In this document: in pieces, positions 1-64,000 of the stretch
Position numbering within the stretch: the first letter of the stretch is position 1
How the letters are laid out: every line of letters starts with the position of its first letter
NCBI GenBank assembly: GCA_964590395.1
Contig: CAZPVT010000021.1
Coordinates: 1,329 to 65,328, forward strand
Reading direction: 5' to 3'
Length of the DNA: 64,000 bases
Source: an uncultured bacterium
GTDB lineage: Bacteria > Hydrothermota > Tepidihabitantia > Tepidihabitantales > Tepidihabitantaceae
Position numbers and translations under genes: made by a program
The notes under the pieces: model-generated
Database searches by the model: none
Told to the model about the DNA's origin: nothing
The model's input: the letters and a program-made list of their open reading frames with translations, nothing else

Positions 1-42
1 CCGCCAGCGCTAGTCCTGAGCCAGGATCAAACCCTCCAAGCG
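1..42 (-). rRNA. rrs: 16S rRNA, 5' end only (gene continues off the left edge)
   Basis: Reverse complement reads GAGGGTTTGATCCTGGCTCAGGACTAGCGCTGGCGG, i.e. the 27F region plus the conserved CGCTGGCGG. The 5' end is estimated from E. coli numbering. Confidence 0.93.
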
Positions 43-100
43 AAAAGCTTAGAAGGAATTGACTTGGCACAACCCGAGCACGCTTTGGGTTACATCCGAA

Positions 101-113
101 TTATCAAAGAGCA
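101..113 (-). promoter_or_regulatory. rRNA leader boxA antitermination element
   Basis: TGCTCTTTGATAA on the minus strand between promoter and 16S; E. coli boxA is TGCTCTTTAACA. Confidence 0.75.
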
Positions 114-129
114 GTATCTCTGTACTTAT

Positions 130-157
130 ACAATACACACAAAAAAACCGCTGTCAA
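130..157 (-). promoter_or_regulatory. sigma70 promoter of rRNA operon
   Basis: TTGACA(157-152)-16 bp-TATTGT(135-130); a 16-bp spacer is typical of rRNA promoters. Confidence 0.7.
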
Positions 158-253
158 GCGCGTTTTTAACAAATGCTTGTAGTAATAAAACATTCAAAAA
201 CAAACTGTTAATGGAATGTGTTGAGAAAATATCTTAACTTGTCATTAGCGGAC

Positions 254-517
254 TTAACTGGAGTTCTTGCTATCCGGGGTTTTAGTCACTTTTTCCGAAT
301 GCTGGGGTTTCTGTTCAACTGCTGATTGCCGGTTTTTGTAATCGGTGATGTAAAAACCAGTGCCTTTGAAGATCAGTCCGGAGCCACCAGAAATCAACCG
401 CACAACAGCTTTTCGTTGGTGACACTTCGGACAGTTTCTCGCCGGCGCTTCAGTGATTTTCTGAAACAAACTGAATTTATGACCGCACTTGCGACAACGA
501 TATTCATAAGTGGGCAT
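254..517 (-). CDS. FmdB-family zinc-ribbon putative regulatory protein
   Basis: MPTYEYRCxxCG...CPxC...FKGTGFYITDY signature. Confidence 0.9.
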   Translation of the reverse strand: MPTYEYRCRKCGHKFSLFQKITEAPARNCPKCHQRKAVVRLISGGSGLIFKGTGFYITDYKNRQSAVEQKPQHSEKVTKTPDSKNSS

Positions 518-542
518 CGATTTTACCTTTTTCTAAATGGTG

Positions 543-572
543 CGACGGGAGCGCCGCGCGGCGCTCCCGTCG
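543..572. terminator. GC-rich 30-bp perfect palindrome downstream of groEL (stem-loop: terminator or mRNA stabiliser)
   Basis: CGACGGGAGCGCCGC|GCGGCGCTCCCGTCG; no clear U-tract on the minus strand. Confidence 0.55.
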
Positions 573-581
573 GGAGGGTGA

Positions 582-2225
582 TTAATATTCACCGCCGTAG
601 CCACCAGGTGGTGTTGGTGTCTTTTCCTTCTCTGGCAGTTCAGCGATCGCACACTCGGTTGTGATCATCAGCCCGGCAACGCTTGCTGCATTCTGCAGTG
701 CCACGCGGGTTACCTTGGTCGGGTCGATGATGCCCATCTCAAACATGTCGCCGTACTCCAGTGTCTCACAGTTGAATCCGGAGTTACCCTTTTCTTCTTT
801 GACCCGGTTGAACACGATTGAGCCATCAACTCCGGCGTTCTGGGCAAGTTGCCGAATTGGTTCCTCCAGTGCCCGCTTGACGATATTGGCACCGATCTGC
901 TCGTCACTTTCCAGTTTCAGTTTGTCCACTGCTGGAATGCAGCGCACCAGCGCCACCCCACCGCCCGCTACAACACCCTCTTCCACCGCTGCCCGGGTGG
1001 CGTGAAGGGCGTCTTCAACCAGCGCCTTTTTGTTCTTCATCTCCACTTCTGTCGCGGCGCCAACATTAATAACCGCTACACCACCGGCAAGTTTGGCAAG
1101 CCGCTCCTGAAGTTTCTCACGGTCGTAGTCGGACTTGGTCTCTTCAATCTGCTTACGGATCTGCTCAATGCGAGCCTGAATGTCCGCCTTCTTGCCCGCA
1201 CCTTCAACGATCGTGGTGTTCTCTTTGTCAATCACCACCCGTTTGGTAACACCCAGATCGGAAATCTGGACATTCTCCAGTTTGATGCCCAGATCCTCAG
1301 AAATCAGACGGCCACCGGTCAGGATGGCAATGTCCTCCATCATTGCCCGGCGACGGTCACCATAGCCCGGTGCTTTAACCGCACAGCAGCGCAGGGTGCC
1401 TTTGATATGGTTGACCACCAGTCCGGCAAGTGCTTCGCCCTCCACCTCTTCGGCAATTACGAGGATCGGTTTACCCCGCTGTGCCACCTTTTCCAGAATC
1501 GGCAGAAGATCGCGCATTGAGGAGATCTTCTTTTCATAGAGCAATACAAAGGCATCCTCAAGGATTGCCTCCATCCTCTGATTCTGGGGTGAGGTTGTGC
1601 CCGGTTCAAGGGCAAAGTAGGGAGATAGATACCCGCGGTCAAACTGCATACCTTCAACTACTTCAAGGGTTGTTTCTACCGACTTTGCCTCTTCAACGGT
1701 GATCACTCCCTCTTTGCCGACTTTCTCCATTGCATCTGCGATCAGTTTACCGATCTCCTTGTCGTTGTTGGCAGAGATGGTGGCAACCTGTTCAATTTCC
1801 TCACGACCGGTGGTCTTCTTGGAAATCCGCTTGAGTTCAGCAACCGCTGCTTCAACCGCTTTATCAATACCACGCTTGAGTGCCATTGCATTGGCACCGG
1901 CGGTAACATTTTTTAGTCCTTCGCGATAGATGGCTTCCGCTAAGATCGTCGCGGTAGTGGTACCATCACCAGCGACATCCGAGGTCTTGGATGCTACTTC
2001 CTTGATCATCTGGGCGCCCATGTTTTCAAACTTGTCTTCAAGTTCAATCTCTTTGGCAACGGTAACGCCGTCCTTGCTCACGGTGGGTGCACCCCACTTT
2101 TTGTCAATTAAGACATTGTGACCGCGCGGACCAAGCGTCACCTTTACCGCATGGGCGAGTTGTTCTGCGCCGCGCAGAATCGCCCTTCGGGCATCTTCTT
2201 CAAATTTCAACTGCTTTGCTGGCAT
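582..2225 (-). CDS. groL: chaperonin GroEL
   Basis: [39 protein letters not shown] motifs; 547 aa; SD AGGAGG. Confidence 0.99.
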
Positions 2226-2243
2226 TTTTCACTCCTCCTTCTT

Positions 2244-2540
2244 TTATTTTTCTTTTTCGACGATCGCCAGGACATCGTCCTCGCGCATAATCAGATACTC
2301 TTCATCGCCGATCCGAATCTCATTGCCTGAGTACTTACCGAACAGGATGTAGTCACCCTTTTTCACCTCCATCGGAATCCGGTTGCCTTTGTCGTCAATT
2401 CGGCCCGATCCCACCGCGATCACCTTACCCTGCTGCGGTTTTTCCTTGGCGGTGTCTGGGATGATAATCCCGCCCTTTTTGACCTCTTCTTCAACTCTTT
2501 CTACCAGGATTCTGTCCTGTAAGGGTTTAATCTTCATCAC
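2244..2540 (-). CDS. groS: co-chaperonin GroES
   Basis: [31 protein letters not shown]; directly upstream of groEL. Confidence 0.99.
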
Positions 2541-2672
2541 GCCTCCTTTTTATATTTAATATTAAATTTATTATAACTTATGTAATTTCAAACACCTCGC
2601 ATTCCCATCTCCACCCCCTCATTACAATTAGACATCAGGCGGGGTAAAAAGGTTTCAGAAATTTATAATAAC

Positions 2673-2746
2673 TGGGCGATACCTGAATTGAACAGGTGAC
2701 CTCCTCCTTGTAAGGGAGGCGCTCTCGCCAACTGAGCTAATCGCCC
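2673..2746 (-). tRNA. tRNA-Val (anticodon TAC), CCA end not encoded
   Basis: GGGCGATTAGCTCAGTTGGCGAGAGCGCCTCCCTTACAAGGAGGAGGTCACCTGTTCAATTCAGGTATCGCCCA folds as a cloverleaf with a TAC anticodon. Confidence 0.95.
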
Positions 2747-2757
2747 TTAAGGACACA

Positions 2758-2786
2758 ATCATAGCAAGATTAATTGGGGATGTCAA
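2758..2786 (-). promoter_or_regulatory. sigma70 promoter for tRNA-Val
   Basis: TTGACA-17-TATGAT just upstream of the tRNA. Confidence 0.75.
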
Positions 2787-2823
2787 ACAGATTGATTTGG
2801 TTGATTTTAAAACAGCGGTTAGG

Positions 2824-5046
2824 TCAATTAGCCTGTGTCCGGCGGATTTGGGAAACCAGTTGACCTATTGCGCTGATTAACTTCAACCCGGCAAGAAATG
2901 CGACGGTGTTGATAACACCGATGATCGGGACAAAAATGATCGCGGTAAAAAAACCACCCAGAGTCCCACCGGTGAAATCCAGCAGGCTCAACAAGCCAGC
3001 AGTTCTCCCTCCTGTCACTCTGTTAAGCTGGTGTTCAATGCTTGCCACCCCGAATTGCCACCCCAAAACCGCACCGCTGATGAGTAGTACCAGTAAGAAC
3101 ATTAATTTTCCACCCCAACCAGCAAGCAGAGATAAAATCCAAAGCAGAATAAGAAAAACAAGTTCACCAGCCAAGAATAGCCAGGACCAGACCTTTGGGC
3201 TGGGGGCAAATTTTTTTTCTAAAATCAAGGTGATTGCGGCACCGGGAACGGTTCCCAACATAAAACCCGCGAGCATAAGGGTTAATGCCGAGTACACTGT
3301 ACCGAACCGAATCTGATAGAGCAAGATCGCCAGTGTAGAAAATCCCGCGCCCGCGAATCCAGAGGTTAAAATCCCCAATGCCCGGGCGAAGGTTTTTCGT
3401 TTGCTACTGCCTAATACCGTGGTGATCAGCAATAAAAAAAGGGCTGGTAGGATTGCGCGGTTTACAGCCCTGGGAAGGGCAGAGAGCATCCGGGCAAAAC
3501 CGGGTGATGAACGTTTTACCTCCCAGACCATATTGAGAAAAAGTTCCTTAGGAAGAAGGTCTTGATTTACCGCTTGGGTGGTGGCGATACTTTTTTGGAA
3601 CATTTGCTGACGGAACGGGGCAAGCAGCATCCGCAGATAATCCGGGGTTAGCACGGTTAATTGGAGGTTATTTTGGTTTAAGCGAACGGCAAGAGTTTCC
3701 GGATTGAGATTTAATCGTTGTTTGCTGGCGATGAGCACCGGCAGGTCAAGCCCGACGGTAGTAACACAGGGAAAAGCCTGGTTAAGAGTGGTAATTCTTA
3801 TCCCGGTGAGGAGTGCTATTTCCGGTCCCAGGTTGTCCACTGACCCGGGTGGGAAGGTGAAAACCGCTCCTTTATTTTTTAACCGTTTAGCACAGAGCAG
3901 AAAAAACTCTCGGCTAAAAAGGCGGTTGGTGCTGAGGCTGGTTGGGGCATTGGTGGGGATGATTATCAGATCAAAACTGTCTTCAACACGGTTGAGGAAC
4001 TGACGGGGGTCAATGGTTAGCAGTTTAACCTTCGGATCGGTAATCTCTGCTGTTAGGGGCTTGCCACCGGCCCTTTTCATCTCTTCAACGAGCAGTGAAT
4101 CAAGTTGGGTTACGATGATCTGAATCTCCGGATATTTAATTAACTCCAACACTATCCCTCCCAAACCGGCGCCGAGCAACAGGACCTTTTTAGCGTTGCC
4201 GTGGCTAAGCATCGGCAGATGAGCAACCTGTTCGATGGTTATTTTTTCAATTACCGGGTAACGCATTACTGTTACTCCATCGTACAGGAGTAACCGCTCG
4301 CCGGCTTGATCCAAGGTAACGATTTTGCCATACGGCGACTCTCTGATGGCTAATACCCGATGCCCAGGCCAGAACGATTGGAGCAGGATCTTTTCCCAGT
4401 GTTGGGCGGTGGTGGTTCCCGCGATCATCAGGATGCTACCAACTGTTACTAATACCATTCCCTTAACCCGGCAAGCGGCTAAAAGTGATAGGGTAGCCAA
4501 TAAGATTCCTGCGAACAGGCAGACGATACCCAGCGCGGATAACCTGGGGATTAAATAAAAATAACAGGCAAGGGCAGCCAGAAATGTGCCGGCACCTTCG
4601 GTGAGATATGCCCAGTTCACTCCGCGGTGACGTTTTGAACCGGCGGTAAGATCGGCGCCCAGGGCGAAGAGTGCTCCATGGCTGAGCGCGGGTAGAACAA
4701 CTACCAGTGCAGTTACTGCACCGAGGGTCAGGATATTCAGACTTTCACCGGGAAGAAAGCCGAACATTTTTTTACTGAGCGGGACAGCGATCACGCCGAA
4801 AACAGAACTGAGGGCGGAAATAGTGCCGAGGGTTAGATAAATGCTCTTTGCCCGGTTTGCCAGTCGTTCGGCGAACCTGCCCATTAATACCGCGCCAACT
4901 CCTTCTGATAATAACCAAAAGGAAAGAAAAATGCCCGCGGAAAGTTCATTGCCGGCAAAGAGGGCAAAGAGTTCGCGCAGTAAGACTACCTGAGTTACTA
5001 ATCCTAAACTACCGATTACGGCGATCGTCAGCAGTAATTGAGTCAT
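2824..5046 (-). CDS. membrane-bound spermidine synthase-like protein (multi-TM / aminopropyltransferase-fold fusion)
   Basis: TM blocks flank a central domain with ESPYGKI, VLLLGAGLGG, FDLIII and LFSREFF...KRLKNKG. Confidence 0.8.
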   Translation of the reverse strand: MTQLLLTIAVIGSLGLVTQVVLLRELFALFAGNELSAGIFLSFWLLSEGVGAVLMGRFAERLANRAKSIYLTLGTISALSSVFGVIAVPLSKKMFGFLPGESLNILTLGAVTALVVVLPALSHGALFALGADLTAGSKRHRGVNWAYLTEGAGTFLAALACYFYLIPRLSALGIVCLFAGILLATLSLLAACRVKGMVLVTVGSILMIAGTTTAQHWEKILLQSFWPGHRVLAIRESPYGKIVTLDQAGERLLLYDGVTVMRYPVIEKITIEQVAHLPMLSHGNAKKVLLLGAGLGGIVLELIKYPEIQIIVTQLDSLLVEEMKRAGGKPLTAEITDPKVKLLTIDPRQFLNRVEDSFDLIIIPTNAPTSLSTNRLFSREFFLLCAKRLKNKGAVFTFPPGSVDNLGPEIALLTGIRITTLNQAFPCVTTVGLDLPVLIASKQRLNLNPETLAVRLNQNNLQLTVLTPDYLRMLLAPFRQQMFQKSIATTQAVNQDLLPKELFLNMVWEVKRSSPGFARMLSALPRAVNRAILPALFLLLITTVLGSSKRKTFARALGILTSGFAGAGFSTLAILLYQIRFGTVYSALTLMLAGFMLGTVPGAAITLILEKKFAPSPKVWSWLFLAGELVFLILLWILSLLAGWGGKLMFLLVLLISGAVLGWQFGVASIEHQLNRVTGGRTAGLLSLLDFTGGTLGGFFTAIIFVPIIGVINTVAFLAGLKLISAIGQLVSQIRRTQAN

Positions 5047-5192
5047 AAATGGTCGCTGGCAGATGTCCCAATCAACAGTATGTTCACTTTTTTATTATAC
5101 AGTTAATCACGTACCCGGCAACAGATAACCGGATATTGGTGCTGATTGGTTAATGCCGGGGCGGTGACGTTTTGCCCGCCAGTGATTTTTGC

Positions 5193-5232
5193 TTGACAGG
5201 AAGCCATAATTCTGGTATTATAATACCAGAAT
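5193..5232 (+). promoter_or_regulatory. sigma70 promoter overlapped by a 24-bp perfect palindrome (probable Rrf2 operator)
   Basis: TTGACA(5193)-17-TATTAT(5216); ATTCTGGTATTATAATACCAGAAT at 5209-5232 is its own reverse complement. Confidence 0.8.
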
Positions 5233-5238
5233 AGAAAT

Positions 5239-5691
5239 ATGGCAGAGCTTTTCAATATCTCGGATGCGGCGCGTATCGGTCTGCATGCGGTGTTGTTATT
5301 AGCCCAGCAGCCCGACGAACGGCTGACTATTAATGAACTTGCCGCGGCGCTCGGTTGTTCTACTGCCCATCTGGCGAAGATACTGGCGCAACTACAGCGG
5401 ACTGGGTTTGTTAAAGGTAAAAGTGGTCCGAATGGTGGTTACCAACTTGCCCGATCAGCAGACCAAATTTCGCTGCTGGAGGTTTATCAGGCGATTGAAG
5501 GAGAGGTCTTGGCGGCAAGGTGTCCGTTTGCAGTGCCGGTTTGCGACGGCGGTGGTTGTCCGCTGGGCACCTTTTTTCAGTATCTCAACCGGCAGGTAAT
5601 TAGCCGTTTGAGCCGTCAGAAACTGAGCGAAGTCAAACTCAAATTTGGAGGTAAAGATGGGCAAAAAAAGGAAGATAATAAAGATCGATGA
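5239..5691 (+). CDS. Rrf2-family transcriptional regulator (three Cys, likely Fe-S)
   Basis: HLAKILAQL, GPNGGYQLAR, ISLLEVYQAIEG, C-x5-C-x4-C. Confidence 0.93.
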   Translation: MAELFNISDAARIGLHAVLLLAQQPDERLTINELAAALGCSTAHLAKILAQLQRTGFVKGKSGPNGGYQLARSADQISLLEVYQAIEGEVLAARCPFAVPVCDGGGCPLGTFFQYLNRQVISRLSRQKLSEVKLKFGGKDGQKKEDNKDR

Positions 5692-6475
5692 GGAGAAATG
5701 TACGGGATGCGGTTTATGCATTCCCAACTGTCCGGAAGGGGCTTTGCAGGTAATCGATGGTAAGGCGCGATTGATCTCGGATCTGTTCTGTGATGGTCTG
5801 GGTGCCTGTGTGGGCACCTGTCCGGAAGGGGCACTGACCATTGAGGAACGGGAGGCTGAGCCTTACGATGAACGTCGGGTTATGGCAAATATCGTCAAGG
5901 CAGGTGCTAACACGATTGCGGCACACCTGCGCCACCTGAAGGAGCATGGTGCTGAACGTTATTATCAGGAGGCGGTGGCTTATCTGCGAGAGCACCGGAT
6001 ACCGATTCCGAAGGAAAATTTCACATCCCTACCCTGTGGTTGTCCGGGGACCGCGGTGCAGAGTATGACGTCAGCAGTAGATGCCGAGGAGATCCGGGAC
6101 ACGCGACCATCCCGGCTTAGCAACTGGCCGGTGCAACTGATGCTGGTACCGGTGAATGCCCCTTATTTTAACAACGGTCAGCTGGTCATTGCTGCGGACT
6201 GCGTCGGTTTTGCCCAGCCGGATTTTCACGAGTGTTTCTTAAAGGGTAAGGTGCTGTTAGTCTGCTGTCCGAAACTGGATGATGCCCAGTTCTATGTGGA
6301 GAAGTTGACCAGGATATTGCAGGAGAATAAAATAATTGCGCTGACTGTGCTGCATATGGAAGTACCCTGCTGTTTCGGGCTGATGGCGATTGTCCGGGAG
6401 GCGCTGAAATTGAGCGGTAAGAATATACCGTTAACCGAGTTTACTATTAGAATCGATGGTAGAATTAAGGAGTAG
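5657..6475 (+). CDS. 2x[4Fe-4S] ferredoxin-domain protein (hcp-associated type)
   Basis: CTGCGLCIPNCP and CDGLGACVGTCP; NWPVQL, AADC, CPKLD, MEVPCC. Start moved to ATG 5657 after SD GGAGG. Confidence 0.88.
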   Translation: MGKKRKIIKIDEEKCTGCGLCIPNCPEGALQVIDGKARLISDLFCDGLGACVGTCPEGALTIEEREAEPYDERRVMANIVKAGANTIAAHLRHLKEHGAERYYQEAVAYLREHRIPIPKENFTSLPCGCPGTAVQSMTSAVDAEEIRDTRPSRLSNWPVQLMLVPVNAPYFNNGQLVIAADCVGFAQPDFHECFLKGKVLLVCCPKLDDAQFYVEKLTRILQENKIIALTVLHMEVPCCFGLMAIVREALKLSGKNIPLTEFTIRIDGRIKE

Positions 6476-6479
6476 TTAT

Positions 6480-8129
6480 ATGGAGATGTTCTGTTACCAG
6501 TGTGAACAGACCGCGAAAGGAACCGGTTGCACGGTTCAGGGGGTGTGCGGTAAAGAACCGGTTGCCGCGAATCTGCAGGATCTCCTGATCTATGCGGTCA
6601 AAGGTATTGCCCAGTATGCGCACCGGGCGCGGCAACTAGGGGCTACGGACCAGGAGATCAACCACTTTACGGTTGAGACGTTATTTTCCACAATTACGAA
6701 TGTCAATTTTGATCCTGAGCGACTTAAGATGATGCTCGACCGTGCTTATGAGTTAAAGGTAAAGGCGGAAAAACTTTATCAAGATGCCTGTACCAAAAAA
6801 ACCAGAAAACCGGAAAGATTAACCGGACCAGCCAGGTGGGAGCCAAAGCCGGATATTGACGGACTTGTGGCACAGGGAAAGGCGGTGGGTATCGTTAAAC
6901 GACACGAGTCCTTTGGTGATAATATAGCGGACCTTATGGATTTAATCCTTTTCGGTTTAAAAGGGGCAGCAGCTTACACCGACCACGCCGCAATCTTAGG
7001 CAGGGAGGATGAAAGCATCTATGCTCAGTTTCACGAACTCTTGGACTATTTGGCGGGAGAGAGATTTGATACCGAAGAACTTTTCAATCGGTCGCTGAGC
7101 GTCGGGGAGTTGAACCTGAAGGTGATGGAACTACTGGATGGGGCAAACACCAGTGCCTACGGTGAACCGGTGCCGACACGGGTGCGTGTGACGCCGGTGC
7201 GGGGTAAGGCGATATGCGTTTCTGGACATGACCTGCGGGATCTGACAGCGCTACTGGAGCAGACAAAGGATAAAAATATCAATGTCTATACCCATGGTGA
7301 GATGTTGCCGGCGCACGGCTATCCAAAGTTGAAGGCTTATAAACATCTGGTCGGTAACTTCGGTTCTGCCTGGCAGAATCAGCAGCGTGAGTTTCCACTT
7401 TTTCCGGGCGCGATTTTGATGACTACTAACTGTTTACAGCGGCCCCAGGAGAGTTACAAGTCAAGAATTTTTACTTCCGGTTTGGTTGCCTGGCCCGGGG
7501 TCAAGCATGTCACAAGAGATGATTTTTCACCGGTAATCGAGACGGCGCTGAAACAGCCGGGATTTACTACCGAGGGGCTGGATCATTATATTACGGTTGG
7601 GTTTGCCCGGGCTACCCTTTTGTCTCAGGTGGAGTTGATTATTGAGATGCTTCAGACTCAGAAGCTCAAGCACATCTTTGTGATCGGCGGCTGTGATGGT
7701 GCCAAGCCAGGCAGGAATTATTATACTGATTTTGCCCAGATGGTGCCGGGTGACTGCATAATGATAACGATGGCTTGCGGTAAATATCGGTTTAATAAAC
7801 TGGAGTTTGGAACAATTGAGAGTCTACCCCGGTTGTTAGATGCCGGGCAGTGTAATGACAGTTATTCGGTAATTCAGTTTGTCCTCACCTTAAGCAGTAA
7901 ACTGGGAGTGAGTCCGAACGAGTTGCCGGTATCTTTTATCCTTTCCTGGTATGAACAGAAAGCGGTGGCGGTGCTTTTGACCCTGCTTTACCTCGGAATC
8001 AGAGATATCCGGCTCGGACCTTCGCTACCCGCGTTTCTGACTCCGACACTGGTGCAGGCACTTCAGGAGCGCTTTAACATTATGCCGCTTACGACACCGG
8101 CTGAAGACCTGAAGGCAATACAGATGTAA
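6480..8129 (+). CDS. hcp: hybrid cluster protein (hydroxylamine/NO reductase)
   Basis: MFCYQCEQT..GC..GVCGK, SGHDL, YTHGEMLPAH, GQCNDSY, SWYEQKA; start at ATG 6480 after AAGGAG. Confidence 0.97.
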   Translation: MEMFCYQCEQTAKGTGCTVQGVCGKEPVAANLQDLLIYAVKGIAQYAHRARQLGATDQEINHFTVETLFSTITNVNFDPERLKMMLDRAYELKVKAEKLYQDACTKKTRKPERLTGPARWEPKPDIDGLVAQGKAVGIVKRHESFGDNIADLMDLILFGLKGAAAYTDHAAILGREDESIYAQFHELLDYLAGERFDTEELFNRSLSVGELNLKVMELLDGANTSAYGEPVPTRVRVTPVRGKAICVSGHDLRDLTALLEQTKDKNINVYTHGEMLPAHGYPKLKAYKHLVGNFGSAWQNQQREFPLFPGAILMTTNCLQRPQESYKSRIFTSGLVAWPGVKHVTRDDFSPVIETALKQPGFTTEGLDHYITVGFARATLLSQVELIIEMLQTQKLKHIFVIGGCDGAKPGRNYYTDFAQMVPGDCIMITMACGKYRFNKLEFGTIESLPRLLDAGQCNDSYSVIQFVLTLSSKLGVSPNELPVSFILSWYEQKAVAVLLTLLYLGIRDIRLGPSLPAFLTPTLVQALQERFNIMPLTTPAEDLKAIQM

Positions 8130-8131
8130 AC

Positions 8132-9928
8132 TTAAGGACTGACAACCACCTTTGCGGTTAAGACCTGCTTTTCACTTGCCAACCGGACGAAATAAACACC
8201 GTTACTGACTAATCGCGGAGCGAGTTCAATTGTGCCTTCCGGTGCTACGATGCGCCGTGTGTAGATCGTTCTCCCCGCGGCATCAAAAATTGTCAGGTCG
8301 CCGGCTTTGGCTGTACCGAGTGAGTAATTGATCTTTAGCCTTCGGTTACGGGCGGGATTCGGAATATGGAGATAACCCAAGTTGAGTTTACCGGTAGTAC
8401 CGGCAACTGCGGAACGTTCAGTTGGCAGTGGACTGGCAATACCAGTACCGGGCACATAACGCCAAACTTCACAGGTTTTATTGCCTTTTAGTGCAAACAG
8501 AACTCCATTCCGCCAGCAGGTGATGTCACCACCGTCTTTGACCCTTTTCTTAACTCCGGTTGTGCCAACAGTGGGGATGGTGTCCAGTTCAATCCAGGAG
8601 TCACCCTCAGGGAAGTATCGCCAGAATTCTGAGGTGTTGCCGCCCTTGAGCGCAAGAATTGAGTTAAACGCCCAGGTTGCAGAGCCACCATCTTTTGAGC
8701 GTTTACGAGTCAGCATCGTCGGGCTACTAACCGGCATTCCGGTAAGCGGGGTCATCTGCCAGGCACCCAGTAGCAGATCGTAGCAGTAGAACTCATGATA
8801 CTTGCCTTTGTGCGCAAATAGACTCGCCTCGCCGTCGGAAACCAACCAGGAGCCCTGCGCCCATTTTCTCAAACCAGGTGCAGTGGGCAACTCTTCCCAT
8901 TCCTGACGAAGGATGTTGTAGCGGTAGAACTCATTTCTTGGACCTTTAAGGAGATAGATATAACGAACCCCCATGTCGTTGACACACTCCATGTCACAAC
9001 CGACCTTAACCTTACGTATCCCAGGTACATCTGGTAACTGCTCCCATTCATTGTTGTAGCAGTTATGGCGCCAGAAACCGCTGGTGTTATTGCCTTTGAG
9101 CGCATAGATATAGCCATTGTGATCAGAGCAGGCGGTGGCACCCTTGCCCGGTTTTTTCCCCTCTCTGCCGTCGGGCCAGTGAGGAAGTGAGTCCCAGGTG
9201 TTATTCAATGGGTTATACCGGTAAAAATCGGCAGATTTGTTGCCCTTGGCAATATAAATCATGTCAGTAACCGGGTCAGCAACGATAAACCCGCCACCGC
9301 GAACCGCTCGGCCACTGGGATAAGCAGGAGCCGGTTCGACCTCACGCCAACCTTCAGGCCAGTTAGGACGATCGAGGACCTTAAAGACCGCGGCTACCGT
9401 ATCATTGCTTGGATTGGTATCAGTTGCTAAATATACCGAACAGCGCGCAGTGTGTGCGCCCAGGTTGCGCAGTCGATAACTCTGGAATGTTACAAGAGCA
9501 GTCCGTCCCGCATCAACCGTTACCACTTTCGGATTCTGATAGACAGTGGTATTTCCCCTTTTTATAGAAAACACCACCGAGAACATTTCGCTGACACTGC
9601 CCAGATTTGCCACCTCTGCTTTCGGAGTTACCGGATTGATGGTGTCAACTACACCGAGCGGAGCGAGGATTCGTACCGCGGCGACATCGTGTTTTGGACC
9701 GCTTTGCGGTCGCGGATGCCAGAAGCCGATCCAGGCACGGTAATTACCACCAGTGGCATAGCCAATCGTAGTTTGATGAAAACTGCCGTAACCGATATAA
9801 CTACCACTGGTGGCTTTCACCCCGCCGGCATCAATTACCCATTCGGGCAGGCGGTAATTCTGTGCTGATAGCGCGGTTAATCCTATAAGGATTATTGAAA
9901 GTGTCGAGCGCCGGATGTTATTATTCAT
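8132..9928 (-). CDS. secreted Kelch beta-propeller protein with Ig/CARDB-like domain and T9SS-type C-terminal tail
   Basis: Signal peptide; repeated YALKGNxTxEFWRY Kelch-like units; C-terminal PNP...IFDAAGR...GVYFVRL...KVVV. Confidence 0.8.
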   Translation of the reverse strand: MNNNIRRSTLSIILIGLTALSAQNYRLPEWVIDAGGVKATSGSYIGYGSFHQTTIGYATGGNYRAWIGFWHPRPQSGPKHDVAAVRILAPLGVVDTINPVTPKAEVANLGSVSEMFSVVFSIKRGNTTVYQNPKVVTVDAGRTALVTFQSYRLRNLGAHTARCSVYLATDTNPSNDTVAAVFKVLDRPNWPEGWREVEPAPAYPSGRAVRGGGFIVADPVTDMIYIAKGNKSADFYRYNPLNNTWDSLPHWPDGREGKKPGKGATACSDHNGYIYALKGNNTSGFWRHNCYNNEWEQLPDVPGIRKVKVGCDMECVNDMGVRYIYLLKGPRNEFYRYNILRQEWEELPTAPGLRKWAQGSWLVSDGEASLFAHKGKYHEFYCYDLLLGAWQMTPLTGMPVSSPTMLTRKRSKDGGSATWAFNSILALKGGNTSEFWRYFPEGDSWIELDTIPTVGTTGVKKRVKDGGDITCWRNGVLFALKGNKTCEVWRYVPGTGIASPLPTERSAVAGTTGKLNLGYLHIPNPARNRRLKINYSLGTAKAGDLTIFDAAGRTIYTRRIVAPEGTIELAPRLVSNGVYFVRLASEKQVLTAKVVVSP

Positions 9929-9956
9929 CTTCCACCTCCGTTCCCGGTTTTCAGAG

Positions 9957-11381
9957 TTACCGGACCGGGGGTGCGCTGGGTTGAGTTGCCTTTACCGCCG
10001 GCACCGCCAGGTCCGCAGGTGCTTCGGGTGCAACTGGAAAACGCAGGTGCTCATCACCTTTTCTCAGTCCGATCACCCGGTAGAAAAATCCCGCGCTGGA
10101 TTTGCCATTCTGCAGTTCATAGACATCAAAACCGGTGGCGTCAGTTTTGACATAGACACCATTACACTCATCGGCCAGGGTTACGAACACCAGTAGAGGC
10201 CGGTCTTGAGTTACCGCGACACAGTCCAGAAACAGTGGATCAAGATTGACCCGGCAATGGCCATTCACCAGCCGGGCAGAGCCAAAGTCCTCAAAGTAGG
10301 GCTGGGGTGATTCCGGAGCAAAAAGTACCCGTTTGCCCGCGCGGGTGTTCATAATTGTTGATTTATTCCCGTCACTGAGGATGCCGTATCTGGTCCCGGC
10401 GTGATGATAGGCGATATAGGCATACACGGTATCGGTTCCGGTGCCATAGGTGCGAAAATAACCACCGCCCCGGTTGCCGGTTAAATTTCGTGCCAGACCA
10501 TAAACGCCGATGGTTGAACCATTGAACGCACCCCCACAACCACTGGCAAGGGTATAGACCGTATCCTGAATGCCATTGCCCATTGAGGCAACACCGGTAC
10601 CGGTGGCACTGCTGGCATAGCCGAAAAGTCCAAAATCCTTAGCAGAAAATGTGCCCCCAGAACCACTGGTTAAATAGACTAAGGGGTCGTTATTACCACT
10701 GCCACCGATCGCGGTTCCTTTTAAGTGGGAGTTGTGTCCCCGGACACCGAAGTTGGAATCACCCTGAACTCTGCCGAAGACCCCGGCGTTGCTGTTGCTG
10801 TTTGATTGACCGTAGAGTGCAGCACTGCCCGTGACGCCACTAGCATAAGCGGCAAACTGCCCCTGTGCCCAACCGTTTCCTGAGATGTAGAAGTTGGCAC
10901 TGCCCTGCAGGTTATTCTGATTATAGATGAACTGGTGGGCATGTCTGCCATCAAGCATATCCGCATTGTCCGCTCTTGCCGATTGGATGCTGTAGGGCAT
11001 TGAGGTGATCTCAGTGCGGGGTAAAAGCACCTGGCTATTAACCGTTAATTGAAACCAGCGGCGCAAGCCAAGCCGGAAAATCGTGGTGTCCGCCTCGGCA
11101 AGTTGCAGTTTGAGGTTAAAAATTCCCTGCTGGACTGAAACCGGATTGAGTATCCACTGTTTAAGCAGGTTCCCGCCGTTTTCCGAATCATAAATACCGA
11201 TGCCCATTGACACATTGGCATTAATCGGGTTGCCAGTTGGGTCGGTCAAGTAGCCCTGATAGTTGAGGAACATCGGCACGCCATCCTGAAACCCAATTTC
11301 AGCCCTGGGTTGCATTGGCAGGTCGGTGGCAAAGATAAAACCAGCCATCACGACCAAAATTACTGATAATAATTTTATCAT
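9957..11381 (-). CDS. secreted Gly-rich fibre/beta-helix-like protein
   Basis: Signal peptide; LNYQGYLTD N-domain; ADNADMLDG; GVxG repeats; C-terminal APESP..FEDFG.A.LVNG domain resembling tail-fibre-like proteins. Confidence 0.65.
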   Translation of the reverse strand: MIKLLSVILVVMAGFIFATDLPMQPRAEIGFQDGVPMFLNYQGYLTDPTGNPINANVSMGIGIYDSENGGNLLKQWILNPVSVQQGIFNLKLQLAEADTTIFRLGLRRWFQLTVNSQVLLPRTEITSMPYSIQSARADNADMLDGRHAHQFIYNQNNLQGSANFYISGNGWAQGQFAAYASGVTGSAALYGQSNSNSNAGVFGRVQGDSNFGVRGHNSHLKGTAIGGSGNNDPLVYLTSGSGGTFSAKDFGLFGYASSATGTGVASMGNGIQDTVYTLASGCGGAFNGSTIGVYGLARNLTGNRGGGYFRTYGTGTDTVYAYIAYHHAGTRYGILSDGNKSTIMNTRAGKRVLFAPESPQPYFEDFGSARLVNGHCRVNLDPLFLDCVAVTQDRPLLVFVTLADECNGVYVKTDATGFDVYELQNGKSSAGFFYRVIGLRKGDEHLRFPVAPEAPADLAVPAVKATQPSAPPVR

Positions 11382-11447
11382 TCTTTTCCTCCTTCTTTTT
11401 AAAATAAAATCTTACTTACCTCTTGTGCTCCTTCCCCCTTCGTTTAC

Positions 11448-11476
11448 ATTATACTTAAACCCAGGCAGTTTGTCAA
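11448..11476 (-). promoter_or_regulatory. consensus sigma70 promoter for the 11381/9928 gene pair
   Basis: TTGACA-17-TATAAT; SD AGGAGG before ATG 11381. Confidence 0.8.
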
Positions 11477-11726
11477 CAGGTTTAACTAATTCAGTTTTCA
11501 AAATATTTTTGTTTTTCTGAGCCGTAAACTGTCAGGCACTTTTTTATAATTTTATAAGGCAAATTCCAACTTTGTTATAAACCCAAAGCAAATGGGTTTG
11601 TTTACCAAACGCACAGAACACTAATAATATCTATTTATAAGCATACATTAAAGGACTGTTTTGATTGGTTATTTTGTTTTTAAGTCTTTGATTTTGTTTA
11701 TGTTATATTAATTTTTTTATCTTAAC

Positions 11727-11966
11727 CCACCGGGCAGTATAGAGGACGGTGGTAGATATCGTTTTGAAGGGGGTTATATTTAGGGTTGGTGTTGCGGTTG
11801 GAAGTTTGGTTTTGGGGTTGGTTTTTGTCATCCTATTGATGGGAGCAGTTGAAGTTGTCTTTGCCTTGGTTTTCAGCGGGGTTTAGTTTTGGGCATCGGT
11901 AAGGGTTGTCATACTGATTGGTGGAAGGGCAGTAGTGGCGGTAATTTGAGCAATTGTATGTGTGGT
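11727..11966. repeat. degenerate 12-bp-period array (AC in register on the minus strand)
   Basis: GT at 11737+12n in 14 of 20 consecutive units; the misses are GC x3, AT x2, CT x1. Confidence 0.8.
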
Positions 11967-11981
11967 AGTGATGGCGTTTTT

Positions 11982-12755
11982 TCAGGTCTCAGGTTCAGAG
12001 ACGATTTCGACCCGGAACTGCCAGCCATAGGACTGGAATCCGACCGCACGGGCGGTTGCGATCGAGGCGATGTTGCGTTCTGAGGTAATGTAGACCGGAA
12101 TTTTGTTTTGCTGCAAGACCGCCTGGGTAGCATAGGAGAGCGCGGTTTTGCCGTAACCTTCTCGACGTTTAGCAGGGATGGTGCCCGGAACGCACATTTC
12201 CGCAACCTCCTTGTCTAAGTGTGGAACCTGCCAGGTGCCGGCAACTGAAACTGGCTGGTCTTTGCCAAAAGCGGCATAGCAGGTGCCTTCTTTAATGCTA
12301 TGGTCAAGGTAACTGCCGTAAAGTCCAACTGCGGAGAGGAGCGGTATGTCAGCAATGGATATCTGGCGGCAGGGATGAAGGTTGTGAAGACGAAAACAGG
12401 TCGTGGTGACAAAGAGGATTGGACCGGATACGCTGGCAAGGCGATGTTTTAGTCCGAGTGTGTGAGCAACTACATTGAGGAGTTGCTGTTGTCCCTGCGG
12501 AGTATGGAATTCGCCGAGTGACATTCTGTTGGTCTGGTTGCGGACTGGGATTTCCAGTTTGTGCTGGACCGAGATGATACAGCGGTTGCCGGTGGCAATC
12601 AGGTAAAGGGCAAAGGTGTTGTGGTAGTTGATCTCGGGCTGATCACGTCGGTCCGAGGGGGCAACAACTACCGTGCCTGGGCTGACTTTGGTAAGGTCGC
12701 AGTCCAGGTAACGGGAGAAGAACTCATCGAGGATCGCCCTGACCGATCGCATCAA
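11982..12755 (-). CDS. GNAT-family N-acetyltransferase
   Basis: C-terminal T.PAKRREGYGKT acetyl-CoA motif and NIASIATARAVGF. Confidence 0.8.
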   Translation of the reverse strand: MMRSVRAILDEFFSRYLDCDLTKVSPGTVVVAPSDRRDQPEINYHNTFALYLIATGNRCIISVQHKLEIPVRNQTNRMSLGEFHTPQGQQQLLNVVAHTLGLKHRLASVSGPILFVTTTCFRLHNLHPCRQISIADIPLLSAVGLYGSYLDHSIKEGTCYAAFGKDQPVSVAGTWQVPHLDKEVAEMCVPGTIPAKRREGYGKTALSYATQAVLQQNKIPVYITSERNIASIATARAVGFQSYGWQFRVEIVSEPET

Positions 12756-12761
12756 CCGGTT

Positions 12762-13718
12762 TTATTCTTGGTTTTTTTTCTTATCAAACAGATCAAGGAA
12801 TCGGTCTTCATAGAGCGGGAAAAGTCCCCAACGGTCCAGTTCCTCTTTGAGTTCTTTTGCCTTAGAACGGTCGCGCTGTGCCTCTTCAAACAGTTTTTCA
12901 ATATGAGCCATCAGTTCGTGAGGTTCGGGTTGTTCTGACGGCGGCGTTTCTTCGCCGGGTTCGTGTTCATCAGCGGGTTCAGGGGAGCGGCGCAGGGTAT
13001 CAAGCGCTGCAGCAACCCGACGTTCAAATTCGCCCATCATCCGGTCGGCTTCGCGGATCCGTTCGTCAAGTTCGGTGGTGTCAATTGTGGTGTTTAGGAT
13101 CTTGCAGAAGACATCAATGATTGCTTTGGAGGCTTTTGGGTTGGGGGCTTCAATTGCGTACTGGGGCATAGTGGCAAGGAAACTGGCAGCCGGGATAGCC
13201 CGGGATTTGGCAAGTCCGAGCAAAAGGCCGTTGAGGCCGGAGATCCTGCCCTCTTTTAAAGGCTCAATACCGAGGTTGATAAACCGCTGGCGCAGGGCGG
13301 AATCGGTGGCGACCCCGAAGACCTGGGTCGGGTGGCGGTAACTCATTGGGGTGGCAAACGCAGCACCGGTAAATACTGTGTCGACACCGGCTCCCTGGGC
13401 GATGTCAAGGAGTTCACTGGCAATTCTTATTCCCGGTTCACCGCCAATCTGTGCTTCGCCTTCAAAGATGAACAGCGGTGGTTCATTAACATAGAAGATT
13501 ATTTGACGGGGCGGGTGTGGGATGGTGCCGATGCCATCTTCAACCTCAATTGCATCAGGCAGGAAATAAGGGGTGGCGTCAATTTCCGCATAGGGTTCGC
13601 CATGGAGTTTCATCCGCAGATAACTGGCGGCAAGAATGCCAACATGCCCCATTCCGGGCCAGCAGGCGATGAGCACCGGTGCCTGGTATCTTTTCGGCGT
13701 GTAGTATTTTATCGGCAT
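12762..13718 (-). CDS. PAC2-family (proteasome assembly chaperone-like) protein
   Basis: IACWPGMGHVG, GRISGLNGLLLG, PNPKAS motifs; charged C-terminal tail. Confidence 0.85.
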   Translation of the reverse strand: MPIKYYTPKRYQAPVLIACWPGMGHVGILAASYLRMKLHGEPYAEIDATPYFLPDAIEVEDGIGTIPHPPRQIIFYVNEPPLFIFEGEAQIGGEPGIRIASELLDIAQGAGVDTVFTGAAFATPMSYRHPTQVFGVATDSALRQRFINLGIEPLKEGRISGLNGLLLGLAKSRAIPAASFLATMPQYAIEAPNPKASKAIIDVFCKILNTTIDTTELDERIREADRMMGEFERRVAAALDTLRRSPEPADEHEPGEETPPSEQPEPHELMAHIEKLFEEAQRDRSKAKELKEELDRWGLFPLYEDRFLDLFDKKKNQE

Positions 13719-13799
13719 AGTATTATCATTTTAGCGAAAAAATAATTCTTATCAACCAATTTCATCATCAGATGGCTAAACGGTGGTGAGGAGGCAGTT

Positions 13800-15389
13800 T
13801 CAGCCTTGACCCAGCCGCTGAAAGAAGGCAAGCGCGACCGCGCTGACCTCTTTTATCTTCAAAAGACGGGCAAGGACATAGTAGAGGAAAATGCCGATTG
13901 TGCCTGTTACGAGCAGTTCTAAGAGTTTTAGAGGGAAGTGGGTCGGAAAAGGGAGTTGTTCAAAGGTGTGGGCGATAAGTGCGGTAGCAATGCCGGCAAT
14001 CAACGCGGCAATCAGGGTACGGAAAAAAACTGAGGTCGTGTGGCGGCGAAAAAGTTCTGGTTGACTGCGCGTGAGTAGGAGATAGAGTAGTACGAAGTTC
14101 AAAAACTGGGTTAGCGAAGCAGTAAGGGGGAAGGAGCGAAAACCGATAATCCGCATTAGAAAGAGGTTGATCAGGATGTTAGCGGTGACGACGATTATGG
14201 CAACTACGGTTGGGGTTCGGGTGTCGCCGGTAGCATAAAAACCGCTCGCACAGTTTCGGGTCGCTGCCGCCGGGAAAATGCCTAAAGAGTATAGAGCGAG
14301 CGCCTGGGCGGTAAGGCGGGTGTCAAGCGGAGTGAACCGGCCGTGTTCATAGAGCAGTCGAACAAGAGGTTGGGCAAGGACAAGGAGAAGCACCGCCGCA
14401 GGTATCGTGAGCACGGCAACCAGATTTAATCCGTGATTAAATTGGTCGGGGTCAATTTTGTCCGTGGCGGTGTGAGTCAGTTGTGCAAGAGCGACCGTGC
14501 CGATCGCCACGCCGAAAAGTCCGGCAGGCAGGTGCTGAATCCGGTAGGCGTAACTGACCCAGGTTATTGAACCCGTGGGCAGGAAGGTTAATAAAAAGGT
14601 GTTGATCAAAAAGTTGACCTGCCAGGTGGCAAGTCCTAATAGCATCGGTAGCCAGCGGCGAAAAACTTGACGCAGTTGTGGGTCGCGAAAATCCAATGCC
14701 AAAGTGTAGCGAAAGCCAAAGGCACGTACTCGGGGTAACTGGATTAAAAACTGGCAAACCGCACCGATAGTAACGCCGTAAGCCATGGCGAGAATCTCAG
14801 GGTGTCCGAGTTTAGTAAAGATGGAGTAGGTGGCAAGGGGAAAGAGTGCGGATAGGATGTTGAATGCTGCTGGAGCCACCGCTGGAGTAAAGAAACTGCC
14901 AGAAGCGTTAAGGATGCCCATTGCCCAAGCAGCAAGGGCAACAAATAAAAGGAAGGGAAACATAATTCTGGTGAGGGTGATGGTGAGAGAAAGTTTTTCG
15001 AAATCAGGCCGATACCCCCAGGCAACCAGTTTGACAATATAGGGCGCAAAGATGATGCCCGCGATAACTAAGGTGGTGATAACAAGCAGGATGGCGTTGA
15101 ACGTATTCGCGGCAAAATACCAGGTTTTCTTTTCGTCCCCCTGTCGCAGGCTCTGGACAAAGGTTGGGATAAACGCTGCGGATAGAGCACTTTCAGCAAA
15201 AAGGTCGCGGAAGAGGTTGGGAATGCGGAAGGCGACATTAAATGCGTCGGTGGTGACGCCGGCGCCGAAGAGATAGGCAAAGACCGACTCGCGCACGACA
15301 CCGAGAAGCCGGGAGATCAGAGTGCCGATAGTGAAGAGTCCAACCCGCCGGGTGAAGCGAGCAGAACTTATGTCAGTGTTAATAGGCAT
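13800..15389 (-). CDS. murJ: lipid II flippase MurJ
   Basis: SRLLGVVRE, DAFNVAFRIPNLFRDLFAE, YAYRIQHLP, FYATGDTRTP. Confidence 0.96.
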   Translation of the reverse strand: MPINTDISSARFTRRVGLFTIGTLISRLLGVVRESVFAYLFGAGVTTDAFNVAFRIPNLFRDLFAESALSAAFIPTFVQSLRQGDEKKTWYFAANTFNAILLVITTLVIAGIIFAPYIVKLVAWGYRPDFEKLSLTITLTRIMFPFLLFVALAAWAMGILNASGSFFTPAVAPAAFNILSALFPLATYSIFTKLGHPEILAMAYGVTIGAVCQFLIQLPRVRAFGFRYTLALDFRDPQLRQVFRRWLPMLLGLATWQVNFLINTFLLTFLPTGSITWVSYAYRIQHLPAGLFGVAIGTVALAQLTHTATDKIDPDQFNHGLNLVAVLTIPAAVLLLVLAQPLVRLLYEHGRFTPLDTRLTAQALALYSLGIFPAAATRNCASGFYATGDTRTPTVVAIIVVTANILINLFLMRIIGFRSFPLTASLTQFLNFVLLYLLLTRSQPELFRRHTTSVFFRTLIAALIAGIATALIAHTFEQLPFPTHFPLKLLELLVTGTIGIFLYYVLARLLKIKEVSAVALAFFQRLGQG

Positions 15390-15635
15390 AGCGGAGTATA
15401 ATCACAGATCGGCGTAAATGCAAAAAGAGCGGTTCTTTATTAGCAAGAAAAAGGCAAGGGTAAACAGACTGTTCAAAAGTCAATAGCGATTTATCTACAA
15501 GGAGTAAGTTAGGAACGGGTATTAGGCTTACGGCTAAAAGATAAGCATTTCGTTCGCGATAACCGGAGAGAGGTGAGCAGATTAAACTTGACAGCGATAG
15601 GGAAAATCTTTATCATTAGTTAAAGGAGCCTGTTA

Positions 15636-16172
15636 ATGTTTAAGCAAAATAAAGGTTTCACGCTCGTGGAGTTGTTGGTGGTTATCTTAATTCTAGGGGT
15701 GCTGATGGGAATGTCCGTACCGCGGTTTGCGGGTATCAGACAACAGGCGAGGATAGCGGCGATGAAAATTAATCTGCACAATGTGCAAACTGCAATTGAG
15801 ATCTTTCACCAGGAGTTTGGCTATTATGCAGAAGACTTTTATGAGGATGGTTATGGCTGTGTGTTCCCCGGGGGGGAGTATGATGTTAGAATAGGGAAGT
15901 TGCCCACCAACCCTTGGAACGGCAAAGAGATGGACCCAGATGAATTCAATCCTGAGGATTACGATGATATTACCGAGGTTGCCAACAAAGATGAGTATGG
16001 TCCCAATGATGTTTACGGTTATGACCCAGGAAACATAATTTATAAGGTGTATGACCCCCCTGGTTCGGCGTACCCGACCAATTATGGACTTTTGGGTATT
16101 GACCATAGCGGTTGTTCAATCCGGGATTTCACCCCAGATGGCGATGCGGTGATTTTTGTCTTGCACAATTAA
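15636..16172 (+). CDS. type IV pilin / T2SS pseudopilin-like protein
   Basis: KG|FTLVELLVV prepilin motif; own promoter TTGACA-17-TATCAT and SD AGGAG. Confidence 0.9.
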   Translation: MFKQNKGFTLVELLVVILILGVLMGMSVPRFAGIRQQARIAAMKINLHNVQTAIEIFHQEFGYYAEDFYEDGYGCVFPGGEYDVRIGKLPTNPWNGKEMDPDEFNPEDYDDITEVANKDEYGPNDVYGYDPGNIIYKVYDPPGSAYPTNYGLLGIDHSGCSIRDFTPDGDAVIFVLHN

Positions 16173-16236
16173 AGGTGGGTAAATTATGAGACGAAAACAG
16201 TTGACAATGGGTTGTAATAAATCTATAATTAACATT

Positions 16237-16779
16237 ATGCCCAGCGGTTTTGGGTACACGCAGGGGTTTACCCTGGTTGAACTGCTGGTGGTCATTTCTG
16301 TTCTGGGAATTCTCCTTGCCTTTCTTGTACCGACGATGATCTCCCGGGTCGCAACCAATGCCCGGCGCACTGTAACTCAGCAGGAGATGAATGTGCTCCG
16401 CGAAGCGATTATGGGTAATCCAGACCTGCGCGTCGGTGGCGAGATCGCAGGGTACGGATTTAAACAGGATGTCGGCAGGTTGCCGCGGGATCTGGTGGAA
16501 CTGGCAACCAGAAATCCGTTTGAGGGTATGTATGCTCCAAGGATGTATGTGGGAAAGGAGACGCTGCCAGCTTGGGATCCCTACATCAAACGGGGATGGA
16601 ACGGACCTTATATCCGTGAGGATGGGCAGATGGGTTATCTATATGATGCCTGGGGAACCGAATATCGCTTCTTGGTGGAAAATAACGAGACAGTAGGTTT
16701 GGTGAGTGCTGGGCCAGACGGACTTTTCTGGGGTCAGCCCGGCGCAGTAAAAAATGATGACATAAGAGTCAGATTTTAA
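16237..16779 (+). CDS. GspG-like pseudopilin
   Basis: QG|FTLVELLVV; GWNGPYI...DAWG.EY...SAGPDG. Start moved to ATG 16237 because TTGACA-17-TATAAT occupies 16201-16229. Confidence 0.88.
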   Translation: MPSGFGYTQGFTLVELLVVISVLGILLAFLVPTMISRVATNARRTVTQQEMNVLREAIMGNPDLRVGGEIAGYGFKQDVGRLPRDLVELATRNPFEGMYAPRMYVGKETLPAWDPYIKRGWNGPYIREDGQMGYLYDAWGTEYRFLVENNETVGLVSAGPDGLFWGQPGAVKNDDIRVRF

Positions 16780-16789
16780 GGGGGGGAGA

Positions 16790-17599
16790 GTGAAAAGCAA
16801 TGGCAAGGATAGCGGGCTAACCCTGATTGAACTGCTGGTTGTGATTATGATTCTCAGCCTGATTCTTACCGCGGCGATTCGAACCTGGGATGTTACCTTA
16901 GAACGGGGTAGATTTGAGCAGACCCGACAGAAACTCGACCGCCTTGCCAAAGTTATTAGCGGTGACCCGGATTATGTTGTCGAAGGGATGAGAGCGGATT
17001 TCGGCTTTGTCGGTGATATGGGAGCTTTGCCGAGGAGCCTGAGTGACCTTACCACCAAGCCCAGTTGGGTAACTCCCCCGGAGAGCAGTCGCTGGCGCGG
17101 ACCTTATATCAAATCAACGTTTTCGGAGTCGCCAGAGGGCTATCGTATAGATGGTTGGGGGGACACGATAATTTTTAGCCGAGACAGTCTTTTCCTAAGG
17201 AGTTATGGTGGAGGAGGTTTAGTCGACCGGCAGAAATGGCTAACAAGACCGCTGGGTTACAGTTTAAATGATTTACTCCACAATTTGGTTACCGGAATCG
17301 TTCTGGATCAGCGAGGGGTACCCCCACCGGATACACTTTTACCCCGTCTGGTAGTGCAGTTAGAGTATCCACGCCAGGGTGTTTTATACCGGGATTCTTA
17401 TACCCCGGCAGCCGGAAGTAACGGAATGTTTGAGTTCCGGGATGTCCCGCAGGGAGTTCAAATACTCAGGGTTATGTTCTGGTATTATTATCCGCCGCCA
17501 CCACGGTGTGATACCGTTGTAAAGAATGTGGTGGTTTTCCCGCGCGCTGGGGCGCGAGGTATTGAGGTTAGATTAAATTTAGATTGGAATAACCCGTGA
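16790..17599 (+). CDS. pilin/pseudopilin-like protein
   Basis: SG|LTLIELLVV; DFGFVGDMG.LP, WRGPYI, DGWG. Confidence 0.87.
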   Translation: MKSNGKDSGLTLIELLVVIMILSLILTAAIRTWDVTLERGRFEQTRQKLDRLAKVISGDPDYVVEGMRADFGFVGDMGALPRSLSDLTTKPSWVTPPESSRWRGPYIKSTFSESPEGYRIDGWGDTIIFSRDSLFLRSYGGGGLVDRQKWLTRPLGYSLNDLLHNLVTGIVLDQRGVPPPDTLLPRLVVQLEYPRQGVLYRDSYTPAAGSNGMFEFRDVPQGVQILRVMFWYYYPPPPRCDTVVKNVVVFPRAGARGIEVRLNLDWNNP

Positions 17600-17607
17600 G
17601 GTGTAAT

Positions 17608-18729
17608 ATGAAAAAGCCGTTCAATGGGTTTACCCTGATGGAACTTTTAGTGGTTTTGCTGATCATCGGGATTTTAAGCACAGTGGCACTACGTACGATT
17701 GATGCAACCCGGGACCGTTCTCTGTTTGACCAGACAACCAAGGAGATGCGGGAGTTGGTGAATGCAATGGTGGGTAATCCAGAGATTACTGCTAATGGTC
17801 ATCGGATTGATTTTGGCTTTTTTGGTGATATGATGAGATTGCCCAATGATTTACGGGAACTGGTGGAAAATACTACCAATTCTCCCAACTGGCATGGTCC
17901 TTATCTCCGGCGCGAGCTTCTCCAAGATTCCATCGGCTATCAGTTTGATGCTTGGGGAAATCCGTACACTTACAACTCAGTCACCGGAACAATCGCAACT
18001 CTGGGCAACGGCAAGTTTCCAATGACGATGAGAGTAGTTGATTCAATTCCCCATTTGACGAACAACACCATCACCGGTAATATTACTGATGCAGAAAACA
18101 ATCCTCCGGGCGAGAAGGCCCCAACCGTGGGGGTTTATCTGTATTTACCAAACGGGACCGTCTATTTCACCCGGCCAGATGCAGGTGGTTATTATGAATT
18201 TACGCCCGCGACACATGGTCCTATTCCGGTCGGACATCACAAGATTACCGCGAAGCGCCCGGGTGGTGATTCAATTGTTAAGTGGATTACTATTGTGCCG
18301 CGGAGTAAGTCAATTATTGATTTTCGTTTTACCAAGTCTTTTCGGAACTACCTGCAGATAGTCGGGGCACCGGTACTTTCCGGTGACAGTTCCGGCTTTA
18401 CCATAAAAATAGTAAACCCGGGCGGTGATCCTGATACCGTGAGATGGATTAAGTTTCAGGATGCTCCGGATAGTGCGTATATGACCTGGCTGTACATCCG
18501 CAATCACGAGCAGCGACAATGGGAATATAATCCGCGACCGGGAAAGGGAGATTCCTTTAACATTATGCCCTCGTTTTTGGTCGTTCAACCGAACAGCGAA
18601 GAGATCGTTGAATTCAGTTTTTACAACTTTACCAAGACACCTACCGGTGGTGACAAAAGAAACATCTTTAATGAGTTGTTTAGATTGCGATTTAGCGATG
18701 GCTCGGAATTTAATGTCCGGCCGCGATGA
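17608..18729 (+). CDS. large pilin/pseudopilin-like protein with C-terminal beta-sandwich domains
   Basis: NG|FTLMELLVV; DFGFFGDM.RLP, WHGPYL, DAWGNPY. Confidence 0.87.
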   Translation: MKKPFNGFTLMELLVVLLIIGILSTVALRTIDATRDRSLFDQTTKEMRELVNAMVGNPEITANGHRIDFGFFGDMMRLPNDLRELVENTTNSPNWHGPYLRRELLQDSIGYQFDAWGNPYTYNSVTGTIATLGNGKFPMTMRVVDSIPHLTNNTITGNITDAENNPPGEKAPTVGVYLYLPNGTVYFTRPDAGGYYEFTPATHGPIPVGHHKITAKRPGGDSIVKWITIVPRSKSIIDFRFTKSFRNYLQIVGAPVLSGDSSGFTIKIVNPGGDPDTVRWIKFQDAPDSAYMTWLYIRNHEQRQWEYNPRPGKGDSFNIMPSFLVVQPNSEEIVEFSFYNFTKTPTGGDKRNIFNELFRLRFSDGSEFNVRPR

Positions 18730-18751
18730 GATTTTGACATAAGGAGGCAAA

Positions 18752-20356
18752 TTGGCAACTAAAGTCTTTGGCGGGGGTGGTAAAGGCACCCTGTGTATTG
18801 ATATCGGCTCCAATTCGGTGAAATTTGTCAAACTGGAGGGTGGTAGGGTTTTAGATTACGGCTTGAAAGAGATCGGCGAGGCTTTTGATGTGCCCTCCAT
18901 TTTGCGGGAGCTGATCAAGGATTATCGGCCACGGGAGGTTTATACCTTCGTTTCCGGCCCCTCGGTGAGTGTACGTCAGGCACCGTTCCCCAAAATGAAC
19001 CGTCGAGAACTCAAGGATGCGATACTACTGCGTTTGGACAAATATTCCCCATTTACACTGGATGAGGCGATTTTTGACTTTAAGACCCTTGGACCGGTAC
19101 GCGAGGCGGGAGCAATCAAAGACAATGTGATGGTTATTGCTGCGCGCAAGGATATTGTTTCCGATCACATCTCCACCTTGCGTAAGGCAGGGTTAGAACC
19201 TTCAGCGATCAGTGTTGTGCCCTTTACCCTACACGCGGCAGCAAGGAAATTCGGGCGGGTAAAGCCTGATGAGACGATCTGTCTTTTGGACATCGGGGCG
19301 GAATTTACCGATATGGTATTTATGAAAGGAGAGCGGCTGGATTTGGCACGTACTGTTACTGCCGCCGGGAATGCGATTACTGAAGCAATGACCGTGGCTA
19401 TCACTACTGAAGAAGGTCAGTTGGCGCTGGATGCCTATGACGCAGAGGAACTAAAGCGAAAGTACGGTATTCCACCGGAGGATTCCACAGAGCGTTTGCC
19501 TTCCGGGATTATGATCAAACGGCTGTCGATACTCCAGCGGCCGGCTTTAGAGCGATTTATTGCCGAAGTCAACCGTTCCCTTGATTATTACCGCCGGGAG
19601 TTCGGAGAACAGAAGATCGATCGGCTACTGATCTGCGGTGGAACCGCGGCATTGAAAGGGTTAAGGGAGTATCTCCAGACAAGTCTGGGCATACCAACCG
19701 AGGTCTTCGATCCGTTCAAGGATTTTGGATTGTATAAGAGAGGAGTGACACCAGAGGAGGAAATCGGTCACCGGCTGGTAGCGGCACTCGGGTTGTATTA
19801 TGACCATACCGCGGTTGATCTGTTACCGGTGGAGATGAAAGCCGGTCAGTACATTGCCCGGGACATCAGGATGATGACGGTTGGTGGGATATTCTGGGCG
19901 GGGTTGCTGATACTGGGTTATATCTTGGTTGCGGGTTGGTCAGGAATTTCCCGGGCTGCGGTTATGCGATTGAGAAACGAGATTAAGGCGACTGAGGAAC
20001 AGAATCGGACCTATTTTGAATTGGAAAAGGAGATTGCCGATTTAGAGGCAAGACAGCGGGCATTGACGGGTGTTGTTGGCGAGGTTATGCCGGCAGTACC
20101 GGTGATGGCAAAGGTATCAACGATAGTTCCTTTGAATATCCAACTGAACACATTTACCCTGAGTAACCGGACGAATATCAAGTTGACCGGTGTGGTCAGT
20201 GGCGAGCCACATCTTTTAGATGTCGACTTGGCACAGTTTTTAATCGACCTCGAGCGCAGTCCACTTTTTAAGCAGGTGCAGTTAGTTTCCAAGAACCGTA
20301 GTAGCCTGCAGGGTGAGACGGTTCTGGAATTTGAAATCCAGTGTGTTACGGAGTAG
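18752..20356 (+). CDS. pilM: PilM-PilN fusion (type IV pilus assembly)
   Basis: Actin-like IDIGSNSVK, LDIGAEFT, ICGGTA; then VDLLP (PilN INLLP-like), TM helix, coiled coil and LERSPLFKQV PilN-like domain. Confidence 0.85.
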   Translation: MATKVFGGGGKGTLCIDIGSNSVKFVKLEGGRVLDYGLKEIGEAFDVPSILRELIKDYRPREVYTFVSGPSVSVRQAPFPKMNRRELKDAILLRLDKYSPFTLDEAIFDFKTLGPVREAGAIKDNVMVIAARKDIVSDHISTLRKAGLEPSAISVVPFTLHAAARKFGRVKPDETICLLDIGAEFTDMVFMKGERLDLARTVTAAGNAITEAMTVAITTEEGQLALDAYDAEELKRKYGIPPEDSTERLPSGIMIKRLSILQRPALERFIAEVNRSLDYYRREFGEQKIDRLLICGGTAALKGLREYLQTSLGIPTEVFDPFKDFGLYKRGVTPEEEIGHRLVAALGLYYDHTAVDLLPVEMKAGQYIARDIRMMTVGGIFWAGLLILGYILVAGWSGISRAAVMRLRNEIKATEEQNRTYFELEKEIADLEARQRALTGVVGEVMPAVPVMAKVSTIVPLNIQLNTFTLSNRTNIKLTGVVSGEPHLLDVDLAQFLIDLERSPLFKQVQLVSKNRSSLQGETVLEFEIQCVTE

Positions 20357-20359
20357 ACT

Positions 20360-20935
20360 ATGAAACTAATTGAAAGAAGGGTAGTTCTCATCGGAATAGT
20401 TATTTATGTCGTTTTGGGGATCGGCTTTTGGTTTCTGCTTTATCAGCCAAGGTTAAATGCCCGGCAGAAAACTGTTGCTGAGATAAAGGAGTTGCAGAAA
20501 CAACTGGATGAAACCAAGGCACGGATTGCCCAGATGCCCAAATTAAGAGCGAAGAAAGAGCAGTTGGGGATGGAGATAGCCGGCATCTGGGAGCGGGTCG
20601 TTCCCCGTTCAGAGATGCTGGGACTTTTCCGGCAGCTGGCACAGGAGGCAGAGCGCCAGCGGGTACGTTTTTTAGAGGTCGCTCCCCCCGGTTTGGATAC
20701 GCTTTTGGAAGAGGAGGGGCCGAGTGCCCAAGTTCGGCCGGTACCGTTTATGGTAACGGTTCAGGGACGGTACTTGGATATCGGCCGGTTTGTTGAGGGT
20801 CTTGCACAGTACCCATATTTCGTGCGCGTTCCTGATTTTGATATCAATGCTCGTGAGGATATCCGGCCAGAGGTCGAGGCTAAGATGCTGGTTAATATCT
20901 ATGCGTCCAGTCTGGCGGGCAGGAGAGGTTTGTGA
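20360..20935 (+). CDS. pilO: type IV pilus assembly protein PilO
   Basis: N-terminal TM, coiled coil, VTVQGRYLDIGRFVEGL; follows pilMN. Confidence 0.85.
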   Translation: MKLIERRVVLIGIVIYVVLGIGFWFLLYQPRLNARQKTVAEIKELQKQLDETKARIAQMPKLRAKKEQLGMEIAGIWERVVPRSEMLGLFRQLAQEAERQRVRFLEVAPPGLDTLLEEEGPSAQVRPVPFMVTVQGRYLDIGRFVEGLAQYPYFVRVPDFDINAREDIRPEVEAKMLVNIYASSLAGRRGL

Positions 20936-21498
20936 GACGAATTATTATTTTGGTTGTTGTCGTCGCGATGGTAGTGCTGGGGGCCGTGCTCTTTTTACGT
21001 AAGCCGAAAGCCAGTTCAGCTAGTTCAAAGAAAAAGACCACGCAGACAGAATCGGCTTCAGCCACCGAGCAATCAAAATCTCGGGGACGCAGCGCGGGCA
21101 AAACAGCAGGCAGGGTTAAAGCAAAGACCAAAGAGGAGCGTGCGGCAGAACGAAAGCGTATCCGCCAAGAGGAGAAGCGAAGAAGAAAAGAGTTGAAGCG
21201 GCGGGAACGGGAGAGAAAGCGGATGCTGAAGTATGCGCGTAGTCGTCGGGGCAAAAGAAAAACCGGAAGGAAGGGTACTTACTATGTAGTTAAGGCGATA
21301 GTCTCGTTAGGGGACGAGAGTTATGCCCTGATCGATAGTCGCCGGGTTCGAGTTGGTGATGTGGTAATGGGAAGAAAAATTGTAGCAATTCAGTCCGACC
21401 GGATCGAGGTAGAGGCATTTGGACGTCGTACTACGATCAGGGTGGGAGAGAGTCTATTGCCAATGAGTTATTTTACTAGGAAAAGTGGAAGAATTTAA
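20932..21498 (+). CDS. hypothetical membrane-anchored protein, very basic, with PilP/GspC-like beta domain
   Basis: TM helix, Lys/Arg-rich helix, C-terminal ALIDSRRVRVGD...IVAIQSDRI. Confidence 0.6.
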   Translation: MRRIIILVVVVAMVVLGAVLFLRKPKASSASSKKKTTQTESASATEQSKSRGRSAGKTAGRVKAKTKEERAAERKRIRQEEKRRRKELKRRERERKRMLKYARSRRGKRKTGRKGTYYVVKAIVSLGDESYALIDSRRVRVGDVVMGRKIVAIQSDRIEVEAFGRRTTIRVGESLLPMSYFTRKSGRI

Positions 21499-21516
21499 AA
21501 AAGAGAAAGGAGTGTT

Positions 21517-21978
21517 GTGAGGCAGAGATTTTTAGTAATTTTAGCACTGGTAGTGGCGGTGCTGGCGGTCGTTACCCTGGTTCGATCAAAACCTTCAGTT
21601 GCCCCTCAGATTATTACAAATGAAGTGACAACCGAGGTTACGAGACGGGCTAAAGGTAAGGCAGCCAAATTGAAATCGAGGGTTCAAGAGGCGGTAGCAC
21701 CGCTGACCACGCCGAAGGACTTTTCCTCGCCGGTTTATACCGAACCGATTGAATGGGGTAGTGATCCATTCGTGCGTGACTGGATGCTGATGAGTGAGGT
21801 CGCTAATCTTAATCTTAGGGCAATCACAGTAACCAGTGATGGTGGTAGTGCCCTAATCAATGACCAGATAGTCCAAGCTGGTGATTTAATCAGTGGTAAA
21901 AAGGTGGTAAGTATTGAACCCGACCGGGTAACGCTGGAACAGGGTGGTAGGACGTTTACTTTGATATTGGGGGAGTAA
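21517..21978 (+). CDS. PilP/GspB-like membrane-anchored protein
   Basis: TM helix, W.SDPF, ALINDQIVQAGD...VVSIEPDRVTL; precedes the secretin. Confidence 0.65.
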   Translation: MRQRFLVILALVVAVLAVVTLVRSKPSVAPQIITNEVTTEVTRRAKGKAAKLKSRVQEAVAPLTTPKDFSSPVYTEPIEWGSDPFVRDWMLMSEVANLNLRAITVTSDGGSALINDQIVQAGDLISGKKVVSIEPDRVTLEQGGRTFTLILGE

Positions 21979-21981
21979 AGT

Positions 21982-23577
21982 ATGAAAAACACAAAAACAG
22001 TTTTTGTCGCAGTAATTTTTTCTCTTTTCGCCGCAGGTATTATTCAGGCACAAGTAGTCGTTAAGGATGTCGCGGTAGATAAACTGCTGGATGGGGTGCG
22101 AGTGTCGATCGCGTGCATTGGCAATCCCAATATTAGTTCGTTTGTTACCCAGGATCCGCCGGCTATTGTGATTGACATTATGGATGCGAGTGCACGGCTG
22201 ACACAGGAAAGGATTGTTTCTTCTTACTATCCGGTAACCGCAGTAACAGTTAAGCCGAGTGAGGCGATAAATGGAGTACGGGCGACCATTATGCTCAAAA
22301 ATATGATGCGTCATAAAGTTACTAATGAGAACGGGGTGATTGCGGTTCAGGTTGGCACACAACCACTACCGCCACCACCGGCGCCGATGCCGGAAGACCA
22401 GTTCAGCGGAAAGCCGTCCCTGACACTTTTAGTTCAGGATGCTGAGGTTACCAGCGTTTTACGGATGCTTGCTCGCCAGTTCGACCTTAACCTGATGGTA
22501 ACCCAGGATGTAAAGTCAGTAGTCAGCGTGAGATTGAATGAGGTACCGTTGCGGTCTGGTCTGGAAGCGCTGGTGAAAGCCGCGGGGTGTAATATGGTGG
22601 AGGATCGAACCGGTGTGTTGATTGTGAAGCCCTTGAAGAAGGAGATGTACGGAGAGCTACAGACGCGGGTATTTAATTTGGATTATGTTGAGGCCGATGA
22701 CGCACTTAAGGCGATTAAGAAGACGCTGTCACCGTTAGGAGAGGCGGTTCAAGGGTTCCGCCGGGTGGGGACCAAGGGCGGTGGTATGGAACGGAGTGCG
22801 GTGTTAGTGGTAAGTGATGTTCCCGAAGCATTAGAAGAGGTGGCGAAGGTAATTGCGGAGTTAGACCGTCCGATGGCCCAAATTGCTATTGAGGCGAAGT
22901 TTATTGAAACTACCCGTTCATCCCAAGACCGGTTCGGAATTGACTGGACACCGGTTGCATCATTCAGCACCGAGTTACCCGAGATTGGTGATGAAGTGGC
23001 TGTTCCTGTCATTATCAAGGAGATGCTGGTCGGCAAGATTTCCTTTTCTCAATTTACCGCGGCTATTGAGTTGGTGATGTCCCGAGGCAGGTCGCGGGTA
23101 CTTGCCAATCCGAGGACAGTCACACTGGATAATCAAACCGCATCGGTGAGTATGGGACTGGATGTACCGATTCGTGAGGTTAATAAGGATCCGAATACCG
23201 GTGAAATTACTTATACTTGGCGGACACGGTCGATTCCGATAAAAATGGAGGTTACCCCACATGTAACTTCTGACGGAATGATTACAATGAACGTGAAACC
23301 ATCGGTTTCTGCGATCACCGGCTGGGTCGGTTCGGCAGATGACCGACAACCGATAGTGGCAAAGCGTGAAGCAGAGACACAGGTCAAGGTTGCAGAGGGT
23401 GAGGTAGTAGTAATCGGGGGACTGGTGAAGGATGAAGAGACGAAAAATGTCGGTAAAATTCCGTTACTTGGCGACATTCCATTTCTTGGCCATCTATTTA
23501 AGAAGACCTCGATTGAGCGGACGAAGAGCGATCTGATGATATTTATCATTCCGCACATTATTAATCCGGAGGGGTAA
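21982..23577 (+). CDS. pilQ: secretin PilQ (AMIN-like, N-domains, secretin domain)
   Basis: QIAIEAKFIE, LANPRTVTLDNQTA, VTPHV, VIGGL, KIPLLGDIPFLG.LF. Confidence 0.93.
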   Translation: MKNTKTVFVAVIFSLFAAGIIQAQVVVKDVAVDKLLDGVRVSIACIGNPNISSFVTQDPPAIVIDIMDASARLTQERIVSSYYPVTAVTVKPSEAINGVRATIMLKNMMRHKVTNENGVIAVQVGTQPLPPPPAPMPEDQFSGKPSLTLLVQDAEVTSVLRMLARQFDLNLMVTQDVKSVVSVRLNEVPLRSGLEALVKAAGCNMVEDRTGVLIVKPLKKEMYGELQTRVFNLDYVEADDALKAIKKTLSPLGEAVQGFRRVGTKGGGMERSAVLVVSDVPEALEEVAKVIAELDRPMAQIAIEAKFIETTRSSQDRFGIDWTPVASFSTELPEIGDEVAVPVIIKEMLVGKISFSQFTAAIELVMSRGRSRVLANPRTVTLDNQTASVSMGLDVPIREVNKDPNTGEITYTWRTRSIPIKMEVTPHVTSDGMITMNVKPSVSAITGWVGSADDRQPIVAKREAETQVKVAEGEVVVIGGLVKDEETKNVGKIPLLGDIPFLGHLFKKTSIERTKSDLMIFIIPHIINPEG

Positions 23578-23634
23578 TTTACCCGAGCACTTGATCGTGG
23601 AAATGAGCGTGGGTGATAGTTCTCATTACCGTGA

Positions 23635-24771
23635 ATGAATATTGATGAGCTGTTACGTTATGCGGCAAAGTATGGTGCGTCAGACTTACACATAACCGCA
23701 GGAAATTCTCCGGTCATCCGGGTTAACGGCCGGTTAAAAAAAATTCCAGGACCAGCACTGAGTGGTGAGGATGCAGAGGCGCTGGTATATTCTATTTTGA
23801 ACGATGAACAGCGGGACGCAGTAGAACGGAAAAGGGAGATCGACCTTTCATATACCTGGGGGAATGCGACCCGGCGAGTTTTACCTGAGTCACTGACTTT
23901 GGAATATATTACTCCGGAGCGGGTCAGGGCAAGGGTTAATGTGTTTTTGGACCTGAACGGGGTGGGTGCGGCTTTCCGGATTATCCCGGCAAAAATCAGG
24001 ACACTTGAGGAATTACCAGCACCTTCCTCGGTCGCCGAGTTAACAAGGTGCCACTCTGGATTGGTTTTGGTTACCGGACCAACCGGGTGCGGGAAGTCAA
24101 CAACCCTTGCCAGCATGATTGACCTGATTGACCAGGAGCGGGCAGTGCGGATAATTACCATTGAGGATCCGATTGAGTACATCTTCCAGCCGCACAACTG
24201 TCTTATTAGCCAGAGGGAGATCGGTACCCATTCCCAGTCATTTGCTTCTGCATTGCGCGCCTGTCTACGTGAAGACCCAGACGTCATTCTGTTGGGTGAA
24301 ATGCGAGATCTCGAGACCATCAGCCTTGCTCTGACCGCAGCAGAGACCGGTCATTTGGTGCTTTCTACACTGCATACTAATAATGTTGCGGAGACGGTTG
24401 ACCGGGTGATTGATGTATTTCCCGCGGACCAGCAGGAGTATGTTCGGCAGGTGTTTGCCAGCGTGGTTCGGGGCATAATTTCTCAGATACTTTTACCTCG
24501 CCGTGATGGCCGAGGCAGGGTTGCAGCGATGGAGGTGCTAATCGCCACTCCGGCAATCAAAAATTTGATCCGGGAGGCAAAAATTCATCAGATTCCGTCA
24601 TTGGTGCAGACCGGCTCCCAGTATGGGATGCAGACGATGGATCAGTGTCTTGAGATACTTTTGAGCCGGAACCTGATTGCGCCGGAAATTGCTTATGCGG
24701 TGGCGAATGAGAAAAAATTATTTGTGCCTCCTGAGGCACCGGTTTCGGTGCCCGGTCCAAAGGGGCAGTGA
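23635..24771 (+). CDS. pilT: pilus retraction ATPase PilT
   Basis: GASDLHI, GPTGCGKST, TIEDPIE, LREDPDVILLGEMRD, AIKNLIRE, GMQTMD. Confidence 0.95.
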   Translation: MNIDELLRYAAKYGASDLHITAGNSPVIRVNGRLKKIPGPALSGEDAEALVYSILNDEQRDAVERKREIDLSYTWGNATRRVLPESLTLEYITPERVRARVNVFLDLNGVGAAFRIIPAKIRTLEELPAPSSVAELTRCHSGLVLVTGPTGCGKSTTLASMIDLIDQERAVRIITIEDPIEYIFQPHNCLISQREIGTHSQSFASALRACLREDPDVILLGEMRDLETISLALTAAETGHLVLSTLHTNNVAETVDRVIDVFPADQQEYVRQVFASVVRGIISQILLPRRDGRGRVAAMEVLIATPAIKNLIREAKIHQIPSLVQTGSQYGMQTMDQCLEILLSRNLIAPEIAYAVANEKKLFVPPEAPVSVPGPKGQ

Positions 24772-25568
24772 TTTGGTTCATTTTTGCCCTACTGGGGCTG
24801 GTCTTCGGTAGCTTTTTTAATGTTTGCATCTGGCGGATTCCTCGCGGTGAGTCAATAAATTACCCCCCATCTCATTGTCCCAAGTGTAAGAGACAAATTC
24901 GGGTATATGATAATATTCCACTACTCAGTTACATACTGCTCAAAGGAAGGTGCCGTAACTGCGGTCAGCCGATATCACCACGATACCCGGTTATCGAGGT
25001 AATAACGGCGTTGCTCTTTGTCGGTAGCTATGCCCAATTTGGTTTACACTGGCAGTTAGTCCGCGTGCTGGTTTTTATCGGTTTTCTCATCGTTCTTGGT
25101 GGGATTGATTTTGATCACGGAATTTTACCGGTAAAGTTATCTTTGGCGGGGTCAATTATCGGGTTGCTAACTGCGCTATTACCGGTCTTTGATTTTTCGA
25201 TAACAGCGGCTTTATGGGGCGGGTTAATCGGCGCGGGTTTTGTCCTTTTTGCTTGGGCGTTGTGGCGCTTTGTGCTTGCCCGGCCCTTTGCTCGACTCGG
25301 GGTAAAAAATAGGGAAGGGATGGGCTGGGGTGACCTTCCATTTGCGGGAATGATCGGTATCTTCGCCGGACCAAAGGGAATGACGGTTGGTCTGGCGATA
25401 GCGGTCTTTGCCGGTGTTTTTTGGGGTTTACTGGCAAGAGCGATGGGCAGATTCAAGAAGGGACAGGAGATGCCATTTGGCCCTTTTCTTGCGCTGGGAG
25501 GAATTATTGGTCTGTTTTTCGGGGGTGGGATAGCAGACTGGTACTGCCGGTTGGTGATCGGTCGTTAG
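24768..25568 (+). CDS. pilD: prepilin peptidase PilD
   Basis: GSFFNVCIWRIP, two CxxC motifs, GMGWGD, PFGPFL. Confidence 0.95.
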   Translation: MIWFIFALLGLVFGSFFNVCIWRIPRGESINYPPSHCPKCKRQIRVYDNIPLLSYILLKGRCRNCGQPISPRYPVIEVITALLFVGSYAQFGLHWQLVRVLVFIGFLIVLGGIDFDHGILPVKLSLAGSIIGLLTALLPVFDFSITAALWGGLIGAGFVLFAWALWRFVLARPFARLGVKNREGMGWGDLPFAGMIGIFAGPKGMTVGLAIAVFAGVFWGLLARAMGRFKKGQEMPFGPFLALGGIIGLFFGGGIADWYCRLVIGR

Positions 25569-25569
25569 G

Positions 25570-26541
25570 CTAATCCTCCTGAATGTGAAACTCAACGATA
25601 TCCCGGTCCCTCAAAATATGTTGCCTTTCTACCCGTTGACCAGAGAAGCCGTAGTTATTCCAGAGCCGGGCATAAGCAAGTTTACGGGCGAAATCCTTGT
25701 GTAAATGATATGCCGCATCAATTACCGTTGCCCCGATTTTAAGGACAACCGGGTCTTCAAGATCAGGAGGATGGCCGGGTTTTTTGGTGTAAACCCGGAT
25801 GATTTTTAACTCCTCAAAGACCCGAGATTTGAACTGCTCTAACCCCTGCCCGGTTACAACCGAGACTAAAATTATTTCCAAATCACTCAGCAATTCTTTT
25901 AAAACGGCAAGTCTTGCCGGTGCATCTTGGTCATCCACCTTTGTACCTAGCCGGATAATAGGTTTTACCGAAAACCCATCTTCCTGGTTAAACCCGATTC
26001 TGTTTTGTCTCAGTAGTTGCTGTATTTGTTCGGTTGTTTCGAGCACGCTGTCGTCGGATAAATCAATTGTCCAGCAGAGCAGGTCTGCGGTGCGTAGGAT
26101 ATGAAACAGCCAGGTAGGTGAGTCTTGTACCATTGGTGGTGTATCAATCAGTTGAATTTGGATATCTTCAAATGGCATCATACCGGCGAGTGGACGGGTG
26201 GTGGTAAACGGATAAGCGGCAACCTCGGTTGCCAAACCGGTGAGCCGGTTAATCAGGGCGGATTTGCCGCTGTTAGGTGCACCAAACACTACCACCTGTC
26301 CTGCACCCTGTTTTTCAACCGAATACCAGTCAGTTCTTTTGCCACTGCTTTTGGCTGCGGAGAGTTCCCGTCGTAGTTTGGCAATCCTGGTTTTGATATC
26401 CGCCTGCATCTTCTCAGTGCCTTTGTGTTTAGGAATAGTCGCAAGCATCTCCTCAAGACATAGCAGTTTCTCCTCCGGTGTTTTTGCTTGGCGAAACCGT
26501 TCTTCAGCCTGTTTATATTCAGGAGTCAAGTTTGCCGGCAT
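25570..26541 (-). CDS. DRG-like OBG-family GTPase with TGS domain
   Basis: MPANLTPEY, PKHKGTEK, GAPNSGKS, YPFTT, DTPP, IIRVYTKKPG, C-terminal TGS. Confidence 0.9.
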   Translation of the reverse strand: MPANLTPEYKQAEERFRQAKTPEEKLLCLEEMLATIPKHKGTEKMQADIKTRIAKLRRELSAAKSSGKRTDWYSVEKQGAGQVVVFGAPNSGKSALINRLTGLATEVAAYPFTTTRPLAGMMPFEDIQIQLIDTPPMVQDSPTWLFHILRTADLLCWTIDLSDDSVLETTEQIQQLLRQNRIGFNQEDGFSVKPIIRLGTKVDDQDAPARLAVLKELLSDLEIILVSVVTGQGLEQFKSRVFEELKIIRVYTKKPGHPPDLEDPVVLKIGATVIDAAYHLHKDFARKLAYARLWNNYGFSGQRVERQHILRDRDIVEFHIQED

Positions 26542-26562
26542 TGTGGAGCAGAGCAGTTTTAA

Positions 26563-27834
26563 TTAAAGCAGTTTTTGTTCCGACACATCCATAAATAATA
26601 GACCTGAGATCAACTTCGGATAGAAATCAGTTGACTTCTGGGGCATCCTCTCCAATTTTTGGGCGAGTGCCTGCACCTGTTCGGGACGCGTGGGGTTTAA
26701 AAACAGCGCTAAGGCAAATTCACCAGAATCAACACGGTTAACGGTATCCTGCCAGTAACGTTCATAGGCGACCACAGATTCTACATCGCCGGGCTTGATG
26801 TCAAACACATTTTCAATTACCAGCCGATGGAGAATGGCAACATCCAGTTTTCGGTATTCCGGGGCTTTATCTTTCAATAGACTATCCAGCAGGTTGTGGT
26901 CTTTAAGGATTAGAAGATAACTGTGGTTTTTACCCAAGTAAATTATAAAGGCGTGGCGATTTTGGTTTTGTATCAGCGCTGAGTGTGCTGTCTCGTCCGA
27001 TACCTGCTGGACAGTAAAGAATTGAGTCAGTTGCTTGAGCGCATCCTGCGGGGAGAGTTTTACCGTGCGGAGCAAGCGGTGGGTGGGCAGAATCATCAGA
27101 CCGGGGTCGGTGATTTTGAAAAATGCCGCGGTCTTGAAGCGCAGTGCGGCGTTTGCCGGCAGGGAAAGTTTTTTCTCCATCTCTTGGCGATAGGTAAGGG
27201 CGGTTTCATAACGATGATGGCCATCCGCGATTAAGAGCACCCTTTCTTTGAACAACTGGTACAGAGCATTCACCTGTGCCGGTTCAACCATTCGCCATAA
27301 TCGGTGAGTTACGCCATACTCATCAACCGCTTGTAACAGCGGTGTTTCAGGAGTTTGGAGCAGACGGTCGATCTCGTCCCTTTCATCCGGATAAAGGAGA
27401 AATATCTGTTCATAGTCCTTCTGGGTGGCGCGCAGTAGGTTCAGACGGTCAACTTTAGGTCCGGAATGGGTGAACTCGTGGGGCAGAACCGTGCCCTTCT
27501 CAAACTCCTCCACTCGGATTGCACCGATAAAGCCCCGGCGTTTCAGGGCGCGGCTGTCAACAGTGAACTCCTCCTCTAAGATATAGAAAGCGGGGATATT
27601 ATCTTCAATCAGCACACCGGTACTGAGCCATTCCTGACAGGTGCGGGCAGAACTCTCGTAGGGATTTTCATCTTTGGGCAGAATCAGTCGGACGAAGCTG
27701 TGGGGATGTTTTTTAAGATAAGCCTCCTGCATTTTCGGGGTGATTTTGTCATAAGGTTGAGTTATCACCGCGTTGATTTCGTTGATGCGTGCGGGATTAT
27801 AACGGATAGCGGGAAACGGTCGGACATCAGCCAT
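26563..27834 (-). CDS. DUF1015 family protein
   Basis: PYDKI, PHEFT, IADGHHRYETA, MPQKSTDFYPK. Confidence 0.9.
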   Translation of the reverse strand: MADVRPFPAIRYNPARINEINAVITQPYDKITPKMQEAYLKKHPHSFVRLILPKDENPYESSARTCQEWLSTGVLIEDNIPAFYILEEEFTVDSRALKRRGFIGAIRVEEFEKGTVLPHEFTHSGPKVDRLNLLRATQKDYEQIFLLYPDERDEIDRLLQTPETPLLQAVDEYGVTHRLWRMVEPAQVNALYQLFKERVLLIADGHHRYETALTYRQEMEKKLSLPANAALRFKTAAFFKITDPGLMILPTHRLLRTVKLSPQDALKQLTQFFTVQQVSDETAHSALIQNQNRHAFIIYLGKNHSYLLILKDHNLLDSLLKDKAPEYRKLDVAILHRLVIENVFDIKPGDVESVVAYERYWQDTVNRVDSGEFALALFLNPTRPEQVQALAQKLERMPQKSTDFYPKLISGLLFMDVSEQKLL

Positions 27835-28737
27835 TTATACTCCCTTCAGCGCATCGCGCACCTTCTCCGCGATTCCGATGCCGGCGCGATATTGGCCCTC
27901 TTTGGTCTGGGCACCGATATGGGGTGTGCCAATCACCTGGGGCAGGGAGAAAAGTTTAAAGTCATCGGGCGGTTCCTTTTCGAACACATCAAGTGCCGCA
28001 CCGGCAACCTGTCCGGACTGAATTGCCTCATAGAGTGCCACCTCATCAATTACGCCACCACGCGCACAGTTGATGATATAGACACCCTTCTTCATTTTGG
28101 CAAATGCTTCACGGTTCAACAGATGGGTCGTTTCCGGTGTCTTGGGAATATGGAGCGAGATGAAGTCTGATTTTGCCAGCAGTTCATCTATATCGCATAA
28201 CTGGCCACACTCCGGTTTTACGCCAGGCAAATCTTTGACCAAAACATTCATTCCCAGCGCCTGAGCCCTCTTTGCCAGTTCGGTGCCGATTCTGCCTGAA
28301 CCGATGATGCCCAAGGTTTTGCCGAAGAGTTCTATTCCTTTAAATGCCTTTTTCTCCCACTTGCCGGAGCGCAAAGAGGCGGTCGCCTGCGGAATAGCAC
28401 GGACAAGGGCAAACATCATACCCAGTGCCAGTTCCGCAACCGAGACCGATGTCGCCTCAGGCGTATTGACAACCTTTATACCCCTTGCTTCGGCCGCCTT
28501 TCTGTCAACATTATCCAGACCAACACCCGCGCGGCCAATTACCTTTAAGTTCTTGCCGGCATTAATCACCTCAGCGGTAACTTTGGTGGCACTGCGGACG
28601 ATTATCGCATCATACTCGGGAATCACCTGTAACAGTTCTCCCGGGGTCAAGCCGGGCTTTTCGTTAACGGTAAACCCGGCATCTTTAAGGAGTTTTACTC
28701 CTTCAGGGGCAATCGGGTCGGTAATAATTATTTTCAT
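27835..28737 (-). CDS. serA: D-3-phosphoglycerate dehydrogenase (short form, no ACT domain)
   Basis: IVRSATKVT, GRAGVGLDNVD, GIIGSGRIG, INCARGG, TPHIGAQT; promoter TTGACT-17-TAAAAT. Confidence 0.85.
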   Translation of the reverse strand: MKIIITDPIAPEGVKLLKDAGFTVNEKPGLTPGELLQVIPEYDAIIVRSATKVTAEVINAGKNLKVIGRAGVGLDNVDRKAAEARGIKVVNTPEATSVSVAELALGMMFALVRAIPQATASLRSGKWEKKAFKGIELFGKTLGIIGSGRIGTELAKRAQALGMNVLVKDLPGVKPECGQLCDIDELLAKSDFISLHIPKTPETTHLLNREAFAKMKKGVYIINCARGGVIDEVALYEAIQSGQVAGAALDVFEKEPPDDFKLFSLPQVIGTPHIGAQTKEGQYRAGIGIAEKVRDALKGV

Positions 28738-28815
28738 TTTTTACTCCCTTCTGGTTTTGAAATTGCATAATTTTAGCCAACAACGCACTATAAGTCAACC
28801 CGATTTATACCCAAG

Positions 28816-28878
28816 GAGATTGTTGTGACTTTGCCACTTGCCAAGAGCAAAGCGTCACTATCGCTCCTTGCAATGACA
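28816..28878. repeat. degenerate REP-like palindromic element
   Basis: GAGATTG...CGCTCCTTGCAATGACA resembles the copies at 29325 and 48873. Confidence 0.6.
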
Positions 28879-28989
28879 CTCTCCCTGCTCCTGGCTCCTG
28901 TCTTTAGAACTCTAAACATCACAGCCGGATTCCTCTAGCCATTTCTACTCCCAATCCACCACTTGAGCCTATTCCCAGCCAGCCCTGAA

Positions 28990-29145
28990 ACGACACCGCC
29001 GACCCTGTGCACCACATCCCTGCCCGGCACCAGCACCACTATTCCCGAAACCACGATCAGAACCCCTATTTTCACCTTAACCAAAACTACCATCCACACC
29101 ACTTTTACTACTCTTATGGGGACGGTTCTGGGGACGGGGTCAAAA
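28990..29145. repeat. degenerate 12-bp-period array (AC in register on the plus strand)
   Basis: AC at 28990+12n in 12 of 13 consecutive units. Confidence 0.8.
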
Positions 29146-29261
29146 AACGCAAAAATTTTAAAATAACCCATTGAAAAATAAAACGATAAATCAAATTAAC
29201 CCGAGATAGATTTTTTAACCTATAGGTTAAATTTTATTCTGCCCTGCCTTCCATTTTTCTT

Positions 29262-29384
29262 TGTCATTCTGAGCCCGAAGGGCGAAGGAATCCCTTTGCG
29301 GGTAGTCCGGGCTTTATCGCATATAGATTGCTTCGTCGCTAACGCTCCTCGCAATGACAAAAGGGGGGGTGCCTCGCAATGACA
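29262..29384. repeat. REP-like palindromic elements (TGTCATT...AATGACA family)
   Basis: TGTCATTCTGAGCCCGAAGGGCGAAGGAATC (29262) faces AGATTGCTTCGTCGCTAACGCTCCTCGCAATGACA (29325-29359); extra CCTCGCAATGACA at 29372-29384. Confidence 0.75.
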
Positions 29385-29503
29385 GGAAAAAGGGCGTGTC
29401 TTGTGATGATGAGAAAACTCCAGCAATGGCAGAATAGGTGGTGACTCCAGATGACAGAAATAAGGGTTGATATCAGGCTTGATTTTTAGTATAATAAAAC
29501 CTT

Positions 29504-29782
29504 ATGGCCCTTAAACAGGTATATCAGGCAGAGAATGAGTTGATGGCAAATACGATTAAGGATCTGCTTGAGCAGAGCGGAATTCCGGCGCTGGTTCACT
29601 CTTTTCAGATTCCGGCTTATGACGGAGTGGCACAGGTGATGCGGCCAGCCTGGGGTGAGGTTCTGGTTGAGGAGGAGGATCTGGCGCGGGCAAAGGAGAT
29701 TATTAACGGGTTTATTACCGGTGAAACAGTGCAGGATGGAGAGGCGGACAGTTCAATAACCGAGGGTGATGAGCGGTCTTAA
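29504..29782 (+). CDS. DUF2007-like putative signal-transducing protein
   Basis: VYQAENELMANTIKDLLEQSGIP...VLVEEEDLARAKEII; promoter TTGATA-17-TATAAT 8 nt upstream. Confidence 0.8.
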   Translation: MALKQVYQAENELMANTIKDLLEQSGIPALVHSFQIPAYDGVAQVMRPAWGEVLVEEEDLARAKEIINGFITGETVQDGEADSSITEGDERS

Positions 29783-29993
29783 TCCAGTTGGCAGGTTGCT
29801 GATTGTTGCCGGGGTTTTTTTGATTCTGCTGGGCGGAGCGATAATTTTGTTCGGTCGGTTTGGTTTTTCTCGCCTGCCCGGTGATATTTTGATTGAACGG
29901 AAGAACTTTACCATCTATATTCCGATTGTCTCTTCGATTATCCTTTCCCTTGTTCTTACCCTGATTCTGAGTCTGGTTTTTCGGCGATGGTAA
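29766..29993 (+). CDS. DUF2905 small membrane protein
   Basis: RLPGDILIERKNFTIYIPIVSSIILS signature. Confidence 0.88.
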   Translation: MMSGLNPVGRLLIVAGVFLILLGGAIILFGRFGFSRLPGDILIERKNFTIYIPIVSSIILSLVLTLILSLVFRRW

Positions 29994-30028
29994 TTTAAAT
30001 GAATTAGATGAGGAGGAGAAAAGGCTAT

Positions 30029-32665
30029 ATGAAGAGAGTTATCTACCGTTTTGGACCAGAGAAAACCGATGGTTCGGCAAAGTTGAAGATGGTGCTGGGG
30101 GGTAAGGGTGCTAATCTGGCAGAGATGGCACGGATCGGGTTACCGGTGCCGCCGGGTTTTACCATCAGCACCGAGGTTTGCAGTTATTATTTGAGGCATC
30201 GACGCCTGCCCGCGGGTCTGAAGGATGAGGTAAGGCAGGGGTTGAGATATATTGAGAGGGGGATGGGTCGCAGGTTCGGTGATCCGGAAAATCCGCTTCT
30301 GGTTTCGGTCCGTTCCGGTGCACCTGCCTCAATGCCCGGAATGATGGATACGGTTCTGAATCTCGGGTTAAATGATCGGACAGTTGAGGGGCTTGTCCGT
30401 CTGAGTGGAAGCCGGCGGTTTGCTCTTGATGCCTATCGGCGGTTTATCCAGATGTTCGGGGATGTGGTTTTGAAAAGTGGCCGCGAGGATTTTGAGCGGG
30501 TGCTGGCTGAGGAGCGAATCCGTGCCAGGGTTACGAGTGATACTGAATTGGGTGATGATGTGCTGGGGAGGATCGTTGCCAGGTTTAAGGAGATCGTGCG
30601 GATAAGAACCGGACAGGAGATTCCCGAGGAACCAGAGGTGCAGTTGTTTTTTGCGATTGAGGCGGTGTTGAAATCTTGGAATAATCCGCGGGCGATTGAG
30701 TATCGCAAACTTTATTCCATACCTGAAACCTGGGGAACCGCGGTGAACATTCAGGCGATGGTTTTCGGCAATTTAGGTGAAGGGTCGGCAACCGGAGTAA
30801 TGTTTACCCGGGATCCGGGAAGCGGGGAAAAAGGAATTTACGGTGAGTATCTGATTAATGCCCAGGGTGAGGATATCGTTGCCGGTATCCGTACCCCGTT
30901 ACCGATGGCAACGCTTAAGGATAGAATGCCGGATGTTTATCGGGAACTGGAGATGGTCGCCAGGAAACTGGAGCGTCATTACCGGGATATGATGGATGTG
31001 GAGTGGACTCTGGAGCAGGGCAGACTGTTTGTCCTGCAGTGTCGGAGTGGCAAGCGGACACCGCTGGCAGGGGTAAAGATTGCGGTTGATATGCAGCGGG
31101 AAAGGCTTTTAAGCCGGGAGGATGCGATTAGAAGGGTTGATGCGGAGACGATCAGCGCCCTGCTCCACCGGACCATCAAGCCGGATGCAGAATATCAGGT
31201 GGTAGCAAAGGGTATTCCTGCTTCACCGGGTGCGGCGGTGGGTGAGGTTGTACTTACCGCTCAGAAGGCGGTGGAAATTGCTGAGGCAGGACGCAGGGTG
31301 ATACTGGTGCGACATCAGACATCAGCGGATGATGTGGCGGGAATGGCAAAGTCAGAAGGAATTCTTACCGCAGCAGGTGGCACAACTTCGCATGCTGCGG
31401 TGGTGGCACGGGGTATGGGCAAGCCGGCGGTTGTTGGCTGTGGTGAACTGGAGATTGATTACGAAGCTGGTATGGTGAAAATCGGGGCGACCGCAATTCC
31501 TGAAGGTGCCGTAGTAACTATTGATGGGACAAAGGGTGAGGTAATTATCGGTGCGGTACCGATGGCAGAGCCCGAATTGACCGGTGAGTTTGCAATCATC
31601 CTGAAATGGGCAGATCAGTTACGTCGGCTTAGGGTCCGCACCAATGCTGATACACCAGAGGATGCGCGTCGGGCACGGGAGTTTGGAGCCGAGGGGATCG
31701 GACTGTGCCGGACCGAACATATGTTTTTTGCACCGGACCGAGTAGGTGTGATGCAGGAGATGATTCTTGCTGAGGATGAGGCAGGCAGGAAACGGGCACT
31801 GGAAAAACTTTTGCCGTTCCAGCGCCAGGATTTCGTTGGAATCTTTCGGGTGATGGATGGCCTGCCGGTTACCATCCGCACACTTGATCCACCACTGCAT
31901 GAATTTTTGCCCAAAGATGAGACCAAAATTGCCGAACTGGCAGAGCGGCTTGGAATCACGGTGGAGCGGATAAAAGAGACGATTCACCGTCTGGAAGAGG
32001 CAAATCCGATGTTAGGATTTCGCGGCTGTCGGCTCGGTGTTATCTATCCAGAAATTACCCAGATGCAAGCACGGGCGATATTTGAGGCTGCCTGTCTGGT
32101 AAAGAAGGAGGGAATAAAAGTTCTGCCGGAGATAATGATTCCCTTGGTCAGTGATGCTACGGAGCTGGCGCTTCAGCGACAGCTGGTTGAGAAGATCGCG
32201 GAGGAGGTTTTTGCGGAACAAGGGGTAAAGGTAAAGTATTCAGTCGGGACGATGATTGAGGTGCCGCGTGCAGCACTGCTGGCGGAAGAGGTTGCCCGTT
32301 ACGCGGATTTCTTTTCTTTTGGCACTAATGATCTGACTCAGTTAACTTACGCTTATTCTCGTGATGACTATGGTAAGTTTTTTAGCAGTTACCAGGCGCT
32401 CGGGGTGCTAAAAGAGAATCCGTTTGATACAGTGGACACAAAAGGTGTCGGGATGCTTATGAAGATGAGTAAACAGAAGGGACGTAAGGTCAATCCGAAA
32501 CTGAAATTGGGTATTTGTGGGGAGCATGGCGGAGACCCAAAGACCATTGTCTTCTGCCACGAGATCGGACTGGACTATGTTAGTTGTTCGCCTTATCGGG
32601 TGCCGGTGGCAAGGTTGGTGGCGGCGCAGGCAACGGTGGGCAAAGGAGAAAGAAAGGATGTGTAG
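30029..32665 (+). CDS. ppdK: pyruvate, phosphate dikinase
   Basis: LGGKGANLAEM, SVRSGAPASMPGMMDT, GGTTSHAAVVARG, GLCRTEHMF, GICGEHGGDP; start ATG 30029 after AGGAGG. Confidence 0.98.
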   Translation: MKRVIYRFGPEKTDGSAKLKMVLGGKGANLAEMARIGLPVPPGFTISTEVCSYYLRHRRLPAGLKDEVRQGLRYIERGMGRRFGDPENPLLVSVRSGAPASMPGMMDTVLNLGLNDRTVEGLVRLSGSRRFALDAYRRFIQMFGDVVLKSGREDFERVLAEERIRARVTSDTELGDDVLGRIVARFKEIVRIRTGQEIPEEPEVQLFFAIEAVLKSWNNPRAIEYRKLYSIPETWGTAVNIQAMVFGNLGEGSATGVMFTRDPGSGEKGIYGEYLINAQGEDIVAGIRTPLPMATLKDRMPDVYRELEMVARKLERHYRDMMDVEWTLEQGRLFVLQCRSGKRTPLAGVKIAVDMQRERLLSREDAIRRVDAETISALLHRTIKPDAEYQVVAKGIPASPGAAVGEVVLTAQKAVEIAEAGRRVILVRHQTSADDVAGMAKSEGILTAAGGTTSHAAVVARGMGKPAVVGCGELEIDYEAGMVKIGATAIPEGAVVTIDGTKGEVIIGAVPMAEPELTGEFAIILKWADQLRRLRVRTNADTPEDARRAREFGAEGIGLCRTEHMFFAPDRVGVMQEMILAEDEAGRKRALEKLLPFQRQDFVGIFRVMDGLPVTIRTLDPPLHEFLPKDETKIAELAERLGITVERIKETIHRLEEANPMLGFRGCRLGVIYPEITQMQARAIFEAACLVKKEGIKVLPEIMIPLVSDATELALQRQLVEKIAEEVFAEQGVKVKYSVGTMIEVPRAALLAEEVARYADFFSFGTNDLTQLTYAYSRDDYGKFFSSYQALGVLKENPFDTVDTKGVGMLMKMSKQKGRKVNPKLKLGICGEHGGDPKTIVFCHEIGLDYVSCSPYRVPVARLVAAQATVGKGERKDV

Positions 32666-34319
32666 GGGAGAAGGTTTCAAACAAAACCTAAACGGATTAC
32701 TAAAAGGGCATTCGGGTGTTCGGGTTAATCCCGAACGGCAGGAGTTAATCACCGCGGCGGTGGAGTGCCGGGAGGCGCTGATTACTAAGACAGGCTGTCT
32801 TGCCACCTGGACACCGCCAGACTCTACCGGTAGAAGCCCGCAGGACACAGTTACGGTTTTGAGGCCTGATTCTGAAGGTAAAATTGACTGGACCTCGCCG
32901 AACAACCTGCCCATTACTCCGGACACCTTTAATATGATATGTAATGATGTGCTGAGCCGGCTGGCAACCAAGGGCCGGCTCTATTATCTTACCAGGGTGG
33001 TCGGCTGGGATGTCCGCTATGCCCTGCAGTTAAATTTCATTTCGGATCGGGCATTGCATAGTCTATTTGTGGACAATATGTTCTGTCCGGTCCCCGCAGA
33101 TATCCAGCAGTCTATTTTTGCCCAAGAGCCATTTACCCTTATTGCCCTGCCTTACGACCGGCTAGACCCTAACCGTTATGAAGGCAGACTCCGCAAACTG
33201 CCCGGCACTAACCGGACCAGCACGATGGTGATCGCCATTGATTATGACCACCGTCTGGGCATTGTTTTCGGTTCTGCCTACTGCGGGACGATCAAAAAGT
33301 TGATGTTCACAGTGATGAACTATCTGCTGCCAGAGGTGGGGATCCTACCGTTACACTGTTCGGCAAATGAGGGGGAAAATGGGGACATTGCACTGTTCTT
33401 AGGCCTTTCAGGCACCGGTAAGACTACCCTTTCTACCGACCCACGGCGCAAACTCCTCGGCGATGATGAGCATGGTTGGTCTGATGATGGGATCGCCAAC
33501 TTTGAAAACGGGTGTTACGCCAAGTTGATCAATCTTGACCCGAAAAAGGAGCCGGAGATTTATCAGGCAGTCTTTCATGAGGCTGATTATCTTGACCATG
33601 GTGCCATCGTTGAAAATGTGATGGTTTATCCTGATGGCTCATTTGATCTGAGAGACTCCCGTCTTACCGAAAACTCCCGTGCCTCCTATCCCCTCTCTTT
33701 TCTCAGCAACGTCAAGAACCCACCGATCGGCACTCACCCTGAGATTATTATCTTTTTGACTGCGGATGCTAATGGTATACTACCGCCGGTTGCGCGGTTA
33801 AATAAGGATCAGGCAATGTTTTGGTTTCTTTTGGGCTATACCTCAAAACTTGCCGGCACCGAAACCGGTATCATTGAACCGAAAAGCACCTATTCCCGTT
33901 TCTTTGGCCAACCGTTTATGCCCAGAAATCCGGATGTCTATGCGCGACTCCTTGGTGAAAAACTGGAAAGATATCGCACCAAGGTCTATCTAATTAATAC
34001 CGGCTGGACTGGTGGGCCTTATGGCAAAGGCAAGAGGCTCGATATCATTCTTACCCGGGAGATTGTTCAGGCGGTGCTCAGTGGCGCACTTAAAGATGTG
34101 GATTATGAGGTCGAGCCTTTCTTCAACCTAGCGATCCCTAAGACCTGTCCGAATATCACTGATCCGGGGCTGCTCAACCCGAGAAACACCTGGCCGGACA
34201 GGTCGGCTTATGAGGAACGGGCAAGAAAACTTGCCAGTGAGTTCCGCACCGCGTTCCAGCATGCGTTTGGCAACAGGAACATCGACCCGGTAATTCTACG
34301 CGTCGCACCCAATCCTTAA
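32658..34319 (+). CDS. pckA: phosphoenolpyruvate carboxykinase (ATP)
   Basis: TGRSP, LHCSAN, GLSGTGKTTLS, GDDEHGW, NFENGCYAK, TENSRASYP, NTGWTGG; start moved to ATG 32658. Confidence 0.95.
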   Translation: MCRGEGFKQNLNGLLKGHSGVRVNPERQELITAAVECREALITKTGCLATWTPPDSTGRSPQDTVTVLRPDSEGKIDWTSPNNLPITPDTFNMICNDVLSRLATKGRLYYLTRVVGWDVRYALQLNFISDRALHSLFVDNMFCPVPADIQQSIFAQEPFTLIALPYDRLDPNRYEGRLRKLPGTNRTSTMVIAIDYDHRLGIVFGSAYCGTIKKLMFTVMNYLLPEVGILPLHCSANEGENGDIALFLGLSGTGKTTLSTDPRRKLLGDDEHGWSDDGIANFENGCYAKLINLDPKKEPEIYQAVFHEADYLDHGAIVENVMVYPDGSFDLRDSRLTENSRASYPLSFLSNVKNPPIGTHPEIIIFLTADANGILPPVARLNKDQAMFWFLLGYTSKLAGTETGIIEPKSTYSRFFGQPFMPRNPDVYARLLGEKLERYRTKVYLINTGWTGGPYGKGKRLDIILTREIVQAVLSGALKDVDYEVEPFFNLAIPKTCPNITDPGLLNPRNTWPDRSAYEERARKLASEFRTAFQHAFGNRNIDPVILRVAPNP

Positions 34320-34337
34320 ATTAGGATTTCTCAATTA

Positions 34338-34760
34338 CTAAAGAGCAAAGATACTGATACTACCCTGTTTTACCCCTTTTAACGCCTGCAATTGGTCAGC
34401 GAGCGCCTGAATTCTTTGTGTCTCACCCCTTAAAAACAAAACCTCCAGACACCTATTGGGGTCAAGGTGAATGTGAATAGAAGCGATGATTTCGGTATAA
34501 TGCTGATGACCGAAGTGGGTCAACCTTCGGACAACATCCCGGCGTTCGTGATCATAAACAAATGTCAATGTTCCTACCGCCTCACCCTTGCCAGTGCGTA
34601 GTTTTCGTTCTGTTAACCACCGCCGCACCAGGTCCCTTACCGCTTCTGATCGGCAAGGGTAGCCAGCAGTTTTTATCGCTCTGTCAAATGCGGCTAAAAG
34701 TTCAGGTTCAAATGAAACACCAAACCGTTCAACTCCGATTGGTTTACCCTTGTCTTTCAT
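34338..34760 (-). CDS. nikR: nickel-responsive regulator NikR
   Basis: RFGVSFE ribbon, RSEAVRDL, YDH, HQH, HIHLD...CLEV nickel ligands. Confidence 0.95.
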   Translation of the reverse strand: MKDKGKPIGVERFGVSFEPELLAAFDRAIKTAGYPCRSEAVRDLVRRWLTERKLRTGKGEAVGTLTFVYDHERRDVVRRLTHFGHQHYTEIIASIHIHLDPNRCLEVLFLRGETQRIQALADQLQALKGVKQGSISIFAL

Positions 34761-35034
34761 TCCTTCCGTGATTTTTTACCAGCAAGGCAGTTAGCCAGAC
34801 GGCGACCACGGGCAAAAGCATCACTAAGCCGAGGAGAGTGGCGTTCGGTATCAGTCCATCAGTTTTGGTTTCAATGAATGTGCCACCTTTATACCCAAGG
34901 ATAAAATCCACCAGTATCATTACCGTTGCGCCCCAGAGCATCTGGCTTAAAAGTCCTAACCGGTATTTACCCTGGAATAGGCGCCAGAGAATGGTGGCGA
35001 GTATCGCCGCTACCGCGGTGGTGACGAGCCACAT
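34744..35034 (-). CDS. small 3-TM membrane protein in the nikR operon
   Basis: Hydrophobic; MLWGATVMILVD motif similar to the neighbour; overlaps the nikR start. Confidence 0.8.
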   Translation of the reverse strand: MWLVTTAVAAILATILWRLFQGKYRLGLLSQMLWGATVMILVDFILGYKGGTFIETKTDGLIPNATLLGLVMLLPVVAVWLTALLVKNHGRNERQG

Positions 35035-35375
35035 TAACCACCTCCGGAGGTTTCACTTTGCATCGGTTTGCCTGAAGGTAGCCAGCGGGAAAGGGTAACG
35101 GCAATTAGCCAGACAGCAACGATTGCAACGGTCATCGTGCCGCCGACTGTTACCATCTCCTTGAGCATCTGCGGTATATCCTGTGGGCTTTTCATCGCGG
35201 TAAGGAAGGGAGGATCCGGGACAATTTCACCGTGGGCGTAGTGTTCCACTGCCAGCGTTGCCACCCCTCCCCAGAGCATCGCGTTAAGCCATTCCGGATG
35301 TAATTGCTTGGGGAACTTCTTTTTTAACGCTGTAGTCGTTATGCCAGCGGCAGCCGGAACTAAAAAACATGCCAT
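35034..35375 (-). CDS. small 3-TM membrane protein (MACFLVP start, EHxxHGE motif)
   Basis: SD AGGAG; MLWGG...AVEHYAHGE; translationally coupled to the next gene. Confidence 0.82.
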   Translation of the reverse strand: MACFLVPAAAGITTTALKKKFPKQLHPEWLNAMLWGGVATLAVEHYAHGEIVPDPPFLTAMKSPQDIPQMLKEMVTVGGTMTVAIVAVWLIAVTLSRWLPSGKPMQSETSGGG

Positions 35376-35390
35376 CTTTAAACTCCTTTT

Positions 35391-35435
35391 GTGTTATTTT
35401 TTAATAAATAGTAGCACGCAAAAGTTAAAGGTCAA
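35391..35435 (-). promoter_or_regulatory. promoter with overlapping NikR operator
   Basis: TTGACC-16-TACTAT; imperfect inverted repeat GTGCTA-N15-TAACAC (35417-35391) overlaps the -10. Confidence 0.75.
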
Positions 35436-35469
35436 GTAAGTACTATGATAAGTCCATCAACGGTAAATA

Positions 35470-37275
35470 TCAGGATTCGTTTCTTAGCCAGTGATAGATG
35501 CTTTCTGCAAGGGCTTTGCCGATACCTTTCACATGGGCGATTTCTTCCTTGGAGGCACCGCGGAGTTTAGACATTGAGCCAAAGTGTTGGATAAGAGTCC
35601 GGTGGCGGGCAGGACCGATGCCAGGAATCGCTGCCAATTGAGACCGTAGAGCATTTTTCGTCCGAAGTCTGCGGTGCCACGAGATAGCAAAACGGTGGGA
35701 TTCGTCGCGGATAAGTTTTAAGAGTTTCAACGCCGGTGAGGTGGGAGGAATTGTTATTTCGCGACCGTCAAGGTAAGAGAGGGTGTCAGTGCGTTTGGCA
35801 AGACCGATGATCGGAATTTCTTGGTCGTACTGATGATAGGCGTTAATCGCTGCTGAAAGTTGACCTTTTCCGCCGTCAACGAGTACTAAGTCCGGTAGGG
35901 GCAGGTTTTTTTCCAGAAGGCCGCGCACACGACGGGCAAGGACCTCGGTGATCATCGCGAAGTCGTTCGGGCCAGAGACATTTTTTATTTTGAAAATCCG
36001 ATACTGATTTCTCAGTGGTCTGGTGTCCTGAAAAACCACCACCGAGCCTACCGCATTTGTTCCCTGGGTATTGGAGATATCGACACCTTCAATTCGGCGG
36101 GGAGGGGAACTTAATTCCAATATTGCCTGTAGTTCCCGGTTTGCTTTGGGGATACGGTCAGATAGATGGGATAACTCAACAAGTGCCTTTTCAGCATTGT
36201 GTTGGGCTAACTCCACCAGTTTGAGTTTCTCACCTCTTGTTGGCACGGTGAATCTCACCCGGCGTTTTCTATTTTCCGCAAAGACCTGTTCAAAAATGTT
36301 AAATGCGGTTATCGGCACCGGTAGGACAATTTCATCGGGCAGATCAGCGGTATGGGTGTAAACCGAACGCAGAACCCCTTCCAGAATTTCTTCATCAGGC
36401 ACGGTTTTATCGGCGGAAAGTGAGTACTGTTCTCGGGCAACGATTCTGCCCTCGCGGATTCTAAAGATTACTGCTACCGCTACCCGTTGTCCTTTTGCCA
36501 ATCCGATGACATCACGCGCGGTCCGATCGTTTGTTATCACCTGCTGATGTCGGACGATTTCCCGTAGGGCAAGTAGTTGATCCCGCAGGGTTGCCGCCTG
36601 TTCGTAGCGCTGGGTACGGGCTTCCTTCCACATCCTTTGTTCCAGCTCGCCGATCAATTTGTCTGACCTTCCAGCGAGAAACTCAATCACGTCATTAACG
36701 ATTTGATGGTAAGTGGTTTGATCGATATTGCCAATACAGGGAGCAAGGCAGCGCTTGACTTGAAAGTTAATACATGGTTGGTGAATCTTTTCGTCGGGAA
36801 GGCTTTTTTTGCAGGTGCGGATTTTAAATATTCTGCGCACCGCACGTAGTGCCCGGCGTAATTCCTTAGCACTGGTATAAGGTCCAAACAGTACTGAGCC
36901 GTCGGGTTTGATATTGCGGGTAATGAAAATTCGCGGGAACTTTTCGGTTGTGGTGATTTTTAGATACGGATATTTTTTATCATCCCGTAGTCGAACATTG
37001 AAGCGCGGTTTTTTGATTTTGATCAAACTTTCCTCTAAGAGCAGTGCCTCAACCTCGGAGCGTGTGACGATTGTCTCGCAGTCAGCAACCCGTCGGGTTA
37101 GGGCGGTAAGACGGGGTTCATTCTGAGGCTGGAGATAGCCACGGAGCCGCTCCTTTAAATCCCGTGCTTTACCGATGTAAAGCACCTTGCCCTGGGCATC
37201 CTTTAAAAGATAAACGCCTGGTTCGTTGGGAGCGCACCTTACCTTTTCGGCAAAATTGGCTTTCTGATTGGACAT
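35470..37275 (-). CDS. uvrC: excinuclease ABC subunit C
   Basis: PGVYLLKD...LYIGKA GIY-YIG domain, RIEGVDISN, DGGKGQL, RDESHRFA, HhH. Confidence 0.98.
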   Translation of the reverse strand: MSNQKANFAEKVRCAPNEPGVYLLKDAQGKVLYIGKARDLKERLRGYLQPQNEPRLTALTRRVADCETIVTRSEVEALLLEESLIKIKKPRFNVRLRDDKKYPYLKITTTEKFPRIFITRNIKPDGSVLFGPYTSAKELRRALRAVRRIFKIRTCKKSLPDEKIHQPCINFQVKRCLAPCIGNIDQTTYHQIVNDVIEFLAGRSDKLIGELEQRMWKEARTQRYEQAATLRDQLLALREIVRHQQVITNDRTARDVIGLAKGQRVAVAVIFRIREGRIVAREQYSLSADKTVPDEEILEGVLRSVYTHTADLPDEIVLPVPITAFNIFEQVFAENRKRRVRFTVPTRGEKLKLVELAQHNAEKALVELSHLSDRIPKANRELQAILELSSPPRRIEGVDISNTQGTNAVGSVVVFQDTRPLRNQYRIFKIKNVSGPNDFAMITEVLARRVRGLLEKNLPLPDLVLVDGGKGQLSAAINAYHQYDQEIPIIGLAKRTDTLSYLDGREITIPPTSPALKLLKLIRDESHRFAISWHRRLRTKNALRSQLAAIPGIGPARHRTLIQHFGSMSKLRGASKEEIAHVKGIGKALAESIYHWLRNES

Positions 37276-37299
37276 TATTTATGAGTTGGTTAAGTGGGA

Positions 37300-38757
37300 T
37301 TATCCTTTAACTACTCCCAGCGGTTTCATCCGGGCTACTTTGCGCGCAATCCCGGCACGATGACAGACATCAACTACCTGGTCAACATCCTTATAGGCAT
37401 CCGGTACCTCTTCGTTTAAGACTTCCCGGCTTGCCGCCATTACCAGAATACCCTTTGCCCTCAATTCCGCTGCGACATCCCGACGTTTAGTCTCCTCCAG
37501 CGCCTTGGTTCTTGACCAGACCCTGCCCGCACCATGACAGGCAGAGCCGAAGGTCTGTTCCACAGCCGTGGTGGTTCCTAAAAGCAGGTAGGAACTCCTC
37601 CCCATATCGCCGGGGATAATCACGGGTTGACCGAGATGCCGGTATTTTTCCGGAAGGGCAGGATGGTTGGGAGGAAATGCCCTGGTCGCTCCTTTGCGAT
37701 GGACACAGAGTTTCATTCGCTTGCCGTTAATGGTGTGTTCTTCGATCTTGGCGATGTTGTGGGCAACATCGTAAACCTGAGTCATCTGCAGTTGTTCGAT
37801 CGGGATACCTAATACTTCAGAGAAGGCTTCACGTACCCAGTGGGTGATTGCTTGACGGTTTGCCCAGGCATAGTTGGCAGCGGCAACCATTGCCCCGAAA
37901 TATTTCTTTCCTTCTGAGGAATCAATCGGAGCACAGGCAAGTTGCCGGTCCACTAATTCGATGCCATATTTACGGGCCGCGGCGATGAGAGATTTCACAT
38001 TGTCGTCACAGATCTGGTAACCTAAACCGCGGGACCCGGTATGAATCATCACGGTAATCTGATGGAGATGAATGCCCAGTTCAGTTGCCGCCTGTTGATC
38101 ATAGATCTCCCCCACCTCCTGGATTTCCAAGAAATGATTTCCTGCACCCAGGGTGCCCAGTTGGGGCATACCCCTTTCCAGGGCGCGTTGCGAGACCCCG
38201 GAGAGATCAGCACCCGACATCTCGCCGTGCTCTTCAGTATATTCCAAGTCCTCCTCCGTTCCGTAACCCTGTTCCACTGCCCAGCGCGCGCCCATTGTCA
38301 GGACCTGGGTAACGGTTTCTTTAGAAATTCTGATTTTACCTTTTGAGCCCACACCGGAGGGTACATTATAAAATATAGCCCGAACAAGTTTTTCGAGTAG
38401 TTCCGGTTTTAAGTCCTGGCGCTCCAAACGGGTGCGTAACAGACGGACACCGCAGTTGATATCATAGCCCACCCCTCCCGGGGAAATAACACCGGTATTA
38501 GCGTCAAATGCAGCAACTCCCCCAATTGCAAATCCGTATCCCCAGTGGATATCAGGCATCGCAAGAGAGTGTTTGACAATTCCGGGCAGTGTGGCGACAT
38601 TGGCAACCTGTTCAGGTGCCTGGTCTGCTTTAATGTTCTCAATTAGATTGGCATCGGCATAGATAATACCGTCAACCCTCATTCCCGGCTTATAACTTTT
38701 CGGGATCAACAGCCGGGTGTCGTCGATCCTCTGTAGTGGCCCATTCCATCCTGCCAT
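37300..38757 (-). CDS. rtcB: RNA-splicing/repair ligase RtcB
   Basis: MPDIHWGYGF, GYDINCGVR, GNHFLE, HTGSRG, HRKGATR, HGAGR. Confidence 0.97.
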   Translation of the reverse strand: MAGWNGPLQRIDDTRLLIPKSYKPGMRVDGIIYADANLIENIKADQAPEQVANVATLPGIVKHSLAMPDIHWGYGFAIGGVAAFDANTGVISPGGVGYDINCGVRLLRTRLERQDLKPELLEKLVRAIFYNVPSGVGSKGKIRISKETVTQVLTMGARWAVEQGYGTEEDLEYTEEHGEMSGADLSGVSQRALERGMPQLGTLGAGNHFLEIQEVGEIYDQQAATELGIHLHQITVMIHTGSRGLGYQICDDNVKSLIAAARKYGIELVDRQLACAPIDSSEGKKYFGAMVAAANYAWANRQAITHWVREAFSEVLGIPIEQLQMTQVYDVAHNIAKIEEHTINGKRMKLCVHRKGATRAFPPNHPALPEKYRHLGQPVIIPGDMGRSSYLLLGTTTAVEQTFGSACHGAGRVWSRTKALEETKRRDVAAELRAKGILVMAASREVLNEEVPDAYKDVDQVVDVCHRAGIARKVARMKPLGVVKG

Positions 38758-38843
38758 AGATAGAATTATAGATAAAAGGTTGTCTCAGGTCAACAGGGCA
38801 AAAAGGTTATTAGTTCACATGATTGCCGGTTTATCCAGAGGTT

Positions 38844-40226
38844 TTATTGGCAAATAAGTAGTTTTTGCAAGCGATTTTTCTCCTTAATGAAATAAACACC
38901 CCTTTTTATGTTGGAATGGTCTGCATAAATCCGACGGCCGGTGACATCAAAGAGTGCTTTGTTATTACCAATAGTAAATCCTGTTGGTGGTTTTGATTGG
39001 GTTAACGGCAATGCCCGAGCAAAATATAGGCCGTTTGCCCAGGTTTGCCCATAATAACAGAACAGCGCACCGTTGGGTAAAGCCCGTGGACGTGCGCCGT
39101 TAAACAGCGCATTGGCGCGCTGGTCGTTCAGGCTGACTGGTGAGGACCAGGCTTGGGGAGCATAGGCACGGGCGTAGCGGTAATAAACCGATGTTTGACC
39201 TGCGGAAAACCGGTCCCCAGCGTTATATACCAGATATGACGACCCTTGGTCAGCAAAGATTGATGGCCACCATTCGTCGATGAAAATCTCCCCGAGAGTT
39301 ACCGGGGTGCTAAAAGAGTTGCCACCATCGGTAGAGAAGGAGGATACTAAGTCGAGCATTTCGGTGTCGCGCCGGGCGATGGTCCAGACAGCCCAGATTG
39401 GAGCACGCCAGGGTGGTGTAGTGTCCGCCTGGGCAACTTTGGGGTTAAAACATTTTTCACCGGTGGCGTAAAGGACCTGCAGTCCGGACCAGCGGGCTGG
39501 TGCACCGTAGTAGCGGTTCTGGGTATAATGGATTTCCCTGCTGTTTATGGCAAAACGCCAGATGCAGTGTAAAACCGAGTTAGCACCAAGAGAGAGATGC
39601 GGGTCAAAGGTGTTATAAAAATCCTGCTCCATTTCCCAGGTGATGCCGTAATCCAGGGAGCGGGTAAATCTGCCGTTGCGACCACTGCGGTGCTGATTAA
39701 TATACAGACAATAGAGGTAGTAATTCGGGCTGGGATCAAGCGCAACAGCGAATTGATCAACAGTATCCGGACCTACTGCCAGGGGTAGGTTTTGCCAGTT
39801 GCTCAGGTCAGGCTGAATCCTAAGCAGCCAGAGGTCACCACCGGCGTCCGGAGTCAGATAGAATACAAAAAGATATGCGGAGTCACCATAACCTTTTAGC
39901 AGTTCAACGGATTTAACCTGGGCAGGCAGAAGAATCCTCAGGGGTTCGCGCCAGTAGTTGCCACCATCTTCAGATTGGTATATTTTTAGCAGGCTTTCTG
40001 GCGTGCATACCGCGACATAAATTGTTCCGTTTTCATCGCTGGTTGCACCGAAGGCAAGGATAAAGCCCGAATCCACCTGAATATCGGTTCGGGAAGTGAT
40101 TGCCGGAGGGTTTTGTTCAGGAGATGGTTGGGCAGATTGGTTTAAAGAAGTAGAGACTGTAAGAGCCGGGCCGGAAAGGTAGCTTAAGAAAATGTATACC
40201 CGGAGCAAGAGAAATAAAGTAGTCAT
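38844..40226 (-). CDS. secreted BNR/Asp-box beta-propeller protein with short C-terminal sorting tail
   Basis: SEDGGNYW, SLDYGITW, STDGGNSF Asp-boxes; LFDVTGRR...GVYFI tail. Confidence 0.75.
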   Translation of the reverse strand: MTTLFLLLRVYIFLSYLSGPALTVSTSLNQSAQPSPEQNPPAITSRTDIQVDSGFILAFGATSDENGTIYVAVCTPESLLKIYQSEDGGNYWREPLRILLPAQVKSVELLKGYGDSAYLFVFYLTPDAGGDLWLLRIQPDLSNWQNLPLAVGPDTVDQFAVALDPSPNYYLYCLYINQHRSGRNGRFTRSLDYGITWEMEQDFYNTFDPHLSLGANSVLHCIWRFAINSREIHYTQNRYYGAPARWSGLQVLYATGEKCFNPKVAQADTTPPWRAPIWAVWTIARRDTEMLDLVSSFSTDGGNSFSTPVTLGEIFIDEWWPSIFADQGSSYLVYNAGDRFSAGQTSVYYRYARAYAPQAWSSPVSLNDQRANALFNGARPRALPNGALFCYYGQTWANGLYFARALPLTQSKPPTGFTIGNNKALFDVTGRRIYADHSNIKRGVYFIKEKNRLQKLLICQ

Positions 40227-40359
40227 TCTCTTTTTAAAAGTTAAATTAAAACTGGATAAATGTCAATTTATAGCAATCAGAGGTTTAGTTAATTAGCCGA
40301 AAATTTCAGCATTTGATTTTTCTTGCGTAGACTAATTCAGCAGATATAATAACATAAAG

Positions 40360-42000
40360 GTGCGTGCGATGCCTTACCAGGAGCAAAAGCCGGTTGTGCT
40401 GGTGGTTTATGATACCACCGAGAAATATTTTGCGTTGATTGAGGCGATAAAAAGATATGCACAGGGCAGGCTATGGAAGGAGTTCAAGTTTGAACACTGT
40501 GACTGTCTTAAGGCGGTTCAGAACTGGTATGCTCGTAACCGTGGTAAGTTTGTCTCCCTGCTGGTTATCGGTGTAGATTTTAGCAAGATCGACAACGAGC
40601 AAAAACTGGTTTCCTTTCCCTACGGTCTGCGTCCCGCGGGCGTCGAAGTCGACATTAGGTTCCTGCAGGGGTTCATCATTTATCATCATCTCCGTCATTT
40701 TGCCATTGAACGGATTGCGCCGGTAGTTTTTCATCTCAGCGGTACTGATCTGGCGATGCCCGAGCGTTTTGTCGATTTCATTCATTCCCCGGGATTGGGC
40801 AGTTGTGTTTTCGCTGGTATTTATCCTGAATGCAGTGATGAGATGATGGGCGGCGAGATTTTACAGAAGATCGAGCAATGTGCCCTGCGGCCGCTCAGTG
40901 ATGAAAAGCGAAGGTCCTGGCAGAAAACGCACAGTATGGTTGTTGGACGGTCGCGGCGGATGGCAGCGCTGGTTCAAGAGGTCGAGCGGCTGGCACCCAC
41001 TGATGCGATTGTTTTAATTATTGGGCCGCCAGGAGCGGGTAAAGAGCTGGTTGCCCGGGCATTACACCGGTTGAGTTTTCGCTTCTCAGCAACCGAGCCC
41101 AATCGGCAGGAACCGCTGGTGGTGAACATCCCTTCTTTGGAGAGAAATATTTGTCTTGATGAACTATTCGGTCACGAAGCCGGTGCGTTTACCGATGCTA
41201 AAACCGCACGGGCAGGTATCTTTGAAAGTGCTCGCGGGTCAACCGTTTTTCTCGACGAGATCGGGGAGATTGACCAGGAAATGCAGAAAAACTTGCTTCG
41301 GGTGATTGAATACCACCGGATTAAGCGCTTGGGCAGTTCTTATGAACGGGAGGTTGATGTCAGGGTAATTGCTGCCACCAATCGGCGAATTGAGGAGTTA
41401 CAGGAGCGGTTCCGCTTTGATTTCTATACCCGAATGGTTCAGCAGTGTCTCGCAGTTCCCTCACTGAGGGAACGGTGGGCAGATGAGGCTGAGGCGACTA
41501 TTGAGGCGGATGTGGCTGATTTTTTTGATTTCTTTATCAGCGAGATGAACCGAAACCCTTGGGTAAGTCAGAAAATCCAGCCGGACCGCAATGCGGTCAA
41601 ATTCCTTACCCAGATTGTGATCCAGCACATCCAAGATAAACGGCAAATATTTATCGGCAATGTCCGAAGTTTGCGCAGTGTCATTCAGCAGGCTTACGAA
41701 CGGGCACAGTACGAGAATACCAGGGTCGTGGGGGTGGGACAGATTGCTACCGCGGCCGCACAGTTTCAGTCACAAAGTACGGTGCCGGTCGGTGTCGCTG
41801 CTGGTGGTGCTCAGTTATCCGATACCACCATAGGGCTAAAGGGATTTGATATTGAAGGCATATTCGGTACGTTGAATTTAGCGGCGATTGAAAAGGCGGT
41901 CATTAAGGAGGCACTGGCAAAATGCCAAGGCAACCAGTCAAAAGCAGCCCAGATATTAGGCATTCATCGCGACACCCTAAGGAAGAAAATTAACCATTAA
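40360..42000 (+). CDS. sigma54-dependent transcriptional activator (bEBP) with unrecognised N-terminal sensor domain
   Basis: GPPGAGKE, ELFGHEAGAFTDA, FLDEIGE, RVIAATN, GNVRSL, Fis-type HTH GNQSKAAQILGIHRDTL. Confidence 0.93.
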   Translation: MRAMPYQEQKPVVLVVYDTTEKYFALIEAIKRYAQGRLWKEFKFEHCDCLKAVQNWYARNRGKFVSLLVIGVDFSKIDNEQKLVSFPYGLRPAGVEVDIRFLQGFIIYHHLRHFAIERIAPVVFHLSGTDLAMPERFVDFIHSPGLGSCVFAGIYPECSDEMMGGEILQKIEQCALRPLSDEKRRSWQKTHSMVVGRSRRMAALVQEVERLAPTDAIVLIIGPPGAGKELVARALHRLSFRFSATEPNRQEPLVVNIPSLERNICLDELFGHEAGAFTDAKTARAGIFESARGSTVFLDEIGEIDQEMQKNLLRVIEYHRIKRLGSSYEREVDVRVIAATNRRIEELQERFRFDFYTRMVQQCLAVPSLRERWADEAEATIEADVADFFDFFISEMNRNPWVSQKIQPDRNAVKFLTQIVIQHIQDKRQIFIGNVRSLRSVIQQAYERAQYENTRVVGVGQIATAAAQFQSQSTVPVGVAAGGAQLSDTTIGLKGFDIEGIFGTLNLAAIEKAVIKEALAKCQGNQSKAAQILGIHRDTLRKKINH

Positions 42001-42002
42001 AT

Positions 42003-42040
42003 TGCCGTATTTTTATGCTTTGTTGCCGTAAAAAACGGCA
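42003..42040. promoter_or_regulatory. tandem bEBP enhancer (UAS) sites
   Basis: TGCCGT-AAAAA-ACGGCA (42024-42040) plus a degenerate copy TGCCGT-ATTTT-TATGCT 21 bp upstream. Confidence 0.65.
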
Positions 42041-42137
42041 GTTGTATTTAGTGGATTGAAAACGGTGTTTTGATTGTTTGTGATATAATATGTTGATTTA
42101 GCGTATCTTATATTTTATTACCGTATAAAATGAGCAA

Positions 42138-42154
42138 TTGGCATAATTTTTGCA
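42138..42154 (+). promoter_or_regulatory. sigma54 -24/-12 promoter
   Basis: TTGGCATAATTTTTGCA with exact GG-N10-GC spacing; IHF consensus TAATATGTTGATT at 42086-42098. Confidence 0.85.
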
Positions 42155-42164
42155 TTTATATATA

Positions 42165-42295
42165 TCGGGACCGAGCCTTAATGAGGGAGGCTTATTTGAG
42201 GGGGAGGTGCCGCGCCGAAAACCCCTCCCTGCCTTAGACTTTTAGAGGGGAAAAAACATGACGCACCAGTGCTCACGGTGCGTCATGTTTCTTTA
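42165..42295 (+). ncRNA. candidate sigma54-dependent small RNA (~130 nt)
   Basis: Lies between the sigma54 promoter and an intrinsic terminator; internal hairpins; only an 18-codon ORF. Confidence 0.6.
42254..42295 (+). terminator. intrinsic terminator
   Basis: 14-bp stem AAACATGACGCACC/GGTGCGTCATGTTT ending in TTTCTTT. Confidence 0.8.
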
Positions 42296-42419
42296 TAAAT
42301 TTATTGAAGGTTTAACAATCGGTGGAAAGATGCGGAAAAAGTGGTTTTAAGGGAAAACGCGTCGTGGACGATAGTGAGTATTGTTGACATTGAAAGGAAG
42401 TTTTTTATGCTATGTTACT

Positions 42420-43784
42420 ATGAAACAGTTCCTTAAACAGGTTATTGACGGGCTGGCAGTTGATTATGCGGAGATCAGGGTTGAAGAAAACGAGAGAGTT
42501 CGGGTTGTCTATCGGGGTAAGGAAGTGGATGATGTTGGTAAAGCTTACGAAAGCGGTGGTTGTATTCGTGTCTTTTACCAAGGCAACTGGGCGGTAGGGA
42601 CATTTAACATTGTGGATGAAAGTATCAGGAATATTGCATTGGAACTGGCAAGTCAAGTACAGAAGTTGCCAAGGCGTGAAGGTGGGTTGATAAAATTGCC
42701 CGCATTCCACGAGACAGTTAAACTTGTTACCAGACACGACCCGCGCCACATTAGCATTGCGGAAAAGGAGGGACTGATTCGGCATTATAACCAGATTTTG
42801 CTTAATACCCGGGGTATCGTCAGCACGTTATGTGGTTATCAGGACAGTTATCGGAAAGTTTTCTGGTATTCAAGCGAGGACCGTTACATTGAACAGGAGT
42901 TTGGCTGGCTGGGTTTTTCCTGCCGAGCGATTGCCCGAGACGGAACCAATGTTCAGGATTACGGTGAATCGGTGGGTAAAACTTTGGGTTTTGAGGCGAT
43001 AACCGGTCGTGAAGAAATGGTCGAGAGGGTGGCGAAAATTGCGCTTGATTTGCTCAGGGCTGAGCCGGTTACTGCGGGCCGTTATACGGTAATCATTGAT
43101 CCGTTATTAGCCGGGGTTTTTGCCCATGAGGCGTTTGGTCATTTGAGTGAATCAGACCATATTGCGGAAAATGAGCGACTCAGATCGCTGATGCGCATTG
43201 GCACCAGATATGGGGTAGATGAGTTGACGATTGTTGATGACCCCACTTTGCCGTTGGAAAAAGGTAGTTACCGGTATGACGATGAAGGCGTGCCAGCACA
43301 GCGGACCGAGTTAATTCGCAATGGGTTAATCGCCCAGCATCTGCACAGCAGGCAGAGTGCTTATCTGATGGGCGAGAGTGTTACCGGCAATGCCCGGGCG
43401 ATATCTTATCGCTATGCACCGATTGTTCGGATGAGTAATACCTATATTGAACCCAGGAATCTGACGTTAGGTGAAATGCTTGAGGGGGTTGATGACGGAC
43501 TCTATGTTGTGGGCAGCCGGGGCGGAATGACCGAACTGGAGTCTTTCACCTTCTCCTCGCTTTATGCTTTTAAGATTGAGAAGGGGAAGCGAACAAAGAT
43601 GGTGCGTGATGTTACCATTTCTGGTAATGTGTTTGAGACCTTGAGGAATATCGATGGCATCGGTAGCGACCTGGTTATCTACGGTGGATTAGGGGGGTGC
43701 GGGAAAGCGGACCAAGCACCCCTGCCGGTAGCAACCGGGGCACCGCATCTACGGATCAGGAATGTGATCATCGGGGGGAGATGA
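42420..43784 (+). CDS. tldD: TldD metalloprotease
   Basis: HEAFGHLSE, YDDEGVP, GNARA, RMSNTY, CGK..Q.PLPV..G.P; start ATG 42420 after TTGACA-16-TATGCT. Confidence 0.92.
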   Translation: MKQFLKQVIDGLAVDYAEIRVEENERVRVVYRGKEVDDVGKAYESGGCIRVFYQGNWAVGTFNIVDESIRNIALELASQVQKLPRREGGLIKLPAFHETVKLVTRHDPRHISIAEKEGLIRHYNQILLNTRGIVSTLCGYQDSYRKVFWYSSEDRYIEQEFGWLGFSCRAIARDGTNVQDYGESVGKTLGFEAITGREEMVERVAKIALDLLRAEPVTAGRYTVIIDPLLAGVFAHEAFGHLSESDHIAENERLRSLMRIGTRYGVDELTIVDDPTLPLEKGSYRYDDEGVPAQRTELIRNGLIAQHLHSRQSAYLMGESVTGNARAISYRYAPIVRMSNTYIEPRNLTLGEMLEGVDDGLYVVGSRGGMTELESFTFSSLYAFKIEKGKRTKMVRDVTISGNVFETLRNIDGIGSDLVIYGGLGGCGKADQAPLPVATGAPHLRIRNVIIGGR

Positions 43785-45085
43785 TGAGGTATGATGTTAT
43801 CAATCTGATTCAGGGAAGGGTTGACCAGGCGGATGTTTTAGAACGGGAAGCGGATCAGACGATCGTTGAGTTTCGCCAAGGGAAACTTTACTCCTATGAG
43901 ACAAAGTTGATCCGGGGGTGCGGGGTCCGGGTCATCAAAAATGGTCGAAGTGGTTTTGCTTCCAGTACCAATCCGGAACGAATTGATGACTTGATCAACA
44001 CCGCACTGGAACTAGCAGATTTGGGACCAAAGGCCGGATTTCGGCTTCCACCGGCTGAAGAGCCGGCAGTGGTGCCAACATTTGAGAATAAAGTTATGCT
44101 TGTTACCGTGGAGCGGATGGTGGAATGGGGCAAGGATCTGATTGATGCCCTGAGTGCGCGCCTGCCCGAACTGAAGGTGGATATTAAAATTCATCGGACT
44201 TACAGTGAAACCAGTGTCGTCAATACCGAGGGGTTTGACGGGCATTTTGCCAAGGCGGAACTGGTGATGCTGGTAATCGGGCTTTTGGTTGATGATGGAA
44301 TTTTCTGGGTTTCCGATTTTGTGAATATGTCCAGCAGCCCGGTTTGGCAAATGGGGCAGATTCTGGAAAGAATTGAAAGTCTGGTTCGGATGGGCAAACG
44401 TCGGGCAACAGTCAGAACTGGTACTTATCCGGTGGTGGTGATGCCGACCGCACTGCCGGAGCTACTTTTTCCAATAGCGGTGGCGGTGAATGGCAAGCAG
44501 TTGGAAAAACGGACCTCGCCGCTAATCGGCAAGGAGAATATGTCAGTACTGAGCGATAAGATTACGCTGATTGATAATCGGTTACATCCTTACGGACTGG
44601 CTTCTGCGCCATTTGATGGAGAAGGGGTGAGGGCAAGAAAAAACGTTTTGTTTGAACGTGGGTTTTTTAAAGGGTTTGTGTTTGATACCGCCACCGCAGC
44701 AGTTTGTGGCCGAAGTTCGACCGGTTCAGCGGTACGGGACTATTTTAGTCTTCCCCAACCCGGCTTAAGCAATCTGGAGATGCTGCCGGGTGATGCGGAA
44801 CTGGGGGCGACGCTTAAAGGTATTAGTGAAGGTCTGCTGGTCTATGACGTTATCGGCGGTGGGCAGTCAAACTATCTGGCAGGCGAGGTATCGCTCAATG
44901 TCTCCTGTGGTTATAAAATTGAAAATGGAGTGGTTACTGGCAGGGTAAAGGATGTCGGCATTGCTGGTAATGTCTACGAGATGTTCCAACGGGTGGCGGC
45001 AGTTGGTTCGATGGTCAGGGATCTGGGCAGTAATTTCTTGCCCTTTGTTTTGTTTTCTGGACTCAAGGTCGCCAGCCGCGCGTAG
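43781..45085 (+). CDS. pmbA: TldE/PmbA protein
   Basis: PFDGEG, STGSA.R, GEVSLNV, IAGNVYEM; no HExxxH; coupled to tldD. Confidence 0.88.
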   Translation: MMRYDVINLIQGRVDQADVLEREADQTIVEFRQGKLYSYETKLIRGCGVRVIKNGRSGFASSTNPERIDDLINTALELADLGPKAGFRLPPAEEPAVVPTFENKVMLVTVERMVEWGKDLIDALSARLPELKVDIKIHRTYSETSVVNTEGFDGHFAKAELVMLVIGLLVDDGIFWVSDFVNMSSSPVWQMGQILERIESLVRMGKRRATVRTGTYPVVVMPTALPELLFPIAVAVNGKQLEKRTSPLIGKENMSVLSDKITLIDNRLHPYGLASAPFDGEGVRARKNVLFERGFFKGFVFDTATAAVCGRSSTGSAVRDYFSLPQPGLSNLEMLPGDAELGATLKGISEGLLVYDVIGGGQSNYLAGEVSLNVSCGYKIENGVVTGRVKDVGIAGNVYEMFQRVAAVGSMVRDLGSNFLPFVLFSGLKVASRA

Positions 45086-45101
45086 TTGATGATTCGGTAA
45101 T

Positions 45102-47594
45102 ATGAACCGGAAAGCGAGAAGAGATAAAGTTACGCGCCAGAAAAAAAGCGGTAGTGACCAGCGCGCGGCACCGTTGCGTCTGAGTGCGGATAAACTTTCT
45201 TGGTGCTGTCCGAAAGATTTTCTGAATTTCAAAACTACGGCAGAACTGAAGATCTCGCGGGAAATCGTTGGACAGGAACGGGCTCTGCAGGCGCTGAAAT
45301 TAGGTATTGAGATCCAAGCCACTGGGTACAACATCTTTGTCACTGGACCTGCGGGCAGTGGTCGGACGACGACGGTGCAAAAACTGCTGGATAAGGCTAT
45401 GCCGGTTAAGATGCTGACGGACAAGTGTTATGTATATAATTTTCAGGATCCGGATCGGCCCAAACTTCTCCAACTATCTGCGGGTGAGGGGAAACGGTTA
45501 CGTAGTGCGATGGATGAGATGGTCGCCTATTTAGTGAAGAATATTCCCCGGCTGTTTGAGGGTGAAGCCTATCAAAACGCCCGCCAAGAGATTATCGACC
45601 GATTTAAAGAGCAGGGCGCAGCAAGGGTTCGGGAGTTTGAAAAAAAGGTTGCCGGGGAAGGGTTTGCTTTGGTGCAGAGTGCACCGGTTGCCCGTCCTGA
45701 GCTGGCGCCGATAGTTGACAAACAGCCGGTGAGTGTTGAGAATCTTGATCGTCTGGTCGAAGAAGGGAAATTAACTCTGGAAAGAGCGGGCGAGTTAAAA
45801 AACCGTTACCGAGAGTTAAGTGCAGAACTTTTGTCGATTTTCAAGGAGTTACGCGAGTTTGAACGGCAGGCGCGGGAGGCGCTAGCTAAACTGGATAAGG
45901 AGATTGTCAACCCAATATTGGAGGAGCGGATCGCTGAAATCCGGGAACGGTACCAGGATGCCCAGGTCGGAAAATATCTGGATGAGGTGAAGTCAGCGGT
46001 GGGAGCAGAAATTGACCTTTTCCGGCAGCGACCAGCAGAAGGCGAAACACCCCAGCCGGGGGGTGCCGGTGGTGATCCTTATCAGAAATTCCGGGTGAAT
46101 GTCTTGGTGGATAATAGCGAGATGAAGAAGGCACCGGTGGTTTTTGAAACAAACCCGAGTTACCGTAATCTTTTCGGGTCGATTGAACGGGTATGGGACC
46201 GAGCGGGACAATGGCGGACCGATTTTACGCTGATTAAAGCAGGTTCGTTAGCGCAGGCTGACGGCGGTTTTTTGGTCGTGAATGCACTCGACTTACTACT
46301 GGAGCCGGGTGTCTGGCCCAATCTGAAGCGCACCCTGCGTAACCGGCAGTTGGAAATCTCCGCCTATGACCCATTTGTTTCCCTGTTTGGTACCTCGGCG
46401 CTCAAACCTGAGCCGATACCACTCGATTTGAAGGTAATTATGATCGGTGAACCACTGGTGTATAACATTCTGGCAGCCTACGACGAGGAGTTCAAAAAAA
46501 TCTTCAAAGTTCGTGCCGACTTTGATTGGGAGATGGATTTGAACCAGTGGTCGGTACTGGAGTATGCCCAGGTTATCAAGGTGCTGGCGGAGAATGAGCA
46601 ATTGAAGCCGTTTGCCCGTTCAGCAGTTGCGCGGGTGATAGAGTTCAGTGCGCGGCTTGCGGGCAGACAGGATAAGGTTTCTACCCGGTTTAATGTAATC
46701 GGTGATGTGTTGAAGGAGGCAAATTACTGGGCAGACAAGTCGAATGCTAAGGTGGTATCAGCCGAGCATGTGGAGCAGGCAATTAACCAGCGGCGGGCAC
46801 GGGTGCAGATGATCGAGGATAAACTACAGGAGCGGATCCGGAAAGGTCTGCTGTTTATCGATGTAAAAGGCAAGGTGCAGGGGCAGGTAAATGGTTTAGC
46901 AGTTTATGATCTGGCTGAGCACTCCTTTGCCATTCCGGTTCGGATTACCGCTAAGGTGGGTGTTGGTGCCGCGGGGATAATTAGTGTTGAGCGGGAGGCA
47001 GAACTTTCTGGACCGATTCACGACAAAGGACTCTATATCATCACCGGCTATCTACGAAATAATTATGCCAGTGACCAACCATTGATATTGTCCGCATCAA
47101 TTACCTTTGAGCAGTCCTACGGTGGAATTGACGGCGACAGCGCCTCGTCAACCGAGTTGTATGCTTTGCTTTCAGAATTAGCCCGTTTGCCCTTGCGTCA
47201 GGATCTGGCGGTAACCGGTTCAGTTAACCAGAAGGGCGAGGTTCAGCCAATCGGTGGTGTTAATGAGAAGATCGAGGGCTTTTTTGATGTGTGTTGCCGG
47301 CAGGGGTTGACCGGCACCCAAGGCGTGTTAATCCCTAAGGCAAATATGGGTGATCTTATGCTCCGGCAGGATGTGGTGGCGGCAGTGCGATCTGGCAGGT
47401 TTCACATCTATGCGGTGGCAACAATTGATCAAGGGATAGAGTTGCTAACGGGGGTTCCGGCGGGGAAGATGGACCGTCGAGGAAATTATCCTGCGGACAG
47501 TGTTAATGGACGGGTTAAGGCAAGACTACGGGAGTTAGCCGATCTGTTCCGCCGTTTTCGTGCAGATGAGGGAAAAACCGCGGGCACCAAGTAG
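45102..47594 (+). CDS. Lon-like (S16, LonC-type) protease
   Basis: IVGQERA, GQVNGLAV, FEQSYGGIDGDSAS (catalytic Ser), IGGVNEKIEGF (Lys); degenerate Walker motifs. Confidence 0.92.
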   Translation: MNRKARRDKVTRQKKSGSDQRAAPLRLSADKLSWCCPKDFLNFKTTAELKISREIVGQERALQALKLGIEIQATGYNIFVTGPAGSGRTTTVQKLLDKAMPVKMLTDKCYVYNFQDPDRPKLLQLSAGEGKRLRSAMDEMVAYLVKNIPRLFEGEAYQNARQEIIDRFKEQGAARVREFEKKVAGEGFALVQSAPVARPELAPIVDKQPVSVENLDRLVEEGKLTLERAGELKNRYRELSAELLSIFKELREFERQAREALAKLDKEIVNPILEERIAEIRERYQDAQVGKYLDEVKSAVGAEIDLFRQRPAEGETPQPGGAGGDPYQKFRVNVLVDNSEMKKAPVVFETNPSYRNLFGSIERVWDRAGQWRTDFTLIKAGSLAQADGGFLVVNALDLLLEPGVWPNLKRTLRNRQLEISAYDPFVSLFGTSALKPEPIPLDLKVIMIGEPLVYNILAAYDEEFKKIFKVRADFDWEMDLNQWSVLEYAQVIKVLAENEQLKPFARSAVARVIEFSARLAGRQDKVSTRFNVIGDVLKEANYWADKSNAKVVSAEHVEQAINQRRARVQMIEDKLQERIRKGLLFIDVKGKVQGQVNGLAVYDLAEHSFAIPVRITAKVGVGAAGIISVEREAELSGPIHDKGLYIITGYLRNNYASDQPLILSASITFEQSYGGIDGDSASSTELYALLSELARLPLRQDLAVTGSVNQKGEVQPIGGVNEKIEGFFDVCCRQGLTGTQGVLIPKANMGDLMLRQDVVAAVRSGRFHIYAVATIDQGIELLTGVPAGKMDRRGNYPADSVNGRVKARLRELADLFRRFRADEGKTAGTK

Positions 47595-47671
47595 ACTGTG
47601 TTAATAACCCGATTGGCGGTCCGGGGGGAGAATTTGTCTCGTTGGTAGCGAAGGTTAAAGATGTTCGCCAA

Positions 47672-48793
47672 TTATTCCCCACTAGGCTTAATGCCGAGGA
47701 ACTGCAGAGTTTCTTTCAAGGCTTGGAAGAAACGACGATTTTCCTGCTGCTTGCCGATGGTAACCCGCAGGGCATTGGGATAGCCGTACTCCTTGACGGT
47801 GCGCGTAATCACGCCTTTGCGTTGCAGGATATCAGCGATCTGTCGGGAATCAATGGTGAAGTTGATAAAAACAAAGTTGCCATAACTCTCCAGATAGAAA
47901 AGGTTTAACTTTTTTAGTTCCTTATAAAAGTGCTGTTTGCCGGCTTCGTTTATTTTTCGGCTGCGCTGGATGTGGCGATGATCACCAAGCGCTGCCAGGG
48001 CAGCAACTTGAGCAGCACGATTAGCATTGAAGGGTAGCCTTACCTTCCTCAGGTTCTGAATTATCTCTGGTTTAGCGAAGCCGTAGCCAATGCGCAAACC
48101 AGCTAACCCGTAGATTTTGGAAAAGGTGCGCAGGACTAAAATGTTATAGTTCTGGTTGTAGTAGTCCAAGCCACGGGGATAATCCCGGCTGGTGATGTAC
48201 TCCGCATAGGCTTCATCGAGGATTACCAATACCGATTCTGGGACCTGGGCAATGAATTCACTAAACTCTTTTTTGGTTACGATCGTGCCAAGTGGGTTCA
48301 TCGGGTTGTCAAGGTAGATCAGTTTGGTCTTAGGGGTAATTGAGTTCAGTATGCGTTCCAGATCGTGGCGATAGTCGCGGGTTGGGATCTGGATTACATT
48401 GGCGTTCATAATCGTCCCGGCGATCCGGGCGGAGATAAACGAGCCGGCACTGAGTAGCATTTCATCACCGGGATCAAGATAGGCAAGACAAGCGAGATAG
48501 ATCAGGTCAACCGAGCCGTTACCGATGATAATTGAATCGTAATCCACCTTGAACAGTTCGCTCAGCCGCTGACGGAGGTAATAGCAGGTGTCTTCTGGAT
48601 AATAATGCAGTCTGGGCAGTTCTTTGCGTAGTGCGGCGATTGCCCGGGGTGATGGTCCTAATGGGTTTTCATTAGATGCAAGTTTGATGATGGAACATCT
48701 CAGTTTTAATTCCCGCACCACTTCCTCAACGGGTTTACCGGGTTTGTAAGGAACAACCCGTTCAATGTTTGGCCGGGGTGAAGGCAATGGCAT
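47672..48793 (-). CDS. hisC: histidinol-phosphate aminotransferase
   Basis: YKPGKP, KLASNENPLG, NPMNPLG, DEAYAEY, RTFSKIYGLAGLRIGY. Confidence 0.93.
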   Translation of the reverse strand: MPLPSPRPNIERVVPYKPGKPVEEVVRELKLRCSIIKLASNENPLGPSPRAIAALRKELPRLHYYPEDTCYYLRQRLSELFKVDYDSIIIGNGSVDLIYLACLAYLDPGDEMLLSAGSFISARIAGTIMNANVIQIPTRDYRHDLERILNSITPKTKLIYLDNPMNPLGTIVTKKEFSEFIAQVPESVLVILDEAYAEYITSRDYPRGLDYYNQNYNILVLRTFSKIYGLAGLRIGYGFAKPEIIQNLRKVRLPFNANRAAQVAALAALGDHRHIQRSRKINEAGKQHFYKELKKLNLFYLESYGNFVFINFTIDSRQIADILQRKGVITRTVKEYGYPNALRVTIGKQQENRRFFQALKETLQFLGIKPSGE

Positions 48794-48832
48794 TTTATTC
48801 CTCCTTCTTTTTAAATGAGGTTTTATTTTCGT

Positions 48833-49930
48833 TCACATTGCCCCTTTATTCTGTAATTTTGAGGCGGAGCGTGAGATTGCTGCGTCGCTTCGCTCCTCGC
48901 AATGACCTGATGGTTTACCGTCTGGCACTACACGGTTTGGTTTTAGAAGGGCAAAAAACAGCCCGCCGATTATGGCAAATACTAAGTCCAGCGCTAAAAA
49001 GAGTACCGCAGTTGACAGTGCCTTTTCCGGGGTTAACCGGTTAGGCAGCCACTGCGGAGTAAAAAAAAGCACAAAGGCGGCTTCCCGCACGCCTAAGCCA
49101 CCGATGGTCGGAATATTAACAATGATATTTAAAATCGGAATAAAAATTAGGTAATAACCCAAAGGCACAGTGCCGCGCACCGCACGGGCGGTCAGAAACC
49201 AGGTTATGGCGAGCGATGCCTGGACACCGATGCCGGAGAGAAAGGAGATAGTCAGGGCTAACGGTTGACGCCGGTAACTTTTTACCGAGGTATAGGAGCG
49301 GTCAATAAGATTGGTCAGGCGATGGAGTTGGGGGAACCGGTTACTGAGTAGCGCAAGTAGGCGGTTAAAAAGGCGGTGGCAGGTGTCGTTAAACAGGACG
49401 AGCGTAACACCGATCAGAAGCGCAAGTATGAAAATGAGCAACAGAAGCATCCCGAAGCCGGTAAGGCTGCTTTCTCCTAATTGGAGGGTATTTGCCTGGT
49501 TAAGTGAGACTACCAGTGCCATTACCACGGCGAGAAAAGCCAGACTTTGAAAACCGATCAGCCGGTCAAGAAAGGTGGCGGAAAATGCTTGAGGTGTTTT
49601 ACCGGGCTGTGTTGTGTAGGCAATTCGCATCACATCACCTCCGATCGAGGTGGGCAGGAGTTTGCAGAAAAAAAGCCCGAGCGTGAACACCCGGGCAAGA
49701 TACCAGGCGGTGAATTTTAACCCTTGGGCGCGAAGGAGAATCTGCCAGCGCCAGGCAGAAATCCAGATGAACAGGATGTAGGTAGCGGCGGCAAGCATAA
49801 TCCACCTCATATCTGCCTGTTTTACCGCTTTGAGACTAGCATCTAACTGCTGGCGAAATAGGTAACCCAGAAGAGCCAATAAACCAAAGGAAATGGAAAA
49901 CCGGATGAGGGAGGAAAAGCCCTTTTTCAC
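48833..49930 (-). CDS. lysylphosphatidylglycerol-synthase TM (flippase-like) protein
   Basis: AWRWQILL, LPTSIGGDVMR, DRLIG, IGGLGVREAAF. Confidence 0.88.
   Translation of the reverse strand: MKKGFSSLIRFSISFGLLALLGYLFRQQLDASLKAVKQADMRWIMLAAATYILFIWISAWRWQILLRAQGLKFTAWYLARVFTLGLFFCKLLPTSIGGDVMRIAYTTQPGKTPQAFSATFLDRLIGFQSLAFLAVVMALVVSLNQANTLQLGESSLTGFGMLLLLIFILALLIGVTLVLFNDTCHRLFNRLLALLSNRFPQLHRLTNLIDRSYTSVKSYRRQPLALTISFLSGIGVQASLAITWFLTARAVRGTVPLGYYLIFIPILNIIVNIPTIGGLGVREAAFVLFFTPQWLPNRLTPEKALSTAVLFLALDLVFAIIGGLFFALLKPNRVVPDGKPSGHCEERSDAAISRSASKLQNKGAM
48873..48906. repeat. REP-like element inside the 3' end of the flippase gene
   Basis: GAGATTGCTGCGTCGCTTCGCTCCTCGCAATGAC is near-identical to 29325-29358. 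Confidence 0.8.
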
Positions 49931-50913
49931 TTTCCGTCCTTTGAGACTGACCGGTCTTTTTCTATCGGTTCGGTTAATGCTCCCGGTAATTGAGTGCCAG
50001 GATGCTTTAAAGTGCGTTCCAGTCTATCCAGCCGATCATTAAGCGAAGCGATCGCCTCACCGAGAAAGCCAGAAGCAAAAAATAAAAGCCCCGCAAGGAT
50101 AAAAAGAACAACCAGATAGAGTAACGGCCTGAACCCATGTCCAAAAAGACGCAGGATAATTGCCACCAGCCCGATCAGAAAACCCAGGAAAAGGTTGATA
50201 AATCCGATGGTGCCAAAGTAGAGCAGTGGTTTACGCATAAACGAAACCTGAAAGCCAACCGCCAGCAGATCCAGAAAACCGATGATAATCCGAAACAGGC
50301 TGGAGTATTTGGATTTGCCCGCGTATCGGGGTCGCAGTTCAACCGGGACCTCGGTGATGGAAAATCCGGCCATCGCCGCGAGCGGGACAATATAGCGATG
50401 CCAGTCCTTTCTTAAGGAGATAGTATTTAATACCTCGCGGCGGAAGGTCTTCAAGGCGTTGATGTCGTGAACCTTAAGACCGAACAGTTTGCGGGCGAGG
50501 TAATTATAGATCCGGGAGACGGTTTTCTTTTCGTACCTGCCGATCTTTCTGCCGGTTACAAGGTCATAACCTTTGTCCAGCAGCTCTACTTGAAGTTTGA
50601 TGTCATCAGGTGAAAACTGGAGGTCAGCGTCAAAGATGGATATATAATTGCCCCGGGCATGTGCCAGACCGGCAAGGATCGCGGCGGTTTTGCCCTGATT
50701 CCGCTTCAGGCGGACCAGTTTCAGAAACGGATAGCGTTCGCGCGCCGCATCTGCGATCGCAAAAGTCTGGTCAGTTGAGCCGTCATCAACAATGATCACC
50801 TCGTATCGCTCGTCCAGTTTTTCTGCCAGTTCCCGTAATAATGGCTCAATATTCTCCGCCTCGTTGTACGCCGGGACGATCACCGAAACGAATTGCTTTT
50901 CTTCTGACCCCAT
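49927..50913 (-). CDS. GT2 polyprenol-phosphate glycosyltransferase (DPM1/ArnC-like)
   Basis: VIVPAYNE, VDDGSTD, DADLQ, two C-terminal TM helices. Confidence 0.92.
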   Translation of the reverse strand: MGSEEKQFVSVIVPAYNEAENIEPLLRELAEKLDERYEVIIVDDGSTDQTFAIADAARERYPFLKLVRLKRNQGKTAAILAGLAHARGNYISIFDADLQFSPDDIKLQVELLDKGYDLVTGRKIGRYEKKTVSRIYNYLARKLFGLKVHDINALKTFRREVLNTISLRKDWHRYIVPLAAMAGFSITEVPVELRPRYAGKSKYSSLFRIIIGFLDLLAVGFQVSFMRKPLLYFGTIGFINLFLGFLIGLVAIILRLFGHGFRPLLYLVVLFILAGLLFFASGFLGEAIASLNDRLDRLERTLKHPGTQLPGALTEPIEKDRSVSKDGK

Positions 50914-51003
50914 TGCTAAAATATATCAGATTTAAAATTAGTGTCAAGAGGATATAGAAGGGGACGGGCAAAAGGTGATAGAATCTCTATACTCTAAAAA
51001 AAT

Positions 51004-52932
51004 TCAGCGGGTGATCACCACTCTAGTTGTCCTTTTGCCTTTGATAAAGTAGACCCCCGGGCTTATTCCCTGCAGATCATTCAGACCGGCTTGAAGTTTA
51101 CGCACCCTTTTGCCGGTGATATCAAAAAGTTCCGCAGGCAGACTCCGGTCTGGTAGTTTCAGGCTACTGGTGACCACAGTGGGTTCAGGATGCGGTGCCG
51201 GTTCTATCTGTTCGGAGCCGATACCCAGAGGATTAAAACCGATTACTCGCAAGCCTGCTGAGTGGTCTGCAACGAGGATATAGTTTCCCGTGAACGCGAC
51301 ATCATAGGCACTTGCCGGTGTATCATAGTAGCCAACCTCAGTGAGTTGCCTCGGGTTGATGATCTCGATTATCCGCAACCCTGCACTGCCGTCCGCCACA
51401 TAGGCGTAGATCCCTTCTACCTGGATACCGTAAGCATAACCCGGTGTATTGTAATAGCCGATTTCGCTGGGGCTGACGGGATCGGTTATCTCGATTATCC
51501 GCAACCCTGCACTGCCGTCCGCCACATAGGCATATCTGCCAACCACCTGGAGATCAAGGGCGTAACCAGGTGTATCATAATAACCGATCTCCTCGGGATT
51601 GAGCGGGTCGTTGATGTCAATTATCCTTAAACCGTAACCGCCGTCTGCGAGATAGGCATAACCGCCGGCAACTGTAACACCACGGGCATCACCCGGTGTG
51701 TCGTAATAACCGGTTTCGTAAGGGTTAACAGGATCGGTTATATCAATTATCCTTAAACCGTAACCGCCGTCTGCGAGATAGGCATAACTGCCGGTAACTG
51801 TAACACCACGGGCATCACCCGGTGTGTTGTAATAACCGGTTTCGTAAGGGTTAACAGGATCGGTTATATCAATTATCCGCAAGCCCGCATACTCGTCTGC
51901 GAGATAGGCATAGTTGTCGTCTGTATCAACACCGCAAGCCCTGGCCGGGGTTTCATAGTAGCCGACCTCATCTGGACTGCGCGGGTTGCTGATGTTGATG
52001 ATCCTTAAACCCTCAAACAGGTCTGCTACACAGGCATAACCTCCTGACAGGGTAACACCACGGGCATTACCCGGGGTATCGTAATAGCCGACCTCATAGG
52101 GATTGCCCGGGTTGCTGATGTCAATAATCCGTAAACCACTGGAATGGTCCGCCACACAGGCATAACTTCCTGACAGGGCAACCGCAAAAGCCGAGCCCGG
52201 AGTGTCATAGTAGCCAATTTCAATTGGACTGCGCGGGTTACCAGCATCAACTACCCGCAAGCCCGCGTTCTGGGCAACAACGTAGGCATATCTGCCTGAA
52301 ATCGCAACCCCGCGGGACCAGTCCGGCAGGTAACAATAACCGACCTCCGCTGGATTTCCGGGATCGCTGATGTCAATTATGCGCAGTCCTGAATCCCGGT
52401 CTGCCACATAGGCATAACCGCCCGCTACCGCCACACCCAGAGCCCAGCCCGGGGTATCATAATAACCGACCTCCGCTGGATTTCCGGGATCGCTGATGTC
52501 AATTATGCGCAAGCCACCGGCATTGTCCGCAACACAGGCATAGTTGCCTGAGACCGCAATCGCGCGTGCTTCGCCGGGTGTGTTACAGGCACCGAGTTTT
52601 ACCGGAGATACCGGATCGGTAACATCCCAGATCTCCACTCCGGTATACCCGTTAGCAACATAAAGGAGATTGTTATTATAGAAAAGATGCTCGACAACAC
52701 CACTGGTGCGAATTTCAGACAGTTTTCTCGGCTGGGCAGGGTTGGAGATATCAAGCAAATAAATTCCACCCCCTGAGCCCATAAAACTGACCTGTCTTTG
52801 TATATCAACCGCCACCGCAGCGGTTGGACCAAAGGGCCAGGTACCGATTTGCCGGCAGTTTAATGAGTCCTGGGACCAGATAGAACCGCAGAACAGACCA
52901 ACCGCCACCGTTGCCTGTAGAAGGAGTTTCAT
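51004..52932 (-). CDS. secreted LVIVD-repeat beta-propeller protein with C-terminal sorting tail
   Basis: About 12 x 42-aa repeats YAYVAD..GLRIIDI..P..P.E.GYYDTPG; LFDITGK...PGVYFI tail; promoter TTGACA-17-TATAAT. Confidence 0.9.
   Translation of the reverse strand: MKLLLQATVAVGLFCGSIWSQDSLNCRQIGTWPFGPTAAVAVDIQRQVSFMGSGGGIYLLDISNPAQPRKLSEIRTSGVVEHLFYNNNLLYVANGYTGVEIWDVTDPVSPVKLGACNTPGEARAIAVSGNYACVADNAGGLRIIDISDPGNPAEVGYYDTPGWALGVAVAGGYAYVADRDSGLRIIDISDPGNPAEVGYCYLPDWSRGVAISGRYAYVVAQNAGLRVVDAGNPRSPIEIGYYDTPGSAFAVALSGSYACVADHSSGLRIIDISNPGNPYEVGYYDTPGNARGVTLSGGYACVADLFEGLRIINISNPRSPDEVGYYETPARACGVDTDDNYAYLADEYAGLRIIDITDPVNPYETGYYNTPGDARGVTVTGSYAYLADGGYGLRIIDITDPVNPYETGYYDTPGDARGVTVAGGYAYLADGGYGLRIIDINDPLNPEEIGYYDTPGYALDLQVVGRYAYVADGSAGLRIIEITDPVSPSEIGYYNTPGYAYGIQVEGIYAYVADGSAGLRIIEIINPRQLTEVGYYDTPASAYDVAFTGNYILVADHSAGLRVIGFNPLGIGSEQIEPAPHPEPTVVTSSLKLPDRSLPAELFDITGKRVRKLQAGLNDLQGISPGVYFIKGKRTTRVVITR
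51617..51878. repeat. near-identical 126-bp intragenic tandem duplication
   Basis: 51617-51742 and 51743-51868 differ at 3 positions by eye. Confidence 0.9.
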
Positions 52933-53044
52933 ATAAAACCTCCGGTTTTGTTTACCGGGATTATAATGGCTGTATTTTTAACTGTCAACTGGTGAGTGGT
53001 TTTACTAACTTGACCTTTGGTTAAGGTGCGGGTATGCTGAGTTG

Positions 53045-54418
53045 GTGCAGGAGCGTTTTCGGGAGCAATTGAGCTCGTTGGGCAGGGTTTTTGAACGTCT
53101 GCTTGTTTTGCAGGGTGAGCGTAAAATTTATCTGGTTGGTGGTGCGGTGCGGGATCTGCTGTTGAATAAGAGTCCGCAGGATTATGATTTTGCGGTTTCC
53201 GGTTCGGGTATTGAGTTTGCCCGGGGGTTTGCCCGTGAGGTCAGGGGGAAACTGGTGGTGCTTTCTGAGGATGATGATGAGGCAAGGGTGGTCTACCGGA
53301 AAAGACTGATACTGGATTTTAACGGCCTGCGTGGGGGGGCAATTGAGCAGGACCTGGGACAGCGAGATTTTACAATCAACGCGATGGCGGTGGAGGTGGG
53401 AAATTTTGATTTAATTGACCCTTTCGGCGGGCAAAGAGATCTTAAAAACAGGTTGATCAAACCGGTGGCGGATAACTCGCTTGACCTTGATCCGTTGCGG
53501 CTTTTGCGGTCGTTCCGGTTCGGGCTGGAGATGGGTTTTTTAGTTGATGATGCGGTCCGGTTGCAGGGGAGGAGAGTTTCTCTGCAAAACACCGCACCGG
53601 AGCGGATCGGATATGAACTGCTGCGGATTCTGGAGGCGGTTAACGGGGTTTTGGTGCTGGTGGAGTTGCGGGAGTTGGGTAAACTTCTGGAGATTTTGCC
53701 GGAAATCGCGCCACTTTCAGCAGATGAGGAGCTCTGGCAGCACACTCTGCGGACCTGCTATAAACTGGAGGAGATTTTACTTCATCCCGGGTTTTTTGAG
53801 CGGTTTAAGCCAGAGTGGGATGCCTATTTTAACCGTATGCCTTACCGTCGGGCGCTATTGAAACTGGCGGCGCTGCTGCATGATGTTGCTAAGCCCCACA
53901 CCCGTTTTGTAAACGAGGCGGGTGAGACCCATTTTTATGGCCATGATGGGCTGGGAGCTCGTCTGGTGGTTAAGATCGGATATGAGCGGTTGCGCCTTTC
54001 CCGTAATCAGGTCCGGGTTGTCCAGACGCTGGTCAAGGAGCATATGCGTCTGCATCTCTTGGCAACTGCACCGGAGTTGAGCGAGCGGGCAATCCGGAGG
54101 TTTTTTCGCGATTTAGGAGATGAGGCGTTCGGGTTGATGATTCTGTGTTATGCGGATGGCTGGGCAACTGCGGGCAGGACGGTTCATCTGGAGGCGACAA
54201 TCACGCGGATGCTGGAGCAACGGCGGGCAGAACTGGCAGAGCAGAGGGTAAAGAGGCTGGTGACCGGTGATGATCTGATCGCGCTGGGGTTGAAGCCGGG
54301 TCCGGTTTTTCGGGTGATTCTGCAGGAGCTGGAGGATCTTCAGATTGAAGGCAAGATCACCACCAAGGAGGAGGGGATCGAGTATCTGAAGTCCTACTTG
54401 AGTAACCTGGATAAATGA
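53045..54418 (+). CDS. cca: CCA tRNA nucleotidyltransferase / poly(A) polymerase family with HD domain
   Basis: YLVGGAVRD, DYD, RDFTINAMA, DPLRLLR, LLHDVAK; likely GTG start at 53045. Confidence 0.88.
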   Translation: MQERFREQLSSLGRVFERLLVLQGERKIYLVGGAVRDLLLNKSPQDYDFAVSGSGIEFARGFAREVRGKLVVLSEDDDEARVVYRKRLILDFNGLRGGAIEQDLGQRDFTINAMAVEVGNFDLIDPFGGQRDLKNRLIKPVADNSLDLDPLRLLRSFRFGLEMGFLVDDAVRLQGRRVSLQNTAPERIGYELLRILEAVNGVLVLVELRELGKLLEILPEIAPLSADEELWQHTLRTCYKLEEILLHPGFFERFKPEWDAYFNRMPYRRALLKLAALLHDVAKPHTRFVNEAGETHFYGHDGLGARLVVKIGYERLRLSRNQVRVVQTLVKEHMRLHLLATAPELSERAIRRFFRDLGDEAFGLMILCYADGWATAGRTVHLEATITRMLEQRRAELAEQRVKRLVTGDDLIALGLKPGPVFRVILQELEDLQIEGKITTKEEGIEYLKSYLSNLDK

Positions 54419-57400
54419 GGCGGCGTTTTTTCTACTTTCTGGGCGGAATAGTTGCTATTCTGAGCGGTCTGGCTTTCGGCGGCGAGGTTGTTGAGACCCT
54501 TCTCTTCTCTGCTGATTTTCTGGAGATACGGGAAGGTGATTACGGAGGGATGGTGAGTTTTAAGGATGGGGAGTTGATAGGTGAGCCGGGTTTGCCTGCA
54601 CTGCCCAGACTGGGTAGAAGTATTCCTTTACCAGCCGAGGCAGTTCCGGTTAGGGTCAGGGTGGTGAATGTTACTTTTGAGACCCTGCCGGGCAGTTTCA
54701 AAGTTGCACCGGTTCAGCCCCCGGCAATTCTCTGTTTGCGTTCAGTGCCGGATCCGGTTGAGCCTGATTGGCTGGTTTATCAGCAGGAGCGGTTTTATCC
54801 TGAGTCACTCTGTATAATTGCAGGGCAGGGTGAATGGGGAGAGCGTTCGATGGTGGCTTTGCTTATTGCGCCGGTGCAGTATCTGCCCGCAAAAGGTCTT
54901 TTGCGCCGGGTAAAGGAGATGAGGGTGGCGGTTGAATATGAGCCGGGCTCTGGTTATATGCCACGGAGGCTCAGAGATGGAGAGGGTTTGAGTTATCTTG
55001 TGGTAACCGGTAGGGGGCTGGACACCGTTTTTAGTGACCTGTGCCGGTGGCGATGGCTGACCGGACTCAGTGCAGGGGTCAGGGATATTGACTGGATTTT
55101 AGCCCGTTATCCGGGCAGGGATGGTGCGGAGAGATTGCGCAATTATCTTAAAATCTGTGCCCGGGATTCAGGTCTTGAGTACCTTCTGTTGGGTGGTGAT
55201 GTGGAGATAGTACCGGTGCGGAAGGCGTTTGCCTTTGCTTCTAATGCCGGGATTCATTTGCGCGAGGACTCTTTACCCTGTGATCTGTATTATGCGGATC
55301 TGAATGGTGACTGGGATGAGAATCAGAATCAGGTTTTTGGGGAGGTGGCGGACCGCATAGATTTATATCCGGATATATATGTAGGCAGGACACCGGTTAA
55401 GGATGCAGGTGAAGCCCGGGCATTTATTAATAAAGTTATTTCCTATGAACAGCCCGGTGATGGCCGGTATCAGCACCGCGCGGTTTTTTCTGCTGCGGTC
55501 CTCTGGGATGAGCCTTATACTGATGGGGCGGTTGCCAAGGAGCGGATCCGTCTCCGCTGTCTGCCTGAGCATTTTGATGTGCGCACCCTTTATGAGTCCC
55601 GGACCAGGATAACAGTAGATACCGCACTGGTGATGCTTGATGCAGGGTTTGGTATCTTCAACCATTGCGGACACGGCTGGATTGATGCGCTGGCGTTGAG
55701 TCATAATGCCATTCTCCGTAACCGGGATGTGGACAGATTGAGCAATCTCAACTCGCCGGGTATCGGTTACTCAATTGGTTGCTGGACTGCGGCATTTGAT
55801 TTTGATGCGATCGGTGAGCATTTTGTGCTTAATCCAGCGGGGGGTGGGGTGGCATTTATTGGTCACTCCTCTTACGGCTGGGGTGCGCCGGGTAATCCGG
55901 GGTTTGGTTATTCAGACCGGTTTGACGAGCGTTTCTTTTATGAGTTATTCAGATCACCGGATGGTCGGCTGGGTGAGATTTTTGCCCGGACAAAGAGCTA
56001 TTTTATTCCTTTCAGCCAGGAGTCAAATGTCTATCGCTGGCATCAGTTCTGCCTTAATCTTTTAGGCGATCCGGCAATGCGGGTTTACACCGATACCCTG
56101 CGGACCCTTTCTGTTCTTAAACCGGGTAGTGTCGGGGTCGGTGCGGAGTTCACACGGATAACGGTGTTAAGCCGGGCTGGACCGGTGAGTAATGCAACGG
56201 TGAGTTTGAGTAGCGATACGGCTGTCTATTCAGCTCAGACCGGTACAGATGGTACCGCAGTTGTCAAGCATCCTCCAATGCCGCCGGGCAGGGTGGATCT
56301 GCTTGTTACCGCAGATAACCACTATCCGGTTTTTGACTCTTTAACTGTAACTCGCGGTCCCAGTATCAGTTTGACCGGGTTGAAGGTTGTGGATTCTATG
56401 GGCGATAACAACGGTTATGTCTCGGCTGGAGAGGAGTTTTTTCTCCGGTTGGAGTTTCAAAATACCGGCGCTGCGCCCTCAACACAACTGCGCTGGTACA
56501 TTACGGTTGTTAATTCTCCTTACTTTGTTATTGACTCCAGTCCGGGTGAGTTGCCGGGGCTTAATCCGGGAGAGAGGGGTTCAGTTTGTTCTCCTCGGTG
56601 CCGGATAGTGGCTGATGCGCCCAACGGTGTGGTGGGGCTGTTTAAGGTGATCATCACCGACCAGTTTCAGACGGTGTGGCAGATTCCTTTTGTCCTTCAG
56701 GTGGCGATGCCCGAAGTTAAGGTTGCCGGTTACATTTTAGAGCCCAGGGGGGAGACTACCGGGGTCTGGATTAAGGTGGTCAATCTGGGTTTGGCACCAG
56801 CAACAAGTCCTACCGGCACACTTTTTAAGCCGGATCCGGCTCAGCCGATTAAATTGATTACACCCGGTCTTATCTTCCCTCCGATTCCGGCAGGAGAGAC
56901 AGCCTGGTCGTTGACACCGGTGAGGGTGATCACTCGCTTACCTGTTGTCCGGATAGGGGTAAACATCGTTGCAGATGGATATCGGTTCAGTGATACCCTT
57001 TGTCTTTCGTTGCTACCAGCAGGTTTAAGCGCGAATTTTGATGATGGTTATGAGGGCTGGAGTTTTACCGGGACAGGTATTAACTGGAGTCTTTCTTCCC
57101 GAAGGAGTTCTTCTTTGCCTTACTCGCTTTATACCGGTGATGAGGCAGGTAACTATCCGGATAACTGTACCTGCTATGCGGTTTCCCCCTGGTTTCTACT
57201 GCCCAACTCCGCCCGCCTCAGTTTTTACCGCTGGTATTCGGTGCCCACCTATGGTGCGGACGGACTTTATGTGATCATCCAGACTGTAGAGGGAGAGGAT
57301 ACCCTGGACTTCATCGGTGCGGGTGGTGCGCTGGGACAGGGGCAGGGTTTGATTGTGTCTGACTGGTTATGCCAGTCCTATGACCTCAAGGATTATTCTG

Positions 57401-57813
57401 CAGGTGATTCTGCCCGTCTGGTGTTTGTGTTTGTTGCTGACGGGGACAATTCATCCGGTGAGGGGTTTTACCTTGACGATATCAATGTTCAGTCTGCTGA
57501 ATCGTTGTCTCGGCCGGTGCCGGATCGAAGTCAAATAGTTAATCTTTTTCCTAATCCGTTTTCAGGTAGCACTACCATTATGTTTTCAACATTGGGAGCG
57601 GAGCCAGTTCGCCTGGCAATTTTTGACCTGACGGGCAGGAGACTGCGCACTCTGTTTGAAGGCAGGGTTAACCCGAGTTACCATTCGGTTTTCTGGGATG
57701 GCACCGATGAGCGGCGCCGGCGTTTGCCTGCGGGGGTCTATTTTCTTAAACTGGATAGAGGTGAATTTTTAACTACCGAATGCTGTTTTAAGATAATTAA
57801 ACTGGCAGAATGA
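54415..57813 (+). CDS. secreted C25 (gingipain-like) cysteine peptidase with FlgD-Ig-like C-terminal domain
   Basis: Propeptide PGLPALP; YLLLGGD, DLYYADL, VGR; catalytic NHCGHG and IGCW; NLLGDP; PNPF...WDGTD...GVYF. Confidence 0.9.
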   Translation: MRRRFFYFLGGIVAILSGLAFGGEVVETLLFSADFLEIREGDYGGMVSFKDGELIGEPGLPALPRLGRSIPLPAEAVPVRVRVVNVTFETLPGSFKVAPVQPPAILCLRSVPDPVEPDWLVYQQERFYPESLCIIAGQGEWGERSMVALLIAPVQYLPAKGLLRRVKEMRVAVEYEPGSGYMPRRLRDGEGLSYLVVTGRGLDTVFSDLCRWRWLTGLSAGVRDIDWILARYPGRDGAERLRNYLKICARDSGLEYLLLGGDVEIVPVRKAFAFASNAGIHLREDSLPCDLYYADLNGDWDENQNQVFGEVADRIDLYPDIYVGRTPVKDAGEARAFINKVISYEQPGDGRYQHRAVFSAAVLWDEPYTDGAVAKERIRLRCLPEHFDVRTLYESRTRITVDTALVMLDAGFGIFNHCGHGWIDALALSHNAILRNRDVDRLSNLNSPGIGYSIGCWTAAFDFDAIGEHFVLNPAGGGVAFIGHSSYGWGAPGNPGFGYSDRFDERFFYELFRSPDGRLGEIFARTKSYFIPFSQESNVYRWHQFCLNLLGDPAMRVYTDTLRTLSVLKPGSVGVGAEFTRITVLSRAGPVSNATVSLSSDTAVYSAQTGTDGTAVVKHPPMPPGRVDLLVTADNHYPVFDSLTVTRGPSISLTGLKVVDSMGDNNGYVSAGEEFFLRLEFQNTGAAPSTQLRWYITVVNSPYFVIDSSPGELPGLNPGERGSVCSPRCRIVADAPNGVVGLFKVIITDQFQTVWQIPFVLQVAMPEVKVAGYILEPRGETTGVWIKVVNLGLAPATSPTGTLFKPDPAQPIKLITPGLIFPPIPAGETAWSLTPVRVITRLPVVRIGVNIVADGYRFSDTLCLSLLPAGLSANFDDGYEGWSFTGTGINWSLSSRRSSSLPYSLYTGDEAGNYPDNCTCYAVSPWFLLPNSARLSFYRWYSVPTYGADGLYVIIQTVEGEDTLDFIGAGGALGQGQGLIVSDWLCQSYDLKDYSAGDSARLVFVFVADGDNSSGEGFYLDDINVQSAESLSRPVPDRSQIVNLFPNPFSGSTTIMFSTLGAEPVRLAIFDLTGRRLRTLFEGRVNPSYHSVFWDGTDERRRRLPAGVYFLKLDRGEFLTTECCFKIIKLAE

Positions 57814-58760
57814 AAAAGGAGAGTTTGGTTTACGGGCCGGTTTTGTCCCGGCGTCTGGGTAGGTCATTGGGAATAAATCTCACTCCCCATAAGACCTGTT
57901 CATTTGACTGCTGTTACTGCCAGTGTGGTAGAACTACGGTCCGGACCGTGCGCCGGGGTTCTTATGTGCAGATTGCGGGTCTGCTTGAACAGGTGCGGGA
58001 GGCAACTGCAAAGTTTGAGGTTGATTATTTGACCCTTTCCGGAAGCGGTGAACCAACACTGAATCGGGATATAGGTAAAATTATCCGCAGGTTAAAGGAG
58101 GAGTTTCGAATCCCGGTTGCGGTGATTACCAATGCAACCCTTTTGTCCAATCCAGAGATTCGGCGCGCCCTCTACGCTGCGGATCTGGTTGTCCCCACCC
58201 TATCAGCAGCCGATGAAAAGGTATTCCGGCGCCTGCACCGACCCTGTCCTGGGGTCCGCCTCGCCGCGGTTATTTACGGCTTGAAGGTTTTTCGGCGTTA
58301 TTTTTCCGGAAAGATCTATCTGGAGATAATGTTGGTAAAGGATGTTAATGATGCACCGGAGCACTTAATGAAACTCCGCCGGCTTGTCTGGGAGATAAAG
58401 CCGGATCTGGTACATCTTAATACCGTGGTTCGTCCTCCGGCAGATAAATCTGCCCGGCCGCTGTCTGATGATGAGCTGAATCAAGTCCGTATGCTTTTTG
58501 GCGGCGATGCCCAGATTGCCATCTCTTCGGTCGATTTCAGGTCGAGCCGAGTACACACGGCAACCGCTCAGGCGGTTTTACAGGTGATTCGTAGTCGTCC
58601 GGTAACAGCCGCGGAGTTATCTGTTGCCCTGGGGGTTAGCCAATCTGTCCTGCGCCGCATACTGAGCGAACTGGAAAGAAATGGTTCGGTTAAAAAGATG
58701 AACTACCGCGGCGCGGTATTCTATGAACCCAACAGCTGGTTGGCTGAGGGTGAGATTTAA
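57810..58760 (+). CDS. radical SAM protein (TYW1-like family) with C-terminal winged HTH
   Basis: YGPV.SRRLGRSLGIN, CSFDCCYCQ, SGSGEPTL. Confidence 0.88.
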   Translation: MKKESLVYGPVLSRRLGRSLGINLTPHKTCSFDCCYCQCGRTTVRTVRRGSYVQIAGLLEQVREATAKFEVDYLTLSGSGEPTLNRDIGKIIRRLKEEFRIPVAVITNATLLSNPEIRRALYAADLVVPTLSAADEKVFRRLHRPCPGVRLAAVIYGLKVFRRYFSGKIYLEIMLVKDVNDAPEHLMKLRRLVWEIKPDLVHLNTVVRPPADKSARPLSDDELNQVRMLFGGDAQIAISSVDFRSSRVHTATAQAVLQVIRSRPVTAAELSVALGVSQSVLRRILSELERNGSVKKMNYRGAVFYEPNSWLAEGEI

Positions 58761-58840
58761 TATGTCAACCATCGGGGGGGCGGGCGCAACCCAATTGCTT
58801 CCGCAGGCTTGACTCTCGTTTTGACCGTTCTTATAATAGA

Positions 58841-59287
58841 ATGGTGAAGGTAGTTGCCACAAACCGGAAGGCGCTACGGGATTATACCGTTTACGAGAAA
58901 ATTGAGGCCGGGATTGCCCTTGCGGGAACCGAGGTGAAATCACTGCGGGAAGGGGGCGCCGCATTAAATGGCGGTTATGCGGTGGTGGAGGATGGGGAGG
59001 TCTATCTTTATGATGTTAATATCGCGCCGTATCGTCAGGGTAATATCTTTAACCGTGATCCCAGACGGCGCCGAAAACTTTTGTTCCACAAGGATGAGAT
59101 CAAACGGCTGTTTGGCAAAACCACACTGCGCGGTTTCACCCTGATTCCGCTACGGCTGTATTTCAATGAGCGGGGAATCGCCAAAGTGGAGCTAGCACTA
59201 TGTAAAGGTAAGAAGGCAATTGACCGGCGCGAGGAGTTGAAGCGTCGAGAAATGGAGCGGGACGAAAGACAATGGCGTTCAGGATAG
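58841..59287 (+). CDS. smpB: SsrA-binding protein
   Basis: NRKA, EAGIALAGTEVKSLR, RRRKLL.HK.EI, KGKK..DRRE; start may be GTG 58844. Confidence 0.98.
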   Translation: MVKVVATNRKALRDYTVYEKIEAGIALAGTEVKSLREGGAALNGGYAVVEDGEVYLYDVNIAPYRQGNIFNRDPRRRRKLLFHKDEIKRLFGKTTLRGFTLIPLRLYFNERGIAKVELALCKGKKAIDRREELKRREMERDERQWRSG

Positions 59288-60696
59288 CACCGGTAATAAA
59301 GGGAGACCGTCTTGTCGTGCTGCTCCTTTGGTTTTGTTGGACGGCACCGGTTGTGGCTGGTACCAAGGTCGTCAATGGTATTGAGTATGTGCCGCTGAGT
59401 GTGGTGGTCAGCCAGTTGGGTGGCAAGTGCTGGTATATTTCTGCTGACGCCGGGAGCGGTCGGTTCATTACGGTGATTCCGAGGGCGGACTCGCTCGGCT
59501 CCGAATACACCTTTCTGCCAGACAGTAATCAGGTCATCCACAACGGTAGAAAGATGAGGTTACCTCTGCCGACGATCTGGGAAGGAAGTTCGGCGCCCCA
59601 GCTGTATCTACCCACCGTGGTTGCCGCAGCGATTTTTCCGGAACTGGATGTACCGGTCCTCAATACCCTCGAGACTGACCGGGCAAAGGATACGCTGGTC
59701 GTCCGCCTACTCCTCAATCCGTTTCAGAAGAAATCCGGTCCCCTCCTCTATCATCGGGAAAAGGTGTCTGCGCTGGAATTCCGGCTGACCATCGGTTGCC
59801 GGATTGATTCGGGCTTTGTTCAACAACTGCAACTGCTCGCCTTAACCGGCACTCATACTCCACTTAATGGGATAAAACTTGACCCGAGTACGCCGAGCAC
59901 CAGATTAGTCTGGTCATTTCGCCAGCCGATGGCAGAAACGGTCATCCCCCTGAGCAACGGACTGGAGGTACGGATTTTTCCCCAAGCACGGCGGCGGGTA
60001 ACCAAAATTCTGCTCGATCCCGGACATGGGGGCAAAGACCCTGGGGCATTAGGAAGACGGGGAACCAAGGAGAAAGAGATTGTCCTGGACATTACCCAGC
60101 GAGTTAAATCCCGGCTTTTTAAAAAGGGTTTTGAAATTTATATCACGCGGGAGCGAGACGATTATGTCTCCCTGGCAGAAAGGGCAGAGCAGGCGGTAAA
60201 AAGTGGCGCGCAGATATTTGTGAGCATTCATGCCAACTGGGCGGAGAATCGGACGGCGCGGGGAATCGAAACTTATTTCTTATCCGAAGCGAAGACCGAT
60301 TGGGAGCGGGCGGTGGCAACCCGGGAAAATGCGGTTTTTGAGCGGGAAATTGCTAACCCGCTGCTGAAGAAAGATGACAGACTTAGCCTGATCCTTGCGG
60401 ACCTCGCCCAGAATGAGTTCCTCTTTGAATCCAGCGAACTGGCGGCGAAAATTCAGGGGGCGGCGATAGGTTTTGTCCACGCCAATGACCGTGGGGTGCG
60501 CCAGGCAAATTTCTATGTTCTGCGCAATATCTTTATGCCCGCGGTGCTGGTGGAGTGTGGCTATTTGAGCAACAAAAGTGAGGAGCAACTCCTGCGCAAA
60601 CCAGAATACCGGGCAAAAGTCGCCCAGGCGATTGCGGATGGCATCGCGGATTTCGCCGCCGAATACGAAAAACGTCTCAATGGCGAACGGAAATAG
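59272..60696 (+). CDS. N-acetylmuramoyl-L-alanine amidase (Amidase_3)
   Basis: LDPGHGGKDPGA, FVSIHAN, PAVLVECGYLSN. Confidence 0.93.
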   Translation: MAFRIAPVIKGDRLVVLLLWFCWTAPVVAGTKVVNGIEYVPLSVVVSQLGGKCWYISADAGSGRFITVIPRADSLGSEYTFLPDSNQVIHNGRKMRLPLPTIWEGSSAPQLYLPTVVAAAIFPELDVPVLNTLETDRAKDTLVVRLLLNPFQKKSGPLLYHREKVSALEFRLTIGCRIDSGFVQQLQLLALTGTHTPLNGIKLDPSTPSTRLVWSFRQPMAETVIPLSNGLEVRIFPQARRRVTKILLDPGHGGKDPGALGRRGTKEKEIVLDITQRVKSRLFKKGFEIYITRERDDYVSLAERAEQAVKSGAQIFVSIHANWAENRTARGIETYFLSEAKTDWERAVATRENAVFEREIANPLLKKDDRLSLILADLAQNEFLFESSELAAKIQGAAIGFVHANDRGVRQANFYVLRNIFMPAVLVECGYLSNKSEEQLLRKPEYRAKVAQAIADGIADFAAEYEKRLNGERK

Positions 60697-60698
60697 GT

Positions 60699-61700
60699 AT
60701 GCCATCGGCAACTGTTAATATCAAGCGGTTTCACCGTATTGCCTCACAGCGGCTTTTTGGGAAAAGACTGGATGTCTATCTGGTGCTGTCCGGTCTGGGG
60801 GTTTCGCGCAGCCGGGCAGCACAGCTGATTAACGTCGGCAAGGTGCGGGTCAATGGCGAAACAGTAAAACCCAGTTATCGGGTAAAGCCCGGTGATGAAA
60901 TTTGCGCCGAATTTGAGCCGGAACCGGAGCGGACAATTGAACCCCAACCGATGATATTGAACATCGTCTATGAGGATGAGGATGTTGTTGTCATTGACAA
61001 GCCGGGAGGGGTGGTGGTGCATCCAGCGCGGGGTAACCGTTCTGGCACACTGGTGCAGGGAGTGCTTTATCATTGCCAGCTTCTTCCTATACGCGCGGAC
61101 TCGCCGTTACGGCCCGGTGTTGTCCATCGGCTGGACAAGGATACCACCGGATTACTGGTGTTTGCCAAAACCGATACCGCGCTGCGCCACTTGGGTGCCC
61201 AGATTGAGCAACGCACGGTTCTACGCGAGTACCTGGCATTTGCTTGGGGTGATTTTGAACTACCCTCGGGCACCATTGATGCGCCGATTGGCCGGCATAC
61301 GATCGACCGGCAGCGGATGGCGGTTACGCCCTTTGCCGCGCGCCTCGCAGTAACCAACTTTGAGGTACTCCGGCGGTATGCGATTTGTACCTATCTCCGG
61401 CTCCGGCTGAAAACGGGTAGAACTCATCAAATACGGGTGCATCTCCAGCATATCGGTCATCCAGTGGTCGGTGATCCGGACTACGGTGGTCGCAGTTGGC
61501 AGTGTATTACTCAGCGTGACCAGATACCAATTTTAAAAGAGATCCTTTCTCGCGTCAAACGCCAAGCGCTCCATGCCGCCCGCCTCGGATTTGTCCATCC
61601 CCGAACCAAAAAGTTCCTTGAGTTTAACTCGCCTCTGCCCCCGGATTTGGAAGGCCTGCTGGTGTATCTGGAAGAACTGCGTCAGCAAAGGGTGTTGTGA
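60699..61700 (+). CDS. rluD: RluA-family pseudouridine synthase (RluD-like, S4 domain)
   Basis: RLDVYL S4 domain, VHRLDKDTTG, TGRTHQIRVH, RQALHA. Confidence 0.93.
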   Translation: MPSATVNIKRFHRIASQRLFGKRLDVYLVLSGLGVSRSRAAQLINVGKVRVNGETVKPSYRVKPGDEICAEFEPEPERTIEPQPMILNIVYEDEDVVVIDKPGGVVVHPARGNRSGTLVQGVLYHCQLLPIRADSPLRPGVVHRLDKDTTGLLVFAKTDTALRHLGAQIEQRTVLREYLAFAWGDFELPSGTIDAPIGRHTIDRQRMAVTPFAARLAVTNFEVLRRYAICTYLRLRLKTGRTHQIRVHLQHIGHPVVGDPDYGGRSWQCITQRDQIPILKEILSRVKRQALHAARLGFVHPRTKKFLEFNSPLPPDLEGLLVYLEELRQQRVL

Positions 61701-61710
61701 ATTGAACGTT

Positions 61711-62469
61711 ATGGTTTACAGTTGGTTTCGGTGGTTATCGGTGGTCATTATGGTTGTTTCGTGTCGGTCAATACCCAAGAACCTGCCCGAGTTAACGCCG
61801 CCGGACTGGCAGGATGGTGAAATCGCGGTCTATAATGTGATGCGCAACGACACGGTCTTATTCCGGCGCGTGGTCACCTTAGACTATGACGAAGAGGCAG
61901 GAGAGCCGACTTTAGTGTTTACCAACACGGTTCAGTCGGAATCAGCACCGTTTTACTTCTTTGATTCCACTACTTTTGCCCTGGCTCGTTTTACCTTGAA
62001 ACCGCTCTGGCTTACCCGCACCGTGGCTACGGAGATTTCGGTTTCAGAAGTCGAGGCAGAGTTTGAGTCCCAGCGGGTTCACTTACGCAAACAGACCATT
62101 GACGGTGAAACCGAAATGAGTATCAAGGCTCACCGGAACACCCTGGCGATTGAAATGGTGCCGATGTTTTGCCGTGCGATTCCGCTCGAGCCGGCACTGA
62201 GTTTTGTTGTCCAGGCGGCTGTCCCGCTGGAGATGCGCGACATTTTGGTCCGGGTCAAGGTGCTGGGGACAAAGTCGATCGCAACACCGCTCGGCGAGAT
62301 TCTCTGTCGCGAGGTGGAGGCGGTTGCGCCGGGGAGGAATTTGCGTTTTGCCTATGAGCTGGCTGAACCGCACCGGCTGATTGCCATCCGTGACTTTGAA
62401 AACGCTACTGAGACCATACTTACCGAGTTCTATGTCAATCCTACTTCGTTTCCACTACCCGAGGAGTAG
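61711..62469 (+). CDS. hypothetical lipoprotein
   Basis: Lipobox-like IMVVSC after a hydrophobic stretch; start moved to ATG 61711. Confidence 0.6.
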   Translation: MVYSWFRWLSVVIMVVSCRSIPKNLPELTPPDWQDGEIAVYNVMRNDTVLFRRVVTLDYDEEAGEPTLVFTNTVQSESAPFYFFDSTTFALARFTLKPLWLTRTVATEISVSEVEAEFESQRVHLRKQTIDGETEMSIKAHRNTLAIEMVPMFCRAIPLEPALSFVVQAAVPLEMRDILVRVKVLGTKSIATPLGEILCREVEAVAPGRNLRFAYELAEPHRLIAIRDFENATETILTEFYVNPTSFPLPEE

Positions 62470-62474
62470 ATGGG

Positions 62475-64000
62475 TTACTCTACAGTTACCGATTTTGCCA
62501 GGTTTCTCGGTTTGTCAACATCACAGCCCCGTAAGACGGCGATGTGATAGGCAAGTAGTTGTAGCGGCGGGGCGACGATGATCGGTGCGAGATACTCGGG
62601 GGTCGGTGGTAGATAGATCACGGTCTCAGCGATCTCCTCTAAACTGTGGTCTCCTTCCGTACCTAAGGCGATTATCCGCCCCCGACGTGCTTTGGCTTCG
62701 GTGAGATTGGAGATCATCTTGTCGTAATAAGAGTCGCGGGGTACGATCCCAATCACTGGTACATTTTCGTCAATAAGTGAGATCGGTCCGTGTTTCATCT
62801 CGCCGGCAGGGTAACCGGTAGCGTGGACATAGGCGATCTCTTTAAGTTTCAGTGCTCCTTCTAAGGCACTGGGATAATTGATTCCACGACCGATAAAGAT
62901 AAAATCCCGTGCCTGAGCAAGGCTTTTTGCCAGGATCTTTATTTGCCGGTCAAATGCCAGTGTCGCGGCAACCTGCTTGGGCAAGCGGTATAGTTCTTTA
63001 TATAACTGCTGGAACCGGCTCTCGTTGAGCGTGCGCCTGATTTTGGCAAAGTACAGTGCCAGCGTTAGCAGGGAAAGGATCTGGGCGGTGTATGCCTTGG
63101 TGGAGGCGACACCAATCTCGGGTCCGGCATGGATATACAATGTGGCATCCGCCTCGCGGGCGATTGAGGAACGGAATACATTAAGGATACCCAAAGTTTT
63201 TATGCCCCGTTGCTGTGCCTCGCGGAGCGCGGCTAATGTATCGGCGGTTTCTCCGGATTGACTGATTGCCAGCATCAGGGTGCCATTCTCATCATATAGG
63301 TACTCGGATGTCCGCAGTTCGGAACTGATTTCTACTGTGGTGGGAATCCGGCAGAACTTCTCAAAATAGTATCTACCCACCAGCCCGGCATGGTAAGAGG
63401 TGCCACAAGCCTGAATGACCAGACGGGCGATCTTCTCGATAAAGTCGGGATAGAAGATTGTCTCCGGGTCAAGCACGATCGTACCGTTACGGAACCGCCG
63501 GCGCAGGTTCTCTACCAGCACCCTGGGTTGTTCAAAGATCTCCTTGCGCATAAAATGAGGATAGCGTCCTTTGGAAACCTCCTTGGGTTTGAGTGCAATC
63601 GATAACGGAACCCGGGCTACTTTTTTATTACGATCAGTCCAGATTTCAACCTGGCGCCGGGATACAACCGCAATATCGCCATCCTGCAGAACGATCATCT
63701 TCCGTGCCAGACCGATCAGTGCCGGTATATCGGAGGCAACAAGAAACTCATCCCGGCCAATACCGATGAGAAGAGGTGATCCCTTTTTTACCGCATAGAA
63801 GCGGTCAGTTTCCTCGGCGTTGATTACTACTAAGGCATATGTCCCTTGCAATTTACTGATGCTGAAGCGCAAAGCCTGGAGAAAGTTACGCCGCTCTTTT
63901 TTGTGCTGATAAAAGGACTCAATCAGATGAATAATGACCTCGGTATCGGTAGTGGAAGCAAAACGATGGCCTTCAGCGATCAGTTTTTTTCTTAACTCCC
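62475..64000 (-). CDS. glmS: glutamine--fructose-6-phosphate aminotransferase (5' part outside the window)
   Basis: Frame open to the window edge (F.STTDTEVI); SQSGETADT, EIGVASTKAY, EGALKLKE, PRNLAKSVTVE. Confidence 0.97.
   Translation of the reverse strand, partial: ELRKKLIAEGHRFASTTDTEVIIHLIESFYQHKKERRNFLQALRFSISKLQGTYALVVINAEETDRFYAVKKGSPLLIGIGRDEFLVASDIPALIGLARKMIVLQDGDIAVVSRRQVEIWTDRNKKVARVPLSIALKPKEVSKGRYPHFMRKEIFEQPRVLVENLRRRFRNGTIVLDPETIFYPDFIEKIARLVIQACGTSYHAGLVGRYYFEKFCRIPTTVEISSELRTSEYLYDENGTLMLAISQSGETADTLAALREAQQRGIKTLGILNVFRSSIAREADATLYIHAGPEIGVASTKAYTAQILSLLTLALYFAKIRRTLNESRFQQLYKELYRLPKQVAATLAFDRQIKILAKSLAQARDFIFIGRGINYPSALEGALKLKEIAYVHATGYPAGEMKHGPISLIDENVPVIGIVPRDSYYDKMISNLTEAKARRGRIIALGTEGDHSLEEIAETVIYLPPTPEYLAPIIVAPPLQLLAYHIAVLRGCDVDKPRNLAKSVTVE

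Follow-up and report, generated by a model that had tools for sequence, protein, structure and literature searches.

The tract at 11727-11966 of the window, the 64,000-nt stretch of DNA analysed here, belongs to a family of mosaic, non-coding intergenic elements with about 40 members in the genome of a hot-spring bacterium; in these elements, an array of 12-nt units is followed by an end motif, an A-rich spacer and a palindrome. The explanation we favour, and to which we give somewhat less than an even chance, is that the array, lying upstream of promoters, forms a track to which an oligomeric DNA-binding protein binds cooperatively. The window corresponds to C21:1329-65328 of the source genome (G000), which belongs to candidate division WOR-3 and comprises 1.83 Mb in 35 contigs.

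The arrays of the window and their family in the genome

Array 1 was read on the minus strand, from 11966 to 11727, as 20 consecutive 12-mers. AC occupies unit positions 1-2 in 14 of the 20 units and ACC opens 11 of them, the same counts and the same 12-bp period as had been claimed in an earlier note on this DNA. As a measure of significance, we used 5000 dinucleotide-preserving shuffles of the 240 nt, none of which reached the observed count of either AC (mean 5.29 and maximum 10 in the best phase) or ACC (mean 3.02, maximum 7). On the minus strand the 240 nt are rich in A and C, with 88 C, 87 A, 41 T and 24 G, and reading ACN as a codon gives threonine as every fourth residue. Two further details of the note proved correct, namely that all eight units nearest the AT-rich flank begin with AC and that the threonine frame contains a TAA at 11883-11885.

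The array starts 16 nt past the upstream co-directional gene. Its last two units, ACCGTCCTCTAT and ACTGCCCGGTGG (11727-11750, minus strand), represent a degenerate form of the type-B end motif GATACCGTCCCCGATACTGCCCC together with its GC hairpin, and the orthologous loci of the relative G005 show an identical ACTGCCCGGTGGG ending. They are followed by a spacer at 11480-11726, which is A-rich on the minus strand and contains blocks common to other copies of the element. The perfect IHF consensus reported for this region is indeed present at 11681-11693, but it is at chance level, with 4 matches in the window vs. 2.56 expected and four or more matches in 27 of 100 shuffles of the window; no conservation of the site was seen in the other element copies compared by eye. 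A canonical sigma-70 promoter at 11448-11476 on the minus strand (TTGACA-17-TATAAT, 12/12) serves the downstream gene 9957-11381 and is separate from the element.

Scanning the window for AC or GT at lags of 9 to 15 yielded only two sites that reached 8-9 of 10 at lag 12, array 1 and 28978-29170, vs. at most 7 of 10 at any other lag. The second site contains array 2 (28990-29145, plus strand), in which 12 of the 13 units open with AC and which continues into a type-A end motif, ATGGGGACGGTTCTGGGGACGGGGTC, at 29116-29141. Alignment of copies revealed an A-rich spacer with a conserved TTGAAAAAT...GATAAA block at 29142-29215 (plus strand), and the palindrome TTAACCTATAGGTTAA at 29216-29231 belongs to the same element. 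Past the distal end of array 2 and reading away from it, the minus strand carries the promoter TTGACT-17-TAAAAT (28770-28798) of the dehydrogenase gene 27835-28737; this promoter and that of gene 9957-11381 are examples of the canonical promoters that the flanking genes have of their own. Array 2 is followed at 29240-29400 by high-copy, hairpin-ended repeats of the GTCATT...GCGAGG...GACGAAGCAATC type, where the contig depth rises 5-15 fold and public contigs break; similar units also come after several other elements. The sole Rfam match in the window at gathering score is a tRNA gene at 2673-2746 on the minus strand.

Over the whole genome, 355 scan windows with at least 7 of 10 AC or GT were found at lag 12, compared to 28 at lag 9, none at lags 10, 11 and 13, three at lag 14, seven at lag 15 and 85 at lag 18. 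We regard the periodicity as confirmed. The lag-12 windows of G000 cluster into 41 loci, arrays 1 and 2 included, although a few of them are devoid of an end motif and may be unrelated (e.g., C5:195451, C30:216321 and C34:94185, in strand coordinates). The arrays contain 7-29 units each, and the profile of all 658 units shows A at 0.90, C at 0.86 and C at 0.73 in the first three positions, followed by weak preferences. The overall unit composition is A 0.34, C 0.375, G 0.117 and T 0.166, with G being scarce at all nine variable positions (0.05-0.19).

We distinguish two types of end motifs, with 36 matches in G000 at up to 5 mismatches. Type B consists of GATACCGTCCCCGATACTGCCCC followed by a CTGCCCC/GGGGCAG hairpin and type A of GGGGATACGGTTCTGGGGATGGGGTC followed by an A run; array 1 is a somewhat degenerate type-B copy, while array 2 is of type A. 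Past the end motif, the element continues with an A-rich spacer with conserved blocks and then the palindrome TTAACCN4GGTTAA, which occurs 14 times in the genome (0.12 expected), nine of these within 250 nt on the 3' side of an array. Among the type-A copies, two mirror-image classes can be told apart by the spacer block TTGAAAAAT/ATTTTTCAA and by the T-run or A-run flanks of the palindrome, and judging from these sequences it looks as if the segment from motif to palindrome is inverted in some copies. The paralogous pair on C30 and C35 shares one common block from the distal promoter through array, motif and spacer, whereas a second pair has in common no more than part of the array, its motif and spacer, and some 170 nt of the sequence that follows. 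At locus L151 (C30, ~175600-175700), directly past the promoter at the distal end of an array, we noted a short ORF of 23 codons that would encode a lysine-rich peptide containing KKTAKK repeats and that follows a Shine-Dalgarno-like AAGGAGG.

Selection on anchor and register

For the analysis of substitutions, the 20 type-B copies were reduced to the 10 with a mean in-register identity of at least 0.50 to the others, and the other 10 were dropped. These 10 paralogues can be aligned unit by unit over 168 nt with zero indels, even though about 36% of the positions differ. The mean pairwise mismatch amounts to 0.15, 0.18 and 0.17 at the ACC positions and to 0.39, 0.40, 0.53, 0.42, 0.48, 0.36, 0.47, 0.40 and 0.33 at unit positions 4-12, corresponding to a 2-3 times slower change of the anchor than of the remaining positions. 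No 3-nt periodicity of substitution was detected among the 10 paralogues, the three ACC positions being equally protected, and in the paralogues of the related genome G033 every alignment gap is a multiple of 12. Because the ACC changes slowly, the register is kept free of indels and a three-base rhythm is missing, we conclude that the trinucleotide anchor and the strict 12-nt register are under selection, rather than codons.

A period of four codons would also suit small repeat proteins with Thr, Val or Gly at each fourth residue, or recent pseudogenes of such proteins, and some array frames are indeed open over 42-110 codons. Stop codons were counted over the 41 arrays, about 2600 codons per frame, and compared with shuffles preserving each unit column. 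The counts were 40 vs. 38.4 expected in the Thr frame and, on the other strand, 60 vs. 64.2 in the Val frame and 83 vs. 95.4 in the Gly frame; none of the six frames was free of stops over the 41 arrays, and the numbers stayed at the expectation from composition. Stops in the Thr frame occur in many copies, even within the conserved end motif, and TAG or TAA lies in frame with ACC in G026, G033 and G042. In G033, the Gly frame is open over 70-90 codons in six of seven copies, but the ATG of the end motif lies in this frame in just three of the seven, and one copy has an upstream stop and no start. Six array ORFs gave no match above the curated cut-offs of Pfam and NCBIfam. These results, together with the missing codon rhythm, indicate that the arrays are non-coding: an intact, conserved Thr-rich ORF, the outcome that the earlier note had named as speaking against its own proposal, was not found, and we regard a coding function as effectively excluded, with a very small residual chance.

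The main proposal of the earlier note was that the tract is a CRISPR-like adaptive array with a 2-3-nt 'repeat' which grows at its leader end. The fixed unit length with variable sequence between regularly spaced fixed elements and the AT-rich flank recall such arrays, but CRISPR arrays consist of identical direct repeats of ~24-48 nt and unique spacers, a structure that is absent here, where an anchor of 2-3 nt recurs in units of 12 nt at 41 loci. The polar decay of the anchor holds locally at array 1 and disappears over all 41 arrays, whose AC fractions by quintile, from distal to proximal, are flat (0.78, 0.77, 0.81, 0.82 and 0.76). Identity between adjacent units of an array is barely higher than between units taken from different arrays (0.334 vs. 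0.311), which also led us to reject an origin of the units by tandem duplication, and the homology of the paralogues unit by unit shows that arrays are inherited whole and in register. The sequencing runs listed with this stretch comprise two DNA metagenomes from hot springs and no RNA run. Over 11000-30000, the contigs of the two metagenomes agree with both arrays and show unchanged unit numbers, but either run may be where the DNA came from, so that the comparison is uninformative on the gain or loss of units.

The true CRISPR arrays of G000 have 36-nt repeats at a spacing of 65-69 nt and lie beside a Cas6-RT-Cas1 gene. There are three cas1 genes in the genome, located outside of the window, and just one of the 41 arrays lies within 1 kb of any of them, at the junction of contigs C33 and C8, with a second one at 6.5 kb from the cas1 gene on C25; an association with cas genes, as expected of CRISPR arrays, is therefore missing. 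Positions 1-11415 of C33 (locus L129), outside of the window, represent a type III-B CRISPR-Cas locus with genes for a Cas10/Cmr2 fragment, Cmr3, RAMP proteins, a CARF protein, an 876-aa Cas6-RT-Cas1 fusion and Cas2, as well as two short arrays of 36-nt repeats (~227-468 and ~3542-3710) and a lone repeat at ~5226-5255. The type-A element on C33 adjoins a true CRISPR array, as the proposal might lead one to expect, but the contact is on the side of the first array that faces away from cas2, where the repeat is degenerate, and we read this side as the trailer end. The array sequence of this element also begins contig C8, so C8 and C33 probably join there, followed by a gyrA-like gene (named by eye). 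With no polarity, no repeat/spacer structure, an IHF site at chance level, paralogues in register and ordinary CRISPR arrays in the same genome, CRISPR-like growth is effectively excluded, and we see next to no chance for it.

Genomic position, relatives and transcription

Gene positions in G000 were taken from crude calls, for which the longest ORFs with a length of 100 aa or more were used; these 1468 calls cover 90% of the genome. According to these, the flanking genes are divergent at 18, tandem at 17 and convergent at one of 36 loci, and the gene on the distal side lies on the strand opposite to ACC, i.e., co-oriented with the G/T-rich strand, in 30 of 40 loci. The arrays are located upstream of promoters: 26 of the 41 have a promoter of at least 10/12 within 300 nt past the distal end that reads away from the array, and in 13 of the 41 the -35 box is found within 45 nt of the last unit. 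No clear phase preference between the array and the -35 box of the next promoter was apparent in these 13 cases. Promoters scoring at least 10/12 precede 16 of 27 array-adjacent genes vs. 34% of 608 other first genes (Mann-Whitney p = 0.009), a modest effect obtained with a crude method. The array-neighbouring genes are diverse, and no common theme among them was seen by eye. In 29 of 37 arrays, the G/T-rich strand coincides with the strand that is locally richer in G, compared to 710 of 1214 genes, and this bias looks independent of that of the neighbouring genes (2x2 table: 23, 5, 6, 3).

To follow the element in relatives, we searched 66 genomes of the order for eight ACC at 12-nt spacing with up to 3 mismatches and obtained matches in 40 of them, with backward-pattern controls being low in most genomes and high in some. 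At up to 2 mismatches, 43 of 251 genomes sampled across the phylum contained the pattern, the matches listed from outside the order including coding repeats of the proline/glutamate type. All related arrays have a period of 12, while the unit sequence varies by lineage: it is ACCnnnAATTAG in G026 and G033, ACCCnnnATATC in G030, ACCTGGnAGGCA in G025, ACCAACTCCCnA in G029, ACCCCCGGAGTA with alternating orientation in G050 and ACCGTGGGGAGG in G051. The unit of G042 and G038, ACCTnnTAGGTn, is palindromic and has the sequence of the palindrome that stands alone in G000. The end motifs of these genomes can be recognised as related to one another.

Transcription of the G/T-rich strand would yield a C-poor repeat RNA with GGU every 12 nt, which might serve as a multivalent platform (sponge or scaffold) bound by an RNA-binding protein or as a long leader regulating the next gene. 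One line of support for this possibility comes from G033. There, seven of seven copies carry a perfect TTGACA-17-TATAAT promoter with a TG extension that reads the G/T strand through motif and array, and the array is almost certainly transcribed in this lineage, to judge by these promoter sequences. The perfect extended -10 consensus promoter lies inside the repeat in each copy (loci L022 and L028-L033), and by eye the interval separating the L022 array from the next gene contains another promoter-like site, TTGACA-17-TAGAAT. One copy in G026 scores 11/12, and three copies in G025 show by eye TTGAT(T/A)-15-TA(A/T)A(A/T)T just upstream of the motif, one G025 copy having an intrinsic terminator past the array. 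G000 itself contains weak, positionally conserved -10-like boxes on the G/T strand 17-40 nt upstream of the motif, and six of the 20 type-B copies share TTAA(C/T)(T/A)-18-TAT(A/C)(T/A)T with the -10 box ending 27-28 nt upstream of it. The orientation biases (30/40 with the next gene, 29/37 with the G-rich strand) are those of transcribed units, and the G-rich, C-poor composition would probably let an untranslated RNA escape Rho.

On the other side, no promoter of at least 10/12 reads into the arrays in either G000 or G005. In the array body of G000, on either side, the only sites at this threshold are two on the A/C strand (-174 and -90) and a few on the G/T strand. A consistent terminator is missing, and the palindromic arrays of G042 and G050 would fold back on themselves and bury the motifs. 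Structure prediction gave no signal above chance: the z-scores of the G/T strand were 0.56 and 1.81 for the two loci of the window and -0.01 on average for all 41 arrays compared with shuffles, and that of the A/C strand of the first locus was 0.49. Neither locus of the window matches any Rfam family at or near its gathering score, and alifold of the region from motif to palindrome, on both strands, returned only the palindrome hairpin, with covariation terms of 0-0.22. A structured non-coding RNA family was rejected on these grounds. For the repeat RNA, we estimate a chance that is limited but should be taken seriously; this GU-rich RNA and a phased protein-binding track had been the alternatives offered in the earlier note, and both survive the tests made here.

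If instead the A/C-rich strand were transcribed, it would be an idealised Rho-loading (rut) tract, and the element might act as a Rho-dependent terminator, insulator or Rho sponge. RhoTermPredict defines a rut site as 78 nt with C>G and cytosines each 11-13 nt, followed by a hairpin pause site (PMC6407284), and the A/C strand agrees remarkably well with these sequence criteria: it contains 37.5% C and 11.7% G, the ACC provides a YC dinucleotide each 12 nt, and type B ends in a GC hairpin. It is also nearly unstructured, folding with -11 kcal per 100 nt vs. -26.5 +/- 4.6 in random genomic windows, and the Rho primary site is reported in a review to prefer A and C at most positions (PMC12360218). 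G000 contains a Rho gene, and array 1 begins close behind a co-directional gene. On the other hand, rut sites are part of a transcript, with a promoter or gene upstream on the same strand, but at 30 of 40 loci the gene that flanks the A/C strand on its upstream side is directed away from the array, so that no gene transcript enters it, and just the two promoter-like sites at -174 and -90 read this strand upstream of the motif end. Unlike rut sites, the arrays are far longer than 60-90 nt (2-5 times the length needed by the hexamer), and their homologues in G025, G042, G050 and G051 are either G-rich or made of palindromes. Furthermore, the cryo-EM spacing given in the review is 5 nt bound plus a linker of 4-5 nt, rather than 12 (PMC12360218). 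We therefore consider a role in Rho loading improbable.

The uneven distribution of the element within the genus, with 223 pattern matches in G000, 62 in G005, 18 in G006 and none in G001-G004, raises the question of a selfish, MITE-like mobile repeat without host function, whose 12-bp units would be subterminal sites for the mobilising enzyme. Consistent with mobility, six closer relatives (L048-L053) lack array 2 in front of the gene that it precedes in G000, the encoded protein being 82-87% identical, and there are subfamilies with near-identical flanks. Single-strand transposition is reported to produce replication-strand biases of about the size seen here for the G-rich strand (29/37). 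Array 1, however, is old and stable, because G005 has it at the orthologous site behind the same gene, and G001, G002 and G004, in which the identity of the flanking protein is 58-65%, retain an A/C-rich, out-of-phase remnant of it that shares the end motif. The similarity of paralogues fades gradually on the array side instead of ending sharply. The family of Y1 transposases gave no match in G000, G005, G033 or G025 and was rejected as the mobiliser. Overall, a purely selfish repeat has only a small chance of being correct, in our estimation. A copy number that varies from 0 to more than 200 pattern matches within a genus fits such a repeat as well as it fits the sites of a regulator.

A candidate binding track and its known counterparts

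In the favoured explanation, the array would act as double-stranded DNA carrying weak sites head-to-tail, to which an oligomeric DNA-binding protein would bind cooperatively with one subunit per 12 bp. Binding would be nucleated at the conserved end motif or at the palindrome, the latter being a likely nucleation site, and the resulting filament may activate, insulate or otherwise set the adjacent promoter that reads away from the array. We infer the nature of the ligand as a protein, the binding of DNA rather than RNA and the effect on the promoter from the arrangement of the element. A binding track is supported by the constant register and the conserved anchor, by the non-coding arrays with no RNA structure, and by the promoters past the distal end, the few convergent loci and the C30/C35 block that includes its promoter. 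The palindromic units of G042 and G038 or the alternating orientation in G050 suit dimers on duplex DNA, and the duplex is also favoured by the finding that no strong promoter reads into the arrays of G000 or G005.

The binding track has three main weaknesses. G is scarce throughout the nine variable positions, which looks like a feature of a single strand, as RNA or single-stranded DNA, rather than of position-specific protein contacts. Promoters read into the arrays of G033, and the two orientation biases are of the kind seen in transcribed units or in processes acting on single-stranded DNA. All three keep the G/U-rich repeat RNA alive. A candidate for the binding protein was not found among the diverse neighbouring genes, which were read by eye. 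On a larger scale, the element might belong to a chromosome-wide system, new to description, of the WOR-3 bacteria of this order, in which tens of phase-locked 12-bp tracks are nucleated at a motif, coated by a filament-forming protein and serve as promoter-upstream insulators or domain boundaries, with a recognition unit co-evolving by genus and perhaps a repeat RNA in some lineages; this wider picture is tentative, and we hold it to be possible but doubtful.

Should the arrays be binding tracks, they would reveal a regulator or chromatin-like protein of an uncultured phylum and provide a clean natural example of selection on phase rather than sequence. The family offers about 40 naturally varied substrates per genome for pull-down and footprint work, and the units co-varying genus by genus should make the partner protein findable by phylogenetic profiling. 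In annotation, the arrays explain why gene callers could predict dozens of small Thr-, Val- or Gly-rich ORFs in these genomes that are spurious. A full-text literature search, confined to main texts, gave no description of such arrays, and we know of no described case in which the phase and a 3-nt anchor are conserved instead of the unit sequence.

Among the known RNAs, sponges of the CsrB/RsmZ type present many copies of a short G-containing motif on a non-coding RNA of a few hundred nt, with several gene copies. The arrays resemble them in their many short G-containing motifs, their several copies and the strong promoter in G033, but they differ by the strict 12-nt spacing, the missing hairpin presentation and the lack of a GGA consensus in G000. 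Further parallels exist at the DNA level. The plasmid systems parC/ParR and tubC/TubR, the latter with 12-bp repeats, contain iteron or centromere-like arrays bound by filament-forming DNA-binding proteins. As in these systems, short tandem units of a fixed period near one protein footprint stand in direct or inverted orientation beside a promoter, and the register matters; the constant-period tandem units with selection on the register and a recognition core are those of iteron-type arrays. In contrast to the plasmid systems, there are about 40 chromosomal copies next to unrelated genes and with no known partner gene, only three of 12 positions are strongly fixed, the arrays reach up to 29 units and the two strands differ strongly in composition.

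The REP/BIME elements of enterobacteria and the BOX elements of pneumococci, which contain a variable number of internal modules, are mosaic interspersed intergenic repeats. They share with our element the tens of intergenic copies, the modular build with variable internal units, conserved end modules and a palindrome, and a copy number that is uneven among close relatives. The internal unit differs from theirs in being 12 bp long and mostly free of sequence constraint, with conservation of phase and anchor rather than of the unit sequence, and whereas REP elements favour the 3' ends of genes, convergent gene ends are avoided here (1/36). The element thus belongs broadly with both the mosaic interspersed intergenic repeats and the iteron arrays.

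Follow-up and report, generated by a model that had tools for sequence, protein, structure and literature searches.

Array #2, at positions 28990-29145, is one type B copy among about 40 non-coding, modular and dispersed intergenic elements of a hot-spring bacterium, and the 12-base rhythm that these elements keep is real and far beyond chance. It lies in the 64,000-nucleotide stretch of DNA that was analyzed, hereafter called the window. A literature search of full texts, supplements aside, found no account of such arrays. The element fits no described family known to us.

Architecture of array #2 and its surroundings

The body of array #2 (28990-29145, minus strand) consists of 13 units of 12 nucleotides that read N10-GT, mostly N9-GGT, on the G/T-rich strand. 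On the plus strand, the thirteen 12-mers counted from 28990 run from ACGACACCGCCG to ACGGGGTCAAAA, and 12 of the 13 start with AC, the sole exception being GGCACCAGCACC at 29026. This A/C-rich strand leads into GGGGTC and then into an AT-rich stretch at 29140-29214, which places the leader on the 5' side of the G/T strand. The first-pass annotation of the window had the coordinates and units exactly right. It had also correctly described the order of A/C-rich strand, G-tract and AT-rich leader, and had recognized a second, independent copy that follows the same grammar in the orientation opposite to array #1.

A sliding scan that required at least 8 of 10 anchors at the exact period of 12 found only two places in the window: 28978-29169 for AC (9 of 10) and 11713-11892 for GT (8 of 10), the latter being array #1. 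Tandem Repeats Finder, run at its lowest score, returned 18 rows in the window and none at either array, and thus the earlier description of the arrays as cryptic fits. Array #1 (11703-11966, with the plus strand as its G/T strand) belongs to the same family as a type A variant and carries its head, GGGCAGTATAGAGGACGGT, at 11732-11750. It begins 15 nucleotides past the stop codon of a convergent gene, and a sigma-70 scan there found only a match of 9 of 12 positions about 85 nucleotides upstream of the head.

Upstream of the array #2 body on the minus strand, the element has a 16-bp palindrome, TTAACCTATAGGTTAA (29215-29230, no strand assigned), which is of the TTAAC-N6-GTTAA class and is a candidate operator. 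An AT-rich leader (29148-29214, minus strand) occupies the space between palindrome and head. This leader looks promoter-like and has blocks that are conserved in an alignment of 15 copies, but a sigma-70 scan of 28700-29500 found no canonical site in it. The type B head, TTTTTTGACCCCGTCCCCAGAACCGTCCCC (29118-29147, minus strand), overlaps the first body units. Beyond the body, the register fades in a distal part (28840-28989, minus strand) that contains a REP-like piece, GTCATTGCAAGGAGCGATAGTGACG, and is still homologous to a paralogue on contig C4. Array #2 and this paralogue, L015, align over 423 columns at a mean column identity of 83%, and the alignment has one gap of 36 nucleotides (three units). 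That gap is the only clean one, as the local aligner scatters spurious small gaps in low-complexity paralogues.

The array #2 element is flanked by copies of a separate REP-like dispersed repeat (GTCATTGCGAGG...CGCAATGAC; 29245-29400, no strand assigned). A DNA search of the genus with 28700-29500 gave 53 matches in this genome, mostly to query positions 546-697, which correspond to the REP-like repeat. Downstream, and co-directional with the G/T strand, is a 300-aa ORF (27835-28737, minus strand) whose product, as read off the sequence and not from a family search, is a putative phosphoglycerate/2-hydroxyacid dehydrogenase-like protein; orthologues at 84-87% identity are present in six of six same-genus genomes. 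A sigma-70-type promoter (TTGACT-17-TAAAAT; 28770-28798, minus strand; 10 of 12 matches) is this gene's own and lies outside the element, and sister genomes without the element have equivalent promoters ahead of the orthologues.

A genome-wide family and its relatives

When the same scan was applied to the whole genome (1,831,294 bases), period 12 yielded 12 AC and 18 GT arrays, or 30 in total. Control periods of 9, 10, 11, 13, 14 and 15 yielded no AC arrays and a single GT array, at period 9. GG (14 arrays) and CC (8 arrays) likewise peak at period 12 alone, and these joint peaks identify GGT as the true anchor. Across 558 units, its three positions on the G/T-rich strand are occupied by G (0.74), G (0.84) and T (0.88), with C at 0.07 in the last. 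The AC/GT periodicity described earlier therefore holds, but the full anchor is GGT/ACC rather than AC alone.

The family comprises 29 strong arrays and about 40 heads in the 1.83-Mb genome. Regular expressions recovered 24 type A and 17 type B heads, of which about three and one, respectively, are spurious by inspection, and extra copies were found besides. For type B, the expression GAC[CT]CC[AG]TCCCC has 17 genome copies; 16 of these were aligned, and 15 are true copies with a near-invariant GACCCCATCCCC..AAC(C/G)GT. The palindrome is strongly over-represented, with 35 occurrences of TTAAC-N6-GTTAA against about 2.1 expected and only 0-5 for each gap of 2-5 or 7-10. A head follows the palindrome in 21 of the 35 cases, and all 21 have a spacing of 82-85 nucleotides. 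The resulting layout is a 16-bp palindrome, an AT-rich leader of about 65 nucleotides, a conserved head with a C4/G4 tract, and a body of 150-330 nucleotides holding about 10-28 units. The loci adjoin unrelated housekeeping genes.

The occurrence of two arrays in the window had been taken to argue for a genome-wide element class. This expectation is borne out by the period-12 genome scan, which found further arrays far in excess of the control periods, and relatives carry arrays too. The accompanying idea that copies share rules rather than sequence is true of arrays #1 and #2, which belong to different subfamilies. However, many arrays are ordinary paralogues: 18 pairs align in register at 68-86% identity, and array #2 itself has its 83% match.

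These 18 homologous pairs permit a comparison of anchor and body. Mismatches affect 5.7% of anchor G and 7.7% of anchor T positions, compared with 27% for G, 29% for T, 39% for A and 49% for C in the body, so that the anchor is conserved four- to five-fold over body G/T. The GGT anchor is under purifying selection, and the rest of the body is free in sequence. We rejected a young tandem repeat or minisatellite, given that adjacent units (lag 1) differ at 5.90 of 9 positions and are no more alike than chance (6.08 between arrays; 6.06 expected from column composition), 506 of the 558 units are distinct, and Tandem Repeats Finder is silent.

Relatives that carry the head motif are labelled as candidate division WOR-3. 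They have the same head and the same period of 12 with different anchor "dialects", and two dialects can share one genome. Array composition flips from G/T-rich here to C/T-rich in a same-genus genome and A/T-rich in another family. In the pattern search of four genomes (f3), the backwards-pattern control equaled or exceeded the forward counts in two (G024 and G027) because the motif reads similarly backwards; the calls for these two rest on zero-mismatch rows and inspected loci. A type A head scan of genome contigs returned seven stretches, two in WOR-3 MAGs and five in other taxa, compared with an estimated nine or so by chance. A viral link was rejected: head patterns in viral contigs gave 2 + 16 stretches, and the lack of an array behind any of the 18 that were inspected marks them as chance hits in coding DNA.

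Elements are patchy within the genus, and empty sites were found in sister species at the dehydrogenase locus (six of six) and at the adk locus (all five fetched). At adk the insert sits exactly between two back-to-back -35 boxes, and related loci are alike. The elements arose by insertion or expansion in this lineage, as a rule a short way upstream of a gene's promoter. Two metagenome runs from 2017 and 2019, both of which may be the source of the window, contain identical arrays.

Coding potential, folding and foreign sequence

The first-pass annotation kept a low-complexity peptide as an alternative, and the two short ORFs it named are both present and open in array #2: one of 67 aa on the plus strand (28963-29166), with Thr at every fourth residue, and one of 78 aa on the minus strand (28935-29171), with Val at every fourth residue. 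At the related locus L004 a frame is also open across the whole array behind an ATG. Translation of either ORF as a small protein is nevertheless scarcely credible. In-array stops in the three G/T-strand frames number 79 of 2232, 52 of 2203 and 190 of 2203 codons, and column frequencies alone predict about 83 in the first frame and 54 in the second. Stops interrupt all six frames in 25 of 30 array rows, and 11 related arrays likewise have stops at chance frequency (12 observed, 14.7 +/- 3.0 expected).

In the closest paralogue, on C4, the ATG of the 78-aa ORF reads ATA and all six frames contain stops. Among 68 paralogous unit pairs there is no wobble excess, as the 114 substitutions fall 24 times at positions 3/6/9, 34 times at 1/4/7 and 43 times at 2/5/8. 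Codon-level conservation of the two ORFs, which the annotation had named as evidence against a non-coding array, was not found in the paralogue comparison. The hairpin loop upstream of the head changes in length by 1-2 nucleotides, Pfam gave no match at E up to 1 for five of five ORFs, and recoding was ruled out by the absence of a TAG/TAA suppressor tRNA among 49 tRNAs. The peptide alternative was thus set aside.

In 20 of 29 arrays the closest ORF downstream is read in the direction of the G/T strand, and in 23 of 29 this strand coincides with the G-rich strand of the flanks, the putative leading strand. In related genomes of another family, sigma-70 promoters that match at 12/12 positions read into arrays. 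Folding of the G/T-strand RNA is indistinguishable from dinucleotide shuffles (mean z -0.25, with 13 of 29 arrays above 0; the pair in the window scored +2.0 and +0.1). Its minimum free energy of -0.236 per nucleotide equals the genome background of -0.250, the A/C strand being at -0.093. With neither an energy difference nor a z shift, the G/T-strand RNA bears no mark of a single-stranded platform. A structured RNA family was rejected on these folds (n=29) and on an Rfam search of window positions 11300-30000 (18.7 kb), which gave no match at E up to 1.

The suggestion that the variable parts might match phage, plasmid or self sequence implied a CRISPR-like capture, for which we found no support. 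A blastn search with 28960-29250, which detects contiguous matches only, gave no match in phages (50,697 records) or plasmids (72,556 records). Contiguous self matches in excess of the control are additional copies of the family, and the arrays did not change between the two runs. A CRISPR array was also rejected by form, because the 12-nucleotide units keep three positions and there is no direct repeat of 23-50 nucleotides, no spacer and no target. A genuine CRISPR-Cas system in the same genome has a 36-37-nucleotide repeat at 65-69-nucleotide spacing. The arrays do resemble CRISPR loci in having an AT-rich leader followed by a polar array. However, cas genes are absent beside about 39 of 40 loci, and the leader-proximal units are the conserved ones.

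On contig C33, one type B element directly follows a CRISPR array whose repeat shares a CCCC..GGGG hairpin with the heads. The end of this CRISPR repeat was sought in five array-bearing relatives and gave one weak match (three mismatches) in one of them, and we treat the adjacency as coincidence.

Candidate roles of the arrays

We tentatively favor, at somewhat under an even chance, a model in which each array is transcribed and serves as a phased track to which an oligomerising protein binds. Transcription would proceed from the leader across the body, and the body RNA, with GGU every 12 nucleotides, would present a phased, low-specificity track to a nucleic-acid-binding protein that oligomerises with a 12-nucleotide footprint and is nucleated at the conserved head. 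The family might then comprise cis-leader or sponge RNAs controlled by a single palindrome-binding regulator, and the lineage dialects could reflect co-evolution of track and protein. The TRAP protein recognizes 11 (G/U)AG triplet repeats with a 5-6-nucleotide period in the Bacillus trp leader, and CsrB and RsmZ are sponge RNAs with irregular spacing; each occurs at one or a few loci per genome and has known partners. These RNAs are similar to the arrays as modeled here in placing a short anchor at regular intervals in otherwise free RNA, be it a 5' leader or an RNA of its own, and so offering multivalent binding to an oligomeric RNA-binding protein. Unlike them, the arrays have an exact 12-nucleotide period, up to 28 units and about 40 loci. 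By analogy, we infer that the logic of the track is that of TRAP triplet repeats, of CsrB and of the Vipr filament on GGY/NN RNA.

The selected anchor, the non-coding body that did not arise by recent tandem duplication, the fixed palindrome-head architecture, the promoters that read into arrays in relatives, the orientation bias, and the shared head and period of relatives with other anchors speak for a binding track, and VIPR offers a precedent for RNA tracks of anchors and variable positions. Against it stand the lack of a sigma-70 promoter in the array #2 leader, the match of only 9 of 12 at array #1, the lack of a structure signal in the G/T-strand RNA, and the presence of two dialects in one genome. 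No candidate partner protein was found, and a single conserved partner would have to tolerate the flip of composition between close relatives. Any function must be dispensable in sister species that lack the element at the same loci.

A rival reading is at the level of DNA. The body might consist of phased, weak double-stranded sites, one per 12 bp, along which a DNA-binding protein, nucleated at the palindrome or the head, would spread as a nucleoprotein filament that insulates or tunes the adjacent promoters. The over-represented palindrome at a fixed distance from the head, the location of elements directly upstream of promoters, the adk insert between -35 boxes, the missing canonical promoter in the array #2 leader, and the lack of an RNA structure signal are all consistent with this possibility. 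It is on balance unlikely, because the arrays' marked difference between strands and their bias in orientation (20 of 29 by downstream ORF, 23 of 29 by flank) would be superfluous in a duplex array, relatives have perfect promoters reading into arrays, a 12-bp step does not match the helical repeat of DNA, and there is no known partner protein. The 12-bp repeats of tubC, bound by TubR, and the heptad arrays bound by omega repressor are plasmid-borne sets of 4-10 true sequence repeats. They too are arrays in which a small DNA-binding protein occupies short phased sites cooperatively, in some cases at promoters, and tubC has the same 12-bp period. In contrast, only 3 of 12 positions are kept here, in chromosomal arrays of up to 28 units. 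A distinctly less probable origin is a purely selfish repeat of the MITE/BIME/BOX type, mobile or recombining, that multiplies between genes and whose register and anchor serve its own propagation (e.g., as subterminal sites for a mobilising enzyme or in ssDNA priming) with no host function. REP/BIME sequences in enterobacteria, BOX in pneumococcus and bacterial MITEs are modular dispersed intergenic repeats, and the elements resemble them in having tens of modular intergenic copies, empty sites, an association with promoters and terminators, and copies at which assemblies break. Such an origin fits the 68-86% identity among the leaders and bodies of about 40 copies, the empty sites and patchy occurrence, mosaic arrays and the constant association with a second, REP-like repeat. 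However, one aligned junction (adk) shows no terminal inverted repeats or target duplications, the Y1 (RAYT) transposase family PF01797, the only transposase family searched, has no match in the 99.7%-complete genome, and the arrays were the same in 2017 and 2019. The only reverse transcriptase in the genome is a Cas6-RT-Cas1 fusion. That the elements are consistently oriented towards genes suggests something beyond neutral insertion. Moreover, the body is non-repetitive sequence with a selected 12-nucleotide register, and we know of no REP/BIME, BOX or MITE family described with one.

Two further readings assign the arrays to termination or to guide RNAs. If the A/C-rich strand is transcribed, it would be an ideal rut site, C-rich, G-poor and unstructured with YC at each twelfth nucleotide, and the arrays would be Rho-dependent terminators for transcripts that arrive from the gene side. 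Rut sites have C residues spaced 11-13 nucleotides apart, and this strand has C at 0.37, G at 0.11, ACC at exact 12-nucleotide spacing and almost no structure; array #1 also starts directly behind its convergent gene. The reading is very improbable, however, as only about 9 of 29 arrays, not including array #2, lie behind a gene on the A/C strand, and the conserved head, leader and palindrome are left unexplained. In relatives, the head lies on the C-rich strand or else both strands are poor candidates by C content, and thus rut character is not unifying. A VIPR-like noncontiguous guide RNA, in which a protein filament holds GGY anchors and the variable bases read a nucleic-acid target, is only slightly less improbable. 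VIPR vrRNAs have 9-16 tandem YNNGG units (GGY/NN) with period 5, a conserved 3' tail and a Vipr RAMP filament (10.64898/2026.04.26.720920). The shared features with that description are a fixed trinucleotide alternating with free positions, rule-based conservation, lineage-specific trinucleotides and a non-repeat handle at one end (10.64898/2026.04.26.720920). The anchor here is likewise GGY (T 0.88, C 0.07), the trinucleotide of vrRNAs, the conserved head is handle-like, and a second report describes divergent VIPR systems that also alter the fixed trinucleotide, a dialect-like change (10.64898/2026.10.21.760802). However, the period is 12 rather than 5, there are about 10-28 units instead of 9-16, and the conserved part is 5' rather than a 3' tail. 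VIPR arrays adjoin a vipr gene in phage, unlike the roughly 40 chromosomal loci here, which are dispersed and not beside an effector gene (10.64898/2026.04.26.720920). The variable positions are also strongly biased (A 0.16 and C 0.11 on the G/T strand) and so have little coding capacity, and contiguous searches gave no phage, plasmid or self target. RAMP co-occurrence was rejected, because PF03787, a general RAMP model and not Vipr-specific, does not co-occur with arrays among 31 genomes: it gave no match in three relatives rich in arrays (completeness 96%, 95% and 100%) and occurs in array-free ones.

A TIGR array, which has alternating short direct repeats and a Tas protein nearby, was rejected by period alone, since its period is 18 nucleotides (10.64898/2026.10.21.760802) and only 12 is found here. 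None of the other signals that we considered seems to fit all dialects. These are G-quadruplexes, a sigma-54 promoter, the RNA polymerase pause consensus, RNase E sites, primase triplets (GTC/GTT), Chi- or KOPS-like polarity signals, cold-shock-protein sites and boxA.

The binding-track model can be extended to a more specific and rather unlikely proposal. The arrays could be the nucleic-acid half of an undescribed WOR-3 filament system, in which a protein polymerises in strict 12-nucleotide register on RNA (or DNA) that bears only a short lineage-specific anchor, starting from the C4/G4 head and controlling or marking about forty promoter-proximal loci per genome. If this is true, VIPR would be joined by a second code of the "anchor plus free positions" kind, and one that is chromosomal, has a 12-nucleotide step and is independent of RAMP proteins. 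The available part of a 2026 periodic-entropy survey names no period-12 class, and by its methods it discards periods divisible by 3 when they have a lag-3 peak as well (10.64898/2026.10.21.760802).

A signal carried by register only escapes alignment, repeat finders and RNA-family models, as the blank results from Tandem Repeats Finder, Rfam and Pfam illustrate. If the arrays are functional tracks, bacteria can keep a long non-coding element by register alone, through 3 of every 12 positions. Even if they are selfish, a mobile element with a maintained internal phased anchor would be unusual. The host phylum is uncultured and thermophilic, and because the arrays take up tens of sites near promoters in a genome of 1.8 Mb and have related dialects in other WOR-3 lineages, they may represent a substantial, unrecognised layer of regulation or genome structure.

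The period-12 signal and the anatomy of the element

The thirteen 12-mers that the first-pass annotation listed at plus-strand positions 28990-29145 (array #2) are present exactly as described, with 12 of the 13 beginning with AC. A sliding scan of the window, requiring at least 8 of 10 matches at an exact period of 12, located AC arrays in one place (28978-29169) and GT arrays likewise in one (11713-11892, which corresponds to array #1). When the same scan was applied to the whole genome (1,831,294 bases in 35 contigs, wherein the window is C21:1329-65328), period 12 yielded 12 AC and 18 GT arrays; control periods of 9, 10, 11, 13, 14 and 15 gave no AC arrays and 1, 0, 0, 0, 0 and 0 GT arrays, respectively. 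GG and CC arrays likewise peak genome-wide at period 12 only. The signal at array #2 is confirmed and lies far beyond chance, and the genome-wide element class proposed by the annotation is borne out by the 29 distinct arrays of 10-28 units that remain after merging. Tandem Repeats Finder made no call at either window array.

On the G/T-rich strand, the 558 units (506 distinct) carry a strong anchor at unit positions 10-12 (G 0.74, G 0.84, T 0.88) and a weak T-N-T-G-G preference at positions 1-5. Read on this strand, each array opens with a conserved head of one of two types. Type A is a CTGCCC..GGGCAG hairpin, whose loop differs in length by 1-2 nt among copies, followed by GTATYGGGGAYGGTATCC. 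Type B, to which array #2 belongs, reads TTTTTTGACCCC(A/G)TCCCC...AAC(C/G)GT. Regular expressions recovered 24 type A and 17 type B heads from the whole genome, including on inspection about 3 and 1 unrelated sequences, respectively. A few extra copies surfaced later, and the family comprises about 40 elements. Upstream of the heads lies the palindrome TTAAC-N6-GTTAA, which occurs 35 times in the genome versus about 2 expected (other gap lengths occur 0-5 times each), and for 21 of these a head follows at a constant distance of 82-85 nt. The palindrome of the array #2 element is located at window positions 29215-29230.

Alignment of type B copies reveals conserved blocks in their leaders. A sigma-70 scan found no canonical promoter in the array #2 leader and at best a 9-of-12 match upstream of array #1; the dehydrogenase-like gene downstream of array #2 has its own promoter (TTGACT-17-TAAAAT).

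Many contigs of the assembly start or end in a period-12 element (C4:283, C8:5, C33:6, C11:66, C12:1294, and the ends of C17 and C35). An identical array is present in C8 and C33, and C17 and C35 both terminate in a 77-nt stretch that also forms part of the C4 array. A main cause of the breaks in this assembly is therefore the family itself, and its copy number is a lower bound.

We ruled out a decaying tandem repeat because adjacent units are no more similar than units of different arrays: neighbors differ at 5.90 of 9 variable positions, compared with 6.08 between arrays and 6.06 predicted by column composition. Eighteen array pairs are homologous as wholes, aligning in register over 10-21 units at 68-86% identity. 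Among these pairs, anchor mismatches amount to 5.7% for G and 7.7% for T, versus 27% for G, 29% for T, 39% for A and 49% for C in the body. Mutational stability of G and T cannot account for this four- to five-fold difference, and the 12-nt register itself is under purifying selection.

Insertion sites and relatives

The dehydrogenase-like gene has orthologues in all six same-genus genomes (84-87% identity), and their loci contain no palindrome, head or period-12 run; the best period-12 score there is 4-5 of 10, compared with 9 of 10 at array #2. Synteny at the adk locus is also retained in 6 of 6 genomes, and the promoter spacing between adk and the divergent gene is short in the five sister loci fetched. 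Here, about 470 nt (REP-like pieces, leader, head and array) lie exactly between the two -35 boxes. These empty sister sites indicate that the elements are gains or expansions of this lineage.

Downstream genes, as named from their translations, are unrelated housekeeping and secreted-protein genes (e.g. adenylate kinase, GyrA and RbfA). For 20 of 29 arrays the nearest downstream ORF of at least 100 aa is co-directional with the G/T strand, and in 23 of 29 the G/T strand coincides with the strand that is richer in G across the 30-kb flanks. Strand asymmetry in this genome is unusually strong: the ordinary sequence within 30 kb of the 29 arrays shows GC skews of 0.06-0.24 and keto skews reaching 0.14.

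Unrelated to this family is another dispersed repeat, REP-like and hairpin-forming (GTCATTGCGAGG..GCGTTAGCGACGAAGCAATC..CGCAATGAC), which lies at window 29245-29400 and at many further sites, for instance on C23, C4 and C22. Dozens of copies exist here and in two same-genus genomes, often immediately upstream of period-12 elements. The window also holds two neighboring tandem arrays of a 126-nt unit at 51434-52239 (3.8 and 2.3 copies, 75-80% matches), which probably represent a repeated protein domain.

This genome contains 21 type A heads, versus 0-2 in each of 30 relatives with one mismatch allowed; the exact head is found in seven public contigs, two of them titled candidate division WOR-3. 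Where it is present in another family of this order, the head precedes 12-nt arrays of a different grammar, [C/T]TAAT(T)NNN[G/A]GT. In 11 such arrays (199 units), the one frame that looks open has 12 stops, whereas column composition predicts 14.7 +/- 3.0; these arrays are therefore likewise non-coding. At least 5 of the 11 loci read carry TTGACA-16/17-TATAAT about 95 nt upstream and directed into the array, and two of these promoters score 12 of 12 in the sigma-70 scan. In one genome of the same genus, C/T-rich units (YCTTTNNNNNGT) stand behind a type B leader and head. Of 151 genomes sampled from the phylum, 29 match the GT-N10 pattern (10 units, at most 2 mismatches), and the loci read there show further dialects, or lineage-specific anchor grammars (GTCGCCAAYNAC, GTCRGCRTANNT, GTYGTTGTNGGG, GTGTTACGGGNN and GTGATATNNNGG), that follow C4/G4 heads such as GACCCCGGGGAACGTCCCC. 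At locus L057 (G157:C5), a C-rich array in 12-nt register (CTGCCNNCCCCG units) abuts the downstream side of a GT-type array, indicating that two dialects can share one locus.

Coding and CRISPR-like readings

The low-complexity peptide left open by the first-pass annotation did not withstand analysis. The three G/T-strand frames contain 79 stops in 2232 codons, 52 in 2203 and 190 in 2203; column frequencies predict about 83 and about 54 for the first two, and stops are therefore not avoided. In 25 of 30 array rows, every one of the six frames is interrupted by a stop. At array #2 two frames are open by chance, which explains the ORFs noted there. Its closest paralogue, the C4 array (mean column identity 83%, one 36-nt or three-unit gap), has stops in all six frames and ATA at the position of the ATG of the 78-aa ORF. 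Third-position excess is absent in every frame among 114 substitutions in 68 clearly paralogous unit pairs, the genome's tRNAs (49 ordinary and tRNA-Sec) include no TAG or TAA suppressor, and none of five ORFs matches Pfam. Stop counts, paralogue, substitutions and tRNAs together rule out a protein-coding gene. The tRNA-Sec (anticodon TCA) is a single copy at 36543-36637, complement, on one genome contig.

Contiguous matching of array #2 and its leader against 50,697 phage and 72,556 plasmid records gave no hit. Against the rest of the genome, the arrays gave 20 self-matches of at least 20 identities versus 1-4 in column-shuffled controls; those listed are mostly further heads and arrays, apart from a few short stretches rich in G and T. 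The phage, plasmid or self origin that had been considered for the variable parts thus found no support in contiguous matching. Repeat-spacer units are absent from the arrays as well, and a CRISPR-like array is ruled out. Contigs from two hot-spring metagenome runs (2017 and 2019) contain both window arrays without a single base change. Because this DNA may itself derive from both runs, the identity supports stability over time only weakly.

The genome does carry a genuine type III-B CRISPR-Cas locus with ordinary arrays (contig C33, L097, 205-3710 and 3844-11415), including Cmr3, several RAMP genes and an 876-aa Cas6-RT-Cas1 fusion with a CRISPR array on either side (4 and 3 copies of a 36-37-nt repeat). 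A second RAMP cluster is located at C8 22596-24733. A type B element happens to lie behind one genuine CRISPR array.

Candidate functions and classification

The data appear to require a polar constraint every 12 nt, with nearly any sequence between and an anchor that varies by lineage, which starts at a conserved head behind a common palindrome. In the simplest mechanism, a protein would nucleate at the head and oligomerize along nucleic acid in 12-nt steps. We tentatively favor RNA as the substrate of this putative track, because relatives have promoters directed into their arrays, the elements share the orientation of genes, and RNA tracks that combine anchors with free positions have precedent. 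TRAP and CsrB are precedents for anchored RNA tracks. Another is the GGY/NN track of VIPR (10.64898/2026.04.26.720920).

Against RNA stand the array #2 copy that lacks a canonical promoter, a G/T-strand RNA that is not specially unstructured, RAMP proteins that show no co-occurrence with the arrays, and the absence of the element from sister species. A duplex-DNA binding array at promoters is a possible but weaker candidate. A purely selfish repeat is less likely still. Gapped guide RNAs seem improbable, Rho loading sites on the A/C strand slightly more so, and peptides encoded by the arrays, given their chance-level stops, are hardly credible.

The element does not pass the tests that define CRISPR, VIPR and TIGR arrays, tandem repeats, coding genes and Rfam families. 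With dispersed repeats it shares only copy number and empty sites, not their structure. A periodic-entropy survey of prokaryotic intergenic DNA from 2026 describes classes with periods of 5, 18 and 60-79, plus a few with 7, 8 and 10, although its supplements may list more, and it drops periods that are multiples of 3 where lag 3 also peaks (10.64898/2026.10.21.760802). Full-text literature searches found no description of such period-12 arrays. On the basis of the failed class tests and this literature result, we rate the period-12 element, which may well be of selfish origin, as a new sequence class with a putative function.

Follow-up and report, generated by a model that had tools for sequence, protein, structure and literature searches.

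A putative sigma-54 transcription unit for a small RNA directly behind an NtrC-class activator gene in candidate division WOR-3

What, if anything, is transcribed from the spacer between a sigma-54 activator (bEBP) gene and tldD on a contig of an uncultivated bacterium? We analyzed 64,000 nucleotides of this contig (hereafter the window, with position 1 as its first letter). A preliminary description, made from the letters alone, had proposed that the activator is dedicated to an undescribed regulatory small RNA (sRNA) encoded immediately downstream. The features named in it lie where it placed them and exceed what chance would give. On balance, we hold it to be probable that the spacer contains a self-contained sigma-54 unit for an sRNA of about 130 nt directly behind its own activator gene. 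The argument turns on the following features.

40369..42000, plus strand: NtrC-class sigma-54 activator (bEBP) gene, identified by Pfam, predicted structure and Foldseek
42002..42009, plus strand: TTGCCGTA, left half-site, repeated 21 bp further on in the palindrome
42024..42040, no strand: palindrome TGCCGT-N5-ACGGCA, putative enhancer (UAS), single exact match in the window
42086..42098, minus strand: IHF-consensus match between the putative enhancer and the promoter
42118..42125, plus strand: TTACCGTA, third and imperfect half-site copy, just upstream of the -24 element
42139..42154, plus strand: sigma-54 -24/-12 promoter match TGGCAT-AATTT-TTGCA, 10 of 11 core positions, intergenic
42165..42253, plus strand: body of the predicted transcript, from the presumed start, with G-rich and C-rich tracts
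42181..42237, plus strand: 18-codon ORF MREAYLRGRCRAENPSLP, from the ORF list, the alternative product
42251..42297, plus strand: intrinsic terminator, a stem of 14-17 bp followed by TTTCTTTAT, from repeat search and folding
42384..42411, plus strand: sigma-70-like promoter of tldD, TTGACA-16-TATGCT, from a consensus scan

The gene upstream of the spacer encodes an intact activator. Its ORF opens with a GTG at 40360 and stops with the TAA at 41998-42000. The start is likely the ATG at 40369, which yields 543 aa; this codon is preceded by AAAGGTG and a TTGCGT-16-TATAAT promoter (read by eye), and the 543-aa form is an exact entry in the protein collection. Pfam assigns Sigma54_activat (PF00158, 6.4e-47) and, at residues 507-544, HTH_8 (PF02954, 2.9e-14), and finds no match of any kind, Response_reg included, for residues 1-190. 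In the AlphaFold model (pLDDT 90.6, built on a 73-sequence alignment), residues 12-174 form a (beta-alpha)5 domain, which is followed by a linker helix, the AAA+ domain, disorder at 479-496 and HTH helices at 507-545. In a Foldseek search of this model against the PDB, NtrX, NtrC1, NtrC4, FleQ, LuxO and VpsR were at the top, all of which combine a receiver with an AAA+ domain. We call the protein intact because the Walker A, Walker B and arginine residues do not vary across the 73 aligned family members, because the model is of high confidence, and because the fold matches NtrC1, NtrX, FleQ and LuxO. The sigma-54 interaction domain is retained in the 73 aligned members, which indirectly favours the presence of rpoN in the genome. 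The canonical sigma-54 contact loop is GAFTGA; the activator has GAFTDA, as do 25 of the 73 family members, with GAFTGA in the other 48.

The receiver-like domain is atypical. The positions assigned to the acidic pocket and the acceptor, D18 and D73, are each conserved in 62 of the 73 family members, and the alignment contains no conserved Lys after strand 5. No kinase gene adjoining the activator was seen among the ORFs of the window. Judged from the model and the alignment, the protein is an NtrC-class activator with an atypical receiver-like domain, which may work independently of phosphorylation. A homology search returned about 75 full-length orthologues (42-77% identity, 97-100% coverage), and all those that carry a taxon name belong to candidate division WOR-3, a few being labelled just "bacterium". 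Below this group the score falls sharply, to generic response regulators that cover 58-70% of the query.

A single candidate sigma-54 promoter lies near the activator gene. The sigma-54 consensus used was TGGCAC-N5-TTGCW, in which the -24 GG and the -12 GC are 10 nt apart, and each position on both strands of the 64 kb was scored against it. The sequence TGGCATAATTTTTGCA at 42139-42154 matches 10 of the 11 specified core positions with GG-N10-GC spacing, and is the top site with both GG and GC on the two strands. Previously called perfect, the promoter is indeed the best match in the window, but only near-perfect, with a T replacing the C of TGGCAC. Fourteen sites in the window score at least 9, and the only ones outside ORFs are 42139-42154 and a site at the window edge (65-80). 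A scan of 47 window ORFs detected no rpoN, hfq or csrA.

At sigma-54 promoters, the bEBP binds an enhancer some 80-150 bp upstream, and an IHF site often lies between enhancer and promoter. In the spacer, the palindrome TGCCGT-AAAAA-ACGGCA, perfect over 17 bp and centred about 108 bp upstream of the -24 element, would be the enhancer. It occurs exactly once in the window (with up to three mismatches allowed, 42 times versus 25.3 expected). Its left arm is a copy (42023-42030) of the 8-mer TTGCCGTA, which has three copies in the window, two of them here (the other at 42002-42009), 21 bp apart. The hexamer TGCCGT is present at chance frequency overall (32 occurrences on both strands), with three copies within 38 bp at this locus, and 41996-42010 is repeated directly at 42112-42126 with 80% identity. 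The preliminary description had counted two UAS-like sites 21 bp apart. This is overstated for the first of them (42003-42019), since its left half TGCCGT is perfect but its right half matches at 2 of 6 positions (read by eye); the exact palindrome at 42024-42040 stands, whereas the first site is merely a left half. By its sequence, TTGCCGTA at 42002-42009 is possibly a second, weaker activator site. The palindrome could also form a hairpin of -9.7 kcal/mol, a weak one that is listed as terminator-like. The IHF consensus WATCAANNNNTTR has four matches in the window versus 2.6 expected, one of which falls in the enhancer-promoter interval of about 100 bp; this is the previously reported match at 42086-42098, on the minus strand.

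The layout corresponds to textbook sigma-54 geometry, with the enhancer about 108 bp before the -24 element, the bend site in between, and the terminator about 90-130 nt past the presumed start. The elements, their order, spacing and rarity in the window are direct observations, as are the activator domains and the lack of a match to a known RNA family. We infer that the promoter fires and that the activator encoded in the window drives it. A dimer or higher oligomer of the activator would bind the palindrome TGCCGT-N5-ACGGCA and the flanking TTGCCGTA half-site (together 42002-42040), and an IHF-like bend at 42086-42098 would bring it into contact with RNA polymerase-sigma-54 held at TGGCAT-N5-TTGCA (42139-42154). 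ATP hydrolysis would then open the promoter, and transcription would end at the strong intrinsic terminator (42251-42297).

The transcript would start near 42164-42167, about 12 nt after the -12 GC, and the predicted RNA would be about 130 nt long, extending on the plus strand from about 42165 to 42295. The terminator hairpin starts about 90 nt after the predicted start. Its arms (42251-42267 and 42277-42293) are 17 nt long and 94% complementary, and with -23.3 kcal/mol, followed by TTTCTTTAT, it is the strong terminator that had been described. The terminator is bidirectional in form, because an A-run precedes the stem. A minus-strand RNA ending at this hairpin was considered as well and rejected, as the interval 41500-43000 contains neither a minus-strand promoter-like site nor a converging minus-strand ORF. 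GC content is 22-27% in 42040-42159, 52-58% in 42160-42279, and 33% past the terminator. The body of the transcript has G-rich tracts at 42185, 42198-42207 and 42245, and a C-rich tract, CCCCTCCC, at 42222. Both the SD-like and the anti-SD-like tracts attributed to the transcript are thus present, the former as GGGAGG at 42185 and 42202, the latter as the C-rich tract.

The body of the predicted RNA does not fold better than expected by chance. Its 89 nt fold with -29 kcal/mol versus a shuffle mean of -30.4 (z = +0.43), and among 200 shuffles 138 fold equally well or better. The body hairpins proposed earlier (GAGCCT/AGGCTT and GAGGGG/CCCCTC) do exist, but in a fold that is not above shuffles. 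For the whole RNA, the folding z-score is -3.1 (opposite strand -3.3), which is due to the terminator. CCCCUC can pair with either GAGGGG, the one upstream or the one downstream, in folds of nearly equal energy, so that no single body structure is credible without covariation.

The predicted RNA has no match among the known families. Rfam 15, run over the whole window at the gathering score, gave a tRNA at 2673-2746 as its sole hit and none at the predicted RNA; at E up to 10, the interval 41900-42450 yielded terminator-shaped noise, all far below gathering. With this, the Rfam/Infernal search suggested in the preliminary description has been carried out, and no known family, including CrcZ, Pxr, Qrr and GlmY, matches. 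ARAGORN detected no tRNA or tmRNA-like gene in 41500-43000. A search for paralogues (blastn-short, 42001-42300 against the window and the 80 control loci described below) produced 13-14-nt chance matches alone. When the RNA body was paired by RNAduplex with the 49 translation-start regions of the window, the best duplex had -38.5 kcal/mol; this target scan is uninformative, since 23 of 25 shuffled RNAs gave a stronger one. The RNA would probably be a trans-acting regulator. Our preferred guess is that it would act by base pairing, through its SD-like G-rich tracts or its anti-SD-like CCCCUCCC tract, and our second guess is titration of a GGA-binding protein; the base-pairing and sponge mechanisms are both pure conjecture.

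Activator genes of other bacteria provide a control for the arrangement. A profile search of genome contigs with the 73-sequence activator alignment and generic AAA+ peptide patterns gave, among the matches listed, 80 loci with non-orthologous bEBPs from other phyla (30-48% identity, covering query residues 165-546 at most, with no N-terminal match). These unrelated loci were reused as a control set. In 75 of them the sequence continues for 350 nt or more beyond the stop codon, and 12 of these 75 carry a sigma-54 core match with a score of at least 9 within -30 to +300 of the stop. Rfam was run on 11 of the 12 (locus L010 was left out). It identified CrcZ in three Pseudomonas-type loci (L014-L016), where the RNA begins about 12 nt past the promoter match, and it identified Pxr in one locus (L070, Corallococcus), behind an Nla19-like gene. 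Among the eight loci without an Rfam RNA, seven (L006, L010, L019, L045, L054, L060 and L071) have an ORF of at least 90 aa that starts about 10-105 nt after the promoter, and the eighth (L072) has ORFs of 85-98 aa only. In the window, the next gene (tldD) is 266 nt away, with a strong terminator in the gap. By analogy, the locus resembles the sRNA cases (CrcZ and Pxr) among the controls. Our reading of the unit as a sigma-54-dependent sRNA gene follows from this precedent, as CrcZ behind CbrB-like genes and Pxr behind an Nla19-like gene are arranged in the same way. Of the earlier proposal of an undescribed sRNA, the unit of enhancer, IHF match, promoter and terminator, the lack of an Rfam family and the control-locus precedent hold up, but the body structure is at chance level.

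The same controls can also be read differently. The promoter that follows the activator gene serves a protein-coding gene at 7 of the 8 loci for which no RNA is known, and tldD lies in the same orientation here, 124 nt past the terminator, followed on the same strand by a second TldD/PmbA-family gene and a LonB/LonC-like protease gene. The sigma-54 promoter might then drive a tldD-pmbA-lonC-like operon, the 130-nt segment being its 5' leader or attenuator and the activator controlling a protease module. We consider this rather unlikely. Alternative folds do arise from the pairing of CCCCUC with either GAGGGG, but they leave the terminator stem untouched. No antiterminator was found, and the 5' arm of the terminator has no pairing partner upstream, even when the 3' arm is barred from pairing. 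As long as the 3' arm has not been transcribed, the 5' arm of the nascent RNA is free (probability ~0.8-0.9), and the terminator persists in a 276-nt fold (extended to 42440). Such modelling argues against an attenuator on thermodynamic grounds alone. In addition, tldD has its own sigma-70 promoter, as had been noted before (TTGACA-16-TATGCT), placed for a leaderless mRNA. The last base of this promoter is 8 nt before the ATG at 42420, from which tldD encodes 454 aa (the form in the protein collection), and for this reason the tldD mRNA is probably leaderless. No SD is found at usable spacing before this ATG (a loose regex gives AGGA 22-25 nt upstream), so that a sigma-54 read-through mRNA would be poorly translatable for tldD. 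SD-like motifs, by the same loose regex, are found ahead of 24 of the 49 window ORFs. A TATAAT-like hexamer lies 3-9 nt ahead of the start ATG in at least five ORFs (rtcB, the murJ-like 13800-15389, 12762-13718, 29504-29782 and smpB), which suggests that leaderless mRNAs are common here, and tldD fits this pattern. Translation within the unit itself, with the transcript serving as mRNA for a micro-protein, appears very unlikely to us. The 18-codon ORF at 42181-42237, given earlier as the alternative product, is present and is the only ORF wholly inside the unit. Two short ORFs overlap the unit, and none of at least 20 codons starts after the predicted start and ends before the terminator. This ORF has no usable SD upstream. 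Its codon log-odds of -0.17 per codon are below those of all 46 window genes scored (minimum 0.079) and below those of the ORF shifted by two bases, which is weak evidence given that the ORF is so short. The other candidate, a 30-codon ORF at 42258-42350, has a ribosome site (GAGGGG-N7-ATG), and the order of G-rich, C-rich and G-rich tracts could mask and unmask its SD. However, it begins within the terminator stem and ends 53 nt past the terminator, and a terminated transcript thus cannot encode it. By exact look-up, none of the six short spacer ORFs is in a collection of 15 billion proteins, which does contain the three flanking proteins, each on 5 contigs; gene callers thus had not predicted these short ORFs on contigs of this organism.

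The elements could also be real but without function. A decayed or accidental promoter would then lie in an AT-rich spacer, and the palindrome and the hairpin would be mere terminators, for the activator gene and for neighbouring transcription. At 22-27% GC, the promoter region is one in which A/T-rich motifs like the IHF consensus arise easily; the palindrome, which scores as a weak terminator, could simply end the activator gene; and the structure of the body is at chance level. This account is nevertheless quite improbable in our view, as four rare elements, independent of one another, follow the canonical order and spacing within 300 bp, right beside an activator gene. They are the best or only ones of their kind in 64 kb (the IHF consensus itself being one of four matches), and, judging from ORF orientation, no minus-strand gene heads toward the hairpin for more than 5 kb. 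The genes upstream of the activator, which are divergent from it (a BNR-like gene at 38844-40226, rtcB at 37300-38757 and uvrC at 35470-37275), raise one more possibility. As rtcB, on the minus strand, is two genes away, the activator might be an RtcR-type RNA-repair regulator of rtcB, with the RNA as a Y-RNA-like partner, and the NCBIfam model RtcR (NF038308) indeed matches the activator with 6.2e-56. This match is limited to residues 179-541 (AAA+ and HTH) and reaches 190 bits versus a cut-off of 650, and the N-terminal domain has a (beta-alpha)5 fold that resembles a receiver and is nearest to NtrX, NtrC1 and FleQ, rather than a CARF fold. There is no sigma-54 core match and no TGCCGT site in 40227-40368 or before rtcB, which has a TATAAT 7 nt before its own ATG, and Rfam finds no Y RNA, tRNA-like or other match. 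The partial match below the model's cut-off, the receiver-like N-terminus and the lack of a sigma-54 site near rtcB led us to reject this explanation, which is almost certainly wrong.

The sRNA unit that we favour can be given a more specific form, which is possible but which we regard as doubtful. The activator would be a WOR-3-specific orphan with a kinase-independent pseudo-receiver, and its main or only target would be an undescribed class of sRNA. In this class, a switchable decoy would be made up of SD-like tracts (GGGAGG, GGGGGAGG, GAGGGG) and an anti-SD-like one (CCCCUCCC). It would compete either with ribosome binding sites or with the anti-SD of 16S, in an organism whose mRNAs are partly strong-SD and partly leaderless. 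If the decoy model were true, the uncultivated WOR-3 phylum would have its first defined regulatory RNA circuit; we know of no described regulatory RNA from WOR-3. The literature search returned no paper that pairs "WOR-3" with "enhancer-binding protein", and among the sigma-54 matches listed none was on WOR-3.

If the sRNA unit as such is real, it provides a clean, testable circuit of sensor-activator, enhancer, sigma-54 promoter and small RNA in candidate division WOR-3. It would not change a general principle, and experiments would be indirect, as the organism is uncultivated. The arrangement of an activator gene followed by its sRNA is already known from Pseudomonas and Myxococcus, and nothing was found in print for WOR-3. 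A real unit would extend this CrcZ/Pxr-type layout to a distant lineage, which would suggest repeated origin and make the layout usable as a search rule for new small RNAs.

Several known systems invite comparison. LuxO-Qrr and GlrR-GlmY had been put forward as the established parallels. The genes qrr1 and glmY precede the regulator operon or diverge from it and are not known to follow its stop codon directly, and the predicted RNA has no Rfam match to Qrr or GlmY. An NtrC-class activator and a sigma-54 promoter that drives an sRNA near the activator gene are common to these systems (see also the abstract of PMC10162802). To this extent the parallel is apt, but CbrB-CrcZ and Nla19-Pxr are closer. 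In Desulfovibrio vulgaris, a comparative reconstruction of the sigma-54 regulome includes four non-coding RNAs among the targets, and the available part of the same article mentions that free-living species have regulators of non-coding RNAs (PMC4641369). These RNAs are sigma-54-dependent, as the predicted RNA would be, and come from a different phylum.

CbrB of Pseudomonas is, like the activator in the window, of the NtrC class, with an N-terminal receiver where the window activator has its receiver-like domain. It has a partner kinase, CbrA, whereas no kinase gene was seen beside the window activator, whose receiver-like domain has no conserved Lys. CrcZ (RF01675) has about 400 nt and sponges Hfq/Crc via CA-rich motifs; the predicted RNA has about 130 nt, is rich in G and C tracts and does not match the CrcZ covariance model. 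As proposed for the window, the sRNA gene lies immediately 3' of the activator gene and is read in the same direction, from a separate RpoN promoter about 160-170 nt after the stop codon in the three control loci (L014-L016). The position of crcZ directly behind cbrB, with an RpoN promoter of its own, is also given in the retrieved portion of a published account (PMC5113210).

Nla19-Pxr of Myxococcus and other myxobacteria (RF01812) comes closest to the predicted RNA in size and layout. Pxr gates fruiting-body development, a role for which no counterpart can be inferred here, and it is from a different phylum and has no sequence or covariance-model similarity to the predicted RNA. According to the consulted section of the Pxr report (PMC5568312), it is an RNA of about 110 nt encoded in the spacer that immediately follows a gene for a sigma-54-dependent response regulator, with a predicted sigma-54 promoter and a multi-stem-loop fold that ends in a terminator. 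In the Corallococcus control locus (L070), the promoter match is 213 nt after the stop codon, with Pxr after the promoter. It is the position of the sRNA gene, immediately downstream of the activator gene, that makes CbrB-CrcZ and Nla19-Pxr the closer parallels to the unit proposed here.

Leaderless and strongly Shine-Dalgarno (SD)-led mRNAs seem, from the sequence upstream of the start codons, to occur side by side in the host organism. Six genes of the window have a TATAAT-like hexamer 3-9 nt upstream of the ATG and lack an SD site, and strong AAGGAGG sites precede other genes of the window. The six genes are:

12762-13718
13800-15389, murJ-like gene
29504-29782
37300-38757, rtcB
42420-43784, tldD, next downstream of the predicted small-RNA unit
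58841-59287, smpB

Upstream of rtcB, the minus strand encodes a 460-aa protein (38844-40226) whose cluster in the protein collection is a singleton. Its match to BNR_2 is below threshold (25.4 bits versus a cut-off of 31.4), and a search of NCBIfam returned zero matches.

A gene cluster resembling type IV pilus or type II secretion systems lies at 15636-24771 and contains several prepilin-type genes, pilM, a secretin gene and pilT. In some bacteria, transcription of pilin genes depends on sigma-54. When both strands of the window were scanned for the sigma-54 core (TGGCAC-N5-TTGCW), no match was found ahead of this cluster. Elsewhere, a tandem repeat with a unit of 126 nt (42 codons) forms two neighbouring arrays (51434-52239; 3.8 and 2.3 copies, 75-80% match), both within an ORF of the 'choice-of-anchor B' family (51004-52932, 642 aa).

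The terminator hairpin of the predicted small-RNA unit (42251-42297) is directly preceded by AAAAAA, and therefore followed by TTTTTT on the minus strand. Judged by these flanks, the hairpin is more canonical as a terminator on the minus strand than on the plus strand. ORF orientation indicates no minus-strand gene heading into it within >5 kb.

In two Pseudomonas-type control loci, the Rfam family 'P36' (RF01679) was found at 7030-7090 (L014) and 7039-7099 (L016), in both directly 3' of the stop codon of the cbrB-like gene and 5' of the CrcZ promoter match. This position is the same as that of the palindrome/hairpin behind the activator gene in the window.
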